DNA of 32,000 bases from Candidatus Saccharimonadota bacterium. GTDB lineage: Archaea; Nanohalarchaeota; Nanosalinia; Nanosalinales; Nanosalinaceae. The notes below the pieces were generated by a model. That model was not told where the DNA came from. It searched no databases and saw only the letters and a program-made list of their open reading frames with translations. This document shows, piece after piece, positions 1 to 32,000 of the stretch; positions within the stretch are counted from its first letter, which is position 1; the number at the start of each line of letters is the position of its first letter. The translations under genes were made by a program, and so were the position numbers. The stretch lies in contig NZ_CP107255.1 of the NCBI RefSeq assembly GCF_029232205.1, positions 180,001 to 212,000 of the forward strand, read 5' to 3'.

Positions 1-1653
1 TTTGAAGTCGGATAGTCTGACTACTACCTGGTCTGGGTAGAATGCTGCCGCGATTTTTCCAATTCCGGATCTGAGGGCCTCTACGTATTCGTCTCCTCTG
101 TCCTGTTCGATGAGGTGGAGAGGGTGTTCTCCTACGTGGCTGGAAATGATGAATTCTTCTCTTGCTAGGCCTACTCCGTCGACTGGTAGCTGTGCGAGGT
201 TGAAGACCTCTGATGGTTCTCCGATGTTGATCTGTACATCGGTTTCTGTTTCCGGTATTTCGTCTAGGTGGTGTTCTTCGATGTCGAAGTCGAGTTCTCC
301 TTCCCAGATTTTTCCTGTTGAGCTGCTGCCGTCTACTGTTACGTCCTGTCCATCGTGGAGGCTGGATGTCGCTGTTTCTGTTCCGATTACTGCTGGTACT
401 CCGAGTTCTCTGGATACGATTGCTGCGTGGCTTGTTCGGCCTCCTTTGTTGGTGATGATTGCTCCGGCCTTCTTCATGATTGGCTCCCAGTCTGGGTCAG
501 TCATGTCTGTTACGAGGACTTCTCCTTCCTCGAACTGGTCGATCTGTTTCGGACTGTCGAGGACGTGGGCCTCTCCGGATCCGATTTTTGATCCGATGGC
601 TGATCCTTCGAGAAGTACTTCAGATTCTTCTCTGAGTTTGTAGTCTTTGATTACGTTTTCGTCTTTTTCGGACTGTACGGTTTCTGGCCGGGCCTGTACG
701 ATGTAGAGTTCTTTGGTTTGGCCGTCTAGAACCCATTCGATGTCCATTGGTTTTCCGTAGTGTTCTTCGATTTTCAGGCCATATTTTGCGAGTTCCTTGA
801 CCTGGTTGTCGGTTACGCAGAATTTTTCTCTTTCGTCCTGTGGTACTTTGACTCTTTCGTTGTCTTTTCCTTCTTCTTCGCTTCTTACGAGTTTGATTTC
901 TTTGTCGCCGACTTTTCGTTCAAGTATTCCAAGGTTTCTTTTCAGTACTGTGAATTCGTCCGGGTTTACTTCGCCTGCGACGACGAGGTCTCCTAGGCCG
1001 TATGCTGCGTTGATTGTGACTACATCTTCGAATCCGCTGTCTGGATCCATGGTGAACATGACTCCTGCGCTTCCTGTGTCGGAGCGGCCCATTTTCTGGA
1101 CTACTGCGGAAAGTTTGACGTCGAAGTGGCTGAATCCTTTGTCTTCACGGTATGAGATTGCTCTGTTTGTGAATAGGGATGCGAAGCAGGCCTTGATTTT
1201 CTGAATTAGTTCTTTTTCTCCTGATACGTTGAGGTATGTGTCTTGCTGGCCTGCGAAGCTTGCTCCTGGCAGGTCTTCTGCTGTTGCGGAGGAACGTACT
1301 GCTACTTTTGGTTCGTCGACTCCCAGTTTTTCTTCGAGTTCTCTGTATGATTTTACAAAGCTTTTTCTGAGGTCTTCGGGCATGTCTGCGTCTTGGATGT
1401 GGCCTCTGATTTTTTCTCCTCTCTTCTGTATATTGTTTACGTCGTCGACGTCTAGGTCTGAGAGAAGGTTTTCGATTGTGCTTTTGAGGCCGGTTTCCTT
1501 CATGAATTGTTCGTAGGCGTCCGCTGTTGTAGCGAATCCTGGTAGTACAGGTACGTCTACTTCGTTTTGAAGTTCTCCGAGGTTAGCGCTTTTACCTCCC
1601 ACGCGGGAAGTATCGTCTGCTGTAATGTTTTCGAACCAGAGTACGTTCGGCAT
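1..1653 (-). CDS. ppsA: phosphoenolpyruvate synthase (pyruvate, water dikinase), N-terminal 551 codons; 3' end runs off the window
   Basis: Absent from the ORF track because it is open to position 1. Reverse-strand translation from the ATG at 1653..1651 reads MPNVLWFENITADDTSRVGGKSANLGEL..., a PpsA-type N-terminus. It continues in frame to MKKAGAIITNKGGRTSHAAIVSRELGVPAVIG (nt ~380-477), the phosphohistidine swivel-domain motif. The + strand ORFs at 110..1516 are antisense shadows. Confidence 0.9.
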   Translation of the reverse strand, partial: MPNVLWFENITADDTSRVGGKSANLGELQNEVDVPVLPGFATTADAYEQFMKETGLKSTIENLLSDLDVDDVNNIQKRGEKIRGHIQDADMPEDLRKSFVKSYRELEEKLGVDEPKVAVRSSATAEDLPGASFAGQQDTYLNVSGEKELIQKIKACFASLFTNRAISYREDKGFSHFDVKLSAVVQKMGRSDTGSAGVMFTMDPDSGFEDVVTINAAYGLGDLVVAGEVNPDEFTVLKRNLGILERKVGDKEIKLVRSEEEGKDNERVKVPQDEREKFCVTDNQVKELAKYGLKIEEHYGKPMDIEWVLDGQTKELYIVQARPETVQSEKDENVIKDYKLREESEVLLEGSAIGSKIGSGEAHVLDSPKQIDQFEEGEVLVTDMTDPDWEPIMKKAGAIITNKGGRTSHAAIVSRELGVPAVIGTETATSSLHDGQDVTVDGSSSTGKIWEGELDFDIEEHHLDEIPETETDVQINIGEPSEVFNLAQLPVDGVGLAREEFIISSHVGEHPLHLIEQDRGDEYVEALRSGIGKIAAAFYPDQVVVRLSDFK

Positions 1654-1755
1654 AATATTTTAGAATGGAAAAGCCCTGAATTTAAAGAGAGCGTTATGAT
1701 TCAAGGGTAAAAAAGATCTGCAGAAAAGTTTTTCTGTTTCGTCAGGCCCTGAAAG

Positions 1756-2403
1756 CTATTTTTCGACAAGTACGCGGTCGATTCTTCCTACTTCTGGTCC
1801 TGAGGTGTCCTGGCCTGTGACTACTGCGTTGTCGTTCGTGAGGATTCCTGCTCCTACGAAAGGTGATCCTGTGTTTACTGTTCCAATATCTGCGTGTTCT
1901 ACGTCCAGTACTTCTTTTACCTTTTCAGCTGTTTCTTCTGAGGTATCTCTGTGCAGTAGGACTCCTCTGCTGTTTGCTGCTCCGCATGAGCCAGGGTTCG
2001 GTGTGCCTGCTATATCCATTACCTCTACGTCGACTTCGAGGGCCTCTTCTATTTTTTCTTTCTGGTCTTCGAGGTTGCGGCTGATTACTGCGCCGTTATC
2101 GTTTGCGAGCACCAGGTTCCCGAGTGCTGTTTCCTCTGAGTCTATAACTGTGTAGTCTATTCCTGCTTCGTCCATTTTCTTTTTCTCTATGTCGGTTGTT
2201 ACGTCAGGGATTAGAATGCTGTTGGAGTTACCTGCCGTGAATAGGCCTACAAGTCTTGTTCTCGCTACATAGGTATCTACATCTTCCGTGTCGAATACTT
2301 CTTTCTCCTTGAATTCTGGAGGGAAGATTGCTTGAGAGTTGGTTACTGTGGCGTAGAAGCCGATGTTTGAGTTACCGAGGTAGTTGTAGCGAGAAAGTTC
2401 CAT
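1756..2403 (-). CDS. eif6: translation initiation factor 6 (aIF6)
   Basis: 215 aa with the pentein-repeat-like sequence (NIGFYATVTN..., GNLVLANDNGAVIS, GTVNTGSPFVGAGILTNDNAVVTG) typical of a/eIF6. It sits in the conserved archaeal position next to eL31/eL39. Confidence 0.93.
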   Translation of the reverse strand: MELSRYNYLGNSNIGFYATVTNSQAIFPPEFKEKEVFDTEDVDTYVARTRLVGLFTAGNSNSILIPDVTTDIEKKKMDEAGIDYTVIDSEETALGNLVLANDNGAVISRNLEDQKEKIEEALEVDVEVMDIAGTPNPGSCGAANSRGVLLHRDTSEETAEKVKEVLDVEHADIGTVNTGSPFVGAGILTNDNAVVTGQDTSGPEVGRIDRVLVEK

Positions 2404-2406
2404 TGA

Positions 2407-2868
2407 TTATCCTTCCATCTTTCCTTCGATGAATTCTTTCAGGGTCTTTCTGTCCTTTCCCTGTTTCTCTGCTTCTAGAAGTGCTTCGTAGTCTGGATTA
2501 TCCATTTCTGAGATAGCATCTTTTGCATCTCCTACAGTCCCGCCAACTACATCGCTGTAATCTTCTGCGGTGTCTTCTTCAGTTGACTCTTCGGTGGTTG
2601 ATGTCTCCTGTGTTGTGGTTGTTTGTTGGGAAGGCGTTTCTGCTGGGTATGCTACTTTTCTTCCGTTTTCTTCCTCTACTTCAACTGTTACTTTGGATGG
2701 TGGGCTGGATCCTCCTTTTCTCCAGATTGACTGGTTTAGTTCTGGAGATATGCTTACATCTCCTTCTGCGTTCTGAAGCTTTTCGCGTAGAATGCTCATG
2801 GCTTTCTTTGAACGCTTGTTTCTGCCTACTACTTTGGCTCTTGAGAGATTGAATTTGTGTCTTGTCAT
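2407..2868 (-). CDS. rpl31e: ribosomal protein eL31 with ~75 aa C-terminal extension
   Basis: The N-terminal ~76 aa (RAKVVGRNKRSKKAMSILREKL...SISPELNQSIWRKGG...PSKVTVEV) match the eL31 core. The remainder is a T/E/S-rich linker plus a helical tail (GGTVGDAKDAISEMDNPDYEALLEAEKQGKDRKTLKEFIEGK). Confidence 0.9.
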   Translation of the reverse strand: MTRHKFNLSRAKVVGRNKRSKKAMSILREKLQNAEGDVSISPELNQSIWRKGGSSPPSKVTVEVEEENGRKVAYPAETPSQQTTTTQETSTTEESTEEDTAEDYSDVVGGTVGDAKDAISEMDNPDYEALLEAEKQGKDRKTLKEFIEGKMEG

Positions 2869-2914
2869 TGTTGAAAACTCCTTTTACCCTATGAAAAGGG
2901 TGATAAGTGGGGAT

Positions 2915-3088
2915 TTACTCGTCTGTGTCGTTCCGTCTCCAGTGGCGGCTCTTACGAGGCTTGATGGATCTCTTCATTGCTCTGTCCATACCGAATGCTT
3001 TCAGTGAAACCCACCGTGGAGCAGATTTAGCTGTCTTGTTGGCCTTTGAAAGCCTTTTCTTCTTACCTAGTGACTTGTTTGAACTCAT
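2915..3088 (-). CDS. rpl39e: ribosomal protein eL39
   Basis: Not in the ORF track (57 aa). Manual reverse-strand translation gives MSSNKSLGKKKRLSKANKTAKSAPRWVSLKAFGMDRAMKRSIKPRKSRHWRRNDTDE*. The basic composition and the ...RHWRRNDTDE C-terminus are characteristic of archaeal eL39, and it lies in the conserved position between the PDCD5-like gene and eL31. Confidence 0.88.
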   Translation of the reverse strand: MSSNKSLGKKKRLSKANKTAKSAPRWVSLKAFGMDRAMKRSIKPRKSRHWRRNDTDE

Positions 3089-3098
3089 AGTACAGTTT

Positions 3099-3425
3099 TC
3101 ACCTCCTGAACTTTATATCTGAACTGTTTTTCTCCTTCTCACTCTGGAAGGATTTCAATATGTCTTTAAGCTGCTCGTCTGTAACTTTTTCCACTCTTCC
3201 TGAGCGGCCCAGTCGAGCAATCTGCATCTCGATGCTGGAAGCAAGGTCGGGTTGAGCAACGCGGATGTTGCCCATTCTTTCCTTCGCGTTTTTTGTCAGG
3301 TATTTTGAGGCCTGTTGTTTGATCTGATCTCTTTGATCTTCGAGGGCCTCTTCCTCTGACTGTTGCTGTTCTTCTATCTCGTTTCTTTTCTGTTCGCGAA
3401 GTTTCTCCAGCTCGTCTTCGTCCAT
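3099..3425 (-). CDS. PDCD5/TFAR19-family DNA-binding protein
   Basis: 108 aa with an acidic coiled N-terminus, then ...AKERMGNIRVAQPDLASSIEMQIARLGRSGRV.KVTDEQLKDIL. This matches the archaeal PDCD5-like double-stranded-DNA-binding family, and the gene has the conserved neighbourhood with eS19/eL39. Confidence 0.85.
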   Translation of the reverse strand: MDEDELEKLREQKRNEIEEQQQSEEEALEDQRDQIKQQASKYLTKNAKERMGNIRVAQPDLASSIEMQIARLGRSGRVEKVTDEQLKDILKSFQSEKEKNSSDIKFRR

Positions 3426-3431
3426 TGTCCT

Positions 3432-3836
3432 TTATAGTTCGTCGGACTTTTCGTCGAGGAAGCTTTTACCTTTCTCTGTAATTACTCGGCCTTCTCCTTC
3501 CTCTGTCTCTACGTAGCCTGCTTCTTCAAGGTTCTGAAGTGCAGTACGGATTACGCTGCCTGATGCCTTTCCGTGGTGTTCAGGACCGTGTCCGTTGTTC
3601 TTGTTGCCTCCGTAGATTGTTCTGAGTCTGGAGACTCCTAGCGGGCCGTCTGTGTAGATCTTTCTCAGGATTGCTGCGGATCTGATGTGGTACCAGTTGT
3701 CCTGATCTGGTGTACGATCCTTGTGCTGTCCTGTTTTTACGAAATTACTCCATTCTGGGGCCTCGAAGTCATCTTCGAGTTCCTCTGCTACTTTCTGAAT
3801 CAGAGGCTCCGCTTTTACATCGTATACTGTGGTCAT
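3432..3836 (-). CDS. rps19e: ribosomal protein eS19
   Basis: 134 aa: TVYDVKAEPLIQKVAEEL...PEWSNFVKTGQHKDRTPDQDNWYHIRSAAILRKIY.DGPLGVSRLRTIYGG is a typical eS19 sequence. Confidence 0.92.
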   Translation of the reverse strand: MTTVYDVKAEPLIQKVAEELEDDFEAPEWSNFVKTGQHKDRTPDQDNWYHIRSAAILRKIYTDGPLGVSRLRTIYGGNKNNGHGPEHHGKASGSVIRTALQNLEEAGYVETEEGEGRVITEKGKSFLDEKSDEL

Positions 3837-3891
3837 ACATTACACCGATGTTCAAAAACTTTTAAATCAAACCGGCGCGAATATCTGTTCT

Positions 3892-4992
3892 TCACTGGAA
3901 CACCCATTCTCCGTTTTCCTGGACTAGTTCTCCGTCAACGTATATTTTTCCGCCGTTTCTGAGTTCCTTGACGATGTCCCAGTGGATTCCGGACTGGTTT
4001 CTGACGTCTTCTGGTGCACATTCCTCGTAAGCTCTTCCAAGAGCCAGGTGGATTGTACCCCCGATTTTTTCGTCGAATAACGTGTTCTTGATGTGGTCTG
4101 TGATCTGACGGTTGGTTCCAATACCAAGTTCTCCAACCCTTTTTGCGCCTTCGTCGGTGTCCAGCATTTTCTCCAGGTATTCCTCGTTTTTCTCTGCGGA
4201 GTAGTCCGCTACTTTTCCGTTTTCGAATTCCAGGTAGATTCCAGCTACTTCGTTACCTGAGGCAATTCCAGGATAAGTGAACTTAATATGACCCTCCAGA
4301 GATTCCTTAATTGGGGCGTAGAAAACCTCACCCGCAGGAATATTGTGATCGCCGTTGTCGCATACTCCTTCACGGCCTTCAAGACTCAAAGTTAATTCAG
4401 TATCTTCGGCCTCTATCCTGACCTCTTCCGCTCCATCGAAGACTTCTTTGATCTCCGCGTTTTTCTCTTCAAGGCCTTCCCAGTCGACCTCTGTAACTGC
4501 CTCTATTACGAAATCTCTGAACTCTTGTGTTGGCATTCCTGCTTCCTGGGCCATTGCATCTGTAGGGTATCTTGTGGTGACCCATCTCTTGTCGAGTCTT
4601 TCCGTTAGAATATCCTGTGTGGCTTCTTTTCTGGCTGATATTTTCTCCGAGTTGAGGCCTGCTAGTTCTTTCTCGTTGTCGCCTCCACCGATCCGGATGT
4701 ATGCATCCATTTTCTGCATTTCCTGGAGTTTGGCCTCTGACATGTGTTTCATTTGTTCTTTTGTTCCGTGTTTTACCCAGTCGTAGTCCAGGCCTTCGCT
4801 GCTGATCTGTGAGTCGTACACGAAGTGTTCGTGTGGGTATGCTCCTTTCTTTATTATCTGTCTTCTGACTTCGTCGAAAAGTTCTTTGGATTCTACTGAC
4901 TTGGATAGTAGGTATACGTTGTCTCCTTCTTCGATTTCTGCTGCTCTTTCGACTAGTACTTTGGCAAAGTCCTGGATTCGCTGGGATGTCAT
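3892..4992 (-). CDS. M29-family aminopeptidase (AmpS/PepS-like)
   Basis: 366 aa. The C-terminal motifs VGELGIGTN, FDEKIGGTIHLALGRAY and SGIHWDIV are typical of thermophilic metalloprotease family M29. Confidence 0.85.
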   Translation of the reverse strand: MTSQRIQDFAKVLVERAAEIEEGDNVYLLSKSVESKELFDEVRRQIIKKGAYPHEHFVYDSQISSEGLDYDWVKHGTKEQMKHMSEAKLQEMQKMDAYIRIGGGDNEKELAGLNSEKISARKEATQDILTERLDKRWVTTRYPTDAMAQEAGMPTQEFRDFVIEAVTEVDWEGLEEKNAEIKEVFDGAEEVRIEAEDTELTLSLEGREGVCDNGDHNIPAGEVFYAPIKESLEGHIKFTYPGIASGNEVAGIYLEFENGKVADYSAEKNEEYLEKMLDTDEGAKRVGELGIGTNRQITDHIKNTLFDEKIGGTIHLALGRAYEECAPEDVRNQSGIHWDIVKELRNGGKIYVDGELVQENGEWVFQ

Positions 4993-5074
4993 GTATTAGA
5001 ACCCGTAGGCTAGGAATTTAACTCTAATCTAGAACTGATAAAGAGAAAAAATTGGGGGGAAAGGAAAACGGCCT

Positions 5075-7000
5075 TTACTGGAGGAAGTCTGGCTCCAGTT
5101 TCTTCTCCTCTACTTCCTTTTTGAGGGCCTCTCTGAATTCTTCTACTGTGAATCCGCGGTCTTCGTTTTCCTCACGATCTCTGACAGAAATTTCTCCGGC
5201 CTCCTGCTCGTCATCTCCCAAGATGAGCATGTATGGCACGTTGTCGTCGTGTGCGGCCTGAATTTTTTTCCCTACTGTCCAGCTTCTGTCCTCGATCTCT
5301 ACGCGGAAGTCTGAAAGTTGTTCCTTGATTTTTTCTGCGTATTCTTTGTTGTCGTCGGTTACTGGCAGGATTCTGACCTGTTCTGGTGCTAGCCATGTTG
5401 GGAAGTCTCCTGCGAAGTGCTCGATCATGACGCCCATAAATCGATCAATGGATCCTAGGATTGCTCTGTGAAGCATGACTGGATAGTGTTCTTCGTTGTC
5501 CTCTCCTACGTATTTGAGGCCGTAGTTACGTGGAATTACGAAGTCGAGCTGTACTGTACCTAGCTGCCATTTCCGGCCGATTGCGTCCTCTACTTCTACG
5601 CCGATCTTTGGGCCGTAGAATGCGCCTTCTTCCGGTTTGACTTCGAAGTCACCTACTTTTTCGTTCATAGCGTTTTCTAGTGCTTCTTCGGCTTCTTCCC
5701 AGAGTTCGTCAGGTCCTTGGGCCTTTGGAGGCTTTGTCTCCATGATGAAGTTGACGTCGAATCCGAATTCGTCGTACATTTCGATGATGATGTCGAGGTG
5801 TTTCTTGATTTCTTCCTCGATCTGGTCTTTGCGCATGTAGGCGTGGCCGTCGTCCTGTGTAAGCCCTCTGACTCTTAGAAGTCCTGATAGCTCTCCGCTT
5901 TGCTCGTTTCTGTATACTGTTCCGAACTCTGAGAGCTTGATCGGTAGTTCTCTGTAGCTTTTCTTCCCTGAGTCGAAGATGTGGCTGTGGTTGGCGCAGT
6001 TCATAGGCTTCAGGCCGTATTCTGTGTCATCCTGCTCCCATGCGAACATTTCGCCCTCTTCTTTGAAGGCCTCGTAGTGGCCTGTCTTTTTCCAGAGTTC
6101 TGCCTTGTTTAGTTCAGGTGTCTTTACTTCTGTGTAGCCTAGTTCGGCGTTTTTCTCTCTGATGTAGTCTTCTAGTTCTCTCCTGATTTTCATGCCTTGT
6201 GGGTGGAAGTGTGCGCATCCTGGTGCGAAGTCAGGAATTGAGAAGAGATCCATTTCTTTTCCGATTCTTCTGTGATCTCTTTTTTCGGCCTCCCGTCTTT
6301 TTTCCAGGAAGTCTTCCAGCTCTGATTCTGATGGGAATGCTGTTCCATATACTCTTGTCAGCATCTCGTTTTCTTCATCTCCTCTCCAGTAGGCTCCTGC
6401 GATCTCCATTAGTTTGAAGCCACCTACTTCTCCAGTTGATTCTACGTGTGGGCCTTTACAGAGGTCTTTGAATTCTCCCTGTTTGTAGAAGGATACTTCT
6501 TCTCCTTCTCCGGCTTCCTCTGCGAGGATTTCCTGTTTGTACTTGTTGTCGGAGAAGAATTCTTCTGCTTCCTCTCTTGGAAGCATTTCTCTTTCTATTT
6601 CCAGGTCTTCTTCGATGATTGAGGCCATTTCTTCCTCTATTTCTTCGAAGTCTTCTTCGTCCAGGTCTACTCCGTCGATGTCGTAGTAGAATCCTTCATC
6701 AGTCCACGGCCCGATTGTAAGTTTTACTTCGTCGCCGTAGATTCTCTTCATGGCCTGTGCGAATACGTGTGCGGCGCTGTGTCTTAGTACTTGAGTGTAT
6801 TCTTCGCTCTGGTCTGTGACTATTTCTATTTCGTCGCCGTCGCTGACTTGTTCTTCTTTGGCTACGAGTTCGCCGTTGATTTTTCCGGCTACTGTGTCGT
6901 CTCCGAGGCCTGTTCCTATTTCGTAGGCTACGTCTTGTATTGTTGAGTTTTCTTCTACTTCTAAACTGGAGCCGTCTGGTAGTCTTACTTCAATGCTCAT
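5075..7000 (-). CDS. thrS: threonyl-tRNA synthetase, bacterial-type architecture (TGS + N2 editing + class II core + anticodon-binding)
   Basis: 641 aa. N-terminal TGS-like beta-grasp (MSIEVRLPDGSSLEV...), editing-domain HxxxH motif (LRHSAAHVFAQAM), class II core (FRNEQSGELSGLLRVRGLTQDDGH) and a C-terminal anticodon-binding domain (VRILPVTDD...). Confidence 0.95.
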   Translation of the reverse strand: MSIEVRLPDGSSLEVEENSTIQDVAYEIGTGLGDDTVAGKINGELVAKEEQVSDGDEIEIVTDQSEEYTQVLRHSAAHVFAQAMKRIYGDEVKLTIGPWTDEGFYYDIDGVDLDEEDFEEIEEEMASIIEEDLEIEREMLPREEAEEFFSDNKYKQEILAEEAGEGEEVSFYKQGEFKDLCKGPHVESTGEVGGFKLMEIAGAYWRGDEENEMLTRVYGTAFPSESELEDFLEKRREAEKRDHRRIGKEMDLFSIPDFAPGCAHFHPQGMKIRRELEDYIREKNAELGYTEVKTPELNKAELWKKTGHYEAFKEEGEMFAWEQDDTEYGLKPMNCANHSHIFDSGKKSYRELPIKLSEFGTVYRNEQSGELSGLLRVRGLTQDDGHAYMRKDQIEEEIKKHLDIIIEMYDEFGFDVNFIMETKPPKAQGPDELWEEAEEALENAMNEKVGDFEVKPEEGAFYGPKIGVEVEDAIGRKWQLGTVQLDFVIPRNYGLKYVGEDNEEHYPVMLHRAILGSIDRFMGVMIEHFAGDFPTWLAPEQVRILPVTDDNKEYAEKIKEQLSDFRVEIEDRSWTVGKKIQAAHDDNVPYMLILGDDEQEAGEISVRDREENEDRGFTVEEFREALKKEVEEKKLEPDFLQ

Positions 7001-7201
7001 TGAGAATCTCCTGAAAATCTTTGAATTGTATAAAAGGGTTTAGAACAGCTAAAGTTAAAGCTGGCTTGGTTGCGATACATGTAGGCCGAAGGTAAAACGT
7101 CCACCTTTCATTGTGTATGATTTTTGCAGAGTTTTTCTTAATAGTGTGTTGGTTGGCCTGGAAATCCCACATTTTTAATTTCTGTCTTATAATTTTGTAC
7201 T

Positions 7202-8194
7202 GTGAGAGTCTGTCATTATACTGATTGCGAGTTTCTAGTCGGTGGCGGAATTGAGCAGTCGTTTAAGCTGCAGAGAAAAGCATTGGATAAAGCAGAAGTA
7301 AATTGGACGCCAGATTCTGCCGAAGATTTTGACATACTGCATTTGAATACGTTAACGCCTCTATCAATTTTCAACATGTTTAAGGCCAATATGGGAGGTA
7401 AGAAGGTGATTTACCATGTTCATTCGACGGCTGAGGACTTTGAAGGAAGTTTCAGGTTTTCCAAGTTGCTTTCTCCGGTTGTCGATTACTTTACTAGAGC
7501 GGTTTACTCTCGGGCAGATCTGCTTCTAGCACCTTCAAAGTATACCAAGAATATCTTGGAAGAGAAAGGTATGCAAAATGTTGAGGTTGTAAGTAATTCG
7601 TATTGCAAGGACAGGTTGGAAGGTTATGATGAACTTGATAGTGAATCTTTGAGAGATAGTTATGATGTTGATAAGCCGGTAGTCGTTAATCTTGCTGCGG
7701 TATTTGAGCGTAAAGGCGTGCCAGACTTTGTCGGTGCTGCAGAGGAGATAGATAATGTTGATTTCATCTGGTTTGGATCTCAGGTTAATAGTATTGTTCA
7801 AGGTTCAAAGGTGAATTCGCTTCTATCAGATCTTCCTGAAAACACTCAGTTTCCAGGATTCGTTGAGGATCCAAGGGAGGCCTTCGCAGTAGGAGATATC
7901 TTCTTTTTTCCCAGCACTGTTGAACATCAGCCTGTTTCCCTACTTGAAGCTCTTGCATGTGAAATGCCGATAGTTGTGCGTGATATTCCTCAGTATGAGG
8001 GCTGGCTGGAGGATAGTAAGAACTGTATTAAAGCAGACTCAAGAGAAGGATTTGTAGAGGCCATAGAAGAACTGCGTGATGATCCCTCTCTTCGAAAGAA
8101 ATTGTCGGAAAACGCCAGTGAACAGTCGGAGAACCACACAGTTTCCCGTGTCGGAGATCGTTTGCAAGAAGTTTACTCGGACTGCCTGAACTGA
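7202..8194 (+). CDS. GT4-family glycosyltransferase (paralog of 13400..14398)
   Basis: 330 aa with a GTG start. It aligns from residue 1 with the 13400 product (MRVCHYTDCEFLVGGGIEQS vs MRISHYFEWEDLITGGHKQS) and has the GT-B C-terminal EX7E-like region (FFFPSTVEHQPVSLLEALACEMP). An A/T-rich TATA-like box (ttttaattt, ~7171-7180) lies 22-31 nt upstream, suggesting a leaderless mRNA. Confidence 0.8.
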   Translation: MRVCHYTDCEFLVGGGIEQSFKLQRKALDKAEVNWTPDSAEDFDILHLNTLTPLSIFNMFKANMGGKKVIYHVHSTAEDFEGSFRFSKLLSPVVDYFTRAVYSRADLLLAPSKYTKNILEEKGMQNVEVVSNSYCKDRLEGYDELDSESLRDSYDVDKPVVVNLAAVFERKGVPDFVGAAEEIDNVDFIWFGSQVNSIVQGSKVNSLLSDLPENTQFPGFVEDPREAFAVGDIFFFPSTVEHQPVSLLEALACEMPIVVRDIPQYEGWLEDSKNCIKADSREGFVEAIEELRDDPSLRKKLSENASEQSENHTVSRVGDRLQEVYSDCLN

Positions 8195-8236
8195 TTATTA
8201 GAAAAAAGTATTTCTTCATAAATCACCTGTGTAATT

Positions 8237-8767
8237 ATGATAACAGTTCTCAGATTGGGCCACCGCAGAGGAAGAGATGACAGAATTTCAACTCATGTAG
8301 GCCTTACAGCCCGTCAATGGGGGGCAGATAGAATAGTATATTCGGGAGAGAAAGATACCGGTATTCTTGATTCTCAGAGAGATATTATCGATCGCTGGGG
8401 CGGAGATACTGAGGTAGAGTACACTGAGAACTGGAAAAATGTTATCAGAGATTTTGAAGGCCTTTCCGTGCATCTGACAATGTACGGCGAAAAGATCAAC
8501 GAGAGAATCGAGGGCCTGAAGAAGGAGTTTGCTGAAGAAGAGGATCTCTTGATTGTTGTCGGTGCTGAAAAAGTTCCTCGCTGGGTCTACACGCATGTTG
8601 ACTACAATATTTCTGTAGGGAATCAGCCTCACAGCGAGATTGCGGCCCTGGCGGTTTTCATGGATAGGATTCAGGAAGGCCGATTAAAGGAAGGTTTTGA
8701 AGGTGCGGAGATAGAAGTTGAGCCGACTGAAGATAGAAAGATTACTAGAGAGCTTGATGAAGAGTAA
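8237..8767 (+). CDS. tRNA (cytidine56-2'-O)-methyltransferase aTrm56 (SPOUT)
   Basis: 176 aa. The N-terminus VLRLGHRRGRDDRISTHVGLTARQWGAD and the later motifs LTMYGE and NQPHSEIAALAVFMDR match the archaeal aTrm56 family. Confidence 0.88.
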   Translation: MITVLRLGHRRGRDDRISTHVGLTARQWGADRIVYSGEKDTGILDSQRDIIDRWGGDTEVEYTENWKNVIRDFEGLSVHLTMYGEKINERIEGLKKEFAEEEDLLIVVGAEKVPRWVYTHVDYNISVGNQPHSEIAALAVFMDRIQEGRLKEGFEGAEIEVEPTEDRKITRELDEE

Positions 8768-8770
8768 AAT

Positions 8771-9682
8771 TTACTGTTTCTCAGGTCTGTGCGGCTTGAC
8801 CTCGAATTTCTGACCGTCTTTTGCTACTACAGTATTTTCGAATACTTCCTGGGCCTCTTCACGTAGTTTCTGAGTGTTATTTCTGTACCTTCTTGATAGA
8901 TGGGTTAAAGCCAGTTTTTCGACGTTGGACTCGTCTGCTATCTCTGCTGCCTGTTTTGCCGAGGTGTGGCCATCTCTTTCGTCTATCATTTCATGGCTGC
9001 AGGTGGCTTCATGGATTAGTAGGTCGGCATTTTCTGCATTTTTTATCATGTTGTCGCATTTTGCAGTGTCGCCTGAGTAAACAATCTTTCTACCGGGCAT
9101 GTCTTCAATTATATCTTCAGGCCTTATTTTCTGGCCGTCGAACTCTACTGTTTCTCCTTGCTTTAGTTCTCCGATTTTAGGTGATTGTTCGAGGCCTAGT
9201 TCTTTCATTTTGTCCTTATTGACTTTTTTCTGGTCTTCTTCCTCAAATACGAATCCGAACGCGTTGATTCCGTGTTCTACTTCGAAAGGCCTTACTTCGT
9301 AGCCTTCTCCGACTATTTCATCTCCTTCTACCAGGTCTTCGACGAAGATGTCGTAGCTTCTGCGGAAGTAGCCGGTGTCAAGGATTCTGTCTGTGAATTC
9401 CTCTGTTCTTGGAGGGCCGTAGATGTAGAGCGGTTTTTCCCGGCCTTCGAGTTCCATGGTTTGGATTAGGCCTAGTAGGCCTGAGAAGTGGTCGGCGTGC
9501 CAGTGGCTGATGAATATTTTTGATATTTTCATGAGGCCTAGTTTGTCCATCATCAGTCTGCGTTGGGTTCCTTCTCCGCAGTCGAATAGTATTCTTTCTC
9601 CGTTGTAGTTGATTAGATTTGCGGGAAGGCCTCTTTCCTCTGTTGGTACTGCGCTTGATGTTCCGACCGTCCAGATGTCCAT
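8771..9682 (-). CDS. rnz: ribonuclease Z (tRNA 3' endonuclease)
   Basis: Metallo-beta-lactamase fold with ISHWHADHFSGLLGL and the RNase Z-like N-terminus MDIWTVGTSSAVPT. The ORF is open to 9721, but the internal ATG ending at 9682 gives the canonical N-terminus, so I prefer it. Confidence 0.9.
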   Translation of the reverse strand: MDIWTVGTSSAVPTEERGLPANLINYNGERILFDCGEGTQRRLMMDKLGLMKISKIFISHWHADHFSGLLGLIQTMELEGREKPLYIYGPPRTEEFTDRILDTGYFRRSYDIFVEDLVEGDEIVGEGYEVRPFEVEHGINAFGFVFEEEDQKKVNKDKMKELGLEQSPKIGELKQGETVEFDGQKIRPEDIIEDMPGRKIVYSGDTAKCDNMIKNAENADLLIHEATCSHEMIDERDGHTSAKQAAEIADESNVEKLALTHLSRRYRNNTQKLREEAQEVFENTVVAKDGQKFEVKPHRPEKQ

Positions 9683-9755
9683 GTTACTTCTTTTTGGTGT
9701 TTCTCTTTTATCGCTAATCAAAACACATTTATTTGTAACTTGAAAGTAGCATATT

Positions 9756-10124
9756 ATGGCGGAGTTAAACTACGATGATTTTAGAGGATACTTTAACGAA
9801 GATGATTCTGGAATGCACGTTGTTACTGATTCTCTGCCGCGTCTAAAGTTGAAAGATGAGCTTTCGCCGGAAGAGGCACCTCTTTATATTGATCTTGAGA
9901 CTGGTAGAGGAGTTTATCCTGAAGGCCTTGACCCGGAGGATGCTTACGAGGCAGCAAGTTACGCTCTTGACAAGGCAGGTAGTGATGCTGCAGTCCATAT
10001 TTCGCAGGATACTGAGGCCTGGCAGGAAGAGTTTTCAGAAATTGTCGGTGAAGATATCGAGCTAGGGCCTTCATGGCACCTTAATCTTGATAAGGAAGAA
10101 AGAAAGGCCTCTGCTAGACGATAA
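9756..10124 (+). CDS. hypothetical acidic protein
   Basis: 122-aa ORF with host-like acidic composition and no family recognised. It overlaps the convergent Trm11-like gene by 11 nt. Confidence 0.45.
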   Translation: MAELNYDDFRGYFNEDDSGMHVVTDSLPRLKLKDELSPEEAPLYIDLETGRGVYPEGLDPEDAYEAASYALDKAGSDAAVHISQDTEAWQEEFSEIVGEDIELGPSWHLNLDKEERKASARR

Positions 10125-11040
10125 AAATGTATCTTGTCAGCGACTTGTGAACGTATACCTCAAAGTCCGCTGAGTAAGGCCCTACTTCTTTTTCATTGTA
10201 CATGAAGACTGCTTTTCCGCTGTAATCTTCCAGAAATTCTATGAAGCTTTCTACCGCTTTCTCTGGTTTTTTGGAGGCCTTTCCGTATGGTAGATCTGTT
10301 ACTACTGCGTTGAATTCTTCCTCGAAAGTTTCGTTGATTTCTGCTACATCGCCCTGCCTGATATCGTGGCTGATTACGCCGTAGTTTTCGAGGTTTCTCT
10401 GGCAGCCGTCCACCATCTCTTTCTGTATGTCGAGGCCGTAGACTCCGATTCCGCAGAGGCCTGCTTCGATAAGTATTCCGCCTGTACCGCAGAAAGGATC
10501 CAGTAGTTTTTCTCCTGCTGATACTTCTGACAGGTTGACGAGTACTCTTGCGAGCACAGGGTCAAGAGATATTGGTGAGGAGAAAGGCCTTTCCTGGTTG
10601 GCTCTCTGCTGGTAAAGGCCTCTATCTACTTCCTGAACTATTTTTCCAATTACAAGTTTTTCTCCTGTGTAGTATGCCTTTATTTTTTCATCAGGGTTTT
10701 CCAGGTCTACTGAGTTTTCCTCCGTTGAGATTTTCTGGCCTATCTGTTTCTCCAGTTCCTTGCTTTCGAAGTCTTCGTCTGTCAGGTTCTGCACTCTGAC
10801 CGAGAAAGATTTTTCAGGCCTGTAATCTATTTCTAGTTTGTCTAGCTTGGTTTCGCATATTTTTTTTGTTACTTCATGTGTCAGGCCCAGTCTTTTGAGT
10901 TGTTCTGGGTGTTTTTCTGTTTCTGCGGTTCTTCCTTCTCTCTTTGGATCTTCTTCGATTTCCTGGCTTCTTAGAAATCCTTTGAGTTCTGCTTCTGCTA
11001 GTTCAAGGTTTTCTCCTGCTAGGAGATATGTGTAGGTCAT
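10114..11040 (-). CDS. THUMP-domain tRNA (guanine-N2)-methyltransferase, Trm11/Trm-G10-like
   Basis: 308 aa. N-terminal THUMP-like region followed by a class I SAM methyltransferase with LDPFCGTGGILIEAGL (motif I) and VVTDLPYGKAS (DPPY-type motif IV). Confidence 0.78.
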   Translation of the reverse strand: MTYTYLLAGENLELAEAELKGFLRSQEIEEDPKREGRTAETEKHPEQLKRLGLTHEVTKKICETKLDKLEIDYRPEKSFSVRVQNLTDEDFESKELEKQIGQKISTEENSVDLENPDEKIKAYYTGEKLVIGKIVQEVDRGLYQQRANQERPFSSPISLDPVLARVLVNLSEVSAGEKLLDPFCGTGGILIEAGLCGIGVYGLDIQKEMVDGCQRNLENYGVISHDIRQGDVAEINETFEEEFNAVVTDLPYGKASKKPEKAVESFIEFLEDYSGKAVFMYNEKEVGPYSADFEVYVHKSLTRYIFIV

Positions 11041-12048
11041 CTAGATTGATTCTTTGCCTCCAAGGCTTATGAAGGAAATGTATCCTATGACAACGTCTGA
11101 CCAGTAGGTTAGTATTCTGAATATTATGCTTGCTGCTAGTGCGACAGGCAGGCTGATACTGAAGAACAGGTTCAGTAGTGTGGCCATAACTGCTTCGTAG
11201 GCTCCTGTTCCTCCTGGTGTAGGTGTGAAGTTTGATACTGCTGCCAGAGGAAGCACGAAGAATACTGCTGCAAGATTTACGTGTATATCAAGCGCTAGAA
11301 GTGTGATATATAGAGTGAGGCTTTGGAACAGGTAGTAAATGTGGGCTATTAGGCTTGTCTCCAGAAGATGTCTGCTATCATTGCCTATGGTTTCAAAGGA
11401 TTCTTCTAAGACTTCAAAACGAGATTCTATACTCTCTACAACTTCTTCTCCTCTGTTCAAGATTTCGCTTATCTTGGTGGCAACCTGTAAAACTTTTTTC
11501 TCTATGGTGCCGGCCCTGAACCACAGTAGATAGCTGAAAGATCCTCCAATCACGAATATAGCTCCACTGGCGATCAAGGTTTTTGTGATGAGGCCCGTAA
11601 GTCTACCGAATAAGAATAGATAAGTTGCTCCTGCGGCCACAAATGTGAACGTAGGTATCGCATTAATTATATCTGAAGATATTACTGCGGAGAAGGCCTT
11701 CTCGTATTTCAGGTCTGTTTTTTTGGATATTATGTAGGCCATTGCTGGTTCTCCTCCGAACTGACCCATTGGTGTTACTTTGTTGAGGAAGTCTCCGGCC
11801 ATGAAAAGTCTGAAGTTCTGTGTGTATGTGTTGCCTGCGCCTACCTTGTTGAGGAAGCTGTGCCATGTGTTTCCCCAGACAAGATTGGGTACCAGGCCAG
11901 TGAGCAGCGCTAGCAGGATTAGTTTTTTGTCTGCGCCTTTTGCTGCTTCTAGAAATTTATTTATATCGGTTAATATGATTAGGGCGCCCAGAAATATTGT
12001 TGCAGCTGTAAACCAGGCAATTTGTTTGGTTTTGGGCGTCCATGCCAT
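11041..12048 (-). CDS. flippase-like / LPG-synthase-TM family (UPF0104) membrane protein, copy 1
   Basis: 335 aa, about 8 predicted TM helices, with conserved motifs GQFGGEPAMAY and FTPTPGGTGAYE typical of the PF03706/TIGR00374 family. It is a tandem paralog of 12073..13086. Confidence 0.75.
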   Translation of the reverse strand: MAWTPKTKQIAWFTAATIFLGALIILTDINKFLEAAKGADKKLILLALLTGLVPNLVWGNTWHSFLNKVGAGNTYTQNFRLFMAGDFLNKVTPMGQFGGEPAMAYIISKKTDLKYEKAFSAVISSDIINAIPTFTFVAAGATYLFLFGRLTGLITKTLIASGAIFVIGGSFSYLLWFRAGTIEKKVLQVATKISEILNRGEEVVESIESRFEVLEESFETIGNDSRHLLETSLIAHIYYLFQSLTLYITLLALDIHVNLAAVFFVLPLAAVSNFTPTPGGTGAYEAVMATLLNLFFSISLPVALAASIIFRILTYWSDVVIGYISFISLGGKESI

Positions 12049-12072
12049 AATATTTTTATTTGAACTGTGTTT

Positions 12073-13086
12073 TTAATTAGCTTTTTCTCGACCTATGCTT
12101 ATCATCGCTCCGTAACCTATGATCAGTCCAGGCCAGTAGGTGCAGAGTCTGAAGAGGATTCCTACTGCAATTGCTGTGGCGAAAGGTATCTGTGGGAATA
12201 GGGCTGCTGGCATTAGTGTTAGGATGGTTGCCAGTGTTGCTTCGTAGGCTCCTGAACCTCCTGGGGTAGGTGAGAAGTTGGATAAGGAGGATAGAGGCAG
12301 GATAAAGTAGAGTGGTGTGAAGTCGGTGTGGATGCCCATGGATGCGAGAATTAGGTACAGGCTGAAGACCTGGAATACGAAGTAGGCATGTGCGATAGAG
12401 GCCGTTCTAACTAGATGTCGAGGATCCTCTCCGATTCTTTCAAAGGCCTCCTCAACGTTTTCCAGTTTCTCATCCAGTTTTTCAACGTATTTTTCTCCTC
12501 GTCCAACCCGATCGGTGATCTTTCTCAGGCCTTTGGTTAGTGCGTTTTCGATTGTACCGGACTTGAACCATAGTGTGTATGCAATGGATCCTCCTATAAC
12601 TACTATCAGGAGGGATATGTAGATGGCTTGAGTTATTATGTCGTTTACGGAACCGAAAATTAGAAGGAATGCTGCTCCTCCTAGAACAAAAGTGAATATT
12701 GGAACTGAGTTTATTATGTCTGAGGAAAGTACTGCTGAGAATCCTTCTTCGTAGCTCAGGCCTGTGTTTTCTTTTATTACGTAGGCCATGAATGGTTCTC
12801 CTCCGAACTGGCCTAGTGGTGTTACAGAGTTCATGAAGTTGCCTGTCATGAATAGTTTGAATGTTTTTCTGTAGTTTACATTGGCGCCCATTTTGTTGAG
12901 GAAGCTGTGCCAGGTGTGTGTCCACACAAAGAATGGCAGTAGGCCTGTGAGAAGAGCTCCGATCAGATAGTAGGTATTTGCCTGGCTTACGGCCTCTATG
13001 AACTTGTTTATGTCTGCCATGTAGATTAGCACGGCTATTATTGCTGTTGATATTCCGAACCAGGCGATCTGTTTTTTAGTAGCCAT
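12073..13086 (-). CDS. flippase-like / LPG-synthase-TM family (UPF0104) membrane protein, copy 2
   Basis: 337 aa, collinear with copy 1 (KQIAWF..., TWHSFLNKMGA, GQFGGEPFMAY, SPTPGGSGAYE), roughly half identical by eye. Confidence 0.75.
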   Translation of the reverse strand: MATKKQIAWFGISTAIIAVLIYMADINKFIEAVSQANTYYLIGALLTGLLPFFVWTHTWHSFLNKMGANVNYRKTFKLFMTGNFMNSVTPLGQFGGEPFMAYVIKENTGLSYEEGFSAVLSSDIINSVPIFTFVLGGAAFLLIFGSVNDIITQAIYISLLIVVIGGSIAYTLWFKSGTIENALTKGLRKITDRVGRGEKYVEKLDEKLENVEEAFERIGEDPRHLVRTASIAHAYFVFQVFSLYLILASMGIHTDFTPLYFILPLSSLSNFSPTPGGSGAYEATLATILTLMPAALFPQIPFATAIAVGILFRLCTYWPGLIIGYGAMISIGREKAN

Positions 13087-13360
13087 ATCTATCTATGTTT
13101 CCGCATTTGCTGCAGGTATATTCTACTTTGCTTTTGTCTGATTTTATTCTTACTTCGCAGGTTCTTCCGGGTTTCATGTAGCTGTAGCAGTTGCTGCAGA
13201 ACTTCTTTTTCAGGTCTGAAGGTATTGAGACTTCTTCCTTCATTCCTATTTTCCGGGCCAGTTCCACGTATCTGTCTGCCAGTTCGTCTTCATGGCCTAT
13301 TCTTTTCTCTGCTAGCGTGAAAAGCCGTTCTATCCGTTCCTCTGCGATTGTTTTCGCCAC
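13076..13360 (-). CDS. rnp4: RNase P protein component 4 (Rpp21/Rnp4)
   Basis: 94 aa with a GTG start. N-terminal helical region (ERIERLFTLAEKRI...LADRYVELARKIGMK) followed by a zinc ribbon CSNC...(x)...CSKC, the Rpp21 architecture. It overlaps the next gene by 11 nt. Confidence 0.85.
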   Translation of the reverse strand: MAKTIAEERIERLFTLAEKRIGHEDELADRYVELARKIGMKEEVSIPSDLKKKFCSNCYSYMKPGRTCEVRIKSDKSKVEYTCSKCGNIDRYGY

Positions 13361-13399
13361 AGTTTCATAAGTTTAGGTAACAGTTTTTAAGTTAAGCAG

Positions 13400-14398
13400 A
13401 TGAGGATAAGCCATTACTTTGAATGGGAGGATTTGATTACTGGAGGCCATAAACAGTCCGTTAAGAACCAGAGAAAGATAATGGATAAACGAGGAATTGA
13501 TTATACTACTGAGCCTGATCTCTCCGCTGATATTCTTCACTTGAATAATATGGGGCCTAAGTCAATTTACTATGCCAGAAAGGCCCAGGAGCAGGGAGTT
13601 CCTGTGGTTGTCCATGCTCATCAGACTGCAGAGGATTTCCGTGAGAGTTTTGCCCTGTCGAATATGATTGCAAGGCCTATGAAGCCCTACTTGAAGTATG
13701 CCTATTCTCTTGCTGACCTTATAATCTGTCCTTCAGAGCATAACAGAGACGTCATCGAGGAGTATACAGATGTGCCGAAGAAGGTGATCAGTAATGGTTT
13801 TGATCCTGATATGCTGGAAGGTTTTGAGGATCTTAGAGATGAGTATCTGGAGAAGTACGATCTTGAACCGCCAGTAGTGTTCATGGTAGGTCACGTGATC
13901 AAGAGGAAAGGCCTGAAGTCGTTTATCGAGACTGCCAGGAAGATGCCTGATACAGATTTTGTCTGGTTTGGTTTTCTGAATCCGAGCGGCGAAGATACCT
14001 TTGTTGACTCTCTGCTTCAGAGCAGGGATACAAAGAATCTTGTAGAAGATGCGCCTGACAACTGCACCTTCACAGGTTATGTTGATGATATTAGAGGAGC
14101 CTACGCTGCTGGTGACATCTTTTTCTTCCCTACAAAGAACGAGAACGAGGGAATGGCCCTACTTGAGGCAATGGCCTGCGGTAAGCCGCCGGTAGTCAGA
14201 GATATTGAGACTTTTCAGTGGCTGGAGCACGGTGAGAACTGTTTGAAGGCCGAAGACGACTTTGTCTCTGTTCTGGAGAAAGCAATGGAGGAGAACGAAA
14301 TGCAGAGGCTTGGAGAGAATGCTCGGGAGAAAAGCCGTGAGTTTGAACTCGAGTCTATAGCGGATGAATTAGAGAAGGCCTACAGAGAGCTTCTCTAA
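13400..14398 (+). CDS. GT4-family glycosyltransferase
   Basis: 332 aa, paralog of 7202..8194, with GT-B C-terminal motif FFFPTKNENEGMALLEAMACGKPPV. Confidence 0.8.
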   Translation: MRISHYFEWEDLITGGHKQSVKNQRKIMDKRGIDYTTEPDLSADILHLNNMGPKSIYYARKAQEQGVPVVVHAHQTAEDFRESFALSNMIARPMKPYLKYAYSLADLIICPSEHNRDVIEEYTDVPKKVISNGFDPDMLEGFEDLRDEYLEKYDLEPPVVFMVGHVIKRKGLKSFIETARKMPDTDFVWFGFLNPSGEDTFVDSLLQSRDTKNLVEDAPDNCTFTGYVDDIRGAYAAGDIFFFPTKNENEGMALLEAMACGKPPVVRDIETFQWLEHGENCLKAEDDFVSVLEKAMEENEMQRLGENAREKSREFELESIADELEKAYRELL

Positions 14399-14484
14399 AA
14401 GACTTTTTCCAGGGTTTCAGCGTTTAAATAAAATATTTCTAGGTGGGCCGTTTAAAATACTGAATGCCAAATTCTCACTTATCT

Positions 14485-15546
14485 ATGAAAATCGGCTTCT
14501 TTACCGAGAGCTACTTCCCGAAGTATGATGGAGTGACTTACACTCTGAAGGCCTGGAAGGAGAGGCTTGAGGAAAGAGGCCACGAAGTGTATATTATGTA
14601 TCCTCAGAATCCTGAATATGATCCTGGGGACGGAGAGATACCTGTAAGATCGATTCCAAATCCTTTCTACGAAGGTTACAGAGCACCTTTCCCTGTGAGA
14701 GGTTCTAAACTACCTGATTTTGATATTGTCCACTGTCATGGGCCTATAACGCTGGGATGGTCAGGGTTATTGCAGGCCAAGCTTGAGGACAAGCCTTCGG
14801 TATATACTCATCATACGCCTATTGAGGAGTACTTTATCAATGCTGTAAAACTTCCTCTTCTAGCTAAAATATGTGAGAAGGTTTATCTACCGATTGAGAA
14901 TTTTTTCATGAGCAAATTTGACGTTGTCACGGCCTCGACAAGCAGAATTAACAGGAAGGTTGATTTCACCCGGCTACCTGTAGGCCTTGACATGGAGTTT
15001 TTCCAGCCGCAGGATGAATCTATACTTGATGAGATGGATGTTGAAAGGCCTGTGATCGGCTATTCTGGTAGACTGAGTCTTGAAAAAAATGTTGATAACC
15101 TGGTTTGCTTCGCCGATGAGTTTGATGGCTCTGTTGTTATTGTTGGCGAGGGCCCTCAGGAGAAGAAGTTGAAGGAGATGGCGGGAGATAATGTTTTCTT
15201 CCGTGATTTTCTGGATAGAGAGGATTTGCCAGGTTTTTATTCTGGCCTTGATGCCTTTGTAACTTCTTCTACAGGAGATACTTTGGGTCTTGCGCCTCTG
15301 GAGGCTAATTCTTGCGGTACTCCTGTTGTCGCTGCTGATAATCCTCCTTTTGATGAGACTATTGGCTCCCGGAATGGCGAGCGTTTTGAGCTTGGTGATT
15401 CCGAGTCTTTGTCCCGTGCAATTCATAAAGCACTGAACAATAGCTATGAATGTAGAAGTGCTGTGAAGGATTTTTCGCTTTCCAGCACTATTGAGCAGCT
15501 AGAGGATATTTACGAGGAGCTTGGTGAAAAGTATGGGCAGAGATAA
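14485..15546 (+). CDS. GT4-family glycosyltransferase
   Basis: The ORF is open from 14464, but MKIGFFTESYFPKYDGV (ATG at 14485) is the canonical GT4 N-terminus. C-terminal motif: STGDTLGLAPLEANSCGTPVV. Confidence 0.8.
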   Translation: MKIGFFTESYFPKYDGVTYTLKAWKERLEERGHEVYIMYPQNPEYDPGDGEIPVRSIPNPFYEGYRAPFPVRGSKLPDFDIVHCHGPITLGWSGLLQAKLEDKPSVYTHHTPIEEYFINAVKLPLLAKICEKVYLPIENFFMSKFDVVTASTSRINRKVDFTRLPVGLDMEFFQPQDESILDEMDVERPVIGYSGRLSLEKNVDNLVCFADEFDGSVVIVGEGPQEKKLKEMAGDNVFFRDFLDREDLPGFYSGLDAFVTSSTGDTLGLAPLEANSCGTPVVAADNPPFDETIGSRNGERFELGDSESLSRAIHKALNNSYECRSAVKDFSLSSTIEQLEDIYEELGEKYGQR

Positions 15547-17179
15547 CGTAGACGTCTTCGAGAAAATTATTTTCCACATTCCTGATACAAGGACTAGTCT
15601 GGCCGCTATTATTTCTCTGAGCTTTGTTTATTCGTATTTCATGTATCTTGGTTTTTCCAAGTTTACCTCGTTGCCTATTCAGCAGGAAACAGTTCTTTAT
15701 CTGGCTGTGCTTCTTTTTGCAGTTCCTGCACTGGTTTCAGGTGAAATATTTACTAGGATTCTACCAGATTATCCGCGTCACTGGGCCTATTTCCTTGCGC
15801 TCTCGAATCATCTGTTTGTTTTTGTATTTGGAATGATACTGACTGGCGCAAACAACAGCGTTAATGCATGGAGGGTTATCTGGCTAGGCCTGATTACTGT
15901 ATATCTTTCAACTACTTTGATACTTACACTGACTCTTGGATCAGATCATCTGGAGAGAATTTCAATCGTCAGCCTTGCACATCCTTTAATGGTTCTGGCG
16001 GTTGGAAGCTACTATCTCTATCCGTTCCTCCAGTTCCGATGGTGGGACTACGCCTCAAACTTGAGCGTGCTACTCTTTATGGGCCTGATTCTTGCAGCAC
16101 TGCTTCACGTTGTTCAGTACTTGATTGGCAGCAATGTATCGAACGTTTCAGCGTTTAATCTTACTTCGGGGCTTCTTCAGAAGAAGCAGCAGGCCCTGGA
16201 TCTAGGTTACGAATCTAATCCTGAAGTTCAGACTCTTGAAATTGAAAATGAGAGTGATAAGGCCTCTATTGCTATTCCATGGGTTCATCCTGGGCCTCTG
16301 GGTGCTTTCGGTGGCGGAGAGCTTTCGACTACGATTATTAACAGGATGAATGAGGAGGGCAGCGGTTTCTTTATGCACGTTCCTTCTGATCACGGTGCTG
16401 ATATGGCTGATCCTGATGATGCTGATGTTTTACTTGATAAAGTTGATGAGCCGGAGATGGAAGGTAAGGCCTCTGAGATGGTTGAGAAGGATTATGATCT
16501 CGGTACTTTCTATGGCCGCAGATTTGACGGAAAGAATATTGTTTTCCTTGATATTCCGGAGTACGATGATTACGAGATTGAGGTTGTGAAGAATGCTGTA
16601 GATCTAAATTCCACTATTGTAGTTGATCTTCACAATCATATCGATGACGAAGTTAATCAGGTTATCTGGTCTGGAACGGCCCAGGCAGAGAATCTTCAGG
16701 AATATCTGAAGGACTTTATAGGGGAGCTTGAGTCTCAGCCTTTGCATGATTATCAGGCTGGTTTTGATTCCGATTTAGATCATATCCCTGTATTTACACT
16801 GGTTGAGGAGGTTAACGGCCAGAGAACTTTGATTTACGGTATTGAGGGTAACGGTTCTACGAAGAGACTTAGAGATCTAAATGATAATATCCGGCATGAT
16901 TTTGACAAGGCAATTTTCTTCACCACTGATACTCATGCAAGCATTCATGAAATGGCTAAAGGCAGTCACGTCGACGAGGACAGGCTTAGAGAGAGTATTT
17001 CCCGTTCAGTTGAGAATGTAGCTCCTGCAGGCATTGGAATGGTGATGAACAAGGCCAGCAACGTTAAGCTTTTACATTCGGATTACCAAGGCCTTATTTA
17101 CAGTATAAACATTATCATCAGGCTGCTTCCGCTGGCTCTGATCAGTATGTATATCTTGATGGTGCTGTGGTTGCTATGA
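15533..17179 (+). CDS. large archaeal membrane protein, DUF2070/COG3356-like (family assignment from memory, unverified)
   Basis: About 548 aa. The N-terminal ~200 aa have about 6 TM helices, followed by a soluble domain with WVHPGPLGAFGGG, HVPSDHGADMADP and FFTTDTHASIHE motifs and a final C-terminal TM. The ATG at 15533 overlaps the upstream GT4 stop, while the ORF track begins at a TTG at 15521. Confidence 0.6.
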   Translation: MGRDNVDVFEKIIFHIPDTRTSLAAIISLSFVYSYFMYLGFSKFTSLPIQQETVLYLAVLLFAVPALVSGEIFTRILPDYPRHWAYFLALSNHLFVFVFGMILTGANNSVNAWRVIWLGLITVYLSTTLILTLTLGSDHLERISIVSLAHPLMVLAVGSYYLYPFLQFRWWDYASNLSVLLFMGLILAALLHVVQYLIGSNVSNVSAFNLTSGLLQKKQQALDLGYESNPEVQTLEIENESDKASIAIPWVHPGPLGAFGGGELSTTIINRMNEEGSGFFMHVPSDHGADMADPDDADVLLDKVDEPEMEGKASEMVEKDYDLGTFYGRRFDGKNIVFLDIPEYDDYEIEVVKNAVDLNSTIVVDLHNHIDDEVNQVIWSGTAQAENLQEYLKDFIGELESQPLHDYQAGFDSDLDHIPVFTLVEEVNGQRTLIYGIEGNGSTKRLRDLNDNIRHDFDKAIFFTTDTHASIHEMAKGSHVDEDRLRESISRSVENVAPAGIGMVMNKASNVKLLHSDYQGLIYSINIIIRLLPLALISMYILMVLWLL

Positions 17180-17604
17180 TTAAAGAAATGATACTGAAGG
17201 CCGAGAAAGGATATCCTTTCGGGGTAGACGACTTCTTTCAGCAGGTAACGGGAAGCGCTATACTTACAGCTCCCTTCCTGTTTACAGAGGAGGTCTGGGA
17301 GGTTGCAGCTGCAGCTTCAGATGTTCAGGCCCTTGCCAGTGTTCTTGTCACACTGTTTCTGGGAAACGGTATTCTGTATGTTTCCAAGCTGGAAAGGGAC
17401 TGGGATAGCGAGAGAAAGGTCTTTGGAGTCACTTTAAGGTATATTTCCCTGATGCTTGTGTCATTCGGTACTGTGGCCTTTCTGTTGACTATTACTGCCG
17501 CAGAACATGTATTTGCGGACAGCTGGTATCATATGATGAAGGTTGTGGCCCTGATATCTATCTTTTCGGTGATTGGAGCTGCTACAGCTGATAACTTGAT
17601 CTAG
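17176..17604 (+). CDS. small integral membrane protein (DUF2391/TIGR02587-like, tentative)
   Basis: About 142 aa with about 4 TM helices and the motif LTAPFLFTEEVWEV. The ATG at 17176 forms an ATGA overlap with the upstream stop (17177..17179). The ORF track start (GTG 17167) is also possible. Confidence 0.5.
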   Translation: MIKEMILKAEKGYPFGVDDFFQQVTGSAILTAPFLFTEEVWEVAAAASDVQALASVLVTLFLGNGILYVSKLERDWDSERKVFGVTLRYISLMLVSFGTVAFLLTITAAEHVFADSWYHMMKVVALISIFSVIGAATADNLI

Positions 17605-17644
17605 GCCATAGTGGCTTTTAAGCTTGAAGCAGTATACGAGTTTT

Positions 17645-17971
17645 ATGGTTACAGAGGAAGATGTCAGGAACCAGCTGAAGGAGGTAATGGATCCCGAACT
17701 CGATATCAATATCGTGGATCTAGGCCTTATCTACGAAGTAGATGTAGATGATGAAGGCCATGTTGATATACTGATGACACTGACCACTCCTGGCTGCCCG
17801 CTTCACGGTGTATTTGATGAAATGGTGAAGAGAGAAGTAGGCAAGATAGAAGAAGTAGATGAAAGAGATATCGAAGTCGAGCTAACATTCGAACCACGCT
17901 GGAGTCCTGAAAAAATGAGTGATGAGGCCCGCGATGAGCTAGGCCATCTTCCAGGAATGCAAGGTTTCTAA
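17645..17971 (+). CDS. DUF59/MIP18-family Fe-S assembly protein (SufT-like)
   Basis: VRNQLKEVMDPELDINIVDLGLIYEVDVDDEG.VDILMTLTTPGCPL is the signature of the DUF59 family. I prefer the ATG at 17645 over the TTG at 17624. Confidence 0.8.
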   Translation: MVTEEDVRNQLKEVMDPELDINIVDLGLIYEVDVDDEGHVDILMTLTTPGCPLHGVFDEMVKREVGKIEEVDERDIEVELTFEPRWSPEKMSDEARDELGHLPGMQGF

Positions 17972-18940
17972 CTATTTTTCTATGATCTTTACCTGATAAC
18001 CTGAGCCTACGTACTCCATGTGTTCATCGATTTTTTGCTTAAGTTTTTCTGAGAAATCAGTTGATCTCTTGAGCTTTCCTTTGTGCAGTACTGGAGGGTT
18101 TACTGATCTGGCCTTTGTTGTTACTGTCATGTCTGGGTCTTCGACCTCGGTTTCTATTTCAAACCCGTTTTTCAGTGTTTCAAGTTTATCTTTGATCTCT
18201 TGGTTGTCTGATTCTCTGAGTTTTTCCAGTACTTCGTCATCTGTGCCGAAGAGATCTTCTTCATTCATTATTCCTGTGTCAATGGCTTCACTAAGGGCCT
18301 GTGCGAACATCTTAATTATTACGACTTCCTTTGGATTGGCCCACCATTCTTCGTCTGCTTCCGCGTATTTTTCGGCGAACTCTACAGCTATATCTGGATC
18401 GTCAAGTACAAACATGCCATCTTCTACAGTCAGTGATTCTACGAATTGTTCTACTTTCCAGTCTCCGTAGCTCTTTGAGTCTCTGAGGAAATAGTCAATC
18501 CTGTCTGCGCATAGATCTGGTGCGTCTCTTTCCAGCAGGCCGAAATTTTCTTCGTCGAGAATATATTCGAGGTCGAGGCCGTGTTTTTCCAGTATTTCTG
18601 GTATTTCTGAGTCTTTTACTACTTTTTCGAGGAATCTGTCGTGGTATTCGTGGTCATCGGTGTCGAAAACGAAGTCTGCTGTGTGGGAAAATGCTGTGTG
18701 AGGTACGTCGTGTAGTAGGCCTGCTATCTGTTCTTCTATGCTGGCTCCATGATCTCTCAGTAGAAGAAATACTCCTATGGAGTGTTCGTACCGTGTCATC
18801 GGTTTTTTGTCCATGTAGAATGGTTGTGGCCCGGCTTGATGGACTTTTTTCAGTCTCTGGACTGGTTTGGAGTTGATTAGGTCGATGATTACTTCTTCTT
18901 TGATCTCTTTTTCTCCGTAGACACGGTCGTCAACTTTCAT
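17972..18940 (-). CDS. HD-domain phosphohydrolase (COG1078, SAMHD1/EF1143-like N-terminus)
   Basis: 322 aa. D.VYGEKEI...LINSKPVQRLKKVHQAG...TRYEHSIGV...LLHDVPHTAFSH parallels the SAMHD1-type pattern (QFQRL..I.Q.G, RFEHSLGV, LLHD.GH.PFSH). Confidence 0.8.
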   Translation of the reverse strand: MKVDDRVYGEKEIKEEVIIDLINSKPVQRLKKVHQAGPQPFYMDKKPMTRYEHSIGVFLLLRDHGASIEEQIAGLLHDVPHTAFSHTADFVFDTDDHEYHDRFLEKVVKDSEIPEILEKHGLDLEYILDEENFGLLERDAPDLCADRIDYFLRDSKSYGDWKVEQFVESLTVEDGMFVLDDPDIAVEFAEKYAEADEEWWANPKEVVIIKMFAQALSEAIDTGIMNEEDLFGTDDEVLEKLRESDNQEIKDKLETLKNGFEIETEVEDPDMTVTTKARSVNPPVLHKGKLKRSTDFSEKLKQKIDEHMEYVGSGYQVKIIEK

Positions 18941-18982
18941 GATTTGAAGAAGGAATGAAGAAAGATTTAATCCTTCGGGCCT

Positions 18983-20755
18983 CTAGAGGAATAGGTCTTC
19001 TGCTTTCTTCAGGTATCTTCTGTATTCCTGTATTGCTTCGTCGAATGTGTGTCTGTCGGCCTCTATGTCCATGATTTGGAGGGTTTCCAGTGGGTAGTTG
19101 CTGCCGCCGGATTTCAGGAATTCTAGGTAGTCTTGGTTTCTCCCGTCTTCTACGAGTTTTTCTCTGATGTTGGTTGCTGCGGAGATTCCTGTGGCGTACT
19201 GGTATACGTAGAAGTTGTAGTAGAAGTGTGGTATTCTCATCCATTCTCTTGCGATTCTGTCGTCTACGTCGGCGTTTTCGTAGTATTTTTCTTTGAGGTT
19301 TCTGTATTTTTCGTTGAGCATTCCTGATGTCAGTACTTCTCCATCTTCCACTGCTTCGTGTATCTCTTTCTCGAATTCAGCGAACATTGTCTGTCTGAAC
19401 AGCGTGTTTCTGAAGTTTTCCAGCTGGTAGTCCAGTGCGTGTTTCTTGAGTTCTTCGTTGTCTGTTTGTTTCAGCAGGTATTCTGTGAGGAGTTGTTCGT
19501 TCACTGTGGATGCGATCTCTGCCAGGAAGATTCCGTAGTTGCTGTAGATGTATGGCTGCTCTGATTCCGTGAAGTAGGAGTGCATGGAGTGGCCTAGTTC
19601 GTGGGCCAGTGTGTACATTGACTGGACGTCTTCGTGGAAGTTCATGAGGATGTATGGGTCTGTTCCGTATCCTCCTCCGCTGTAGGCTCCTGATCTTTTG
19701 CCTTTGTTTTCGTATACGTCTACCCATCCTGATTCAAGGCCTTTTCTGGCTGCTTCGACGTATTCTTCTCCCATTGGTTCGAGGGCATTTAGAATGTGTT
19801 CTTTGGCCTCTTCGTAGGTGATTTCTATGTCTGAGTCGGCCATTGGCATGTAGACGTCCCACATTTTCAGTTCGTCTACTCCGAGAACTTTTCTTTTCAG
19901 TTCCTGATGTCGGTGTAGCGGGTCGAAGTTTGAGTTCACGCTTTCTATCAGGTCGTTGAATACCTGTTCTGGTACGTTTTTGCCGTCGAGAGCGGATTCC
20001 AGTGATGAGTTGTAGTCTCTGATTTCTGCGAACTTTGAGTTTGTGCGGGCCTCTTTGTCGAGGCTCTGTGCTACTGTGTTGTCGAAGTCGTTGAATCTGT
20101 CGTAGAACTTGTTGAATACTTCTTCTCTGAGGCCTCTGTCGCTTTCTTTCAGTAGTTTTGTGAAGTTGGACTGTGTTATCTCAACTTTTTCTCCGTCTTT
20201 TTCGATTGAAGGGAATTCCAGATCTGCGTTGGTGAATGTGGAGTAGATGTCGCTGGGGCTGGAGAGTACTTCTCCAAGGTTGGATAGTATCTGTTCTATT
20301 TCCTCTGAGCGGGTGTGGTCTTTTTTGTCTCTTATTTTTTCCAGGAAGTGGCTGTATTCCTGTGTTTCTTCGCTTTCTGCCAGTTTCCGGTATTTTTCAT
20401 CTGAGGCCTCCTGTATTTCTACTTCTACGAAGCTTGTGTCTGATGATATTTTGCTGGAGAGGGAGCTGGCTCTTGCGGCAAGGGCCTGGTATTCTTCTTT
20501 TCTTGTGTCTTCGTCTCTGCGCATTCTGGCGTATGAGGATAGCTGGCTTACCAGGGTTTTTGCTTCCGAGTATTTGTCCATGAATTCGGAGAATTTTTCC
20601 GGCGAGTCTGTTAGCTGGCCTTGATATTTTTTGAGGCCTTCTGCAAGTTCTTTTGCTCTTTCAAAGTCTTTTTCCCATTGTTCTGTTGAGCTGTATACTT
20701 TTTCTACGTTCCATTTGTATTCTTCAGAAATTTCTTCCCGCTCTTTTACTGACAT
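18983..20755 (-). CDS. pepF: oligoendopeptidase F (M3B)
   Basis: 590 aa with HELGHSMH zinc motif and a PepF-like N-terminus (YKWNVEKVYSS...W.KDFE). Confidence 0.9.
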   Translation of the reverse strand: MSVKEREEISEEYKWNVEKVYSSTEQWEKDFERAKELAEGLKKYQGQLTDSPEKFSEFMDKYSEAKTLVSQLSSYARMRRDEDTRKEEYQALAARASSLSSKISSDTSFVEVEIQEASDEKYRKLAESEETQEYSHFLEKIRDKKDHTRSEEIEQILSNLGEVLSSPSDIYSTFTNADLEFPSIEKDGEKVEITQSNFTKLLKESDRGLREEVFNKFYDRFNDFDNTVAQSLDKEARTNSKFAEIRDYNSSLESALDGKNVPEQVFNDLIESVNSNFDPLHRHQELKRKVLGVDELKMWDVYMPMADSDIEITYEEAKEHILNALEPMGEEYVEAARKGLESGWVDVYENKGKRSGAYSGGGYGTDPYILMNFHEDVQSMYTLAHELGHSMHSYFTESEQPYIYSNYGIFLAEIASTVNEQLLTEYLLKQTDNEELKKHALDYQLENFRNTLFRQTMFAEFEKEIHEAVEDGEVLTSGMLNEKYRNLKEKYYENADVDDRIAREWMRIPHFYYNFYVYQYATGISAATNIREKLVEDGRNQDYLEFLKSGGSNYPLETLQIMDIEADRHTFDEAIQEYRRYLKKAEDLFL

Positions 20756-20786
20756 ACATGTGTCTGGGCCTTAGAAAGATAAAAAA

Positions 20787-21311
20787 TCAATGCTTTGAAT
20801 GTTGTTTGAGGAATTTTCTGAGGTTGTCGGATTCGAGTTCCTCGCCGGTTTCTTCCAGTTCTTCGATGTTCCAGTACTTGGCGTCCTGTGCGTCGTCTCC
20901 GGCCTCCAGTTCTCCTTCTACTTTGTCAAGGTCTGCTGTGAATGTGATTACTATGACGTGTTTTCCATCGGGGTGTTTTACCATGAGGTTGTCCAGTAGC
21001 TGGAGGTTTTCCGGTGATATTTTGAGGTTGGTTTCTTCTTCGAGTTCTCTGGCTGCGGCTTTTACTGGTTCTTCGTCTCGTTCGATGAATCCTGCGGGTA
21101 TGCTCCATGAATCTATGTGAGGCCAGTTCCCTCTTTTTATCAGGAGAATTTCGTCGTCTTTTTTGAGAAGTACTCCGGCGGCAGGTTTTGGGTTGCGCCA
21201 GATTACTTTTTCACACGTGTTGCAGTAGAGTCTGCTACGTTCCTCTACTTCTCTGGATCCAAGTTCTGATCCGCATTCTGGGCAGTGTTTAGCGTCTGCT
21301 GCAGCTATCAT
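20787..21311 (-). CDS. NUDIX hydrolase with N-terminal zinc ribbon
   Basis: CPECG...(x)...CNTC zinc ribbon followed by the Nudix box GFIERDEEPVKAAARELEEETNL. ATGA overlap with the upstream gene (21308..21311). Confidence 0.85.
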   Translation of the reverse strand: MIAAADAKHCPECGSELGSREVEERSRLYCNTCEKVIWRNPKPAAGVLLKKDDEILLIKRGNWPHIDSWSIPAGFIERDEEPVKAAARELEEETNLKISPENLQLLDNLMVKHPDGKHVIVITFTADLDKVEGELEAGDDAQDAKYWNIEELEETGEELESDNLRKFLKQHSKH

Positions 21312-22216
21312 TGTTCTGGGTAATCCTCTTTGACGCCTTCTACTTCGAACCAGGGTACTTCTGTCAGCGCCGGGATGTGTGTTTCTATGTGGTGCTCCCA
21401 GACTCCTTGTTCTCCGAAGGCCTCTCCGTGGTCTGATGTAACTACTACTTTTCCGTCAAGTTCCTGTACCAGTTCTGCTACTTGCTCCATGGCGAGCCTC
21501 AGATTTTCTTCGTAGTATTCTTCGAGTGTCTCGCGGGTGCCGTTCCGGCCTACAGATAGAAGGCTTGAAGGATCAAGTTCTACCCACATTCCTAGTTTCA
21601 TTGCGAGGGTGCTGTCCTCTACTACGTCCTCGAATTTTGGCCTTACCACGTCTCCTACTGTAGATAGTATTCCATCCTCTTCATCATTTTTCTCTCCGGC
21701 CTCTTTCGCTTCTTTGAAGCTTTTTCTTATCTTCTCTACTTTGCGGCCTCTACCTTTGGTTATGTAAGGTGCGTGTGGCTGCATGTAGTGGATGATTGTT
21801 CTTTCAGTGTCCTCTGTTCTGTCGAGGTTGTCGAGTACTACTCTGTTCATTCCTTCCGGTGTTACTGTTCCAAGGTCGTCGTCCCAGGCCTCATGCCATA
21901 CATCTACTATGTCTGTTATGTGGTCTTTTCCGTTCCATTCGTAGCCACAGCTTGAGCCCCATTCTATTTCGTTGAGTGGTAGGCCTGCTCCGTTGATGAA
22001 GGGATTGGATGAGAAGTATGTGATGTCGTGTCTTCCGGTGAATGTTTTGGAGGCCCATTCTGGTGTTGAGGATGCCACGCTTTTTCGTTTCTCAAGGTTG
22101 CCTTTGAGGTAGTCGCTGTAGACTTGTTCGAAGAAGTCGTATCTGCACGCGTCTAGGATTATAAGGTAATCCCAGTCCTCTTCCAGAGGTTTCTGATCCT
22201 TCATATAACGACTCAT
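21308..22216 (-). CDS. alkaline-phosphatase-superfamily protein (sulfatase/phosphodiesterase-like core), cytoplasmic
   Basis: 302 aa. YLIILDACRYD near the N-terminus and VVVTSDHGEAFGE near the C-terminus are metal-ligand motifs typical of the AP superfamily. I see no signal peptide and do not recognise the subfamily. Confidence 0.6.
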   Translation of the reverse strand: MSRYMKDQKPLEEDWDYLIILDACRYDFFEQVYSDYLKGNLEKRKSVASSTPEWASKTFTGRHDITYFSSNPFINGAGLPLNEIEWGSSCGYEWNGKDHITDIVDVWHEAWDDDLGTVTPEGMNRVVLDNLDRTEDTERTIIHYMQPHAPYITKGRGRKVEKIRKSFKEAKEAGEKNDEEDGILSTVGDVVRPKFEDVVEDSTLAMKLGMWVELDPSSLLSVGRNGTRETLEEYYEENLRLAMEQVAELVQELDGKVVVTSDHGEAFGEQGVWEHHIETHIPALTEVPWFEVEGVKEDYPEQ

Positions 22217-22267
22217 TTGTCATCTAGCTTTAAGAATAAAAGCCATTTTTCCTATCGCTATCGTTGT

Positions 22268-24928
22268 TTAAAGGACTCTGTTGCCGAATTTTCTGGAGAG
22301 GACTCTTCTGTAGCTATATTCGAGGACTGTGAACACTCCTAGTACTGCTGCTACCTGTATCCAGTGCTGTGGGCCTAGAGGCACTACTCTAAAGACATCC
22401 GATAGCGGTGTGTAAAGGATTGCTAGATGGGTGAGTGATGCAAAGAGGATAGCTGCGATCAGGTACTTATTGTCTGTTAGTTTGAGGCCGTAGTCTCTTC
22501 TGATTACTTGGAACATCATTATTTCGAAGAATGCCAGGGCCATGAACAGCATTGTCTGGGCGTGTGCGAAGTTCTCAATGTTGAGGAAGAATACGGGCAG
22601 CATTACTAGTGCTGCGAGAGGCCCTGTTACCGCAATCATTCCAAGGATCTTTTTGTCGAGGATTGGCTGGTCTGGATCTCTCGGATTTCTCTCCATTATT
22701 CCCTCTACCTTTGGGTCTTCTCCCAGTGCTATTGCTGGCGGGCCGTCGCTTGCGAAGTTTACCCATAGGATCATTAACGCAGTTAGGACTACTGCGTCAC
22801 CGCTTGCAAAGTATTCTGGGTAGAAGAGGCCTCCTATAAGTGTGCCGAGGAATACGAACATTACTTCTCCTGAGTTAGTGGATAGAAGCTGGTTAGTAAC
22901 CTTTCTGATATTATCAAATATTGCTCGGCCTTCTGAAATTGCGTCTCTTATTGTTACGAAGTTGTCGTCCTGTAGTACCATGTCAGAGCTTTTCTTTGCG
23001 ACGTCTGTTCCTCTCTGGCCCATCGCTACACCTACATCCGAGTTTTTGAGGGCCGGCGCATCGTTTACTCCGTCTCCGGTCATTGCTACGTTGTAGCCCT
23101 GGGCCTGTAGTGCTTCAAGTATTCTTACTTTGTGTTCGGGGGAGACTCTTGCAAATATCTCGACTTCCATGACTTTTTCCTGAAGCTCTTCATCACTCAT
23201 TTCCTCTATTTCCGGGCCTCTCATTGCGCCTTCCGGGTTGAATCCGAGTTCCTTTCCGATGGCCTTTGCTGTTTCAATGTTGTCGCCTGTAGCCATTACC
23301 ACTCCGATACCTGCGTTTCTGCAGTCTCCTACTGCTTCTTTTACTTCTTCTCTGGCTGGATCCATCATTCCCTGGAGGCCCAGGAATACCATGTCTGACT
23401 CTATTTCTTCGTCCTCTTCGTCACCTTTGACTTCTTTTCTTGCGAATCCGAGTACTCTTAGTGCGTCTCTGGCGAACTCGTGGTTTTTGTCCTTCAGTTC
23501 CTGTCTTTTTTCGTCGGTCAGCTCTTTTTCCTCGCCGTCTTCAAGTATTCTGTCGCATCTTTCCAGTACTGCTCCTGGAGCACCCTTCATGTAGGCCTGA
23601 TTGTCCTCTGTTACCACAGTCATTTTTTTTCTGTCGGAGGAGAAAGGAATGCTCTTCTTTCTCTTCTTATTGTCTTCAAGGCCTGCTTTTTTGGCTGATA
23701 CAAGTAGCGCGATTTCTGTTGGTTCACCCATGAATCCATCTTCTGTCATCTCCGAGTTGTTGCAGTACATTCCACATTCAAGAAGTGGTTCAAGGTATTC
23801 TGAGTCTGTTTCATGTCCGTCTCTTTTGAATCGGCCTTCTGTAGAAGTTCCTGTGCCTGTTACCTGGAATTCTTCCCCCTGGAAGTACATGGTTTCGACA
23901 GTCATTGCGCCTTCTGTCAGAGTCCCGGTTTTATCTGTTACAATGTAGTTTACGGATCCAAGGGCCTCTACTACAGGAAGTCTCCTGACCAGCGCGTCTT
24001 TCTCCAGTAGTTTTCTGGATCCGAGGGCCAGGGTCAGTGTTACGATTGCAGGAAGTGATTCTGGTATTGCTGCGACGGAAAGGCCTATCGCCAGTATTAG
24101 TATGGTTATTGCGTCTGCTCCTGTGAGTGCAAACTGCAGGAGGGCTACGAATGAAATAATTCCTACTACGAGGGCGCCGATTCTTTTGCCCATTTTGTCA
24201 ACTTCTTCTTCAAAAGGTGTCTGGCCTTTTTCGGCCTCGTCAAGCTCCTCTGCGATGTCGCCTACTTCTGTATCCATTCCTGTGGCGGTGACAACTGCTT
24301 TCCCACGGCCTTTGACCACGTGCGTGTTCATGAAGACCATGTTTTTCCTATCCGCGACTGCGGAGTTTTCCTCTGACTGGCCTGGCTGCTTGGAGATTTC
24401 ATGGCTTTCTCCTGTAAGTGCTGATTCATCTACTTCCAGGGCATCGGCCTCTATCAGTCTTGCATCTGCAGGTACAGCATCTCCCTGCTCCAGAAATACA
24501 ATGTCTCCAGGAACTACATCTTTCGAGCTTATTTCCTTCTTTTTGCCCCCTCTCATTACTGTGGCATTAGGTTTAGCCATTTTTTTCAGGGCCTGTATCG
24601 ATTTCTCAGCCTTGTAATCCTGTATAAATCCGAAGGTTCCGTTTGCAATCAGAATCAAAAATATTACTCCAGCTTCTCTGTACTCTGGGCTGTGTTCTGG
24701 TAGAAGGCCGATTCCAAGTGAGAGAGCGCCTGCTACGAAAAGCAGGTAGATCAGGTTGTCCTGAAACTGGCTGAGAAATATCTTCAGAGGTGATGTGGAG
24801 TCGTCGCTTTCAATTACGTTTTTTCCTTCCTCTTCTATCCGGGATTCTGCTTCTTCCTGTGTCAGGCCTTCTTCCTCAGTTTCTAGATGTGATAGGACTT
24901 CTTTCAGAGGTTTGCTGTGGAGGCCCAT
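22268..24928 (-). CDS. P2-type cation-transporting ATPase (Ca2+/SERCA-PMCA-like)
   Basis: 886 aa with TGES, DKTGTLT, IPESLPAIVTLTLALG (P2A-like M4), MATGDN and TGDGVNDAPALK motifs. Confidence 0.93.
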   Translation of the reverse strand: MGLHSKPLKEVLSHLETEEEGLTQEEAESRIEEEGKNVIESDDSTSPLKIFLSQFQDNLIYLLFVAGALSLGIGLLPEHSPEYREAGVIFLILIANGTFGFIQDYKAEKSIQALKKMAKPNATVMRGGKKKEISSKDVVPGDIVFLEQGDAVPADARLIEADALEVDESALTGESHEISKQPGQSEENSAVADRKNMVFMNTHVVKGRGKAVVTATGMDTEVGDIAEELDEAEKGQTPFEEEVDKMGKRIGALVVGIISFVALLQFALTGADAITILILAIGLSVAAIPESLPAIVTLTLALGSRKLLEKDALVRRLPVVEALGSVNYIVTDKTGTLTEGAMTVETMYFQGEEFQVTGTGTSTEGRFKRDGHETDSEYLEPLLECGMYCNNSEMTEDGFMGEPTEIALLVSAKKAGLEDNKKRKKSIPFSSDRKKMTVVTEDNQAYMKGAPGAVLERCDRILEDGEEKELTDEKRQELKDKNHEFARDALRVLGFARKEVKGDEEDEEIESDMVFLGLQGMMDPAREEVKEAVGDCRNAGIGVVMATGDNIETAKAIGKELGFNPEGAMRGPEIEEMSDEELQEKVMEVEIFARVSPEHKVRILEALQAQGYNVAMTGDGVNDAPALKNSDVGVAMGQRGTDVAKKSSDMVLQDDNFVTIRDAISEGRAIFDNIRKVTNQLLSTNSGEVMFVFLGTLIGGLFYPEYFASGDAVVLTALMILWVNFASDGPPAIALGEDPKVEGIMERNPRDPDQPILDKKILGMIAVTGPLAALVMLPVFFLNIENFAHAQTMLFMALAFFEIMMFQVIRRDYGLKLTDNKYLIAAILFASLTHLAILYTPLSDVFRVVPLGPQHWIQVAAVLGVFTVLEYSYRRVLSRKFGNRVL

Positions 24929-24995
24929 ATTACTGAATATTATTTTCTTCTTGCTTAAAAGAGGTGTTGTAAGAAGTTGTTTTTTGGAGAATGAA

Positions 24996-25165
24996 AGCCA
25001 TGTGGCGCATGGCTTGTGATGATAAAACTTTCAGAAGTTTTGCGGCCGAAGCAACTATGTTGCTTCTTAAAGCACTTTTTCCGCAGGAAAAGTGCGGCGT
25101 CCGGGATCAGTGACGGATGTGACGATGCGGAAGGGGGTTAGAAAGTCGGTTGCACAACAACCGAC
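24996..25165. other. cluster of four perfect stem-loops in the ATPase/integrase divergent intergenic region
   Basis: H1 24996..25014 agccatg-tggcg-catggct. H2 25048..25066 gaagcaac-tat-gttgcttc. H3 25072..25095 gcactttt-tccgcagg-aaaagtgc. H4 25145..25165 gtcggttg-cacaa-caaccgac. Stems are 7-8 bp with no mismatches. No tRNA cloverleaf could be drawn. Confidence 0.7.
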
Positions 25166-25190
25166 CGACACGCATCGTGAAACAACAACC

Positions 25191-26726
25191 ATGACAAACT
25201 ACGACAGTTCCGACATACACAGAAGACTCGAAACCCTCAAAAACAAAAACTGCGTCTCACAACGCAACGCACAACTTCTCGACGAGTTCGTAGAAGAACT
25301 CCAGGCAAGAGACGGCACAAGCGACAGCAGAACAGTCTGGTACATCTCCAAATTCTCCACAATCCTACAACAATACCTTCGAAAAGACAGGTTCGAGAAA
25401 GACACACGGATCGACAGAACACTGGAACACGACCAGCTGGACGAACTCACCAAGTCCGACCTACTCGCAGTAATCGGCGTGATGAAGAAACTGCCGATGA
25501 ACGACCTCTGGACAGAAAGAGCAGAAACCAAAGACGGAATCCTCACACCACTACAGGCTAAAGAAAGGCTTTCAGAGGAAGCATTCAACAGCCTGGAAAA
25601 GATCGACTCCGACTCCATGAAATACAAGGACTACGAACCCAGCGAAGAAATCTTCAACCAACTCCAAGACTACTCTGCAGCAAAAGTAGAAGACGGCGAC
25701 TACAAGCTTACAGAGTTCGGAGAGAACATCAAAGATGTCAGCGAACCTGAGAAGTATGCAGAGAAAACCATGAACGGGTTCAAGACCGCCTTCAAGATGT
25801 TTCTCAAACTCCGCCACCCCTTGAAGATGGACAGACCACGGAGAGTCAAGAGAATCATCCAGTCAGGAATCCTCAAAGGCAACACAGACGCAGACAGAAA
25901 AACCGAACTACACCTGTTCAGCCCCGAACAAATCTGGAAAATGGTTGAGGCAGCGAGAAACCCTAGAGACGCTCTACTGCCAATCCTATGTCTGGACGCA
26001 GGAGCCAGGAACAAGGAAATCAGGAAAGTAAAGCTCTCCGACATCGAAAAGCAGTCCGAAACATGGATAGTCGAGTTCATCGACTCCAAAAACGGAAAAC
26101 CGCCAAGAGACCTGCCACTGACACACTGTATCGAACAGCTACGGGCATGGCTCGAAAGCCACCCACGGAAAGACGATCCTGACGCTCCACTGTTCGTAAC
26201 ACTTAACGACAAGGGCGACGGAGAGAAAGGCAGCGAACTCAAGAAAGAAAACATCAACAAGATCCTGAAACGGTTAGCCAAGAGAGCAGACGTAGTAGAC
26301 AATCCAGAAACTGTCAAAGTCTACGATTTCAGGCACTCATCCGCCACATTCAGAGGCACAGAGCAGGACTGGGGAGTATCCAGGATGATGTACTGGTATG
26401 CGTGGAAAAAGCCAGACCGGGCGAAAACCTACTGCCACGAGGATAACAAGCGGATGACAGAAGCTATCTTGAAAGACAAAGGAATCAAGACCGAGGACAA
26501 CAGCAATAACTCGATGCAGATGCAGGAATGCCCACGCTGCGAGGAAAAACGACCCGCCAACGCCGAATACTGCCCAAAATGCTCTCTACCTTTGGACAGC
26601 GAGACAGCCATGAGAGACGCAGACCTCAAGAAAGCAGCCAAAATCCTCGTAGACATGAAACTTGACGAAAAAATCGAAGACGAAGAACTCAAAGGACGCC
26701 TACAACGAGTCAGAGAAGGAATCTAA
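25191..26726 (+). CDS. tyrosine recombinase / phage-type integrase with C-terminal zinc ribbon
   Basis: Catalytic-domain motifs LDAGARNKEI (Arg I), VYDFRHSSATF (HxxR-type box) and a late Tyr (RAKTYCH). C-terminal CPRC-x11-CPKC ribbon. The ORF is open from a GTG at 25092, but that start lies inside stem-loop H3 and the leader crosses H4, so I prefer the ATG at 25191 (MTNYDSS...). Confidence 0.85.
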   Translation: MTNYDSSDIHRRLETLKNKNCVSQRNAQLLDEFVEELQARDGTSDSRTVWYISKFSTILQQYLRKDRFEKDTRIDRTLEHDQLDELTKSDLLAVIGVMKKLPMNDLWTERAETKDGILTPLQAKERLSEEAFNSLEKIDSDSMKYKDYEPSEEIFNQLQDYSAAKVEDGDYKLTEFGENIKDVSEPEKYAEKTMNGFKTAFKMFLKLRHPLKMDRPRRVKRIIQSGILKGNTDADRKTELHLFSPEQIWKMVEAARNPRDALLPILCLDAGARNKEIRKVKLSDIEKQSETWIVEFIDSKNGKPPRDLPLTHCIEQLRAWLESHPRKDDPDAPLFVTLNDKGDGEKGSELKKENINKILKRLAKRADVVDNPETVKVYDFRHSSATFRGTEQDWGVSRMMYWYAWKKPDRAKTYCHEDNKRMTEAILKDKGIKTEDNSNNSMQMQECPRCEEKRPANAEYCPKCSLPLDSETAMRDADLKKAAKILVDMKLDEKIEDEELKGRLQRVREGI

Positions 26727-26730
26727 ACAC

Positions 26731-26756
26731 TTCCTCTCTCCTTTTTTCTTTCCCCC
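26731..26756 (+). terminator. pyrimidine/oligo-T tract downstream of the integrase (archaeal-type termination signal)
   Basis: ttcctctctccttttttctttccccc, with a T6 run at 26742..26747, begins 5 nt after the integrase stop. Confidence 0.35.
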
Positions 26757-26845
26757 GTTGAAAACTTTCTAAACAGTTGTACCCGAGTGTAATATTGAGG
26801 GGTTATTTTCGGTACAGAGGGAGGAGCTTTCACAATGAGTAGTTC

Positions 26846-27079
26846 TTATAATAAATCATAGATGTCGATTCCCCACTTCTCGCATTCTTTCTTCGGTTCC
26901 GTGACCTGTTTACGGAGTTCCTTCATCTTTTCCTGTCGAAGCTGTCTGTGCCTGTCCATCTCCTCCACAGCAGTATGGTAAGCCTCTCCCACCTGCTTAT
27001 TACCCAAGTCGTTCCGCTCCAGCAGCTTCTTATCCTGCTTCGTAATATGGATACTCGTCGTGCCCGTGTCAAAGCCCAT
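26846..27079 (-). CDS. small ribbon-helix-helix-like DNA-binding protein
   Basis: 77 aa from the ATG (MGFDTGTTSIHITKQDKKLLERNDLG...). The N-terminal strand-helix pattern resembles CopG/Arc-type RHH and is followed by a charged helix. A TATA-like tttata lies 26-31 nt upstream of this ATG. The track start (GTG 27094) is less likely. Confidence 0.55.
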   Translation of the reverse strand: MGFDTGTTSIHITKQDKKLLERNDLGNKQVGEAYHTAVEEMDRHRQLRQEKMKELRKQVTEPKKECEKWGIDIYDLL

Positions 27080-27091
27080 ACAGAAAGCGGA

Positions 27092-27108
27092 CACTATATC
27101 GCACTATA
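27092..27108. promoter_or_regulatory. direct repeat CACTATA-N3-CACTATA overlapping the RHH gene TATA region
   Basis: CACTATA occurs at 27092..27098 and 27102..27108, a 10-nt period. The reverse complement of the second copy contributes the tttata box of the minus-strand RHH gene. Confidence 0.4.
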
Positions 27109-27114
27109 AACCTA

Positions 27115-27318
27115 ATGGGTTCAACCAGAAAAATAGAATACGAGAAACTCGTTTCCACCAGACACCAAGAAAAAAGTAGCAGAACGGTCGACATCACCGC
27201 AGCTTACCAGGGCAGACACGAAGAAGTAAGTTGGAAAACGGCGAACCTAATACCTGCCGAAGCTCCAGACCTAATAGAACTACGGTTTCCCGTAAACTGC
27301 TTGGTGCTTCAGCAATAG
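27115..27318 (+). CDS. hypothetical ORF (weak; may be non-coding)
   Basis: 67-aa ORF with element-like composition. It has no recognisable family and no well-spaced promoter, and it contains two ACCTAAT motif copies. Confidence 0.25.
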   Translation: MGSTRKIEYEKLVSTRHQEKSSRTVDITAAYQGRHEEVSWKTANLIPAEAPDLIELRFPVNCLVLQQ

Positions 27319-27385
27319 TATATGGTAAACTGAAATGATGGTTATCATAGCTGGAAGACAATTAATACGGCAGAGGAGAAGAACT

Positions 27386-27526
27386 ATGAGCAAAAAATTA
27401 GCTTTCGGTCTGGCAGTCCTCTTGAGCCTTGGATTTACTTCTATGGCTATGGTCCAGCCTCAGCAAGGACAGATGAATCAGTCGATGATGCAGGAGCATA
27501 TGCAACAGATGCAGCAAATGCAGTAG
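27386..27526 (+). CDS. small secreted Met/Gln-rich peptide (possible Cu(I)-binding 'Mets-motif' protein), terminated by a TAG that is followed by 21 more in-frame Met-rich codons
   Basis: MSKKLAFGLAVLLSLGFTSMAM (signal-peptide-like) followed by VQPQQGQMNQSMMQEHMQQMQQMQ*. A GGAG-containing purine tract lies about 8 nt upstream of the ATG at 27386. After the TAG at 27524..27526 the frame continues RMNRSGMEQGMQDGMMGGVQI to a second TAG at 27590..27592. Confidence 0.5.
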   Translation: MSKKLAFGLAVLLSLGFTSMAMVQPQQGQMNQSMMQEHMQQMQQMQ

Positions 27527-27609
27527 AGAATGAATCGATCCGGAATGGAACAAGGAATGCAAGACGGCATGATGGGAGGAGTGCAGATATAGCCACGAAA
27601 ATCACTTAA

Positions 27610-27615
27610 TTTTTT
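27610..27615 (+). terminator. oligo-T run downstream of the Met-rich ORF
   Basis: aattttttcc with T6 at 27610..27615, 18 nt after the second TAG. Confidence 0.3.
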
Positions 27616-27679
27616 CCTATTTTAGCCATAACCTGTAAGACTAAGAAAATTGTACAGTATAATGATTTAAAGGGATATT

Positions 27680-27943
27680 CTACCCATCGAATTCATCCAA
27701 TATTCTTTCCCCATTTTTTGTAAGTCTCAGGTATTTTGGCTTTCCTTCTGGGTTGATGTGTTCTAGGTAGTCTTCTTCTCGAAGTAGTTCGATATGTTTT
27801 CTTGCGGCAACATGGCTCATGTCAAGTTTATCTGCTATTTCACTTAGATATATTCCGTCCTCCTGTTTTTCCTTTACTATCTGGATTATCTCTCTGCGTG
27901 TGTCTGCGCCTTTTGAAAAGTAGAAAAGTACGGATTCATCCAT
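27680..27943 (-). CDS. winged-helix (ArsR/TrmB-like) transcriptional regulator
   Basis: 87 aa. TRREIIQIV......GIYLSEIADKLDMSHVAARKHIELLREEDYLE....EGKPKYLRLT shows the HTH-plus-wing pattern. It lies 4 nt downstream of the small membrane protein gene. Confidence 0.8.
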   Translation of the reverse strand: MDESVLFYFSKGADTRREIIQIVKEKQEDGIYLSEIADKLDMSHVAARKHIELLREEDYLEHINPEGKPKYLRLTKNGERILDEFDG

Positions 27944-27947
27944 ACCT

Positions 27948-28253
27948 TTATTCCACCTTTTCCCTGATCTTCTTCATCGATGTGTAGAGGCCATAAGAAG
28001 CATAGCTCAGGCTTGCAGCTCCAGCGACCACACCTAATTCAAGAAGAAGATTGTAAATCGGCTCTGGAATTCTAAGAAATACTTGGAGGACTTTCAGCCA
28101 TTCGTGCATTCCAAGACCTATAGCGGCAAGTAGGAAGAATACCCAGTACTTTCCTCTATTGGTTTCTTCCGAGAGTCGGTATGTATAATACACAGCTATT
28201 CCGAATAGAACTGAGGAAAGAATCACCAGAACAAGGCTGACAGTATCTACCAT
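27948..28253 (-). CDS. small 3-TM membrane protein, co-transcribed with the wHTH regulator
   Basis: 101 aa with three hydrophobic segments (VSLVLVILSSVLFGIAVYY, WVFFLLAAIGLGM, LLLELGVVAGAASLSYA). A leaderless-type TATA sits 26-31 nt upstream. Confidence 0.6.
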   Translation of the reverse strand: MVDTVSLVLVILSSVLFGIAVYYTYRLSEETNRGKYWVFFLLAAIGLGMHEWLKVLQVFLRIPEPIYNLLLELGVVAGAASLSYASYGLYTSMKKIREKVE

Positions 28254-28276
28254 AATCCTATTTTGAGAGGTTATCT

Positions 28277-28290
28277 ACAATAAAGTTACC
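28277..28290 (-). promoter_or_regulatory. GGTAAC-TTTATT promoter core for the 28253 operon
   Basis: The reverse complement of 28277..28290 is ggtaactttattgt. The TATA-like tttatt is 26-31 nt from the ATG at 28253. Confidence 0.45.
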
Positions 28291-28313
28291 TGTATGCATA
28301 CCTAATGAAACCC

Positions 28314-28331
28314 TAATGTAACCTTTTAATC
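28314..28331 (+). promoter_or_regulatory. TAATGTAACC + TTTTAATC promoter core for the 28355 gene
   Basis: The exact 10-mer taatgtaacc (28314..28323) abuts ttttaatc (28324..28331), which lies 24-31 nt upstream of the ATG at 28355. Confidence 0.5.
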
Positions 28332-28354
28332 TCTGGAAACTTCAGATAATTTAC

Positions 28355-28861
28355 ATGCATAGAGGTCTGATCAGCGGATTTAAGTCTTCTTTCGACTCTT
28401 TTTGGGCTGCAGTAGCAGTAATCGCTGTCTCAAGTATGTTTTATCTGGTTCTTACCTTGAGTAGTTTTCCAAATTATTCACTGGAGATGTTAAATGCAAG
28501 CATCCTGTATTTGGATGAGGCTTTCTTAGCTCTCAACTGGAATGTCTTCAATACCGCTGGATACGCCGGAATTTTTCTCTCTGTAGTTTACTCAGTGTTT
28601 TCAGGTGTTCTTTTAGTAAACCTTTACCAATCTCTAAAAATCAATGGCATATCTAATATCAAGAAAAGCGGAGGAATGTTCCCAGCCTTCTTGGCCGGAG
28701 GATGTGCAGGTTGCGGAGCAGGAATTCTAGGTTTCTTTGGACTTCTAGGCATAGCCTCAGCATTACCTTTCCAGGGAAACGGTCTGAAAGTCGGGAGCAT
28801 CGCTCTGATGGCGGTAGCAATATCAAGTATCGGCAATCCCGAAAAATGCTCGATAGACTGA
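28355..28861 (+). CDS. 4-TM membrane protein with intramembrane CxxC (GGCAGCGAG)
   Basis: 168 aa with about four hydrophobic segments. The only cysteines are C-A-G-C inside the glycine-rich third segment (FLAGGCAGCGAGILGFFGLLG) and one C-terminal Cys (PEKCSID). I do not recognise the family. Confidence 0.65.
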   Translation: MHRGLISGFKSSFDSFWAAVAVIAVSSMFYLVLTLSSFPNYSLEMLNASILYLDEAFLALNWNVFNTAGYAGIFLSVVYSVFSGVLLVNLYQSLKINGISNIKKSGGMFPAFLAGGCAGCGAGILGFFGLLGIASALPFQGNGLKVGSIALMAVAISSIGNPEKCSID

Positions 28862-28884
28862 GTTAGGAATTTTCACAAAAATAG

Positions 28885-28914
28885 GTAATGTAACCCTATT
28901 GTAACTTATAAAAA
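28885..28914 (+). promoter_or_regulatory. TAATGTAACC ... TGTAAC + TTATAAAAAA promoter core for the DoxX operon
   Basis: The same 10-mer taatgtaacc is at 28885..28894 and a second tgtaac at 28899..28904 abuts ttataaaaaa (28905..28914), 25-34 nt upstream of the GTG at 28939. An inverted ggttaca lies at 28930..28936. Confidence 0.5.
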
Positions 28915-28938
28915 AGACAAAGTTCCATAGGTTACACA

Positions 28939-29358
28939 GTGAGTTTATACCGCGATTTTCAGGACTTCTTAGCACAGTATCCGCTAGACCCCTACACCGT
29001 TTTCCGGACAGGATTAGGCCTAATGATACTTCTATCTGGAATCCATAAACTGGTCGATCCTGTAGTCTGGTCCAGCTACATAGCTCCAACATTCGCCGAC
29101 TTATTGAATCAGATAGATCTCCAGAACTCAGTTTTCATGCAGATCAACGGTGTTTTTGAAATCATTTTCGGCACCAGTATTCTACTCGACAAATACACTA
29201 CAGCAGCGGCAGGGGTCGTCACACTGTCTTTAGCGGGGATTATAGTGAACCTTGGACTGGCAGGAACAGGATATCTCGATATAATAATCAGGGACTTAGG
29301 ACTGCTACTGCTTTCAACAGGAGTAACTTTACAGGCAGTCCGGAGGGAGAAAAAATGA
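28939..29358 (+). CDS. DoxX-family membrane protein
   Basis: 139 aa with 4 TM helices. FRTGLGLMILLSGIHKL and the overall pattern resemble DoxX/DoxD-like proteins. GTG start, and an ATGA overlap with the next gene. Confidence 0.72.
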   Translation: MSLYRDFQDFLAQYPLDPYTVFRTGLGLMILLSGIHKLVDPVVWSSYIAPTFADLLNQIDLQNSVFMQINGVFEIIFGTSILLDKYTTAAAGVVTLSLAGIIVNLGLAGTGYLDIIIRDLGLLLLSTGVTLQAVRREKK

Positions 29359-30452
29359 CCGAAGAAATACAGATTAATCTTGATGTAAGACATGCGATAA
29401 TTGGAGTATTCATACTTGGAATCTTAACCGGCTTCCTGGCAGGATTAGTTACATCAACTCAGCTTTCAGGAGCCGAAAATGTTGCACAACAGCCTTCACA
29501 GGAAAATAATAATCCTTCTCCGCGGCCTACCGGTCAGGCTGATTCAGAAGTAGATATTAGCTTCGAAACAGAAGGGGAGCCTGTGATCGGTCAGGAGGAT
29601 GCACCGGTCACGATCGCTTACTGGGGAGACTACCAGTGTCCTTTCTGTAAACGATTCGAGCAGAGGACATTCCCTCAGCTGAAAAACAACTACATTTCAG
29701 AAGGAAAAGTAAGGTTCGTATTCAAAGACTTCCAGTTCCTCGGTCCGGATTCAAAAACCGCTGGAATAGCCTCTGAATGCGTCTGGAAACAGGTCGGAAA
29801 TTCTAACCCTGATGCCTTCTGGAACTGGCACGCCTCGATGTTCGACAACCAAGACGGAGAAAACAGCGGCTGGGGTAACAAGCAGGACATAACTTCGATG
29901 ACGCAACAAGTTTCAGGAGTAAATGCAGACCAACTTTCAAGCTGCATGGAGAACAACCAGCAGAAGTTCCAAGACGAAATGGATAAAGACAAAAGTGAAG
30001 GACAGTCTGTAGGAGTCACAGGAACACCAGGATTCGTAATATACAAGACAGGTTCAAACTCTGGACAGCAGATTACCGGTGCACAGCCATTCAGCCGGTT
30101 TGAATCAGTTATCAGCCAAGTTCAAAACTCTGATCCAGGAACCGAGACAACAGGAGAAAACGAACAGGTTGACAAGACCATACAAGTCTCAGGGACAGAG
30201 TACAGTTTCTCACCTTCCACAATAAAAGTCGGAAAAGGCCAGACTGTGGAAATAGAATTTAGCAACACAGGCAGTATTCCCCACGACATGAAGATTCCAA
30301 GCCTTGGAACAGGTTCAAAAGTTATACAGCCAGGTCAAACAGACTCCTTCACATTTACAGCACCAAAATCAGGAACCTTCCCTATAAGCTTCGAATGCAG
30401 CCTCCCAGGTCACGCAGCGAACGGGATGAAAGGACAGCTAAAGACAGGTTGA
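29355..30452 (+). CDS. membrane-anchored DsbA-like thiol:disulfide oxidoreductase fused to a C-terminal type-1-copper cupredoxin domain
   Basis: N-terminal TM anchor (AIIGVFILGILTGFLAGLV). Thioredoxin-fold DsbA/BdbD-like domain with WGDYQCPFCKRF active site and cis-Pro loop VGVTGTPGFVI. After a linker comes a cupredoxin with candidate ligands IPHDM ... FECSLPGHAANGM (His, Cys, His, Met). Confidence 0.85.
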   Translation: MTEEIQINLDVRHAIIGVFILGILTGFLAGLVTSTQLSGAENVAQQPSQENNNPSPRPTGQADSEVDISFETEGEPVIGQEDAPVTIAYWGDYQCPFCKRFEQRTFPQLKNNYISEGKVRFVFKDFQFLGPDSKTAGIASECVWKQVGNSNPDAFWNWHASMFDNQDGENSGWGNKQDITSMTQQVSGVNADQLSSCMENNQQKFQDEMDKDKSEGQSVGVTGTPGFVIYKTGSNSGQQITGAQPFSRFESVISQVQNSDPGTETTGENEQVDKTIQVSGTEYSFSPSTIKVGKGQTVEIEFSNTGSIPHDMKIPSLGTGSKVIQPGQTDSFTFTAPKSGTFPISFECSLPGHAANGMKGQLKTG

Positions 30453-30458
30453 GAGATC

Positions 30459-31046
30459 GTGGGGGAATTTGAATGTGACAAGTGCGATAGAGGCTTCAGT
30501 TCCGAGGAGGCGTTGGAGCAGCATAAACAGGACTACGATCACAGCAAGCTGAAGGAATGCTCGAAATGCGGTGAAAAATTCAGATCCAAGGAAAAATACA
30601 GTGAGCACAAGAAAACGCATTGGGGTCCGGTACGAAGACACATCTTCGCTGACCATTATGTTTTAGGAGGACTAGCTCTGATAGGCCTTGTAATCGCGCT
30701 GGGACTGGGCTTAAACGCACTTCCTTCTGGCGGCTCCAGTCAAGAATCCATACCTGAAGATGTAGGCCAGACTGTCAGTATAACCGGAGGAGATTTCTAC
30801 TTCAATCCTTCCACGAGCCGGATAAACGATACAGGCAAGATAAGAGTGAGGTTTACCAATCAGGGAGGTGTTAGTCACAATCTCAGACTGACCGGTATCG
30901 GGAAGGGGACAAGTGTCATCCCGCCAGGCCAATCTGAAGCATTCACCTTCAACGCTTCAAAAGACGGGGAAACACCTATAGCGTTTGAATGCACGCTACC
31001 AGGTCATGCCGAAAGAGGCATGGTAGGAAGATTCACTTCAACATAG
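30459..31046 (+). CDS. two N-terminal classical C2H2 zinc fingers + single TM + extracytoplasmic cupredoxin domain
   Basis: ZF1 CDKC-x12-H-x5-H (FECDKCDRGFSSEEALEQHKQDYDH). ZF2 CSKC-x12-H-x3-H (KECSKCGEKFRSKEKYSEHKKTH). A basic stretch is followed by a TM helix (VLGGLALIGLVIALGLGL). The cupredoxin carries VSHNL ... FECTLPGHAERGM and is a paralog of the C-terminal domain of the previous gene. GTG start. Confidence 0.8.
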   Translation: MGEFECDKCDRGFSSEEALEQHKQDYDHSKLKECSKCGEKFRSKEKYSEHKKTHWGPVRRHIFADHYVLGGLALIGLVIALGLGLNALPSGGSSQESIPEDVGQTVSITGGDFYFNPSTSRINDTGKIRVRFTNQGGVSHNLRLTGIGKGTSVIPPGQSEAFTFNASKDGETPIAFECTLPGHAERGMVGRFTST

Positions 31047-31059
31047 AGGAGAACAAAAC

Positions 31060-31671
31060 ATGGAAGAATGCAAATACTGTGATAAAGAATTCGATAAAAA
31101 GAGGAGAAAGCTTCAGCACGAATTGAAAGAACACGAGGGAGAAATGTCTAGCCATGACAGAGATGGGAAAAAGAGAGAATTAAGCAAGTTGAGAGAGAAG
31201 GATAAGACGGCGAAACAGAAACGGAATAGGAAGATAATCTACAGCGGGATTGGTCTAGTATTGCTAGCTGGCCTGGTTTTCGGAGGCTACCAGGTTTCCC
31301 AATACGCTGATTCTCTACAGCCTGAGAAAGATGCCGATAAAGGAATAGGAACTCCTATTCACTGGCACGCAAATTACCAACTCACAGTCTGCGGAGAAAA
31401 CCAGATCCTCCGAGGAGGACCTACTAGAGCACATACACACGGTCAGAGCCAGTTCCATCTTGAAGGAGTGAGAACAAGCGAGGAACAGGCAACTTTAGAT
31501 GGGATTGTAGATAGTTTGGGCGGCCAACTGGAAAATAATTCAGTGATGGGTCAAACCAGCTGCAACGGAGAACCGGCTGAACTCACAGTTAAGGCGAATG
31601 GCCAGGAACTTGAAAATCCGCTGACTTACATCCCTAGGGATGGCGATAACATAGTAATCAGGTTAGAATGA
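31060..31671 (+). CDS. N-terminal C2H2 zinc finger + single TM + extracytoplasmic His/Cys-rich domain
   Basis: CKYC-x12-H-x4-H (ECKYCDKEFDKKRRKLQHELKEH), a long Lys/Arg-rich linker and a TM helix (IYSGIGLVLLAGLVFGGY). The outside domain has IHWHANYQLTVCGE, RAHTHGQSQFHLEG, a second Cys (TSCNGEP) and a tail LTVKANGQEL..P..YIPRDGDNIVIRLE. Confidence 0.7.
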   Translation: MEECKYCDKEFDKKRRKLQHELKEHEGEMSSHDRDGKKRELSKLREKDKTAKQKRNRKIIYSGIGLVLLAGLVFGGYQVSQYADSLQPEKDADKGIGTPIHWHANYQLTVCGENQILRGGPTRAHTHGQSQFHLEGVRTSEEQATLDGIVDSLGGQLENNSVMGQTSCNGEPAELTVKANGQELENPLTYIPRDGDNIVIRLE

Positions 31672-32000
31672 TAGAGAAACTTCTCAACTTCCTCTGGAAA
31701 TACATCGCAGGACCTATAATAGCAGATGCAAAAAACGCCGAAACCGCTGTATGGAACGGAGTGACCGCTCAAACTGGCTACAACCTTTTCAACACCGTAA
31801 CATGGGCGGTACTTGCAGCGTTCTTCGGCTACTTTATTTACAGGGAATTCGACCGGAGGGATATCAGTTTCACTCCGGAAACAGTTGTAGCCTCGGTACC
31901 TTTCATCCTGATTGGCGGGATGCTCCGATTTATCGAAGACGCCGGGGTTCTTGTATTCTTCCTCAGGCCTTTCCTGATAACCCCGATAATCTACTTCGTG
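31668..32000 (+). CDS. DUF63-like archaeal membrane protein (5' part; runs off the window)
   Basis: ATGA overlap with the upstream stop. The frame is open for 111 codons to the window end: MIEKLLNFLWKYIAGPIIADA...YNLFNTVTWAVLAAFFGYFIY...VVASVPFILIGGMLRFIEDAGVL...LRPFLITPIIYF resembles the DUF63 pattern as I recall it. Confidence 0.5.
   Translation, partial: MIEKLLNFLWKYIAGPIIADAKNAETAVWNGVTAQTGYNLFNTVTWAVLAAFFGYFIYREFDRRDISFTPETVVASVPFILIGGMLRFIEDAGVLVFFLRPFLITPIIYFV

Follow-up and report, generated by a model that had tools for sequence, protein, structure and literature searches.

A conserved nanohaloarchaeal gene set encoding a DsbA-cupredoxin fusion and a zinc-finger-anchored cupredoxin: a candidate cell-surface copper/thiol-redox system

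The window analysed here, a 32,000-nucleotide stretch of DNA from the DPANN nanohaloarchaeon Candidatus Nanohalovita haloferacivicina, a minute halophilic symbiont, carries a conserved, uncharacterised set of extracytoplasmic copper/thiol-redox genes. Its core consists of a winged-helix (wHTH) regulator and a three-TM (3-TM) membrane protein facing a DoxX-family protein and a DsbA-cupredoxin fusion, and gene-neighbourhood comparison recovered this core at other nanohaloarchaeal loci in at least seven other genomes. Full-text literature searching turned up neither an already characterised operon of this composition nor a paper joining DsbA, haloarchaea and disulfide bond formation. The existence of such a system had been proposed in an earlier note on the sequence, which would have counted restriction to this genome against it, and the proposal held. 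Its claim that no characterised pathway combines these parts stands for the set as a whole but not for the pairings, since DoxX with DsbA, MauE with thioredoxin-like proteins and DsbA-like proteins in copper tolerance all have precedents.

The wHTH and 3-TM genes are divergent from two plus-strand transcription units (Table 1). Every ORF of the compact unit was recovered at its earlier coordinates, the two ATGA overlaps (29355, 31668) and the 6-nt and 13-nt gaps agree exactly with the earlier description, and profile searches of each protein against Pfam and NCBIfam returned the domains previously described.

Table 1. Coordinates of the gene set and its left flank in the window.
Feature	Coordinates	Strand	Basis
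Tyrosine recombinase/integrase, 544 aa, XerA-like, C-terminal zinc ribbon	25092..26726	+	Phage_integrase 47.5 bits and XerA-like match
Conserved stretch, about 180 bp, travels with the cluster	27137..27313	.	89% identity to L006
Tentative secreted Met/Gln-rich peptide, 46 aa	27386..27526	+	ORF sequence
Winged-helix regulator, 87 aa, no Cys	27680..27943	-	Scores for HTH_11 and HTH_20 exceed their cutoffs
3-TM membrane protein, 101 aa	27948..28253	-	Alignment; invariant HEWLK motif
Operator-like element, copy 1, TAATGAAACCCTAATGTAAC	28303..28322	+	Two 11-bp direct repeats
CxxC-4TM membrane protein	28355..28861	+	GGCAGCG motif
Operator-like element, copy 2, TAATGTAACCCTATTGTAAC	28886..28913	+	Abuts TATA box TTATAAAA
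DoxX-family membrane protein, 139 aa, no Cys	28939..29358	+	PF07681 29.8 bits (cutoff 23.6)
DsbA-cupredoxin	29355..30452	+	Thioredoxin_4 93.2, DSBA 51.9, Cupredoxin_1 45.9, Copper-bind 32.7 bits, all above cutoff
2xC2H2-TM-cupredoxin	30459..31046	+	zf-C2H2 28.1 (cutoff 25.2), zf-C2H2_4, Copper-bind 26.6 (cutoff 21.2)
C2H2-TM-His/Cys protein (ZnFHis)	31060..31671	+	Finger by pattern only
DUF63 membrane protein, 5' part (PF01889, AliA/AliB family)	31668..32000	+	72.5 bits (cutoff 25)

The DsbA-cupredoxin protein runs from an N-terminal TM anchor through a DsbA domain (CPFC, cis-Pro TP) and a variable linker to a type-1 cupredoxin with copper ligands H310, C348, H353 and M358. In an alignment of 13 such fusions the CPFC, the cis-Pro TP and the His/Cys/His/Met ligands were invariant, and the ligands coincided with those of the solved N-terminal type-1 copper domain of NirK (6tfd), bearing out the ligand set proposed earlier. 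The nearest solved homologue of the DsbA domain is BdbD (2e-28, query residues 6-161); ScsC structures in the PDB gave 3e-7 to 4e-4. The DoxX gene is translationally coupled to the fusion gene through the ATGA overlap. A DoxX gene was present at each of the eight independent loci with a DsbA-cupredoxin gene and lay immediately 5' of the fusion gene in six, and a bona fide MauE gene follows in four loci (86.6 bits in L022). The closest relative, L006, has a second, plain DsbA.

The anchoring of a cupredoxin to zinc fingers was confirmed by C2H2 and Copper-bind models that both scored above cutoff. Two classical cytoplasmic C2H2 fingers are followed by a TM helix and a type-1 cupredoxin ectodomain; four orthologues retain the ligands of the fingers and of the copper site, the N-terminal segment is K/R-rich and the C-terminal domain is acidic. 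ZnFHis has one C2H2 finger, for which Pfam gave no match, a TM helix and a His-rich ectodomain. We newly find that what had been called a His/Cys domain is rich in His, belongs to no modelled family and is predicted to adopt a beta-grasp fold. Pfam and PDB sequence searches with this domain returned no match, the AF2 model reached pLDDT 83-97 over the C-terminal part of the ectodomain, and the best Foldseek matches (transcobalamin beta domain, ThiS/SAMP) were all weak (E >= 7e-3). HWH, C111, H125-T-H127, H133, E135 and C168 were invariant in two alignments. The domain family comprises 127 representative clusters, with fusions to cupredoxins (Chloroflexota and other bacteria), to a GerE HTH and to VanZ, and elsewhere it adjoins multicopper oxidase or CopB. 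DUF305 and Met-rich proteins are encoded beside ZnFHis, and the order in Nanohalobium is DsbA, ZnFHis, multicopper oxidase and cupredoxins, the oxidase directly following DsbA-ZnFHis.

The CxxC-4TM protein had no match in Pfam, NCBIfam or the PDB. By sequence comparison it belongs to an unmodelled family, newly noted here, that accompanies DsbA in Halobacteria and Nanohaloarchaeota, including on haloarchaeal megaplasmids. In the alignment, TM3 carries an invariant GCAxCGAG, and a further Cys close to the C-terminus is conserved. The family was found on 28 haloarchaeal plasmids; its gene is adjacent to or overlaps DsbA in L014, L149, L151, L152 and L154, and on haloarchaeal plasmids the pair adjoins genes for multicopper oxidase, a copper-storage-like protein, trxA and TrxB-like proteins. 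The earlier view that every element points to the outer face does not clearly hold for this cysteine pair, because a crude hydropathy and charge analysis put the CxxC in the cytoplasmic half of TM3 and the third conserved Cys in the cytoplasmic tail.

A further new finding is a 20-bp operator-like double direct repeat, one copy of which adjoins the TATA box of each plus-strand unit. Copy 1 lies within the divergent promoter region and is followed directly by the TATA-like box of the CxxC-4TM gene; the TATA box TTATAAAA beside copy 2 precedes the start of DoxX by about 26 nt. All four half-sites in the window fall within these two copies, against a chance expectation of 0.73. The repeat is conserved in five lineages: copy 1 is also present in L006, and the arrangement of copy 2 (repeat and TATA box 5' of DoxX) recurs in L006, L022, L023 and L024. 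It was not found elsewhere in the nanohaloarchaeal loci examined. The presumed binder is the wHTH protein (HTH_20 29.9 bits, cutoff 27). It scores below the cutoff of the ArsR/SmtB metalloregulator model (19.2 bits, cutoff 55). The wHTH and 3-TM gene pair is kept in L006, L022, L023, L024 and L150, and the 3-TM protein, for which Pfam and NCBIfam gave no family above cutoff, is invariably paired with the wHTH in the loci compared.

The gene set is best explained as the left-hand part of a more extensive metal-resistance island. As claimed earlier, an integrase module adjoins the cluster, and the integrase forms the left edge of an island common to the window and L026. DNA homology to L026 starts at position 25089 (97.7% identity), and integrase and cluster are 98-99.7% identical to those of the L026 lineage. 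The island is regarded as mobile because integrase (97.8%) and cluster are near-identical whereas the flanking proteins are only 41-66% identical. The "compositionally foreign island" described earlier is shown to be mobile by comparison with a related genome, but its foreignness is weak: GC is 0.41-0.48 in the cluster and 0.41-0.49 in the rest of the window, and the tetranucleotide distance of the cluster (z about 2.3) compares with 2.1 for another block. The published genome analysis predicted no genomic island (PMC10266531). Between integrase and wHTH, the conserved stretch is more similar to L006 than the adjoining coding DNA (81-85%); it gave no Rfam match, no folding signal or covariation and no intact ORF common to relatives. 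The neighbouring tentative 46-aa peptide, with a signal-peptide-like N-terminus followed by MxxM-type repeats, is annotated as a gene by JGI in L001, and no homologue was found in other loci of the cluster. Longer Met-rich proteins adjoin CopB in L010 and L022.

At the right end, L002 and L027, both 99.96-99.97% identical to the window, contain the entire DUF63 gene (287 aa, 128.5 bits), whose ATG lies in the ATGA shared with the end of the gene before it. The family is the named AliA/AliB of archaeal lipoprotein lipidation (PMC12462473); the earlier family assignment stands, but the link to the copper/thiol system is inconsistent from genome to genome. Past the window end are arsR-merA, a fourth C2H2-TM protein (TlpA-like, WCPSC) and a Cd/Zn ATPase. 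MerA (506.9 bits, cutoff 454; C-terminal CC pair) lies about 1.5 kb beyond the end, and neither a MerT or MerP homologue accompanying it nor an operator-like repeat in front of the mer genes was found. Its neighbours are the TlpA-like protein and a TM protein of 170 aa that carries the motif LLCCSP and, at its C-terminal end, a Cys.

Related loci encode CopB-type ATPases (CPH motif, His-rich N-terminus) and CopA (CPC motif and HMA domain), with a TRASH regulator, an ArsP/YHS permease and PadR as further neighbours. Of the two roles suggested earlier, copper sensing and detoxification is better supported by gene context (CopA, CopB, multicopper oxidase, TRASH, YHS permease, DUF305, MerA and Cd/Zn ATPase nearby) than a copper-based disulfide relay. 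The cupredoxins have no respiratory partner in this host because it lacks respiratory complexes (PMC10266531).

Among known systems, Scs (ScsB/ScsC of Salmonella, Proteus and Caulobacter) likewise combines an extracytoplasmic DsbA-fold CxxC protein with copper tolerance, in which ScsC has a role (PMC5524982, PMC8900818, PMC10907172), and with a Cys-containing membrane partner. The cluster differs in its archaeal host, its DoxX/MauE partners, the lack of a DsbD/ScsB-family domain (the CxxC-4TM family is unrelated) and a DsbA domain that is closer to BdbD and fused to a cupredoxin, as ScsC is not. BdbD of Bacillus subtilis is partnered by BdbC, a DsbB homologue, whereas the cluster encodes none. 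CopI, a periplasmic cupredoxin-like copper-tolerance protein (PMC13308877), shares the copper-resistance context and the absence of a respiratory role, and was the best or near-best cupredoxin-type NCBIfam match of both domains over the C-terminal ligand loop. However, these score 39.5 and 30.2 against a cutoff of 280, lack CopI's His/Met-rich regions and are fused to DsbA or C2H2-tethered. ToxR/CadC-type one-component regulators and ZAS-type anti-sigma factors join a cytoplasmic DNA- or protein-binding module through one TM helix to an extracytoplasmic sensor, the architecture of the C2H2-TM proteins, and in bacteria a GerE HTH is attached to the His-rich ectodomain; here its place is taken by a classical C2H2 finger, a putative DNA-binding module that also heads catalytic ectodomains (DsbA, TlpA-like). 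MauD is the thioredoxin-like partner of MauE and is implicated in disulfide formation. Both MauE/MauD and aboE/aboF of type-I lasso peptides place a DoxX/MauE membrane protein beside a DsbA/thioredoxin-like exported protein with implied disulfide formation, but they serve a single peptide or enzyme, lack copper domains and are not known to act in metal stress.

By analogy with Scs and CopI, we tentatively propose, at slightly less than an even chance, an inducible, mobile, Nanohaloarchaeota-specific cell-surface copper/thiol-redox defence. The wHTH would bind the operator at the BRE/TATA position and repress until metal or thiol stress is sensed, with the signal perhaps coming through its 3-TM partner or through the ectodomains tethered to the fingers. 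The DsbA domain would keep surface-protein disulfides correct during copper stress, like bacterial ScsC/ScsB and DsbC/DsbD, served by DoxX/MauE on the oxidising side and, on the reducing side, by the CxxC-4TM protein, itself fed by cytoplasmic thioredoxin. Both cupredoxins and the His-rich domain would bind surface copper and oxidise Cu(I), like CopI or CueO, and P1B ATPases encoded nearby in related genomes may export cytoplasmic copper. The least certain step concerns the C2H2 fingers, which may serve either as an output, by signalling or by binding DNA, or as a docking module that these proteins have in common. Against an inducible metal defence, the wHTH carries no Cys/His metal-sensing motif, and in L148 the DoxX-DsbA-cupredoxin-MauE core lies amid housekeeping genes, and the side of it that can be seen contains no metal genes. 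The much greater closeness of the DsbA domain to the oxidase BdbD and its obligatory fusion to a one-electron copper centre count against the Scs likeness, as the scores far under the family cutoff do against that to CopI.

The BdbD relationship and the L148 locus would fit housekeeping oxidative folding without quinones, DsbB or VKOR, a possible but rather unlikely reading. The DsbA dithiol would be re-oxidised by the fused type-1 copper, and electrons would pass to the finger-anchored cupredoxin and then to O2 (via multicopper oxidase where present) or DoxX/MauE. A strict fusion with invariant redox residues in 13 protein clusters, the MauE genes, the Nanohalobium gene order, a host without a respiratory chain (PMC10266531) and the DoxX and DsbA pairs in disulfide-containing lasso-peptide clusters (aboE/aboF, PMC6409603) all argue for it. 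Yet oxidation of a CxxC dithiol by a type-1 copper centre is without precedent, the long variable interdomain linker argues against a fixed electron-transfer geometry, a dedicated operator and an integrase-linked mobile metal island are unusual for such a pathway, and L006 has its second DsbA. A MerP/MerT-like relay that passes on a thiophilic metal such as Hg(II) or Cu(I) is improbable. The ectodomain CxxC of DsbA or of the TlpA-like protein would take up metal and the 4-TM intramembrane Cys pair and cytoplasmic Cys would hand it to MerA or efflux ATPases. MerA without MerT/MerP, accompanied by the TlpA-like and LLCCSP proteins, and the three-Cys layout that the latter shares with the CxxC-4TM protein speak for such a relay, but the mer genes lack the repeat, cupredoxins play no part in mercury handling, haloarchaea without MerA still carry the DsbA and CxxC-4TM pair, and copper import would harm. 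A chance grouping, on a variable island, of surface genes that are unrelated and share no function would suit the differing accessory members (ZnFHis at 3/8, CxxC-4TM at 4/8 and DUF63 at 2-3/8 loci); it is hardly credible, given that core order, translational coupling and the common operator-like repeat are kept down to 44% protein identity. Under the copper/thiol-redox defence that we prefer, the gene set would most likely protect the surface proteins of these nanohaloarchaea from copper.

The open reading frames, overlaps and gaps that the earlier note had listed for the cluster were all present, and profile searches bore out its wHTH, DoxX, DsbA-cupredoxin, two-finger C2H2-cupredoxin and DUF63 domains. 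That note had staked its proposal on co-occurrence beyond this genome, and the gene set recurred among eight independent DsbA-cupredoxin loci, assembled from exact-protein look-ups and a genome scan. DoxX was present in all eight, directly upstream in six. The pair of wHTH and 3TM genes was found in six, and C2H2-TM-cupredoxin in five, the remaining three having a cupredoxin that is plain or carries a lipobox. MauE and the CxxC-4TM protein each occurred in four loci, the C2H2-TM-His domain protein in three, DUF63 in two to three, and an integrase within 8 kb in three. Judged from sequence, the cluster is real and conserved, with known folds in new architectures.

Locations of the features discussed (L-numbers are fetched loci or contigs compared with the window)
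Feature	Location	Remarks
Glycosyltransferase/LPG_synthase_TM group	window 11041-15546	upstream of DUF2070
7-kb block	window 17972-24928	between FeS_assembly_P and integrase; missing at matching L026:3600-4030
~180-bp conserved stretch	window 27137-27313; L006:6400-6578; L026:~6072-6258	
Met-rich ORF	window 27386-27592	46 aa up to the TAG, then the in-frame continuation
Double repeats	window 28303-28322; 28886-28905	20 bp each
DsbA-cupredoxin fusion	window 29355-30452	
Finger-cupredoxin	window 30459-31046	
C2H2-TM-His domain protein	window 31060-31671	
Mercury/cadmium arm of island	L027:3293-8834	past DUF63 and a 61-aa ORF
C2H2-TM head reuse, example sites	L014:6097-6894(-); L012:15202-15762; L027:5084-6211	
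Cupredoxin with LAGC lipobox	L023:9214-9642	after DsbA-cupredoxin
Cupredoxin with LAGC lipobox	L024:9823-10308	after finger-cupredoxin
CxxC-4TM/DsbA neighbourhoods, Halobacteria	L151:6974-8262; L152:6959-8097; L153:9210-13072; L154:9180-10426	

The DsbA part of the fusion matched Thioredoxin_4 with 93.2 bits (cutoff 23.2) and DSBA with 51.9 (25.6). Its nearest solved DsbA in the PDB was the oxidase BdbD (2e-28), and the ScsC copper-tolerance proteins were remoter matches (3e-7 to 4e-4). The cupredoxin part scored 45.9 bits against Cupredoxin_1 (27) and 32.7 against Copper-bind (21.2). In an alignment of 13 fusions, all from nanohaloarchaea and sharing 44-91% identity with the one in the window, the C95-P-F-C98 motif, the cis-Pro T224-P225 and the copper ligands H310, C348, H353 and M358 were invariant (13/13), and the inter-domain linker was variable. 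The predicted ligand set, in the pattern His...Cys-x4-His-x4-Met, lines up with HD...CSLPGHxxxGM in the N-terminal, type-1 copper domain of the solved nitrite reductase 6tfd, which favors the type-1-copper-like domains of the earlier note.

The finger-cupredoxin matched zf-C2H2 (28.1 bits vs 25.2), zf-C2H2_4 (29.6 vs 27) and Copper-bind (26.6 vs 21.2), and the copper ligands were conserved in four such proteins. The finger of the C2H2-TM-His domain protein fits the C2H2 pattern without matching a Pfam model. Across the loci, the classical pattern C-x2-C-x3-F-x5-L-x2-H-x3-5-H was present in 18 N-terminal fingers, which are conserved, and AF2 modelled the finger region as a helix (pLDDT ~77). 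The segments N-terminal to the TM helices of the finger proteins are Lys/Arg-rich and the C-terminal domains acidic, which fits fingers inside the cell and ectodomains outside. Nanohaloarchaea place the head of a C2H2 finger and one TM helix on five or more kinds of ectodomain, namely cupredoxin, beta-grasp-His, DsbA, TlpA-like-DUF3105 and one that is unknown; the fingers of these heads are very alike in sequence (C.KC.K.F.SE.A.EQH.EDYDH). At two loci a cupredoxin bears a LAGC lipobox in place of the zinc-finger/TM anchor. Lipid and finger anchoring of cupredoxins may be interchangeable.

The C2H2-TM-His domain protein had no Pfam or NCBIfam match, and no relative of it was found on plasmids. 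It is 100% identical to a hypothetical protein encoded on a 1.05-Mb contig of Candidatus Nanohalovita haloferacivicina, a DPANN nanohaloarchaeon. Its ectodomain was well modelled by AF2 (pLDDT 83-97 over the C-terminal part), and Foldseek returned beta-grasp folds (transcobalamin beta domain, ThiS/SAMP), every match being weak (E >= 7e-3). An exhaustive HMMER search placed the His-rich domain in 127 representative clusters with the consensus DHWHAxYxIxxCGE...HTHGDGxIHIHP...C...VNG...DGDxIxI, whose H, W, C, H, H, H and C residues show little or no variation; the domain has neither a Pfam model nor a solved relative in the PDB. Fusions of the domain to cupredoxins occur in P0154, P0190 and the Chloroflexota proteins from L016 and L018; P0170 and P0183 join it to an N-terminal GerE/LuxR HTH, and other proteins to VanZ or to C2H2 fingers. 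In Nanohalobium (L013) the gene for the domain lies between those for DsbA and a multicopper oxidase, and its neighbors in L007, L010 and L022 include PadR, DUF305, Met-rich proteins and CopB-type ATPases that have a CPH motif and an N-terminus rich in His. These cupredoxin fusions and copper-gene neighbors give the domain a link to copper that does not depend on the window. The data further suggest that a membrane-spanning regulator can use it as its sensor.

For the CxxC-4TM protein, searches of Pfam, NCBIfam and the PDB gave no relative, and a word-based search returned close relatives only. A tblastn search detected members on 28 megaplasmids of haloarchaea, where the genes are annotated 'hypothetical' and usually overlap or diverge from a DsbA gene (L151, L152, L154), with thioredoxin and TrxB-like genes as frequent neighbors. 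Further CxxC-4TM paralogues lie close by on these megaplasmids. On a Haloterrigena plasmid the gene is near those for DsbA, a multicopper oxidase and a four-helix-bundle copper-binding (copper-storage-like) protein. The nanohaloarchaeal versions directly follow C2H2-TM-DsbA (L014) or DsbA-cupredoxin (L149). GCAxCGAG and a Cys ~4 residues before the C-terminus are invariant in the family, and a crude topology analysis put all three Cys towards the cytoplasm; an AF2 model from four close homologues (pLDDT 40.9) was too poor for a fold search. We infer that CxxC-4TM serves DsbA as a dedicated membrane partner, more probably one that sends electrons outward in the manner of DsbD or ScsB.

The wHTH is a winged helix of the HTH_20/HTH_11 type by profile search. 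It scored 19.2 bits against the ArsR/SmtB model NF033788 (cutoff 55), has no Cys and falls outside that family, whereas the ArsR/SmtB regulator beside MerA in L027 scored 84.8. TAWTGWAAC half-sites occur four times in the window against 0.73 expected by chance, and the four form two double repeats, each abutting a TATA-like box ~25-30 nt upstream of a start codon, one that of the CxxC-4TM gene and the other that of DoxX. This operator-like element, the putative wHTH target, reads TAATGTAACCCTATTGTAAC. The same element holds the same position in L006, the closest relative, and in L022, L024 and L023, despite differing unit order and orientation; it has no other occurrence in the fetched nanohaloarchaeal loci. 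A metagenome scan with a 17-mer operator gave chance matches only, one a telomere-like tandem repeat and none encoding cluster proteins. The shared element and the wHTH/3TM pair define a small regulon, and we infer that the wHTH binds the 20-bp element.

DoxX (PF07681) was matched with 29.8 bits against a gathering score of 23.6, the MauE model giving only 14.8 (27). For DUF63, now AliA/AliB (PF01889), the full protein from locus L002 gave 128.5 bits (25). AliA/AliB act in archaeal lipoprotein lipidation, and an 'uncharacterized metal binding protein' often adjoins AliA (PMC12462473). The window island is without a lipobox protein. In L024 the AliA/AliB gene adjoins CopA.

Contig L027 matches window 29548-32000 at 99.96% identity and so shows what lies past the window end. 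There, the mercury/cadmium arm encodes the ArsR/SmtB regulator; MerA (506.9 bits vs 454), whose C-terminus bears a CC pair; the fourth of the C2H2-TM proteins, in which the ectodomain is TlpA/ResA-like (WCPSC) plus DUF3105; a TM protein of 170 aa that contains LLCCSP and has a C-terminal Cys; and a P1B ATPase of the Cd/Zn type. The arm lacks homologues of MerT and MerP. In L026, from another lineage, the flank proteins (glycosyltransferase, DUF2070, FeS_assembly_P) are just 41-66% identical to those of the window, the integrase and the DsbA-cupredoxin are 97.8% and 99.7% identical, and DNA homology starts at window 25089, the integrase start. A near-identical integrase and fusion between poorly matching flanks indicate recent movement of the island between lineages. 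Of the 'compositionally foreign island' described earlier, mobility is thus upheld, but in composition it stands out only marginally, and the genome paper had no genomic islands among its predictions (PMC10266531). The integrase has no relative among IMG/VR viral contigs, and the window holds no tRNA genes.

Several other features lie in the window. The 7-kb block encodes an HD-domain protein, an M3 oligopeptidase, a NUDIX protein, a sulfatase-like protein and a P2-type cation ATPase; since it is missing at the matching place in L026, it is a second variable segment beside the island. The ~180-bp stretch is 89% conserved, above the adjoining coding DNA, and has no intact ORF in common; considered as RNA it gave no Rfam match or structural signal, and candidates for its nature are a recombination site, the remnant of a gene and a short ORF. 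The Met-rich ORF begins like a signal peptide, has a tail rich in Met and Gln and ends at TAG, beyond which the Met-rich reading runs on in frame for 21 codons; pyrrolysine at this TAG was dropped as an explanation, the organism being a nanohaloarchaeon. Longer Met-rich membrane proteins adjoin CopB in L010 and L022. Upstream of DUF2070, a tandem pair of LPG_synthase_TM paralogues together with two group-1 glycosyltransferases looks like a surface-lipid/glycan cluster unrelated to the copper/thiol-redox genes.

As the best-supported reading we tentatively propose, at somewhat less than an even chance, that the cluster is an inducible envelope copper/thiol-redox defence that would work like Scs together with CopI/CueO. 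It lies outside the Scs and CopI families themselves, because ScsB is absent, with no DsbD_TM match in any cluster protein, and because the CopI cutoffs are missed (models NF051440/NF047895; 39.5 and 30.2 bits for the two cupredoxin domains against 280, over the last ~40 residues only). The Scs/CopI-like model does not explain why DsbA is strictly fused to a blue-copper centre in an organism that does not respire; Nanohalovita, whose host is Haloferax, has no respiratory complexes in its genome (PMC10266531). That fusion leaves room for the copper-based disulfide relay without DsbB or VKOR put forward in the earlier note, which we regard as a possible reading. No cluster protein matched the DsbB or VKOR models of Pfam and NCBIfam, and the relay has precedents in the DoxX and DsbA pairs of lasso-peptide clusters (PMC6409603) and in the DoxX-like GigT of the Cupriavidus copper/gold response.

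A complete quinone-independent transmembrane relay would run from cytoplasmic thioredoxin through CxxC-4TM, the CPFC pair, the fused copper centre and the finger-cupredoxin to an external acceptor, which could be O2, Cu(II), host halocyanins or the host respiratory chain; we consider this chain improbable. A Mer-like relay for thiophilic metals is a minor rival and very unlikely.

Should the cluster serve in copper defence, no envelope copper/thiol-redox system would have been described in DPANN archaea before it. If the relay is true, a DPANN symbiont would form disulfides without DsbB/VKOR, or possess an extracellular sink for fermentative reducing power, and a fusion copper centre that re-oxidises DsbA would be a new quinone-free route to disulfide bonds. 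The analysis also yields new testable parts. The His-rich beta-grasp ectodomain is a new family tied to copper proteins in bacteria and archaea, the operator is defined, and surface redox proteins with a single TM pass carry classical C2H2 fingers as their cytoplasmic heads. CxxC-4TM, as a conserved DsbA neighbor in halophilic archaea, is a candidate for the missing archaeal DsbA partner. The Nanohaloarchaeota, which are obligate symbionts that do not respire and have genomes of ~1 Mb, nonetheless keep and exchange a multi-gene blue-copper/thiol-oxidoreductase surface module.

Follow-up and report, generated by a model that had tools for sequence, protein, structure and literature searches.

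We find that a single open reading frame of a nanohaloarchaeon encodes a membrane-anchored, DsbA-type thiol:disulfide oxidoreductase joined to a C-terminal type-1 (blue) copper domain, an architecture that recurs in 12 further sequence clusters and for which we found no description in the literature searched. Our best reading of this pairing, and a tentative one, is that the tethered copper would act as a built-in electron acceptor for the CPFC cysteine pair of the DsbA domain. The gene has an ATG start and 365 codons without an internal stop. Its product, from Candidatus Nanohalovita haloferacivicina, is annotated merely as a "thioredoxin domain-containing protein" (WEL23091.1), and the fusion is not mentioned in the genome paper of the organism (PMC10266531). 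Coordinates below refer to the window, by which we mean the whole stretch of 32,000 nucleotides that was analysed.

29355..30452, + strand: DsbA-cupredoxin fusion, whole gene, membrane-anchored, 365 aa (WEL23091.1 / WP_347721007.1)
29394..29459, + strand: N-terminal transmembrane anchor, about residues 14-35, a hydrophobic stretch in the sequence
29463-29564, + strand: low-complexity Pro/Ser/Gln tether, residues 37-70, directly after the anchor
29565..30128, + strand: DsbA / Thioredoxin_4 domain, residues 71-258 (Pfam, PDB profile match to BdbD, Foldseek)
29637-29648, + strand: active site C95-P-F-C98, invariant in 13 aligned full-length homologues
30024-30029, + strand: Thr-Pro (putative cis-Pro) loop T224-P225, invariant in 13 aligned full-length homologues
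30129..30170, + strand: interdomain linker, acidic and variable, residues 259-272 (14 residues), mean pairwise identity 0.29
30171..30449, + strand: type-1 (blue) copper cupredoxin domain, residues 273-365 (Pfam; ligands invariant)
30282-30284, + strand: putative type-1 copper ligand H310, invariant in 13 sequences
30396-30398, + strand: putative type-1 copper ligand C348, invariant in 13 sequences
30411-30413, + strand: putative type-1 copper ligand H353, invariant in 13 sequences
30426-30428, + strand: putative type-1 copper ligand M358, invariant in 13 sequences

Architecture and conservation of the fusion

The DsbA domain is matched by the Pfam families Thioredoxin_4 (residues 72-230, E 2.7e-26, 93.2 bits against a gathering cut-off of 23.2) and DSBA (E 1.1e-13, 51.9 bits against 25.6), and in the AlphaFold2 model it forms a thioredoxin fold with an inserted helical domain (pLDDT 95-98 over residues 70-250), with the active-site helix beginning at residue 96. 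The top solved fold match is Bacillus subtilis BdbD 3eu4 (Foldseek TM-score 0.85 on the target, rmsd 2.6 A), and a PDB sequence search recovers BdbD at E 4.9e-28 and ScsC chains at E 1.3e-7 to 1.6e-7. ScsC structures also occur among the fold-search matches, but both ScsC and DsbG are far weaker matches than the oxidase BdbD by sequence and by fold. Judged on these comparisons the domain is a BdbD-type thiol:disulfide oxidoreductase, whose CPFC pair is predicted to exchange disulfides with exported cysteines. A second cysteine pair, C142/C197, co-varies, both residues being missing only in P0011. Membership of the Rcas_1661 family of thioredoxin-like (seleno)lipoproteins (NF041057) was rejected, given a score of 114.8 bits against 190 and a transmembrane anchor instead of a lipobox.

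The C-terminal domain is matched by Cupredoxin_1 (residues 270-345, E 6e-12, 45.9 bits against a cut-off of 27) and by Copper-bind (residues 276-363, E 1e-7, 32.7 bits against 21.2). In a profile alignment its histidine and C-x4-H-x4-M loop coincide with those in the type-1 copper domains of the nitrite reductases 6tfd and 2dv6, whose tethered electron-transfer domains are its nearest solved relatives, and also with those of azurin and auracyanin. The preliminary description had named a non-metal-binding, Ig-like identity as the finding that would overturn its proposal; the profile searches instead return a cupredoxin with a copper site, and the Pfam matches together with the alignment of the ligands to solved copper sites rule out a metal-free Ig-like family. 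We infer that this is a genuine type-1 copper domain and that it binds copper. Two narrower assignments were rejected, namely CopI (NF051440; 39.5 bits against 280, the match being confined to the C-terminal copper loop at residues 321-363) and halocyanin (TIGR03102; 24.9 bits against 93.8), and no His/Met-rich segment of the kind found in the copper-capture regions of CopI is present in the fusion sequence.

The continuous reading frame, the Pfam matches and the AlphaFold2 model (overall pLDDT 81.8; an N-terminal helix at residues 11-28, the DsbA fold and a beta-sandwich) bear out the preliminary description of one polypeptide carrying an N-terminal anchor, a DsbA/BdbD-type domain and a C-terminal cupredoxin. 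Its CPFC and TGTP cis-Pro motifs and its full ligand set of H, C, H and M have likewise held up, all of these residues being present and invariant among the 13 full-length homologues. The two domains are docked without confidence in the model (pTM 0.62), pLDDT falling below 50 at residues 262-269 of the linker, which we take to be flexible. The protein is probably extracytoplasmic and tethered to the membrane.

The two-domain architecture recurs in 12 further 90%-identity clusters, with identities from 91% down to 44%, drawn from independent NCBI, JGI, ENA and Logan assemblies and in one case lying on a 916-kb genome contig; all named carriers are Nanohaloarchaea. Mean pairwise identity is 0.74 in the cupredoxin domain (minimum 0.66), 0.59 in the DsbA domain, 0.32 in the poorly conserved Pro/Ser/Gln tether and 0.29 in the linker. 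Because the cupredoxin half is the best conserved while the linker drifts, the pattern of conservation indicates that the fusion is under selection. Moreover, the cupredoxin is 72-78% identical across two different DsbA subtypes to which it is fused, and the joining of one cupredoxin type to two DsbA subtypes argues that the physical linkage itself is selected. That neighbouring genes were merged through a sequencing frameshift or an assembly join, a possibility which the preliminary description had placed in the linker around 30120-30180, is vanishingly improbable, since nothing was found in its favour, the frame is unbroken through that interval, the same architecture recurs across the 12 further clusters, which stem from assemblies and sequencing projects independent of one another, and the first cupredoxin strand, VSGTEYSFSPST, is conserved directly 3' of the linker.

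Several searches place the fusion among its relatives. A stand-alone cupredoxin, P0121, is 69% identical to the fused domain and has no fused DsbA. A word-index search with the cupredoxin domain alone returned one match, and among its 150 best relatives in a full HMMER representative search the fusion family's own representative was the only one with a DsbA domain. A scan of the genome collection for the CPFC pattern, which served the neighbourhood analysis, gave mostly unfused DsbA loci among the matches listed. The DNA pattern for VSGTEYSFSPSTI matched the window and seven loci, with no match in the metagenome and viral collections, and a protein-guided metagenome scan found only cupredoxins of at most 52% identity, with no DsbA, DoxX, CxxC-protein or 203-aa-protein neighbours.

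The operon and candidate partners

The fusion gene lies in a conserved operon, which is transcribed divergently from a regulator gene:

27680..27943, - strand: winged-helix (HTH_20/ArsR-like) regulator, 87 aa, divergently transcribed (Pfam match)
27948..28253, - strand: 101-aa protein with three transmembrane helices and a conserved GLG[MS]HEWLK motif, co-oriented with the regulator
28355..28861, + strand: membrane protein of an unannotated family, 168 aa, four transmembrane helices, two genes upstream of the fusion (gene linkage to DsbA)
28939..29358, + strand: DoxX-family membrane protein without cysteine (Pfam DoxX, E 9.6e-7)
30459..31046, + strand: second cupredoxin gene, with two cytoplasmic C2H2 zinc fingers, a transmembrane helix and an external type-1 cupredoxin (Pfam)
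31060..31671, + strand: 203-aa protein with a C2H2-like finger, a transmembrane helix and, in its ectodomain, conserved HWH...HxH...HxE histidines (no Pfam family)

DoxX is translationally coupled to the fusion, its stop codon overlapping the fusion ATG by 4 nt; an overlap of DoxX with the fusion start codon was found at every locus where both junction ends were read, and in L001, L002, L003/4, L085 and L086 DoxX is the gene directly preceding the fusion. The alignment shows no cysteine in the DoxX proteins that adjoin the fusion, and on this ground DoxX was rejected in the role of a DsbB-like thiol partner. The second cupredoxin is 39% identical to the fused one and has a complete H/C/H/M ligand set. 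A second cupredoxin is encoded within the fusion operon at every locus, directly downstream in most, the gene itself being kept there in L001-L004 and replaced by a lipoprotein or membrane-anchored cupredoxin in L085, L086 and L088. The 203-aa protein is conserved in L001 and L002 and also adjoins unfused DsbA genes in L059, L062, L076 and L012.

The regulator is kept with the cluster in L001, L002, L003/4 and L085; it has no cysteine and no obvious metal site, and no metal-sensing residues were seen in it, while its 101-aa companion likewise has no cysteine and no recognisable metal site. Further upstream, at 27386-27526, lies a Met/Gln-rich secreted peptide that is not conserved in L001 or L002. 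A scan with bacterial-type promoter and terminator models gave counts at chance level, these models not being relevant to an archaeon. In the Woesearchaeota locus L060, an unfused DsbA, a Trx-like protein, a cupredoxin and DoxX are encoded side by side, the DsbA and a CPHC Trx lipoprotein preceding a cupredoxin with a CuA-type C-x3-C-x3-H-x2-M motif; by its gene content L060 is a split version of the fusion's gene set. L085 has an extra membrane-anchored redoxin and a peroxiredoxin-type gene, and in L085 and L089 a gene for an NDH-2-like flavoprotein adjoins DoxX and cupredoxins.

The preliminary description held that DsbA normally needs DsbB or VKOR and that neither is visible here. Among the window ORFs of at least 100 aa none carries a DsbB or VKOR Pfam domain, and the fusion operon contains no DsbD-family Pfam match and no ScsB/DsbD homologue, yet the premise of a DsbA without a partner was overstated, because the 168-aa membrane protein, with its CxxC motif, sits two genes upstream in the same operon. 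This protein has an invariant intramembrane G-C-x-x-C in its third transmembrane helix, an LP[FWY]xG loop and a C-terminal cysteine. Its gene is present in the fusion operon of the window, L001, L002 and L088 and missing from the L003/4 and L085 clusters, and its homologues directly adjoin unfused DsbA genes in Nanosalina, Halobacteria, other DPANN archaea, a Methanosarcinales archaeon and an alphaproteobacterium. Neither nine members of the family scanned against Pfam nor a family profile run against the PDB gave a match, and none was found in NCBIfam; an AlphaFold2 model built from four near-identical sequences had a pLDDT of 41, too low for use. The positive-inside rule predicts an N-in/C-in topology (K+R density 0.14 at both termini, 0.02 in loop 1), which would place the C-terminal cysteine in the cytoplasm and the CxxC in mid-membrane. 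We regard the protein as a candidate relay partner of DsbA, for thiols or for metal; given these predicted positions of its cysteines, it looks more like a conduit for reductant, following CcdA/DsbD logic, than a source of oxidant. As the same genomes retain an unfused DsbA paired with the CxxC membrane protein, gene content indicates that the fusion is an accessory paralogue and not the housekeeping oxidase.

Copper as a proposed electron acceptor and competing explanations

Under the favoured reading, the DsbA domain would oxidise exported cysteines and thereby become reduced, its two electrons would pass one by one to Cu(II) of the tethered cupredoxin, the fused cupredoxin would hand them to the separately encoded second cupredoxin, and O2 or the host's oxidase chain would be the candidate final acceptors. 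The presence of a second cupredoxin within the operon at every locus makes such a relay plausible. DsbA-type disulfides have potentials of about -75 to -130 mV and type-1 copper of about +180 to +680 mV; on these values electron flow from thiol to Cu(II) would be downhill. Because a one-electron copper site cannot offer a cysteine pair for thiol-disulfide exchange, a radical intermediate would be needed, and in the literature searched we found no precedent for a DsbA passing electrons to a one-electron copper site. Thiol-to-copper transfer, its direction and its downstream acceptor are put forward as tentative elements of the reading.

We counted in favour of copper as acceptor that both domains belong to their families with catalytic and ligand residues invariant; that the fusion is under selection, with one cupredoxin type joined to two DsbA subtypes and the gene set split in L060; that the nearest solved relatives are the tethered type-1 domains of nitrite reductases and the oxidase BdbD; and that the organism is reported to lack respiratory complexes (PMC10266531), with no DsbB/VKOR domain in the window. 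According to its published genome analysis the organism has no respiratory complexes at all and lives on an aerobic host (PMC10266531), and the absence of these complexes makes an electron sink other than quinone more attractive. The question of how DsbA-type enzymes are recycled in organisms without DsbB, VKOR, quinones or a respiratory chain is posed by the DsbAs of Staphylococcus aureus and clostridia as the known examples (PMC12453122). Counted against it were the lack of confident domain docking in the model (pTM 0.62), the presence of a reductant-like CxxC membrane partner candidate beside a fusion that is an accessory paralogue, and the position of half of the loci beside copper or metal genes, which fits a role in copper stress equally well. 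A fuller version, in which disulfides would be generated by copper independently of quinones, electrons would leave through the second cupredoxin to O2 or to the host's halocyanin/terminal-oxidase chain, and the CxxC protein would represent a novel type of partner for DsbA, seems to us rather unlikely as a whole; the host's chain is considered because the cell lives attached to an aerobic Haloferax.

Copper-stress defence, combining Scs-like and CopI-like functions, is a somewhat unlikely alternative. Here both domains would act in parallel on the effects of excess copper without exchanging electrons, the DsbA domain repairing or preventing wrong disulfides catalysed by copper, or buffering Cu(I) on CPFC, and the cupredoxin binding or oxidising surface copper. 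Copper or metal genes are found within 8 kb of the cluster in three of six independent loci (a P-type ATPase of the heavy-metal type, which in L003 has an HMA domain, a YHS-domain permease, DUF411 (CopG-like), DUF305, or TRASH/PadR regulators), and ArsR and CDF pairs flank L003 and L085. However, copper exporters nearby could equally supply copper to external cuproproteins, and the nearest P-type ATPase in the window is a type-II cation pump and not a copper pump. The divergent ArsR-like HTH regulator and the Met/Gln-rich peptide at 27386-27526 would suit a copper response, but the regulator and its membrane companion have neither cysteine nor a recognisable metal site, and conservation of the peptide does not extend to L001 or L002. 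Similarly, while the NCBIfam CopI model does match the C-terminal copper loop, it does so far below its cut-off (39.5 bits against 280), and the His/Met-rich copper-capture regions of CopI (PMC13308877) are absent. ScsC, which is DsbA-like, is copper-induced, binds Cu(I)/Cu(II) and passes Cu(I) to CueP (PMC10907172; PMC8900818), and its structures were recovered in the fold search, yet its match falls far behind that of BdbD (1e-7 against 5e-28), a ScsB/DsbD homologue is absent, and the copper-stress model leaves covalent linkage across two DsbA subtypes unexplained.

We consider a reductive relay distinctly unlikely. Its source would be cytoplasmic thioredoxin, whose reducing equivalents the CxxC membrane protein (28355-28861) would deliver to the DsbA domain in the manner of CcdA, DsbD and ScsB; the DsbA domain would then reduce the tethered copper, either keeping surface cupredoxins as Cu(I) or dumping electrons outside a purely fermentative cell. 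The invariant mid-membrane CxxC and the predicted cytoplasmic C-terminal cysteine fit this scheme, as do the linkage of the gene to DsbA across archaea, its place in four fusion operons (window, L001, L002, L088), the redoxin and peroxiredoxin-type genes of L085 and the NDH-2-like flavoprotein near DoxX and cupredoxins in L085 and L089. Nevertheless, the topology is a prediction for a protein modelled at pLDDT 41, the L003/4 and L085 clusters lack the gene, the DsbA domain is closer to oxidases than to reductases, and the physiological need for electron export is hypothetical.

Finally, a TlpA/Sco-like role in cupredoxin maturation, in which the thioredoxin-fold domain would shield the lone copper-ligand cysteine, in its own cupredoxin and in those nearby, from adventitious oxidation, for copper insertion outside the cell, appears very improbable. 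The fusion is always accompanied by cupredoxin genes, copper exporters lie near several loci, and in L060 the DsbA and the CPHC Trx lipoprotein stand ahead of a cupredoxin with a CuA-type motif, CuA-type sites being ones that need a TlpA-like reductase. Yet the type-1 domains, both fused and second, have one cysteine each, and thus no intramolecular disulfide to reduce; the domain is of DsbA type with a helical insert and not of TlpA/Sco type; a stoichiometric, covalent chaperone would be uneconomical for a one-off maturation step; and the stand-alone P0121 exists without a fused DsbA.

Comparison with known systems and significance

Among known proteins, BdbD and the Gram-positive and actinobacterial DsbA-like oxidases share with the fusion the thioredoxin fold with helical insert, the CPxC motif and the Thr-cisPro loop, and BdbD is likewise external and membrane-tethered (as predicted for the fusion). 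For its recycling BdbD has the DsbB homologue BdbC and quinone, whereas the window has no DsbB/VKOR and the fusion adds the C-terminal copper domain and the second, co-varying cysteine pair. In the cupredoxin-tethered nitrite reductases (2dv6 from Hyphomicrobium denitrificans; 6tfd) a type-1 cupredoxin is also covalently tethered to an enzyme and serves as its electron-exchange partner, but the enzyme there is a copper nitrite reductase core, and here a metal-free thiol-disulfide oxidoreductase. QSOX, a Trx-Erv fusion, joins a carrier to its recycling module. This design of a thioredoxin-fold disulfide carrier fused to a recycling module is shared by the VKOR-Trx and VKOR-DsbA fusions, of which the latter are functional (PMC12453122). 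The QSOX and VKOR modules are not homologous to the cupredoxin domain, and they use a cysteine pair of their own and FAD or quinone, of which a type-1 copper site has neither, so that the chemistry would be new.

The Scs system (ScsC/ScsB with CueP, in Salmonella, Proteus and Caulobacter) also ties a DsbA-like protein to copper and to a periplasmic copper binder in a copper-responsive cluster (PMC10907172). Its components are separate proteins, in contrast to the single chain of the fusion, and CueP is not a cupredoxin; the DsbD-like ScsB, which keeps ScsC reduced, is missing at the fusion locus, and ScsC is less similar in sequence to the fusion than BdbD is. CopI, a periplasmic copper-resistance protein, has a similar C-terminal CxxPGHxxxGM loop in its cupredoxin, but is not fused to a thioredoxin fold and has the His/Met-rich capture regions that the fusion lacks.

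This conserved and previously undescribed pairing of DsbA with blue copper could represent a case of copper replacing quinones in disulfide formation. It brings together a one-electron copper centre and a CPFC pair on one chain, with a defined co-encoded gene set, in a cultivated DPANN archaeon without respiratory complexes, and the small soluble ectodomain, whose copper centre is expected to be visible spectroscopically, makes the question of DsbA recycling concretely approachable. The analysis also flags an unannotated family of CxxC membrane proteins whose genes are linked to those of DsbA in both Halobacteria and DPANN archaea. Should the copper-stress explanation prove right, archaea would gain their first described Scs-like system. 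If instead copper accepts the electrons of the CPFC pair, disulfides would be formed independently of quinones in an organism without a respiratory chain, offering a purpose for blue copper proteins where there is no chain for them to serve, and, if those electrons pass on to the host, oxidative protein folding in the symbiont, or part of its redox balance, would be driven by host respiration.

The fusion protein and its family

The uninterrupted reading frame at 29355..30452 (+) encodes 365 residues and exactly matches WEL23091.1 / WP_347721007.1, annotated as a "thioredoxin domain-containing protein" in Candidatus Nanohalovita haloferacivicina BNXNv, a nanohaloarchaeon that has been cultivated and has Haloferax as its host. 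Pfam places Thioredoxin_4 (residues 72-230, E 2.7e-26) and DSBA in its first half, and Cupredoxin_1 (270-345, E 6e-12) and Copper-bind (276-363, E 1e-7) in its second, and all four matches exceed gathering scores. Together with the continuous frame, these domains uphold the DsbA-cupredoxin architecture proposed in the preliminary description, which had also correctly located the CPFC (C95-P-F-C98, nt 29637-29648), the Thr-Pro loop (T224-P225, nt 30024-30029) and the copper ligands H310, C348, H353 and M358 (nt 30282, 30396, 30411 and 30426). A search of 5.8 billion proteins recovered another 12 clusters, defined at 90% identity, with the same architecture; they range in identity from 91% to 44%, were drawn from NCBI, JGI, ENA and Logan assemblies, and wherever named belong to Nanohaloarchaea. 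The frameshift or assembly join that had been raised as a potential source of the fusion is consequently ruled out.

Across a 13-sequence alignment no substitution occurs in the CPFC, the Thr-Pro loop or any of the four copper ligands. A second cysteine pair, C142/C197, is retained or missing as a unit, a pattern that suggests a structural disulfide. The DsbA half is less conserved than the copper half (mean pairwise identity 0.59, minimum 0.31, against 0.74 and 0.66), and the interdomain linker has drifted to a mean of 0.29. By sequence, the nearest solved relative of the DsbA half is the B. subtilis oxidase BdbD (E 4.9e-28), which is also its top fold match (TM-score 0.85 on target), while matches to ScsC, DsbG and TlpA-like proteins are far weaker or absent. 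Profile comparison of the cupredoxin half matches its upstream His and C-x4-H-x4-M loop with azurin and auracyanin and with the type-1 copper domains tethered in nitrite reductases 6tfd and 2dv6, bearing out the type-1 ligand set initially suggested. Membership of CopI, halocyanin or Rcas_1661 was rejected, as model scores fell far under cut-offs. A fold search found no solved structure spanning both halves (query TM-score <= 0.45); the AF2 model is confident for each domain, but not for how the two are oriented (pTM 0.62), for the linker (pLDDT <50 at 262-269) or for the final 12 residues. Each domain is textbook, yet we found no description of the fusion, its operon or the linked CxxC membrane-protein family in the searched literature, nor are they described in the BNXNv genome paper (PMC10266531).

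The operon and a candidate DsbA partner

The fusion belongs to a block from which an ArsR-like HTH gene and the gene of a 3-TM protein are transcribed divergently.

Genes of the fusion block, in order
28355-28861 (+): CxxC membrane protein, first gene
28939-29358 (+): DoxX, stop overlapping the fusion ATG
29355-30452 (+): DsbA-cupredoxin fusion
30459-31046 (+): second type-1 cupredoxin with two C2H2 fingers and a TM helix
31060-31671 (+): protein with finger, TM helix and His-rich ectodomain
no coordinates given (+): DUF63 gene, last

The operon core is kept, with variation, at loci L001, L002, L003/4, L085, L086 and L088 of other genomes, where the finger-cupredoxin may be swapped for a lipoprotein or TM-anchored cupredoxin, and a MauE-type protein is sometimes added. 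Because the DoxX proteins of fusion loci have no cysteine, DoxX is ruled out as a DsbB-like thiol partner, and any role would be that of a scaffold or depend on a cofactor that it binds. The second cupredoxin has an unusual layout (two cytoplasmic zinc fingers, one TM helix, an external type-1 cupredoxin), is named "C2H2-type zinc finger protein" by NCBI and "plastocyanin" by JGI, and could be a membrane-tethered regulator sensing external copper or redox state. The protein at 31060-31671, for which there is no Pfam family, keeps HWH...HxH...HxE histidines in what is probably a metal-binding ectodomain. Its relatives (L059 7770-8555, L076 1933-2574, L062 8442-9035, L012 8304-8912) adjoin unfused DsbA genes in DPANN archaea, a Methanosarcinales archaeon and a Kaiserbacteria (CPR) genome.

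The DsbA had been thought to lack a visible partner, a premise that looks overstated given a candidate, the 168-aa CxxC membrane protein, which is gene-linked to DsbA across lineages. It is annotated as hypothetical and has no match in Pfam, NCBIfam or PDB. Homologues directly adjoin unfused DsbA genes in a ribosomal-protein neighbourhood in Nanosalina, and adjoin DsbA genes in four Halobacteria, Nanoarchaeota, Woesearchaeota, a Methanosarcinales archaeon and an alphaproteobacterium; in L088 one lies immediately 3' of the fusion.

Members of the CxxC 4-TM family at comparison loci
L087 7344-7907
L005 7746-8279
L059 8540-9106
L076 1382-1933
L041 7462-8082
L088 2159-2737

The family has an invariant G-C-x-x-C in its third TM segment, and keeps an LP[FWY]xG loop and a C-terminal Cys. 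The positive-inside rule, applied to nine members, predicts an N-in/C-in topology, which would place the CxxC in the middle of the membrane and the C-terminal Cys on its cytoplasmic side. With these predicted features the family resembles DsbB or VKOR less than it does a relay of the CcdA/DsbD or MerC/MerT type, and may either be a DsbA partner of a new kind or conduct thiophilic metals.

Fused and unfused DsbAs and their surroundings

The DsbA domains of the fusions fall into two clades. Those of the window type cluster with stand-alone nanohaloarchaeal DsbAs (62-70% identical) and halobacterial DsbAs, and those of the P0013/P0015 type with unfused DsbAs of Woesearchaeota and Nanoarchaeota (46-51%). 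The two types share just 38-41% identity, yet their cupredoxin domains are 72-78% identical, and the same cupredoxin has therefore been kept on, or moved onto, two scaffolds, which argues that the fusion is selected and not incidental. Fused and unfused copies also occur in the same genome: in Nanosalina GCA_042218365.1, fused P0004 (L002 8001-9089) and stand-alone P0010 (L087 8001-8864) are sister sequences, and the same pattern is seen for P0012 with P0005 and P0014 with P0006/P0008, suggesting repeated duplication, domain loss or gene conversion between copies. Among the best 150 representatives in the wider cupredoxin family (8,984 matches), none carries a DsbA domain apart from that of the fusion family itself, and no DsbA is found at the loci of the closest non-halophile cupredoxins. 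A split version of the gene set occurs in the Woesearchaeota contig CAYIQA010000023.1 (L060 3-2037), in the order DsbA (CPFC), Trx lipoprotein (CPHC), cupredoxin lipoprotein with a CuA-type CSVYCGEGHSEM motif, DoxX, membrane protein and type-II P-type ATPase.

The fusion cluster is linked to metal islands, albeit not universally. It is surrounded in L001 by DUF411, DUF305, DUF302, another DsbA, PadR, a P-type ATPase and a YHS permease; in L002 by a YHS permease, PadR, a P-type ATPase and a further cupredoxin; and in L003 by an HMA-type ATPase, a TRASH regulator and a YHS permease, with an ArsR and CDF pair and an integrase farther along. L085 has, in their place, a flavoprotein, redoxin genes and an ArsR and CDF pair, and the window encodes an integrase together with a type-II P-type ATPase (22268-24928). 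This link could reflect detoxification, or copper supply to surface cuproproteins. As surroundings differ between genomes, the cluster may be mobile; no genomic islands were predicted in the BNXNv genome paper (PMC10266531). A phage-integrase-family gene with a long N-terminal extension (25092-26726 (+), 544 aa) lies ~1.6 kb from the cluster, and a second integrase is near it in L003 (13856-15118). A small secreted peptide (27386-27526 (+)) has a Met/Gln-rich tail (MNQSMMQEHMQQMQQMQ) that recalls Cu(I)-binding Met motifs; it is absent from the equivalent position in L001 and L002, where another small TM protein is found. In nanohaloarchaea, an NDH-2-like Pyr_redox_2 flavoprotein adjoins DoxX and cupredoxin genes (L085 6444-7514, L089 1172-2650), which hints at a minimal membrane electron path in a group described as without respiratory complexes. 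Three group-1 glycosyltransferases and two tandem LPG_synthase_TM paralogues (7202-15546) likely serve to modify lipids or the cell surface and have no connection with the fusion.

Potential routes of electron flow

One reading uses all the parts: the CPFC dithiol would pass electrons to the tethered Cu(II), which would relay them to the second cupredoxin. Transfer from a CPFC dithiol to Cu(II) is downhill at typical potentials. We favour this reading only tentatively, because the searched literature offers no precedent for such chemistry in a DsbA and the CxxC membrane protein may feed electrons in instead. The latter possibility would fit a reductive relay, which we consider improbable; an Scs/CopI-like copper-stress module (PMC10907172) is unlikely too, if less so, and a role in cupredoxin maturation is the most doubtful explanation.

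A NADH dehydrogenase complex, cytochrome oxidase and terminal reductase are all reported to be absent from the BNXNv genome, and its association with an aerobic host to be obligate (PMC10266531); consequently, its blue copper proteins need explaining. Electron transfer from thiol to tethered copper to second cupredoxin would share a design principle with cupredoxin-tethered nitrite reductases and with the known VKOR-DsbA fusions (PMC12453122).

Follow-up and report, generated by a model that had tools for sequence, protein, structure and literature searches.

What is a classical C2H2 zinc finger—the largest transcription-factor domain of eukaryotes—doing as a conserved and portable cytoplasmic cassette on single-pass membrane proteins of archaea whose genomes are tiny and whose life is spent attached to other cells? 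C2H2 fingers are described as nearly absent in bacteria and poorly characterized in archaea (10.1101/2025.07.27.667033, a 2025 preprint), and we found no paper on membrane-anchored archaeal C2H2 fingers. Two neighboring genes, here called A and B, both on the plus strand of the window (the whole stretch of 32,000 nucleotides that was analyzed), pose the question in compact form: with zinc fingers predicted inside and putative copper-binding domains outside, their products represent an undescribed design that recurs in related archaea. A reading of the sequence alone had likened them to the ToxR/CadC-type one-component regulators, which would carry news of extracellular copper or redox state directly to DNA or RNA, and had kept docking modules as a fallback. 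Here, we argue that the fallback fits the data better.

Are the fingers real? Gene A (30,459–31,046) starts with GTG and encodes 195 amino acids, in which the open reading frame, Pfam, homologs, and AlphaFold2 indicate a bitopic protein of two C2H2 fingers, one transmembrane (TM) helix, and a type-1 cupredoxin. Gene B (31,060–31,671) encodes 203 amino acids, also bitopic, in which a single C2H2 finger and a charged stalk helix precede one TM helix and a beta domain marked by four histidines. As first read, all three fingers have the form C-x2-C-x12-H-x3-5-H, within the general ligand spacing C-x2-4-C-x12-H-x3-5-H, and the phenylalanine expected after the second cysteine stands three residues beyond it in each. 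In A, finger 1 is C6-x2-C9-x12-H22-x5-H28 (30,474–30,542) and finger 2 is C34-x2-C37-x12-H50-x3-H54 (30,558–30,620); both come from homolog alignment and the motif scan, and AlphaFold2 models both as beta-beta-alpha (pLDDT 70–79). The finger of B is C4-x2-C7-x12-H20-x4-H25 (31,069–31,134), supported by ligand conservation and by comparison of a family finger profile with solved C2H2 fingers. These three are all the C2H2 motifs in the six frames of the window, where chance would yield 0.07 (maximum 1–2 in 300 shuffles). Had the cysteines and histidines drifted among homologs, the sequence-only reading was prepared to give the fingers up; instead, every finger Cys and His is conserved in at least 90% of 10 A homologs and 20 B homologs. 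A chance origin is ruled out by this conservation together with the shuffles, and we take the fingers, judged by sequence, to be genuine classical C2H2 motifs that probably bind zinc.

Profile searches back this up for A and, taken alone, do not for B. Whereas A clears the gathering thresholds of both Pfam zf-C2H2_4 (29.6 against 27) and zf-C2H2 (28.1 against 25.2), as the finger proteins of loci L008 and L009 likewise clear the Pfam C2H2 finger threshold, B by itself scores 13.6 bits against zf-C2H2_4, under the threshold. A profile of the B-family fingers does match solved classical C2H2 fingers, and it matches finger 1 of A at 98.6% (E 7.6e-16, hhalign); the spacing H-x4-H holds in 61 of 62 B-family fingers. 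The hydrophobic core F-x5-L-x2-H is present in the sequence of both A fingers. In B and its close relatives the register is F-x6-L-x1-H, and AlphaFold2 gives the B finger as a helix only, with no beta-beta-alpha; the classical register is retained in the fingers of distant B relatives.

What the fingers would contact is a separate matter. Finger 1 of A is acidic (mean net charge −3.3); its DNA-contact positions hold invariant S/E/A/Q, and the stretch ALxQHxxDYDHS is near-invariant even among paralogs that carry other outside domains. In finger 2, position 6 is E in 8 of 11 cases, and the finger varies among orthologs that have the same promoter element. Aligned with DNA-binding tandem fingers, the two-finger module needs no gap and keeps their canonical 28-residue period; we noted against docking that this period would fit nucleic-acid binding equally well.

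Which way do these proteins face? The TM helix of A covers residues ~67–87 (30,657–30,719; Kyte-Doolittle 19-mer 2.33), with K+R of 7 in the 25 residues on its N side and 0 in the 25 on its C side; that of B covers residues ~59–79 (31,234–31,296; Kyte-Doolittle 1.91), with counts of 13 and 2. A single hydrophobic segment is found in 70 of 72 finger proteins, and 66 of 70 show a positive K+R excess on the N side of that helix. Because of this positive-inside bias, and because cupredoxin and DsbA domains must be outside, the finger heads are placed inside, and A and B are predicted to be single-pass proteins of N-in/C-out topology. Fingers outside the cell, another outcome that was to count as refutation, were rejected on the same two grounds, and the proposed order of basic juxtamembrane stretch, one TM helix, and outside domain holds for both proteins.

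Between finger and membrane, A and B are built differently. In the AlphaFold2 model of A, the finger 2 helix (residues 44–64) runs on, with no linker, into the juxtamembrane/TM helix (66–87). The cytoplasmic tail of B (31,144–31,233) consists of M-S-S-H32-D-R and then a charged stalk helix of ~30 residues, as judged from B homologs and from AlphaFold2, which extends one helix over residues 31–71. H32 is invariant in 20 B homologs, and a motif of this kind, [LM][ST][SKG]H[ED][KR], lies 27–37 residues ahead of the TM helix in 53 B-family members, whether the finger is present or absent.

On the outside, A carries the cupredoxin that was expected (30,765–31,043; Pfam, homologs, and AlphaFold2 with pLDDT ~90). 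It scores 26.6 against Pfam Copper-bind (gathering threshold 21.2), and its type-1 copper ligands, H140, C178, H183, and M188, are invariant among A homologs. A is not a member of CopI or halocyanin, since its NCBIfam scores, 30.2 against a cut-off of 280 and 15.7 against 93.8, are far under the equivalog cut-offs. A and the cupredoxin half of the protein encoded just upstream, a finger-less DsbA::cupredoxin, are paralogs; that finger-less copy would also fit A as a sensor copy, a point that we recorded against docking. The “His-rich domain” of B is histidine based and predicted to lie outside, as claimed, but it is a discrete conserved domain with four invariant histidines (31,342–31,668; homologs and AlphaFold2, pLDDT ~90) rather than a low-complexity His stretch. 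H101, H103, H125, and H133 are invariant in 71 diverse B-family members, and C168 is at least 90% conserved; after the single TM helix, one strand holds HxH, a loop H(T)H, and a second strand HxE. This 4-His domain has no Pfam family match, a fold comparison gave weak beta-grasp-like matches only, and a B profile searched against PDB sequences gave nothing significant.

The window matches Ca. Nanohalovita haloferacivicina, one protein of which is 100% identical to B, and the B family comprises at least 505 representative clusters (E ≤ 1e-3), other DPANN archaea included. Among the best 150 B relatives, the finger is present in 42 (~28%) and absent in 107. In one case, P0130, a Pfam HMBD domain (E 3.3e-13) occupies the finger position.

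How far does the design extend? A survey for finger, TM helix, and cupredoxin found the combination elsewhere, and found the same finger-plus-TM cassette on other outside domains as well: besides the cupredoxin of A, it sits on a DsbA-like domain (L008:3001-3873 and P0179), on a redoxin (L009:1944-2696), on a redoxin plus DUF3105 (L005:5084-6211), on the 4-His domain of the B family, and on a 4-His domain plus cupredoxin (P0201). The cassette is portable, and all the domains that were found to carry it in these archaea are exported copper or thiol-redox domains; the same is true of the A-type finger in a motif scan that took no account of the C-terminal domain. That scan, over the GTDB species genomes, returned only three loci, and our sample of loci is small and partly seeded from the A and B families themselves. 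A profile search with the finger alone recovered only fragments, short and weak, and overlooked members already known; the survey is, therefore, incomplete, and that search is not evidence of absence. Pattern scans for the finger gave two irrelevant matches in metagenomes, on AT-rich contigs, and zero in viral sequences, and tblastn against plasmids gave distant Bacillus cupredoxins only.

The loci that were found, in Nanohaloarchaeota, Aenigmarchaeota, Diapherotrites, and other contigs, have a copper/thiol context, with neighbors that include PadR, YHS/HMA P-type ATPases, multicopper oxidase, MerT/HMA, TRASH, DsbD_TM, DUF305, DUF302, and DUF411. Winged-helix (wHTH) regulators (HTH87, ArsR, PadR, HxlR) lie inside or adjoin most finger loci. 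Another finger protein, C, is encoded between a CC membrane protein and a MerA-like reductase of 487 amino acids that has a C-terminal ACCVE and is without an N-terminal metal-binding domain. PadR and finger occur together in L001, L002, L014, and L015, and L016, L017, and L018 have neither. We dropped PadR adjacency as a correlate of the finger, suggestive as it is: in L019 the finger occurs without PadR, and the loci are too few. That this adjacency is frequent, if not universal, was also noted against docking.

At home, A and B lie in a copper/mercury/thiol-redox island, within an operon that is conserved in three genomes: Cys-pair membrane protein, DoxX, DsbA::cupredoxin, A, B, AliA/B. The Cys-pair protein (28,355–28,861, plus strand; 168 amino acids) has GGCAGCGAG in a TM helix and an invariant C-terminal Cys, and it matches no Pfam or NCBIfam family. 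Its relatives directly follow all three of the three finger-thioredoxin-fold genes (L005, L008, and L009), an arrangement that we counted for docking. Next on the plus strand, by Pfam and synteny, come a DoxX-family membrane protein (28,939–29,358), the first gene of the DoxX-DsbA::cupredoxin-A-B unit, and the finger-less protein (29,355–30,452), made of a TM helix, a DsbA-like thioredoxin domain (CPFC), and a cupredoxin. A divergent pair on the minus strand (27,680–28,253) encodes a 101-residue membrane protein (27,948–28,253) and an 87-residue wHTH regulator, HTH87 (27,680–27,943; Pfam HTH_11 and HTH_20); the pair is conserved in L012 and L013.

Both plus-strand promoters contain a conserved 6-bp direct repeat, TGWAAC-N5-TGTAAC, beside a TATA box. 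One operator-like tandem repeat, TGAAACCCTAATGTAAC, lies at 28,306–28,322 beside a TATA-like box; the other, TGTAACCCTATTGTAAC, abuts TTATAAAAAA at 28,889–28,905, ahead of the DoxX-A-B unit. Only loci with the HTH87/membrane-protein pair have the TGTAAC repeat; the remaining A-type loci, L005 and L009, lack it upstream. A promoter motif shared by all A-type loci was, therefore, rejected, and because the repeat tracks the HTH87 pair, the finger is not singled out as its binder. The Nanohalovita genome paper leaves the genes of the A/B island unmentioned and has zero predicted genomic islands in the genome (PMC10266531).

What, then, might the fingers be for? We tentatively favor, with somewhat less than even confidence, the idea that A and B are outside-facing effectors that carry a zinc-stabilized cytoplasmic finger head for docking or sensing. 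That is, they would show copper-binding domains at the cell surface, a blue-copper cupredoxin in A and the 4-His domain in B, as parts of a conserved copper/mercury/thiol-redox defense operon of Nanohaloarchaeota, and the finger would connect that effector with the cytoplasmic side of partner machinery encoded in the same islands, the candidates being a Cu P-type ATPase, Cys-pair membrane proteins, and the local wHTH repressor. On this view, the finger would not be a DNA-reading head. That the finger is optional in the B family, and once is replaced by HMBD, points to an accessory head rather than a core function; that finger 1 is acidic yet near-invariant across paralogs suggests one conserved ligand other than DNA; and the positions of the fingers, at the membrane for finger 2 of A and on a stalk for B, both suit contact with the cytoplasmic domains of membrane proteins.

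Could A and B nevertheless be regulators like ToxR and CadC, with an outside domain that senses copper or redox state and tethered fingers that bind the promoter DNA of the island, or RNA? This is possible, and we think it doubtful. The layout of cytoplasmic nucleic-acid-type domain, single TM helix, and outside domain, predicted for A and B alike, does parallel ToxR; one-component sensors typically pair a conserved head with outside domains that vary; A, paralogous to half of a finger-less neighbor, has two canonical fingers at the period of DNA-binding arrays; a basic helix follows the finger of B; and the 6 bp of the promoter repeats is the size of a two-finger footprint. The preprint infers, besides, that C2H2 fingers are DNA-binding domains in some archaeal TniQ proteins (10.1101/2025.07.27.667033). 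Against this stand the many B relatives without a finger, the charge and contact residues of finger 1, the E at position 6 that is usual in finger 2 and the variation of that finger among orthologs with a shared promoter element, the conventional wHTH regulators in or near most of the loci, the modeled lack of a linker between finger 2 of A and the membrane, the promoter element that goes with HTH87, and the CPSC or type-1 copper catalytic motifs that are kept in the outside domains; three finger proteins and two wHTH regulators in one small island would also be redundant. The sequence-only reading is, overall, partly supported: its fingers, its predicted topology, its outside domains, and its copper context stand. 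A sharper form of the regulator claim, in which DPANN fingers are the DNA-reading heads of membrane one-component regulators and the two-finger module sits on the TGTAAC repeats beside TATA boxes, strikes us as quite doubtful.

We rate as unlikely a second idea, that the fingers are cytoplasmic metal-binding domains like HMA, HMBD, TRASH, or YHS, whose Cys2His2 site binds or senses Cu(I) or Hg(II), tuning the protein or passing the metal to MerA or a pump. The number of metal-binding domains varies among P1B ATPases, and finger number varies in parallel (0, 1, or 2); HMBD in P0130 sits exactly where the finger would be; the loci are copper/mercury islands; and protein C adjoins both a CC membrane protein and a MerA-like reductase that itself has no N-terminal metal-binding domain. 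However, the HMBD substitution is a single case, the conserved F/L core and the beta-beta-alpha models point to an ordinary structural zinc site, the regulatory target of a single-pass protein is not evident, and to our knowledge, classical C2H2 fingers have no known case of trafficking Cu or Hg. A generic structural anchor, a small folded domain that fixes the N-in orientation or steadies the signal-anchor helix with no specific ligand, is very improbable: prokaryotes commonly place a TM helix after an N-terminal zinc-binding domain, and the finger is optional in the B family, but finger 1 is near-invariant across paralogs whose outside domains differ, the cassette was found only on copper/thiol-redox domains even in the domain-blind scan, and the DsbA::cupredoxin of the same operon anchors without a finger.

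If the fingers bind DNA, they would make a new kind of transmembrane gene switch, a eukaryote-type domain in a ToxR-style archaeal switch; if they dock proteins or sense metals, they would couple the cytoplasm in a new way to copper chemistry at the surface. Small as they are, the proteins lend themselves to in-vitro work. Three uncharacterized families are defined here, namely the 4-His outside domain, the Cys-pair membrane proteins, and the stalk motif, and all of them belong to copper/mercury resistance loci.

How do A and B compare with what is known? With the eukaryotic Zif268/Krueppel fingers, those of A share C-x2-C-x3-F-x5-L-x2-H, the beta-beta-alpha fold, and the 28-residue period, and the two-finger module of A aligns gap-free to Aart, ZNF568, and the consensus finger; A differs in the H-x5-H of finger 1, a linker SKLKE in place of TGEKP, an acidic recognition helix, and its tether to a membrane helix. 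Halocyanin/plastocyanin and CopI-like cupredoxins resemble A in the H, C, H, M ligands and the Copper-bind match, with weak matches to CopI and halocyanin as given above. Haloarchaeal halocyanins are anchored via a lipobox or signal peptide, whereas A, compared with such membrane-anchored blue copper proteins, has an uncleaved TM anchor with cytoplasmic fingers. The N-terminal domains of P1B ATPases and the MerT-HMA fusions (HMA, HMBD, TRASH, YHS) are likewise small, Cys-containing cytoplasmic modules of variable number in copper/mercury loci, and the HMBD of P0130 adds to the likeness; C2H2 fingers differ in fold and motif, and no metal-trafficking role is known for them.

Bacterial ToxR, TcpP, and CadC share with A and B an N-terminal cytoplasmic nucleic-acid-type domain, a single TM helix, an outside domain, and the N-in orientation. 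They differ in an OmpR-type winged-helix head, a long linker, and proven DNA binding; A and B, in archaeal hosts, show no wHTH match and have as head one or two C2H2 fingers, linker-less in A and optional in the B family, and their outside halves are catalytic-type copper or thiol-redox domains. The ZAS anti-sigma factors (zf-HC2), too, have an N-terminal cytoplasmic zinc domain, one TM helix, and an outside domain. Their HxxxCxxC helical motif and their targets, the sigma factors that archaea are without, set them apart; neither that motif nor a zf-HC2 Pfam match occurs in A or B, and no sequence relation was seen. The ZAS head, however, binds protein and not DNA, which makes these factors the closest analogue of the docking that we favor.

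The data establish that two neighbouring membrane proteins and their relatives are outside-facing copper and thiol-redox effectors of metal-defence islands; what, then, are the zinc fingers at their N termini for? Protein A (195 aa, 30459-31046, an ORF with a GTG start 6 nt past the upstream stop codon) carries two C2H2 fingers, a transmembrane helix and a cupredoxin, and protein B (203 aa, 31060-31671, an ORF 13 nt downstream on the same forward strand) carries one finger, a stalk, a transmembrane helix and a domain with four invariant histidines (H101, H103, H125 and H133). B's C-terminal half has no Pfam match, and no Pfam family covers that 4-His domain. The sequence-only reading had claimed C-x2-C-x12-H-x3-5-H spacing for two fingers in A and one in B, and so we found it: C6-x2-C9-x12-H22-x5-H28 and C34-x2-C37-x12-H50-x3-H54 in A, C4-x2-C7-x12-H20-x4-H25 in B, each with F three residues past the second Cys, and by six-frame scan the only C2H2 motifs in 32 kb, where shuffles lead one to expect 0.07.

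In Pfam, protein A clears the gathering cut-offs of zf-C2H2, zf-C2H2_4 and Copper-bind, and in its AlphaFold2 model both fingers are beta-beta-alpha (pLDDT 70-79), the helix of finger 2 continuing straight into the membrane helix. B's own finger is weaker evidence than A's: its register is F-x6-L-x1-H, AlphaFold2 yields a helix only, and singly it falls below the Pfam threshold; the profile check upheld A directly and B through its family, a profile of 34 B-family fingers being related to A finger 1 (hhalign 98.6%, E 7.6e-16) and matching solved C2H2 fingers. Among 10 full-length homologs of A (identity down to 42%) and about 20 close homologs of B, all from nanohaloarchaeon-like sources, each finger ligand is at least 90% conserved, and A's type-1 copper ligands (H140, C178, H183, M188) are invariant; Candidatus Nanohalovita haloferacivicina has a protein 100% identical to B. 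In one metagenome contig (L004:9394-9987), CSKCVEKF replaces CSKCGEKF in finger 2, a Gly-to-Val change at a position at least 90% conserved. A protein 93% identical to A (P0001), labelled Candidatus Halalkalibacterium sp. by NCBI, lies on a 2.4-kb contig and is probably a mis-binned nanohaloarchaeal fragment.

Which side of the membrane do the fingers occupy? A and B each have a single strongly hydrophobic 19-mer, and K+R counts in the 25-residue flanks, N side vs C side, are 7 vs 0 for A and 13 vs 2 for B; a single such segment is the rule across families (70 of 72 finger proteins), and 66 of those 70 share the N-side positive bias. Cupredoxin and DsbA-type domains must be extracellular. Because of both the charge excess and this requirement, the fingers are, by predicted topology, cytoplasmic, as had been claimed from the basic juxtamembrane stretches.

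The architecture, for which a genome survey had been suggested, recurs. A motif search for finger 1 in GTDB species genomes, made without regard to the domain downstream, gave three loci: the A ortholog of strain M3_22; in an uncultured archaeon of 59.5% GC (L008), a protein of 290 aa that joins two fingers and a transmembrane helix to a DsbA-like domain; and, in an Asbonarchaeaceae MAG (L009), a protein of 250 aa that likewise has two fingers and a transmembrane helix, here ahead of a redoxin domain (domains by Pfam). In some 150 kb of fetched loci, a transmembrane helix follows every C2H2 motif at a fixed distance. An exhaustive profile search places 505 representative clusters in the B family at E<=1e-3, with named members in Aenigmarchaeota and Diapherotrites. 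Some of the best 150 relatives add a C-terminal cupredoxin (P0201: finger, helix, 4-His, cupredoxin), and P0179 joins the B-type finger, stalk and helix to a DsbA-like domain. The cytoplasmic tail motif [LM][ST][SKG]H[ED][KR]xx[LM]K[KR], or its shorter form [LM][ST][SKG]H[ED][KR], stands at a near-fixed 27-37 residues ahead of the helix in 53 members, finger present or absent (31144-31233 in B; P0056-P0204), and appears to cap a long, rigid, charged stalk helix. The setting of the B family is again one of copper and thiol-redox genes: neighbours include multicopper oxidase, MerT/HMA, TRASH, YHS-HMA ATPase, DsbA, redoxin, DsbD_TM and cupredoxins.

The window's 3' end truncates the locus, and the genes past B were read from L005, a metagenome contig on which the genes are identical. 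An AliA/AliB (DUF63) homolog (L005:2121-2984; L012:11041-11904 in M3_22), from a family with a recently demonstrated part in the lipidation of archaeal lipoproteins (PMC12462473), is translationally coupled to B, starting 4 nt ahead of B's stop. Beyond it, L005:3293-6739 is a mercury-resistance-like module: an ArsR regulator; a MerA-like reductase of 487 aa that has GGTCVNVGCVPSK as its active site, a C-terminal ACCVE and no N-terminal metal-binding domain; finger protein C, the third of its kind (375 aa, L005:5084-6211, just past the window's end), joining one C2H2 finger nearly identical to A finger 1 to a transmembrane helix, an AhpC/TSA redoxin (CPSC) and DUF3105; and a 170-aa membrane protein carrying LLCCSPLLP (L005:6227-6739). 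Upstream and divergent lie an 87-aa wHTH regulator, HTH87 (27680-27943), and a 101-aa membrane protein (27948-28253); a membrane protein of 168 aa whose CxxC pair sits within a transmembrane helix (28355-28861), DoxX and a TM-DsbA::cupredoxin protein precede A. The core, HTH87 and the 101-aa protein divergent from (Cys-pair protein)-DoxX-DsbA::cupredoxin-A-B, is kept in M3_22 and a Nanosalina MAG, surrounded there by PadR, P-type ATPases, DUF305, DUF411, DUF302, ArsP+YHS and an extra cupredoxin; distant B homologs adjoin PadR, P-type ATPase and DUF305.

The Cys-pair proteins form an unannotated family of about 170 aa (28355-28861; L005:6227-6739; L008:3874-4404; L009:2696-3211; L012:7283-7795) with CxxC or CC in a transmembrane helix and an invariant C-terminal Cys; the gene lies directly 3' of a finger-thioredoxin-fold gene in 3/3 cases, and the family may be a MerT-, DsbB- or CcdA-like partner. 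Divergence between Nanohalovita and M3_22 is uneven (28254-28861 vs L012:7182-7795): identity is about 90% by eye in the divergent promoter, 83% in the 168-aa protein, 71-72% in B and only 59% in A. Some 1 kb upstream of the core is a phage-integrase-family gene (544 aa, 25092-26726); no tRNA genes were found in the window, and according to the Nanohalovita genome paper no genomic islands are predicted in this genome (PMC10266531).

Our preferred, if tentative, answer is that the fingers would serve as a cytoplasmic docking head. The sequence-only reading had favoured a ToxR-like one-component regulator whose fingers read DNA, and its architecture, canonical tandem fingers and the basic stalk of B stand in its favour, as does a conserved tandem direct repeat, TGWAAC-N5-TGTAAC, abutting the TATA-like boxes of both forward promoters on their 5' side (28306-28322 and 28889-28905; two observed vs 0.15 expected in the window) and recurring at orthologous sites in L012 and in the orthologous locus L013. 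(A related copy lies on the reverse strand at about 28266-28293, and an inverted half-site at 28931-28936.) Yet the remaining A-type loci lack the repeat. It therefore tracks HTH87 and is probably its operator; wHTH regulators are encoded within or beside most of these loci. The finger is optional in the B family, an N-terminal C-x2-C-x12-H-x4-H, mostly in classical register, being present in 42 of the best 150 relatives and absent from 107. In finger 1, which is acidic (mean -3.3), S/E/A/Q are invariant at contact positions -1, 2, 3 and 6; position 6 of finger 2 is Glu in 8/11 and variable between orthologs; A has no linker from finger 2 to the membrane; and the outside domains have intact catalytic motifs. 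These points weigh against a DNA-reading role, which we regard as doubtful. That the fingers are analogues of a metal-binding domain we judge unlikely; in one of those 150 relatives, P0130, a heavy-metal-binding domain (Pfam HMBD, E 3.3e-13) takes the N-terminal place of the finger. A generic anchor is very improbable, since the fingers keep strictly to copper and thiol-redox domains and finger 1 is near-invariant across paralogs.

How much of this is familiar? The individual domains are already known, and databases label these proteins "C2H2-type zinc finger protein", "plastocyanin" or "hypothetical"; we found no published description of the finger-TM-outside-domain architecture, and apparently new are their combination, its distribution across DPANN archaea and three uncharacterised families that go with it. 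Against the tandem eukaryotic fingers of Aart, ZNF568 and a consensus finger, the two-finger profile gives a gap-free alignment of 53-54 residues, so the 28-residue period of A is canonical. In finger 1 the distal His is displaced by two residues, and the fingers are joined by a five-residue linker, SKLKE.
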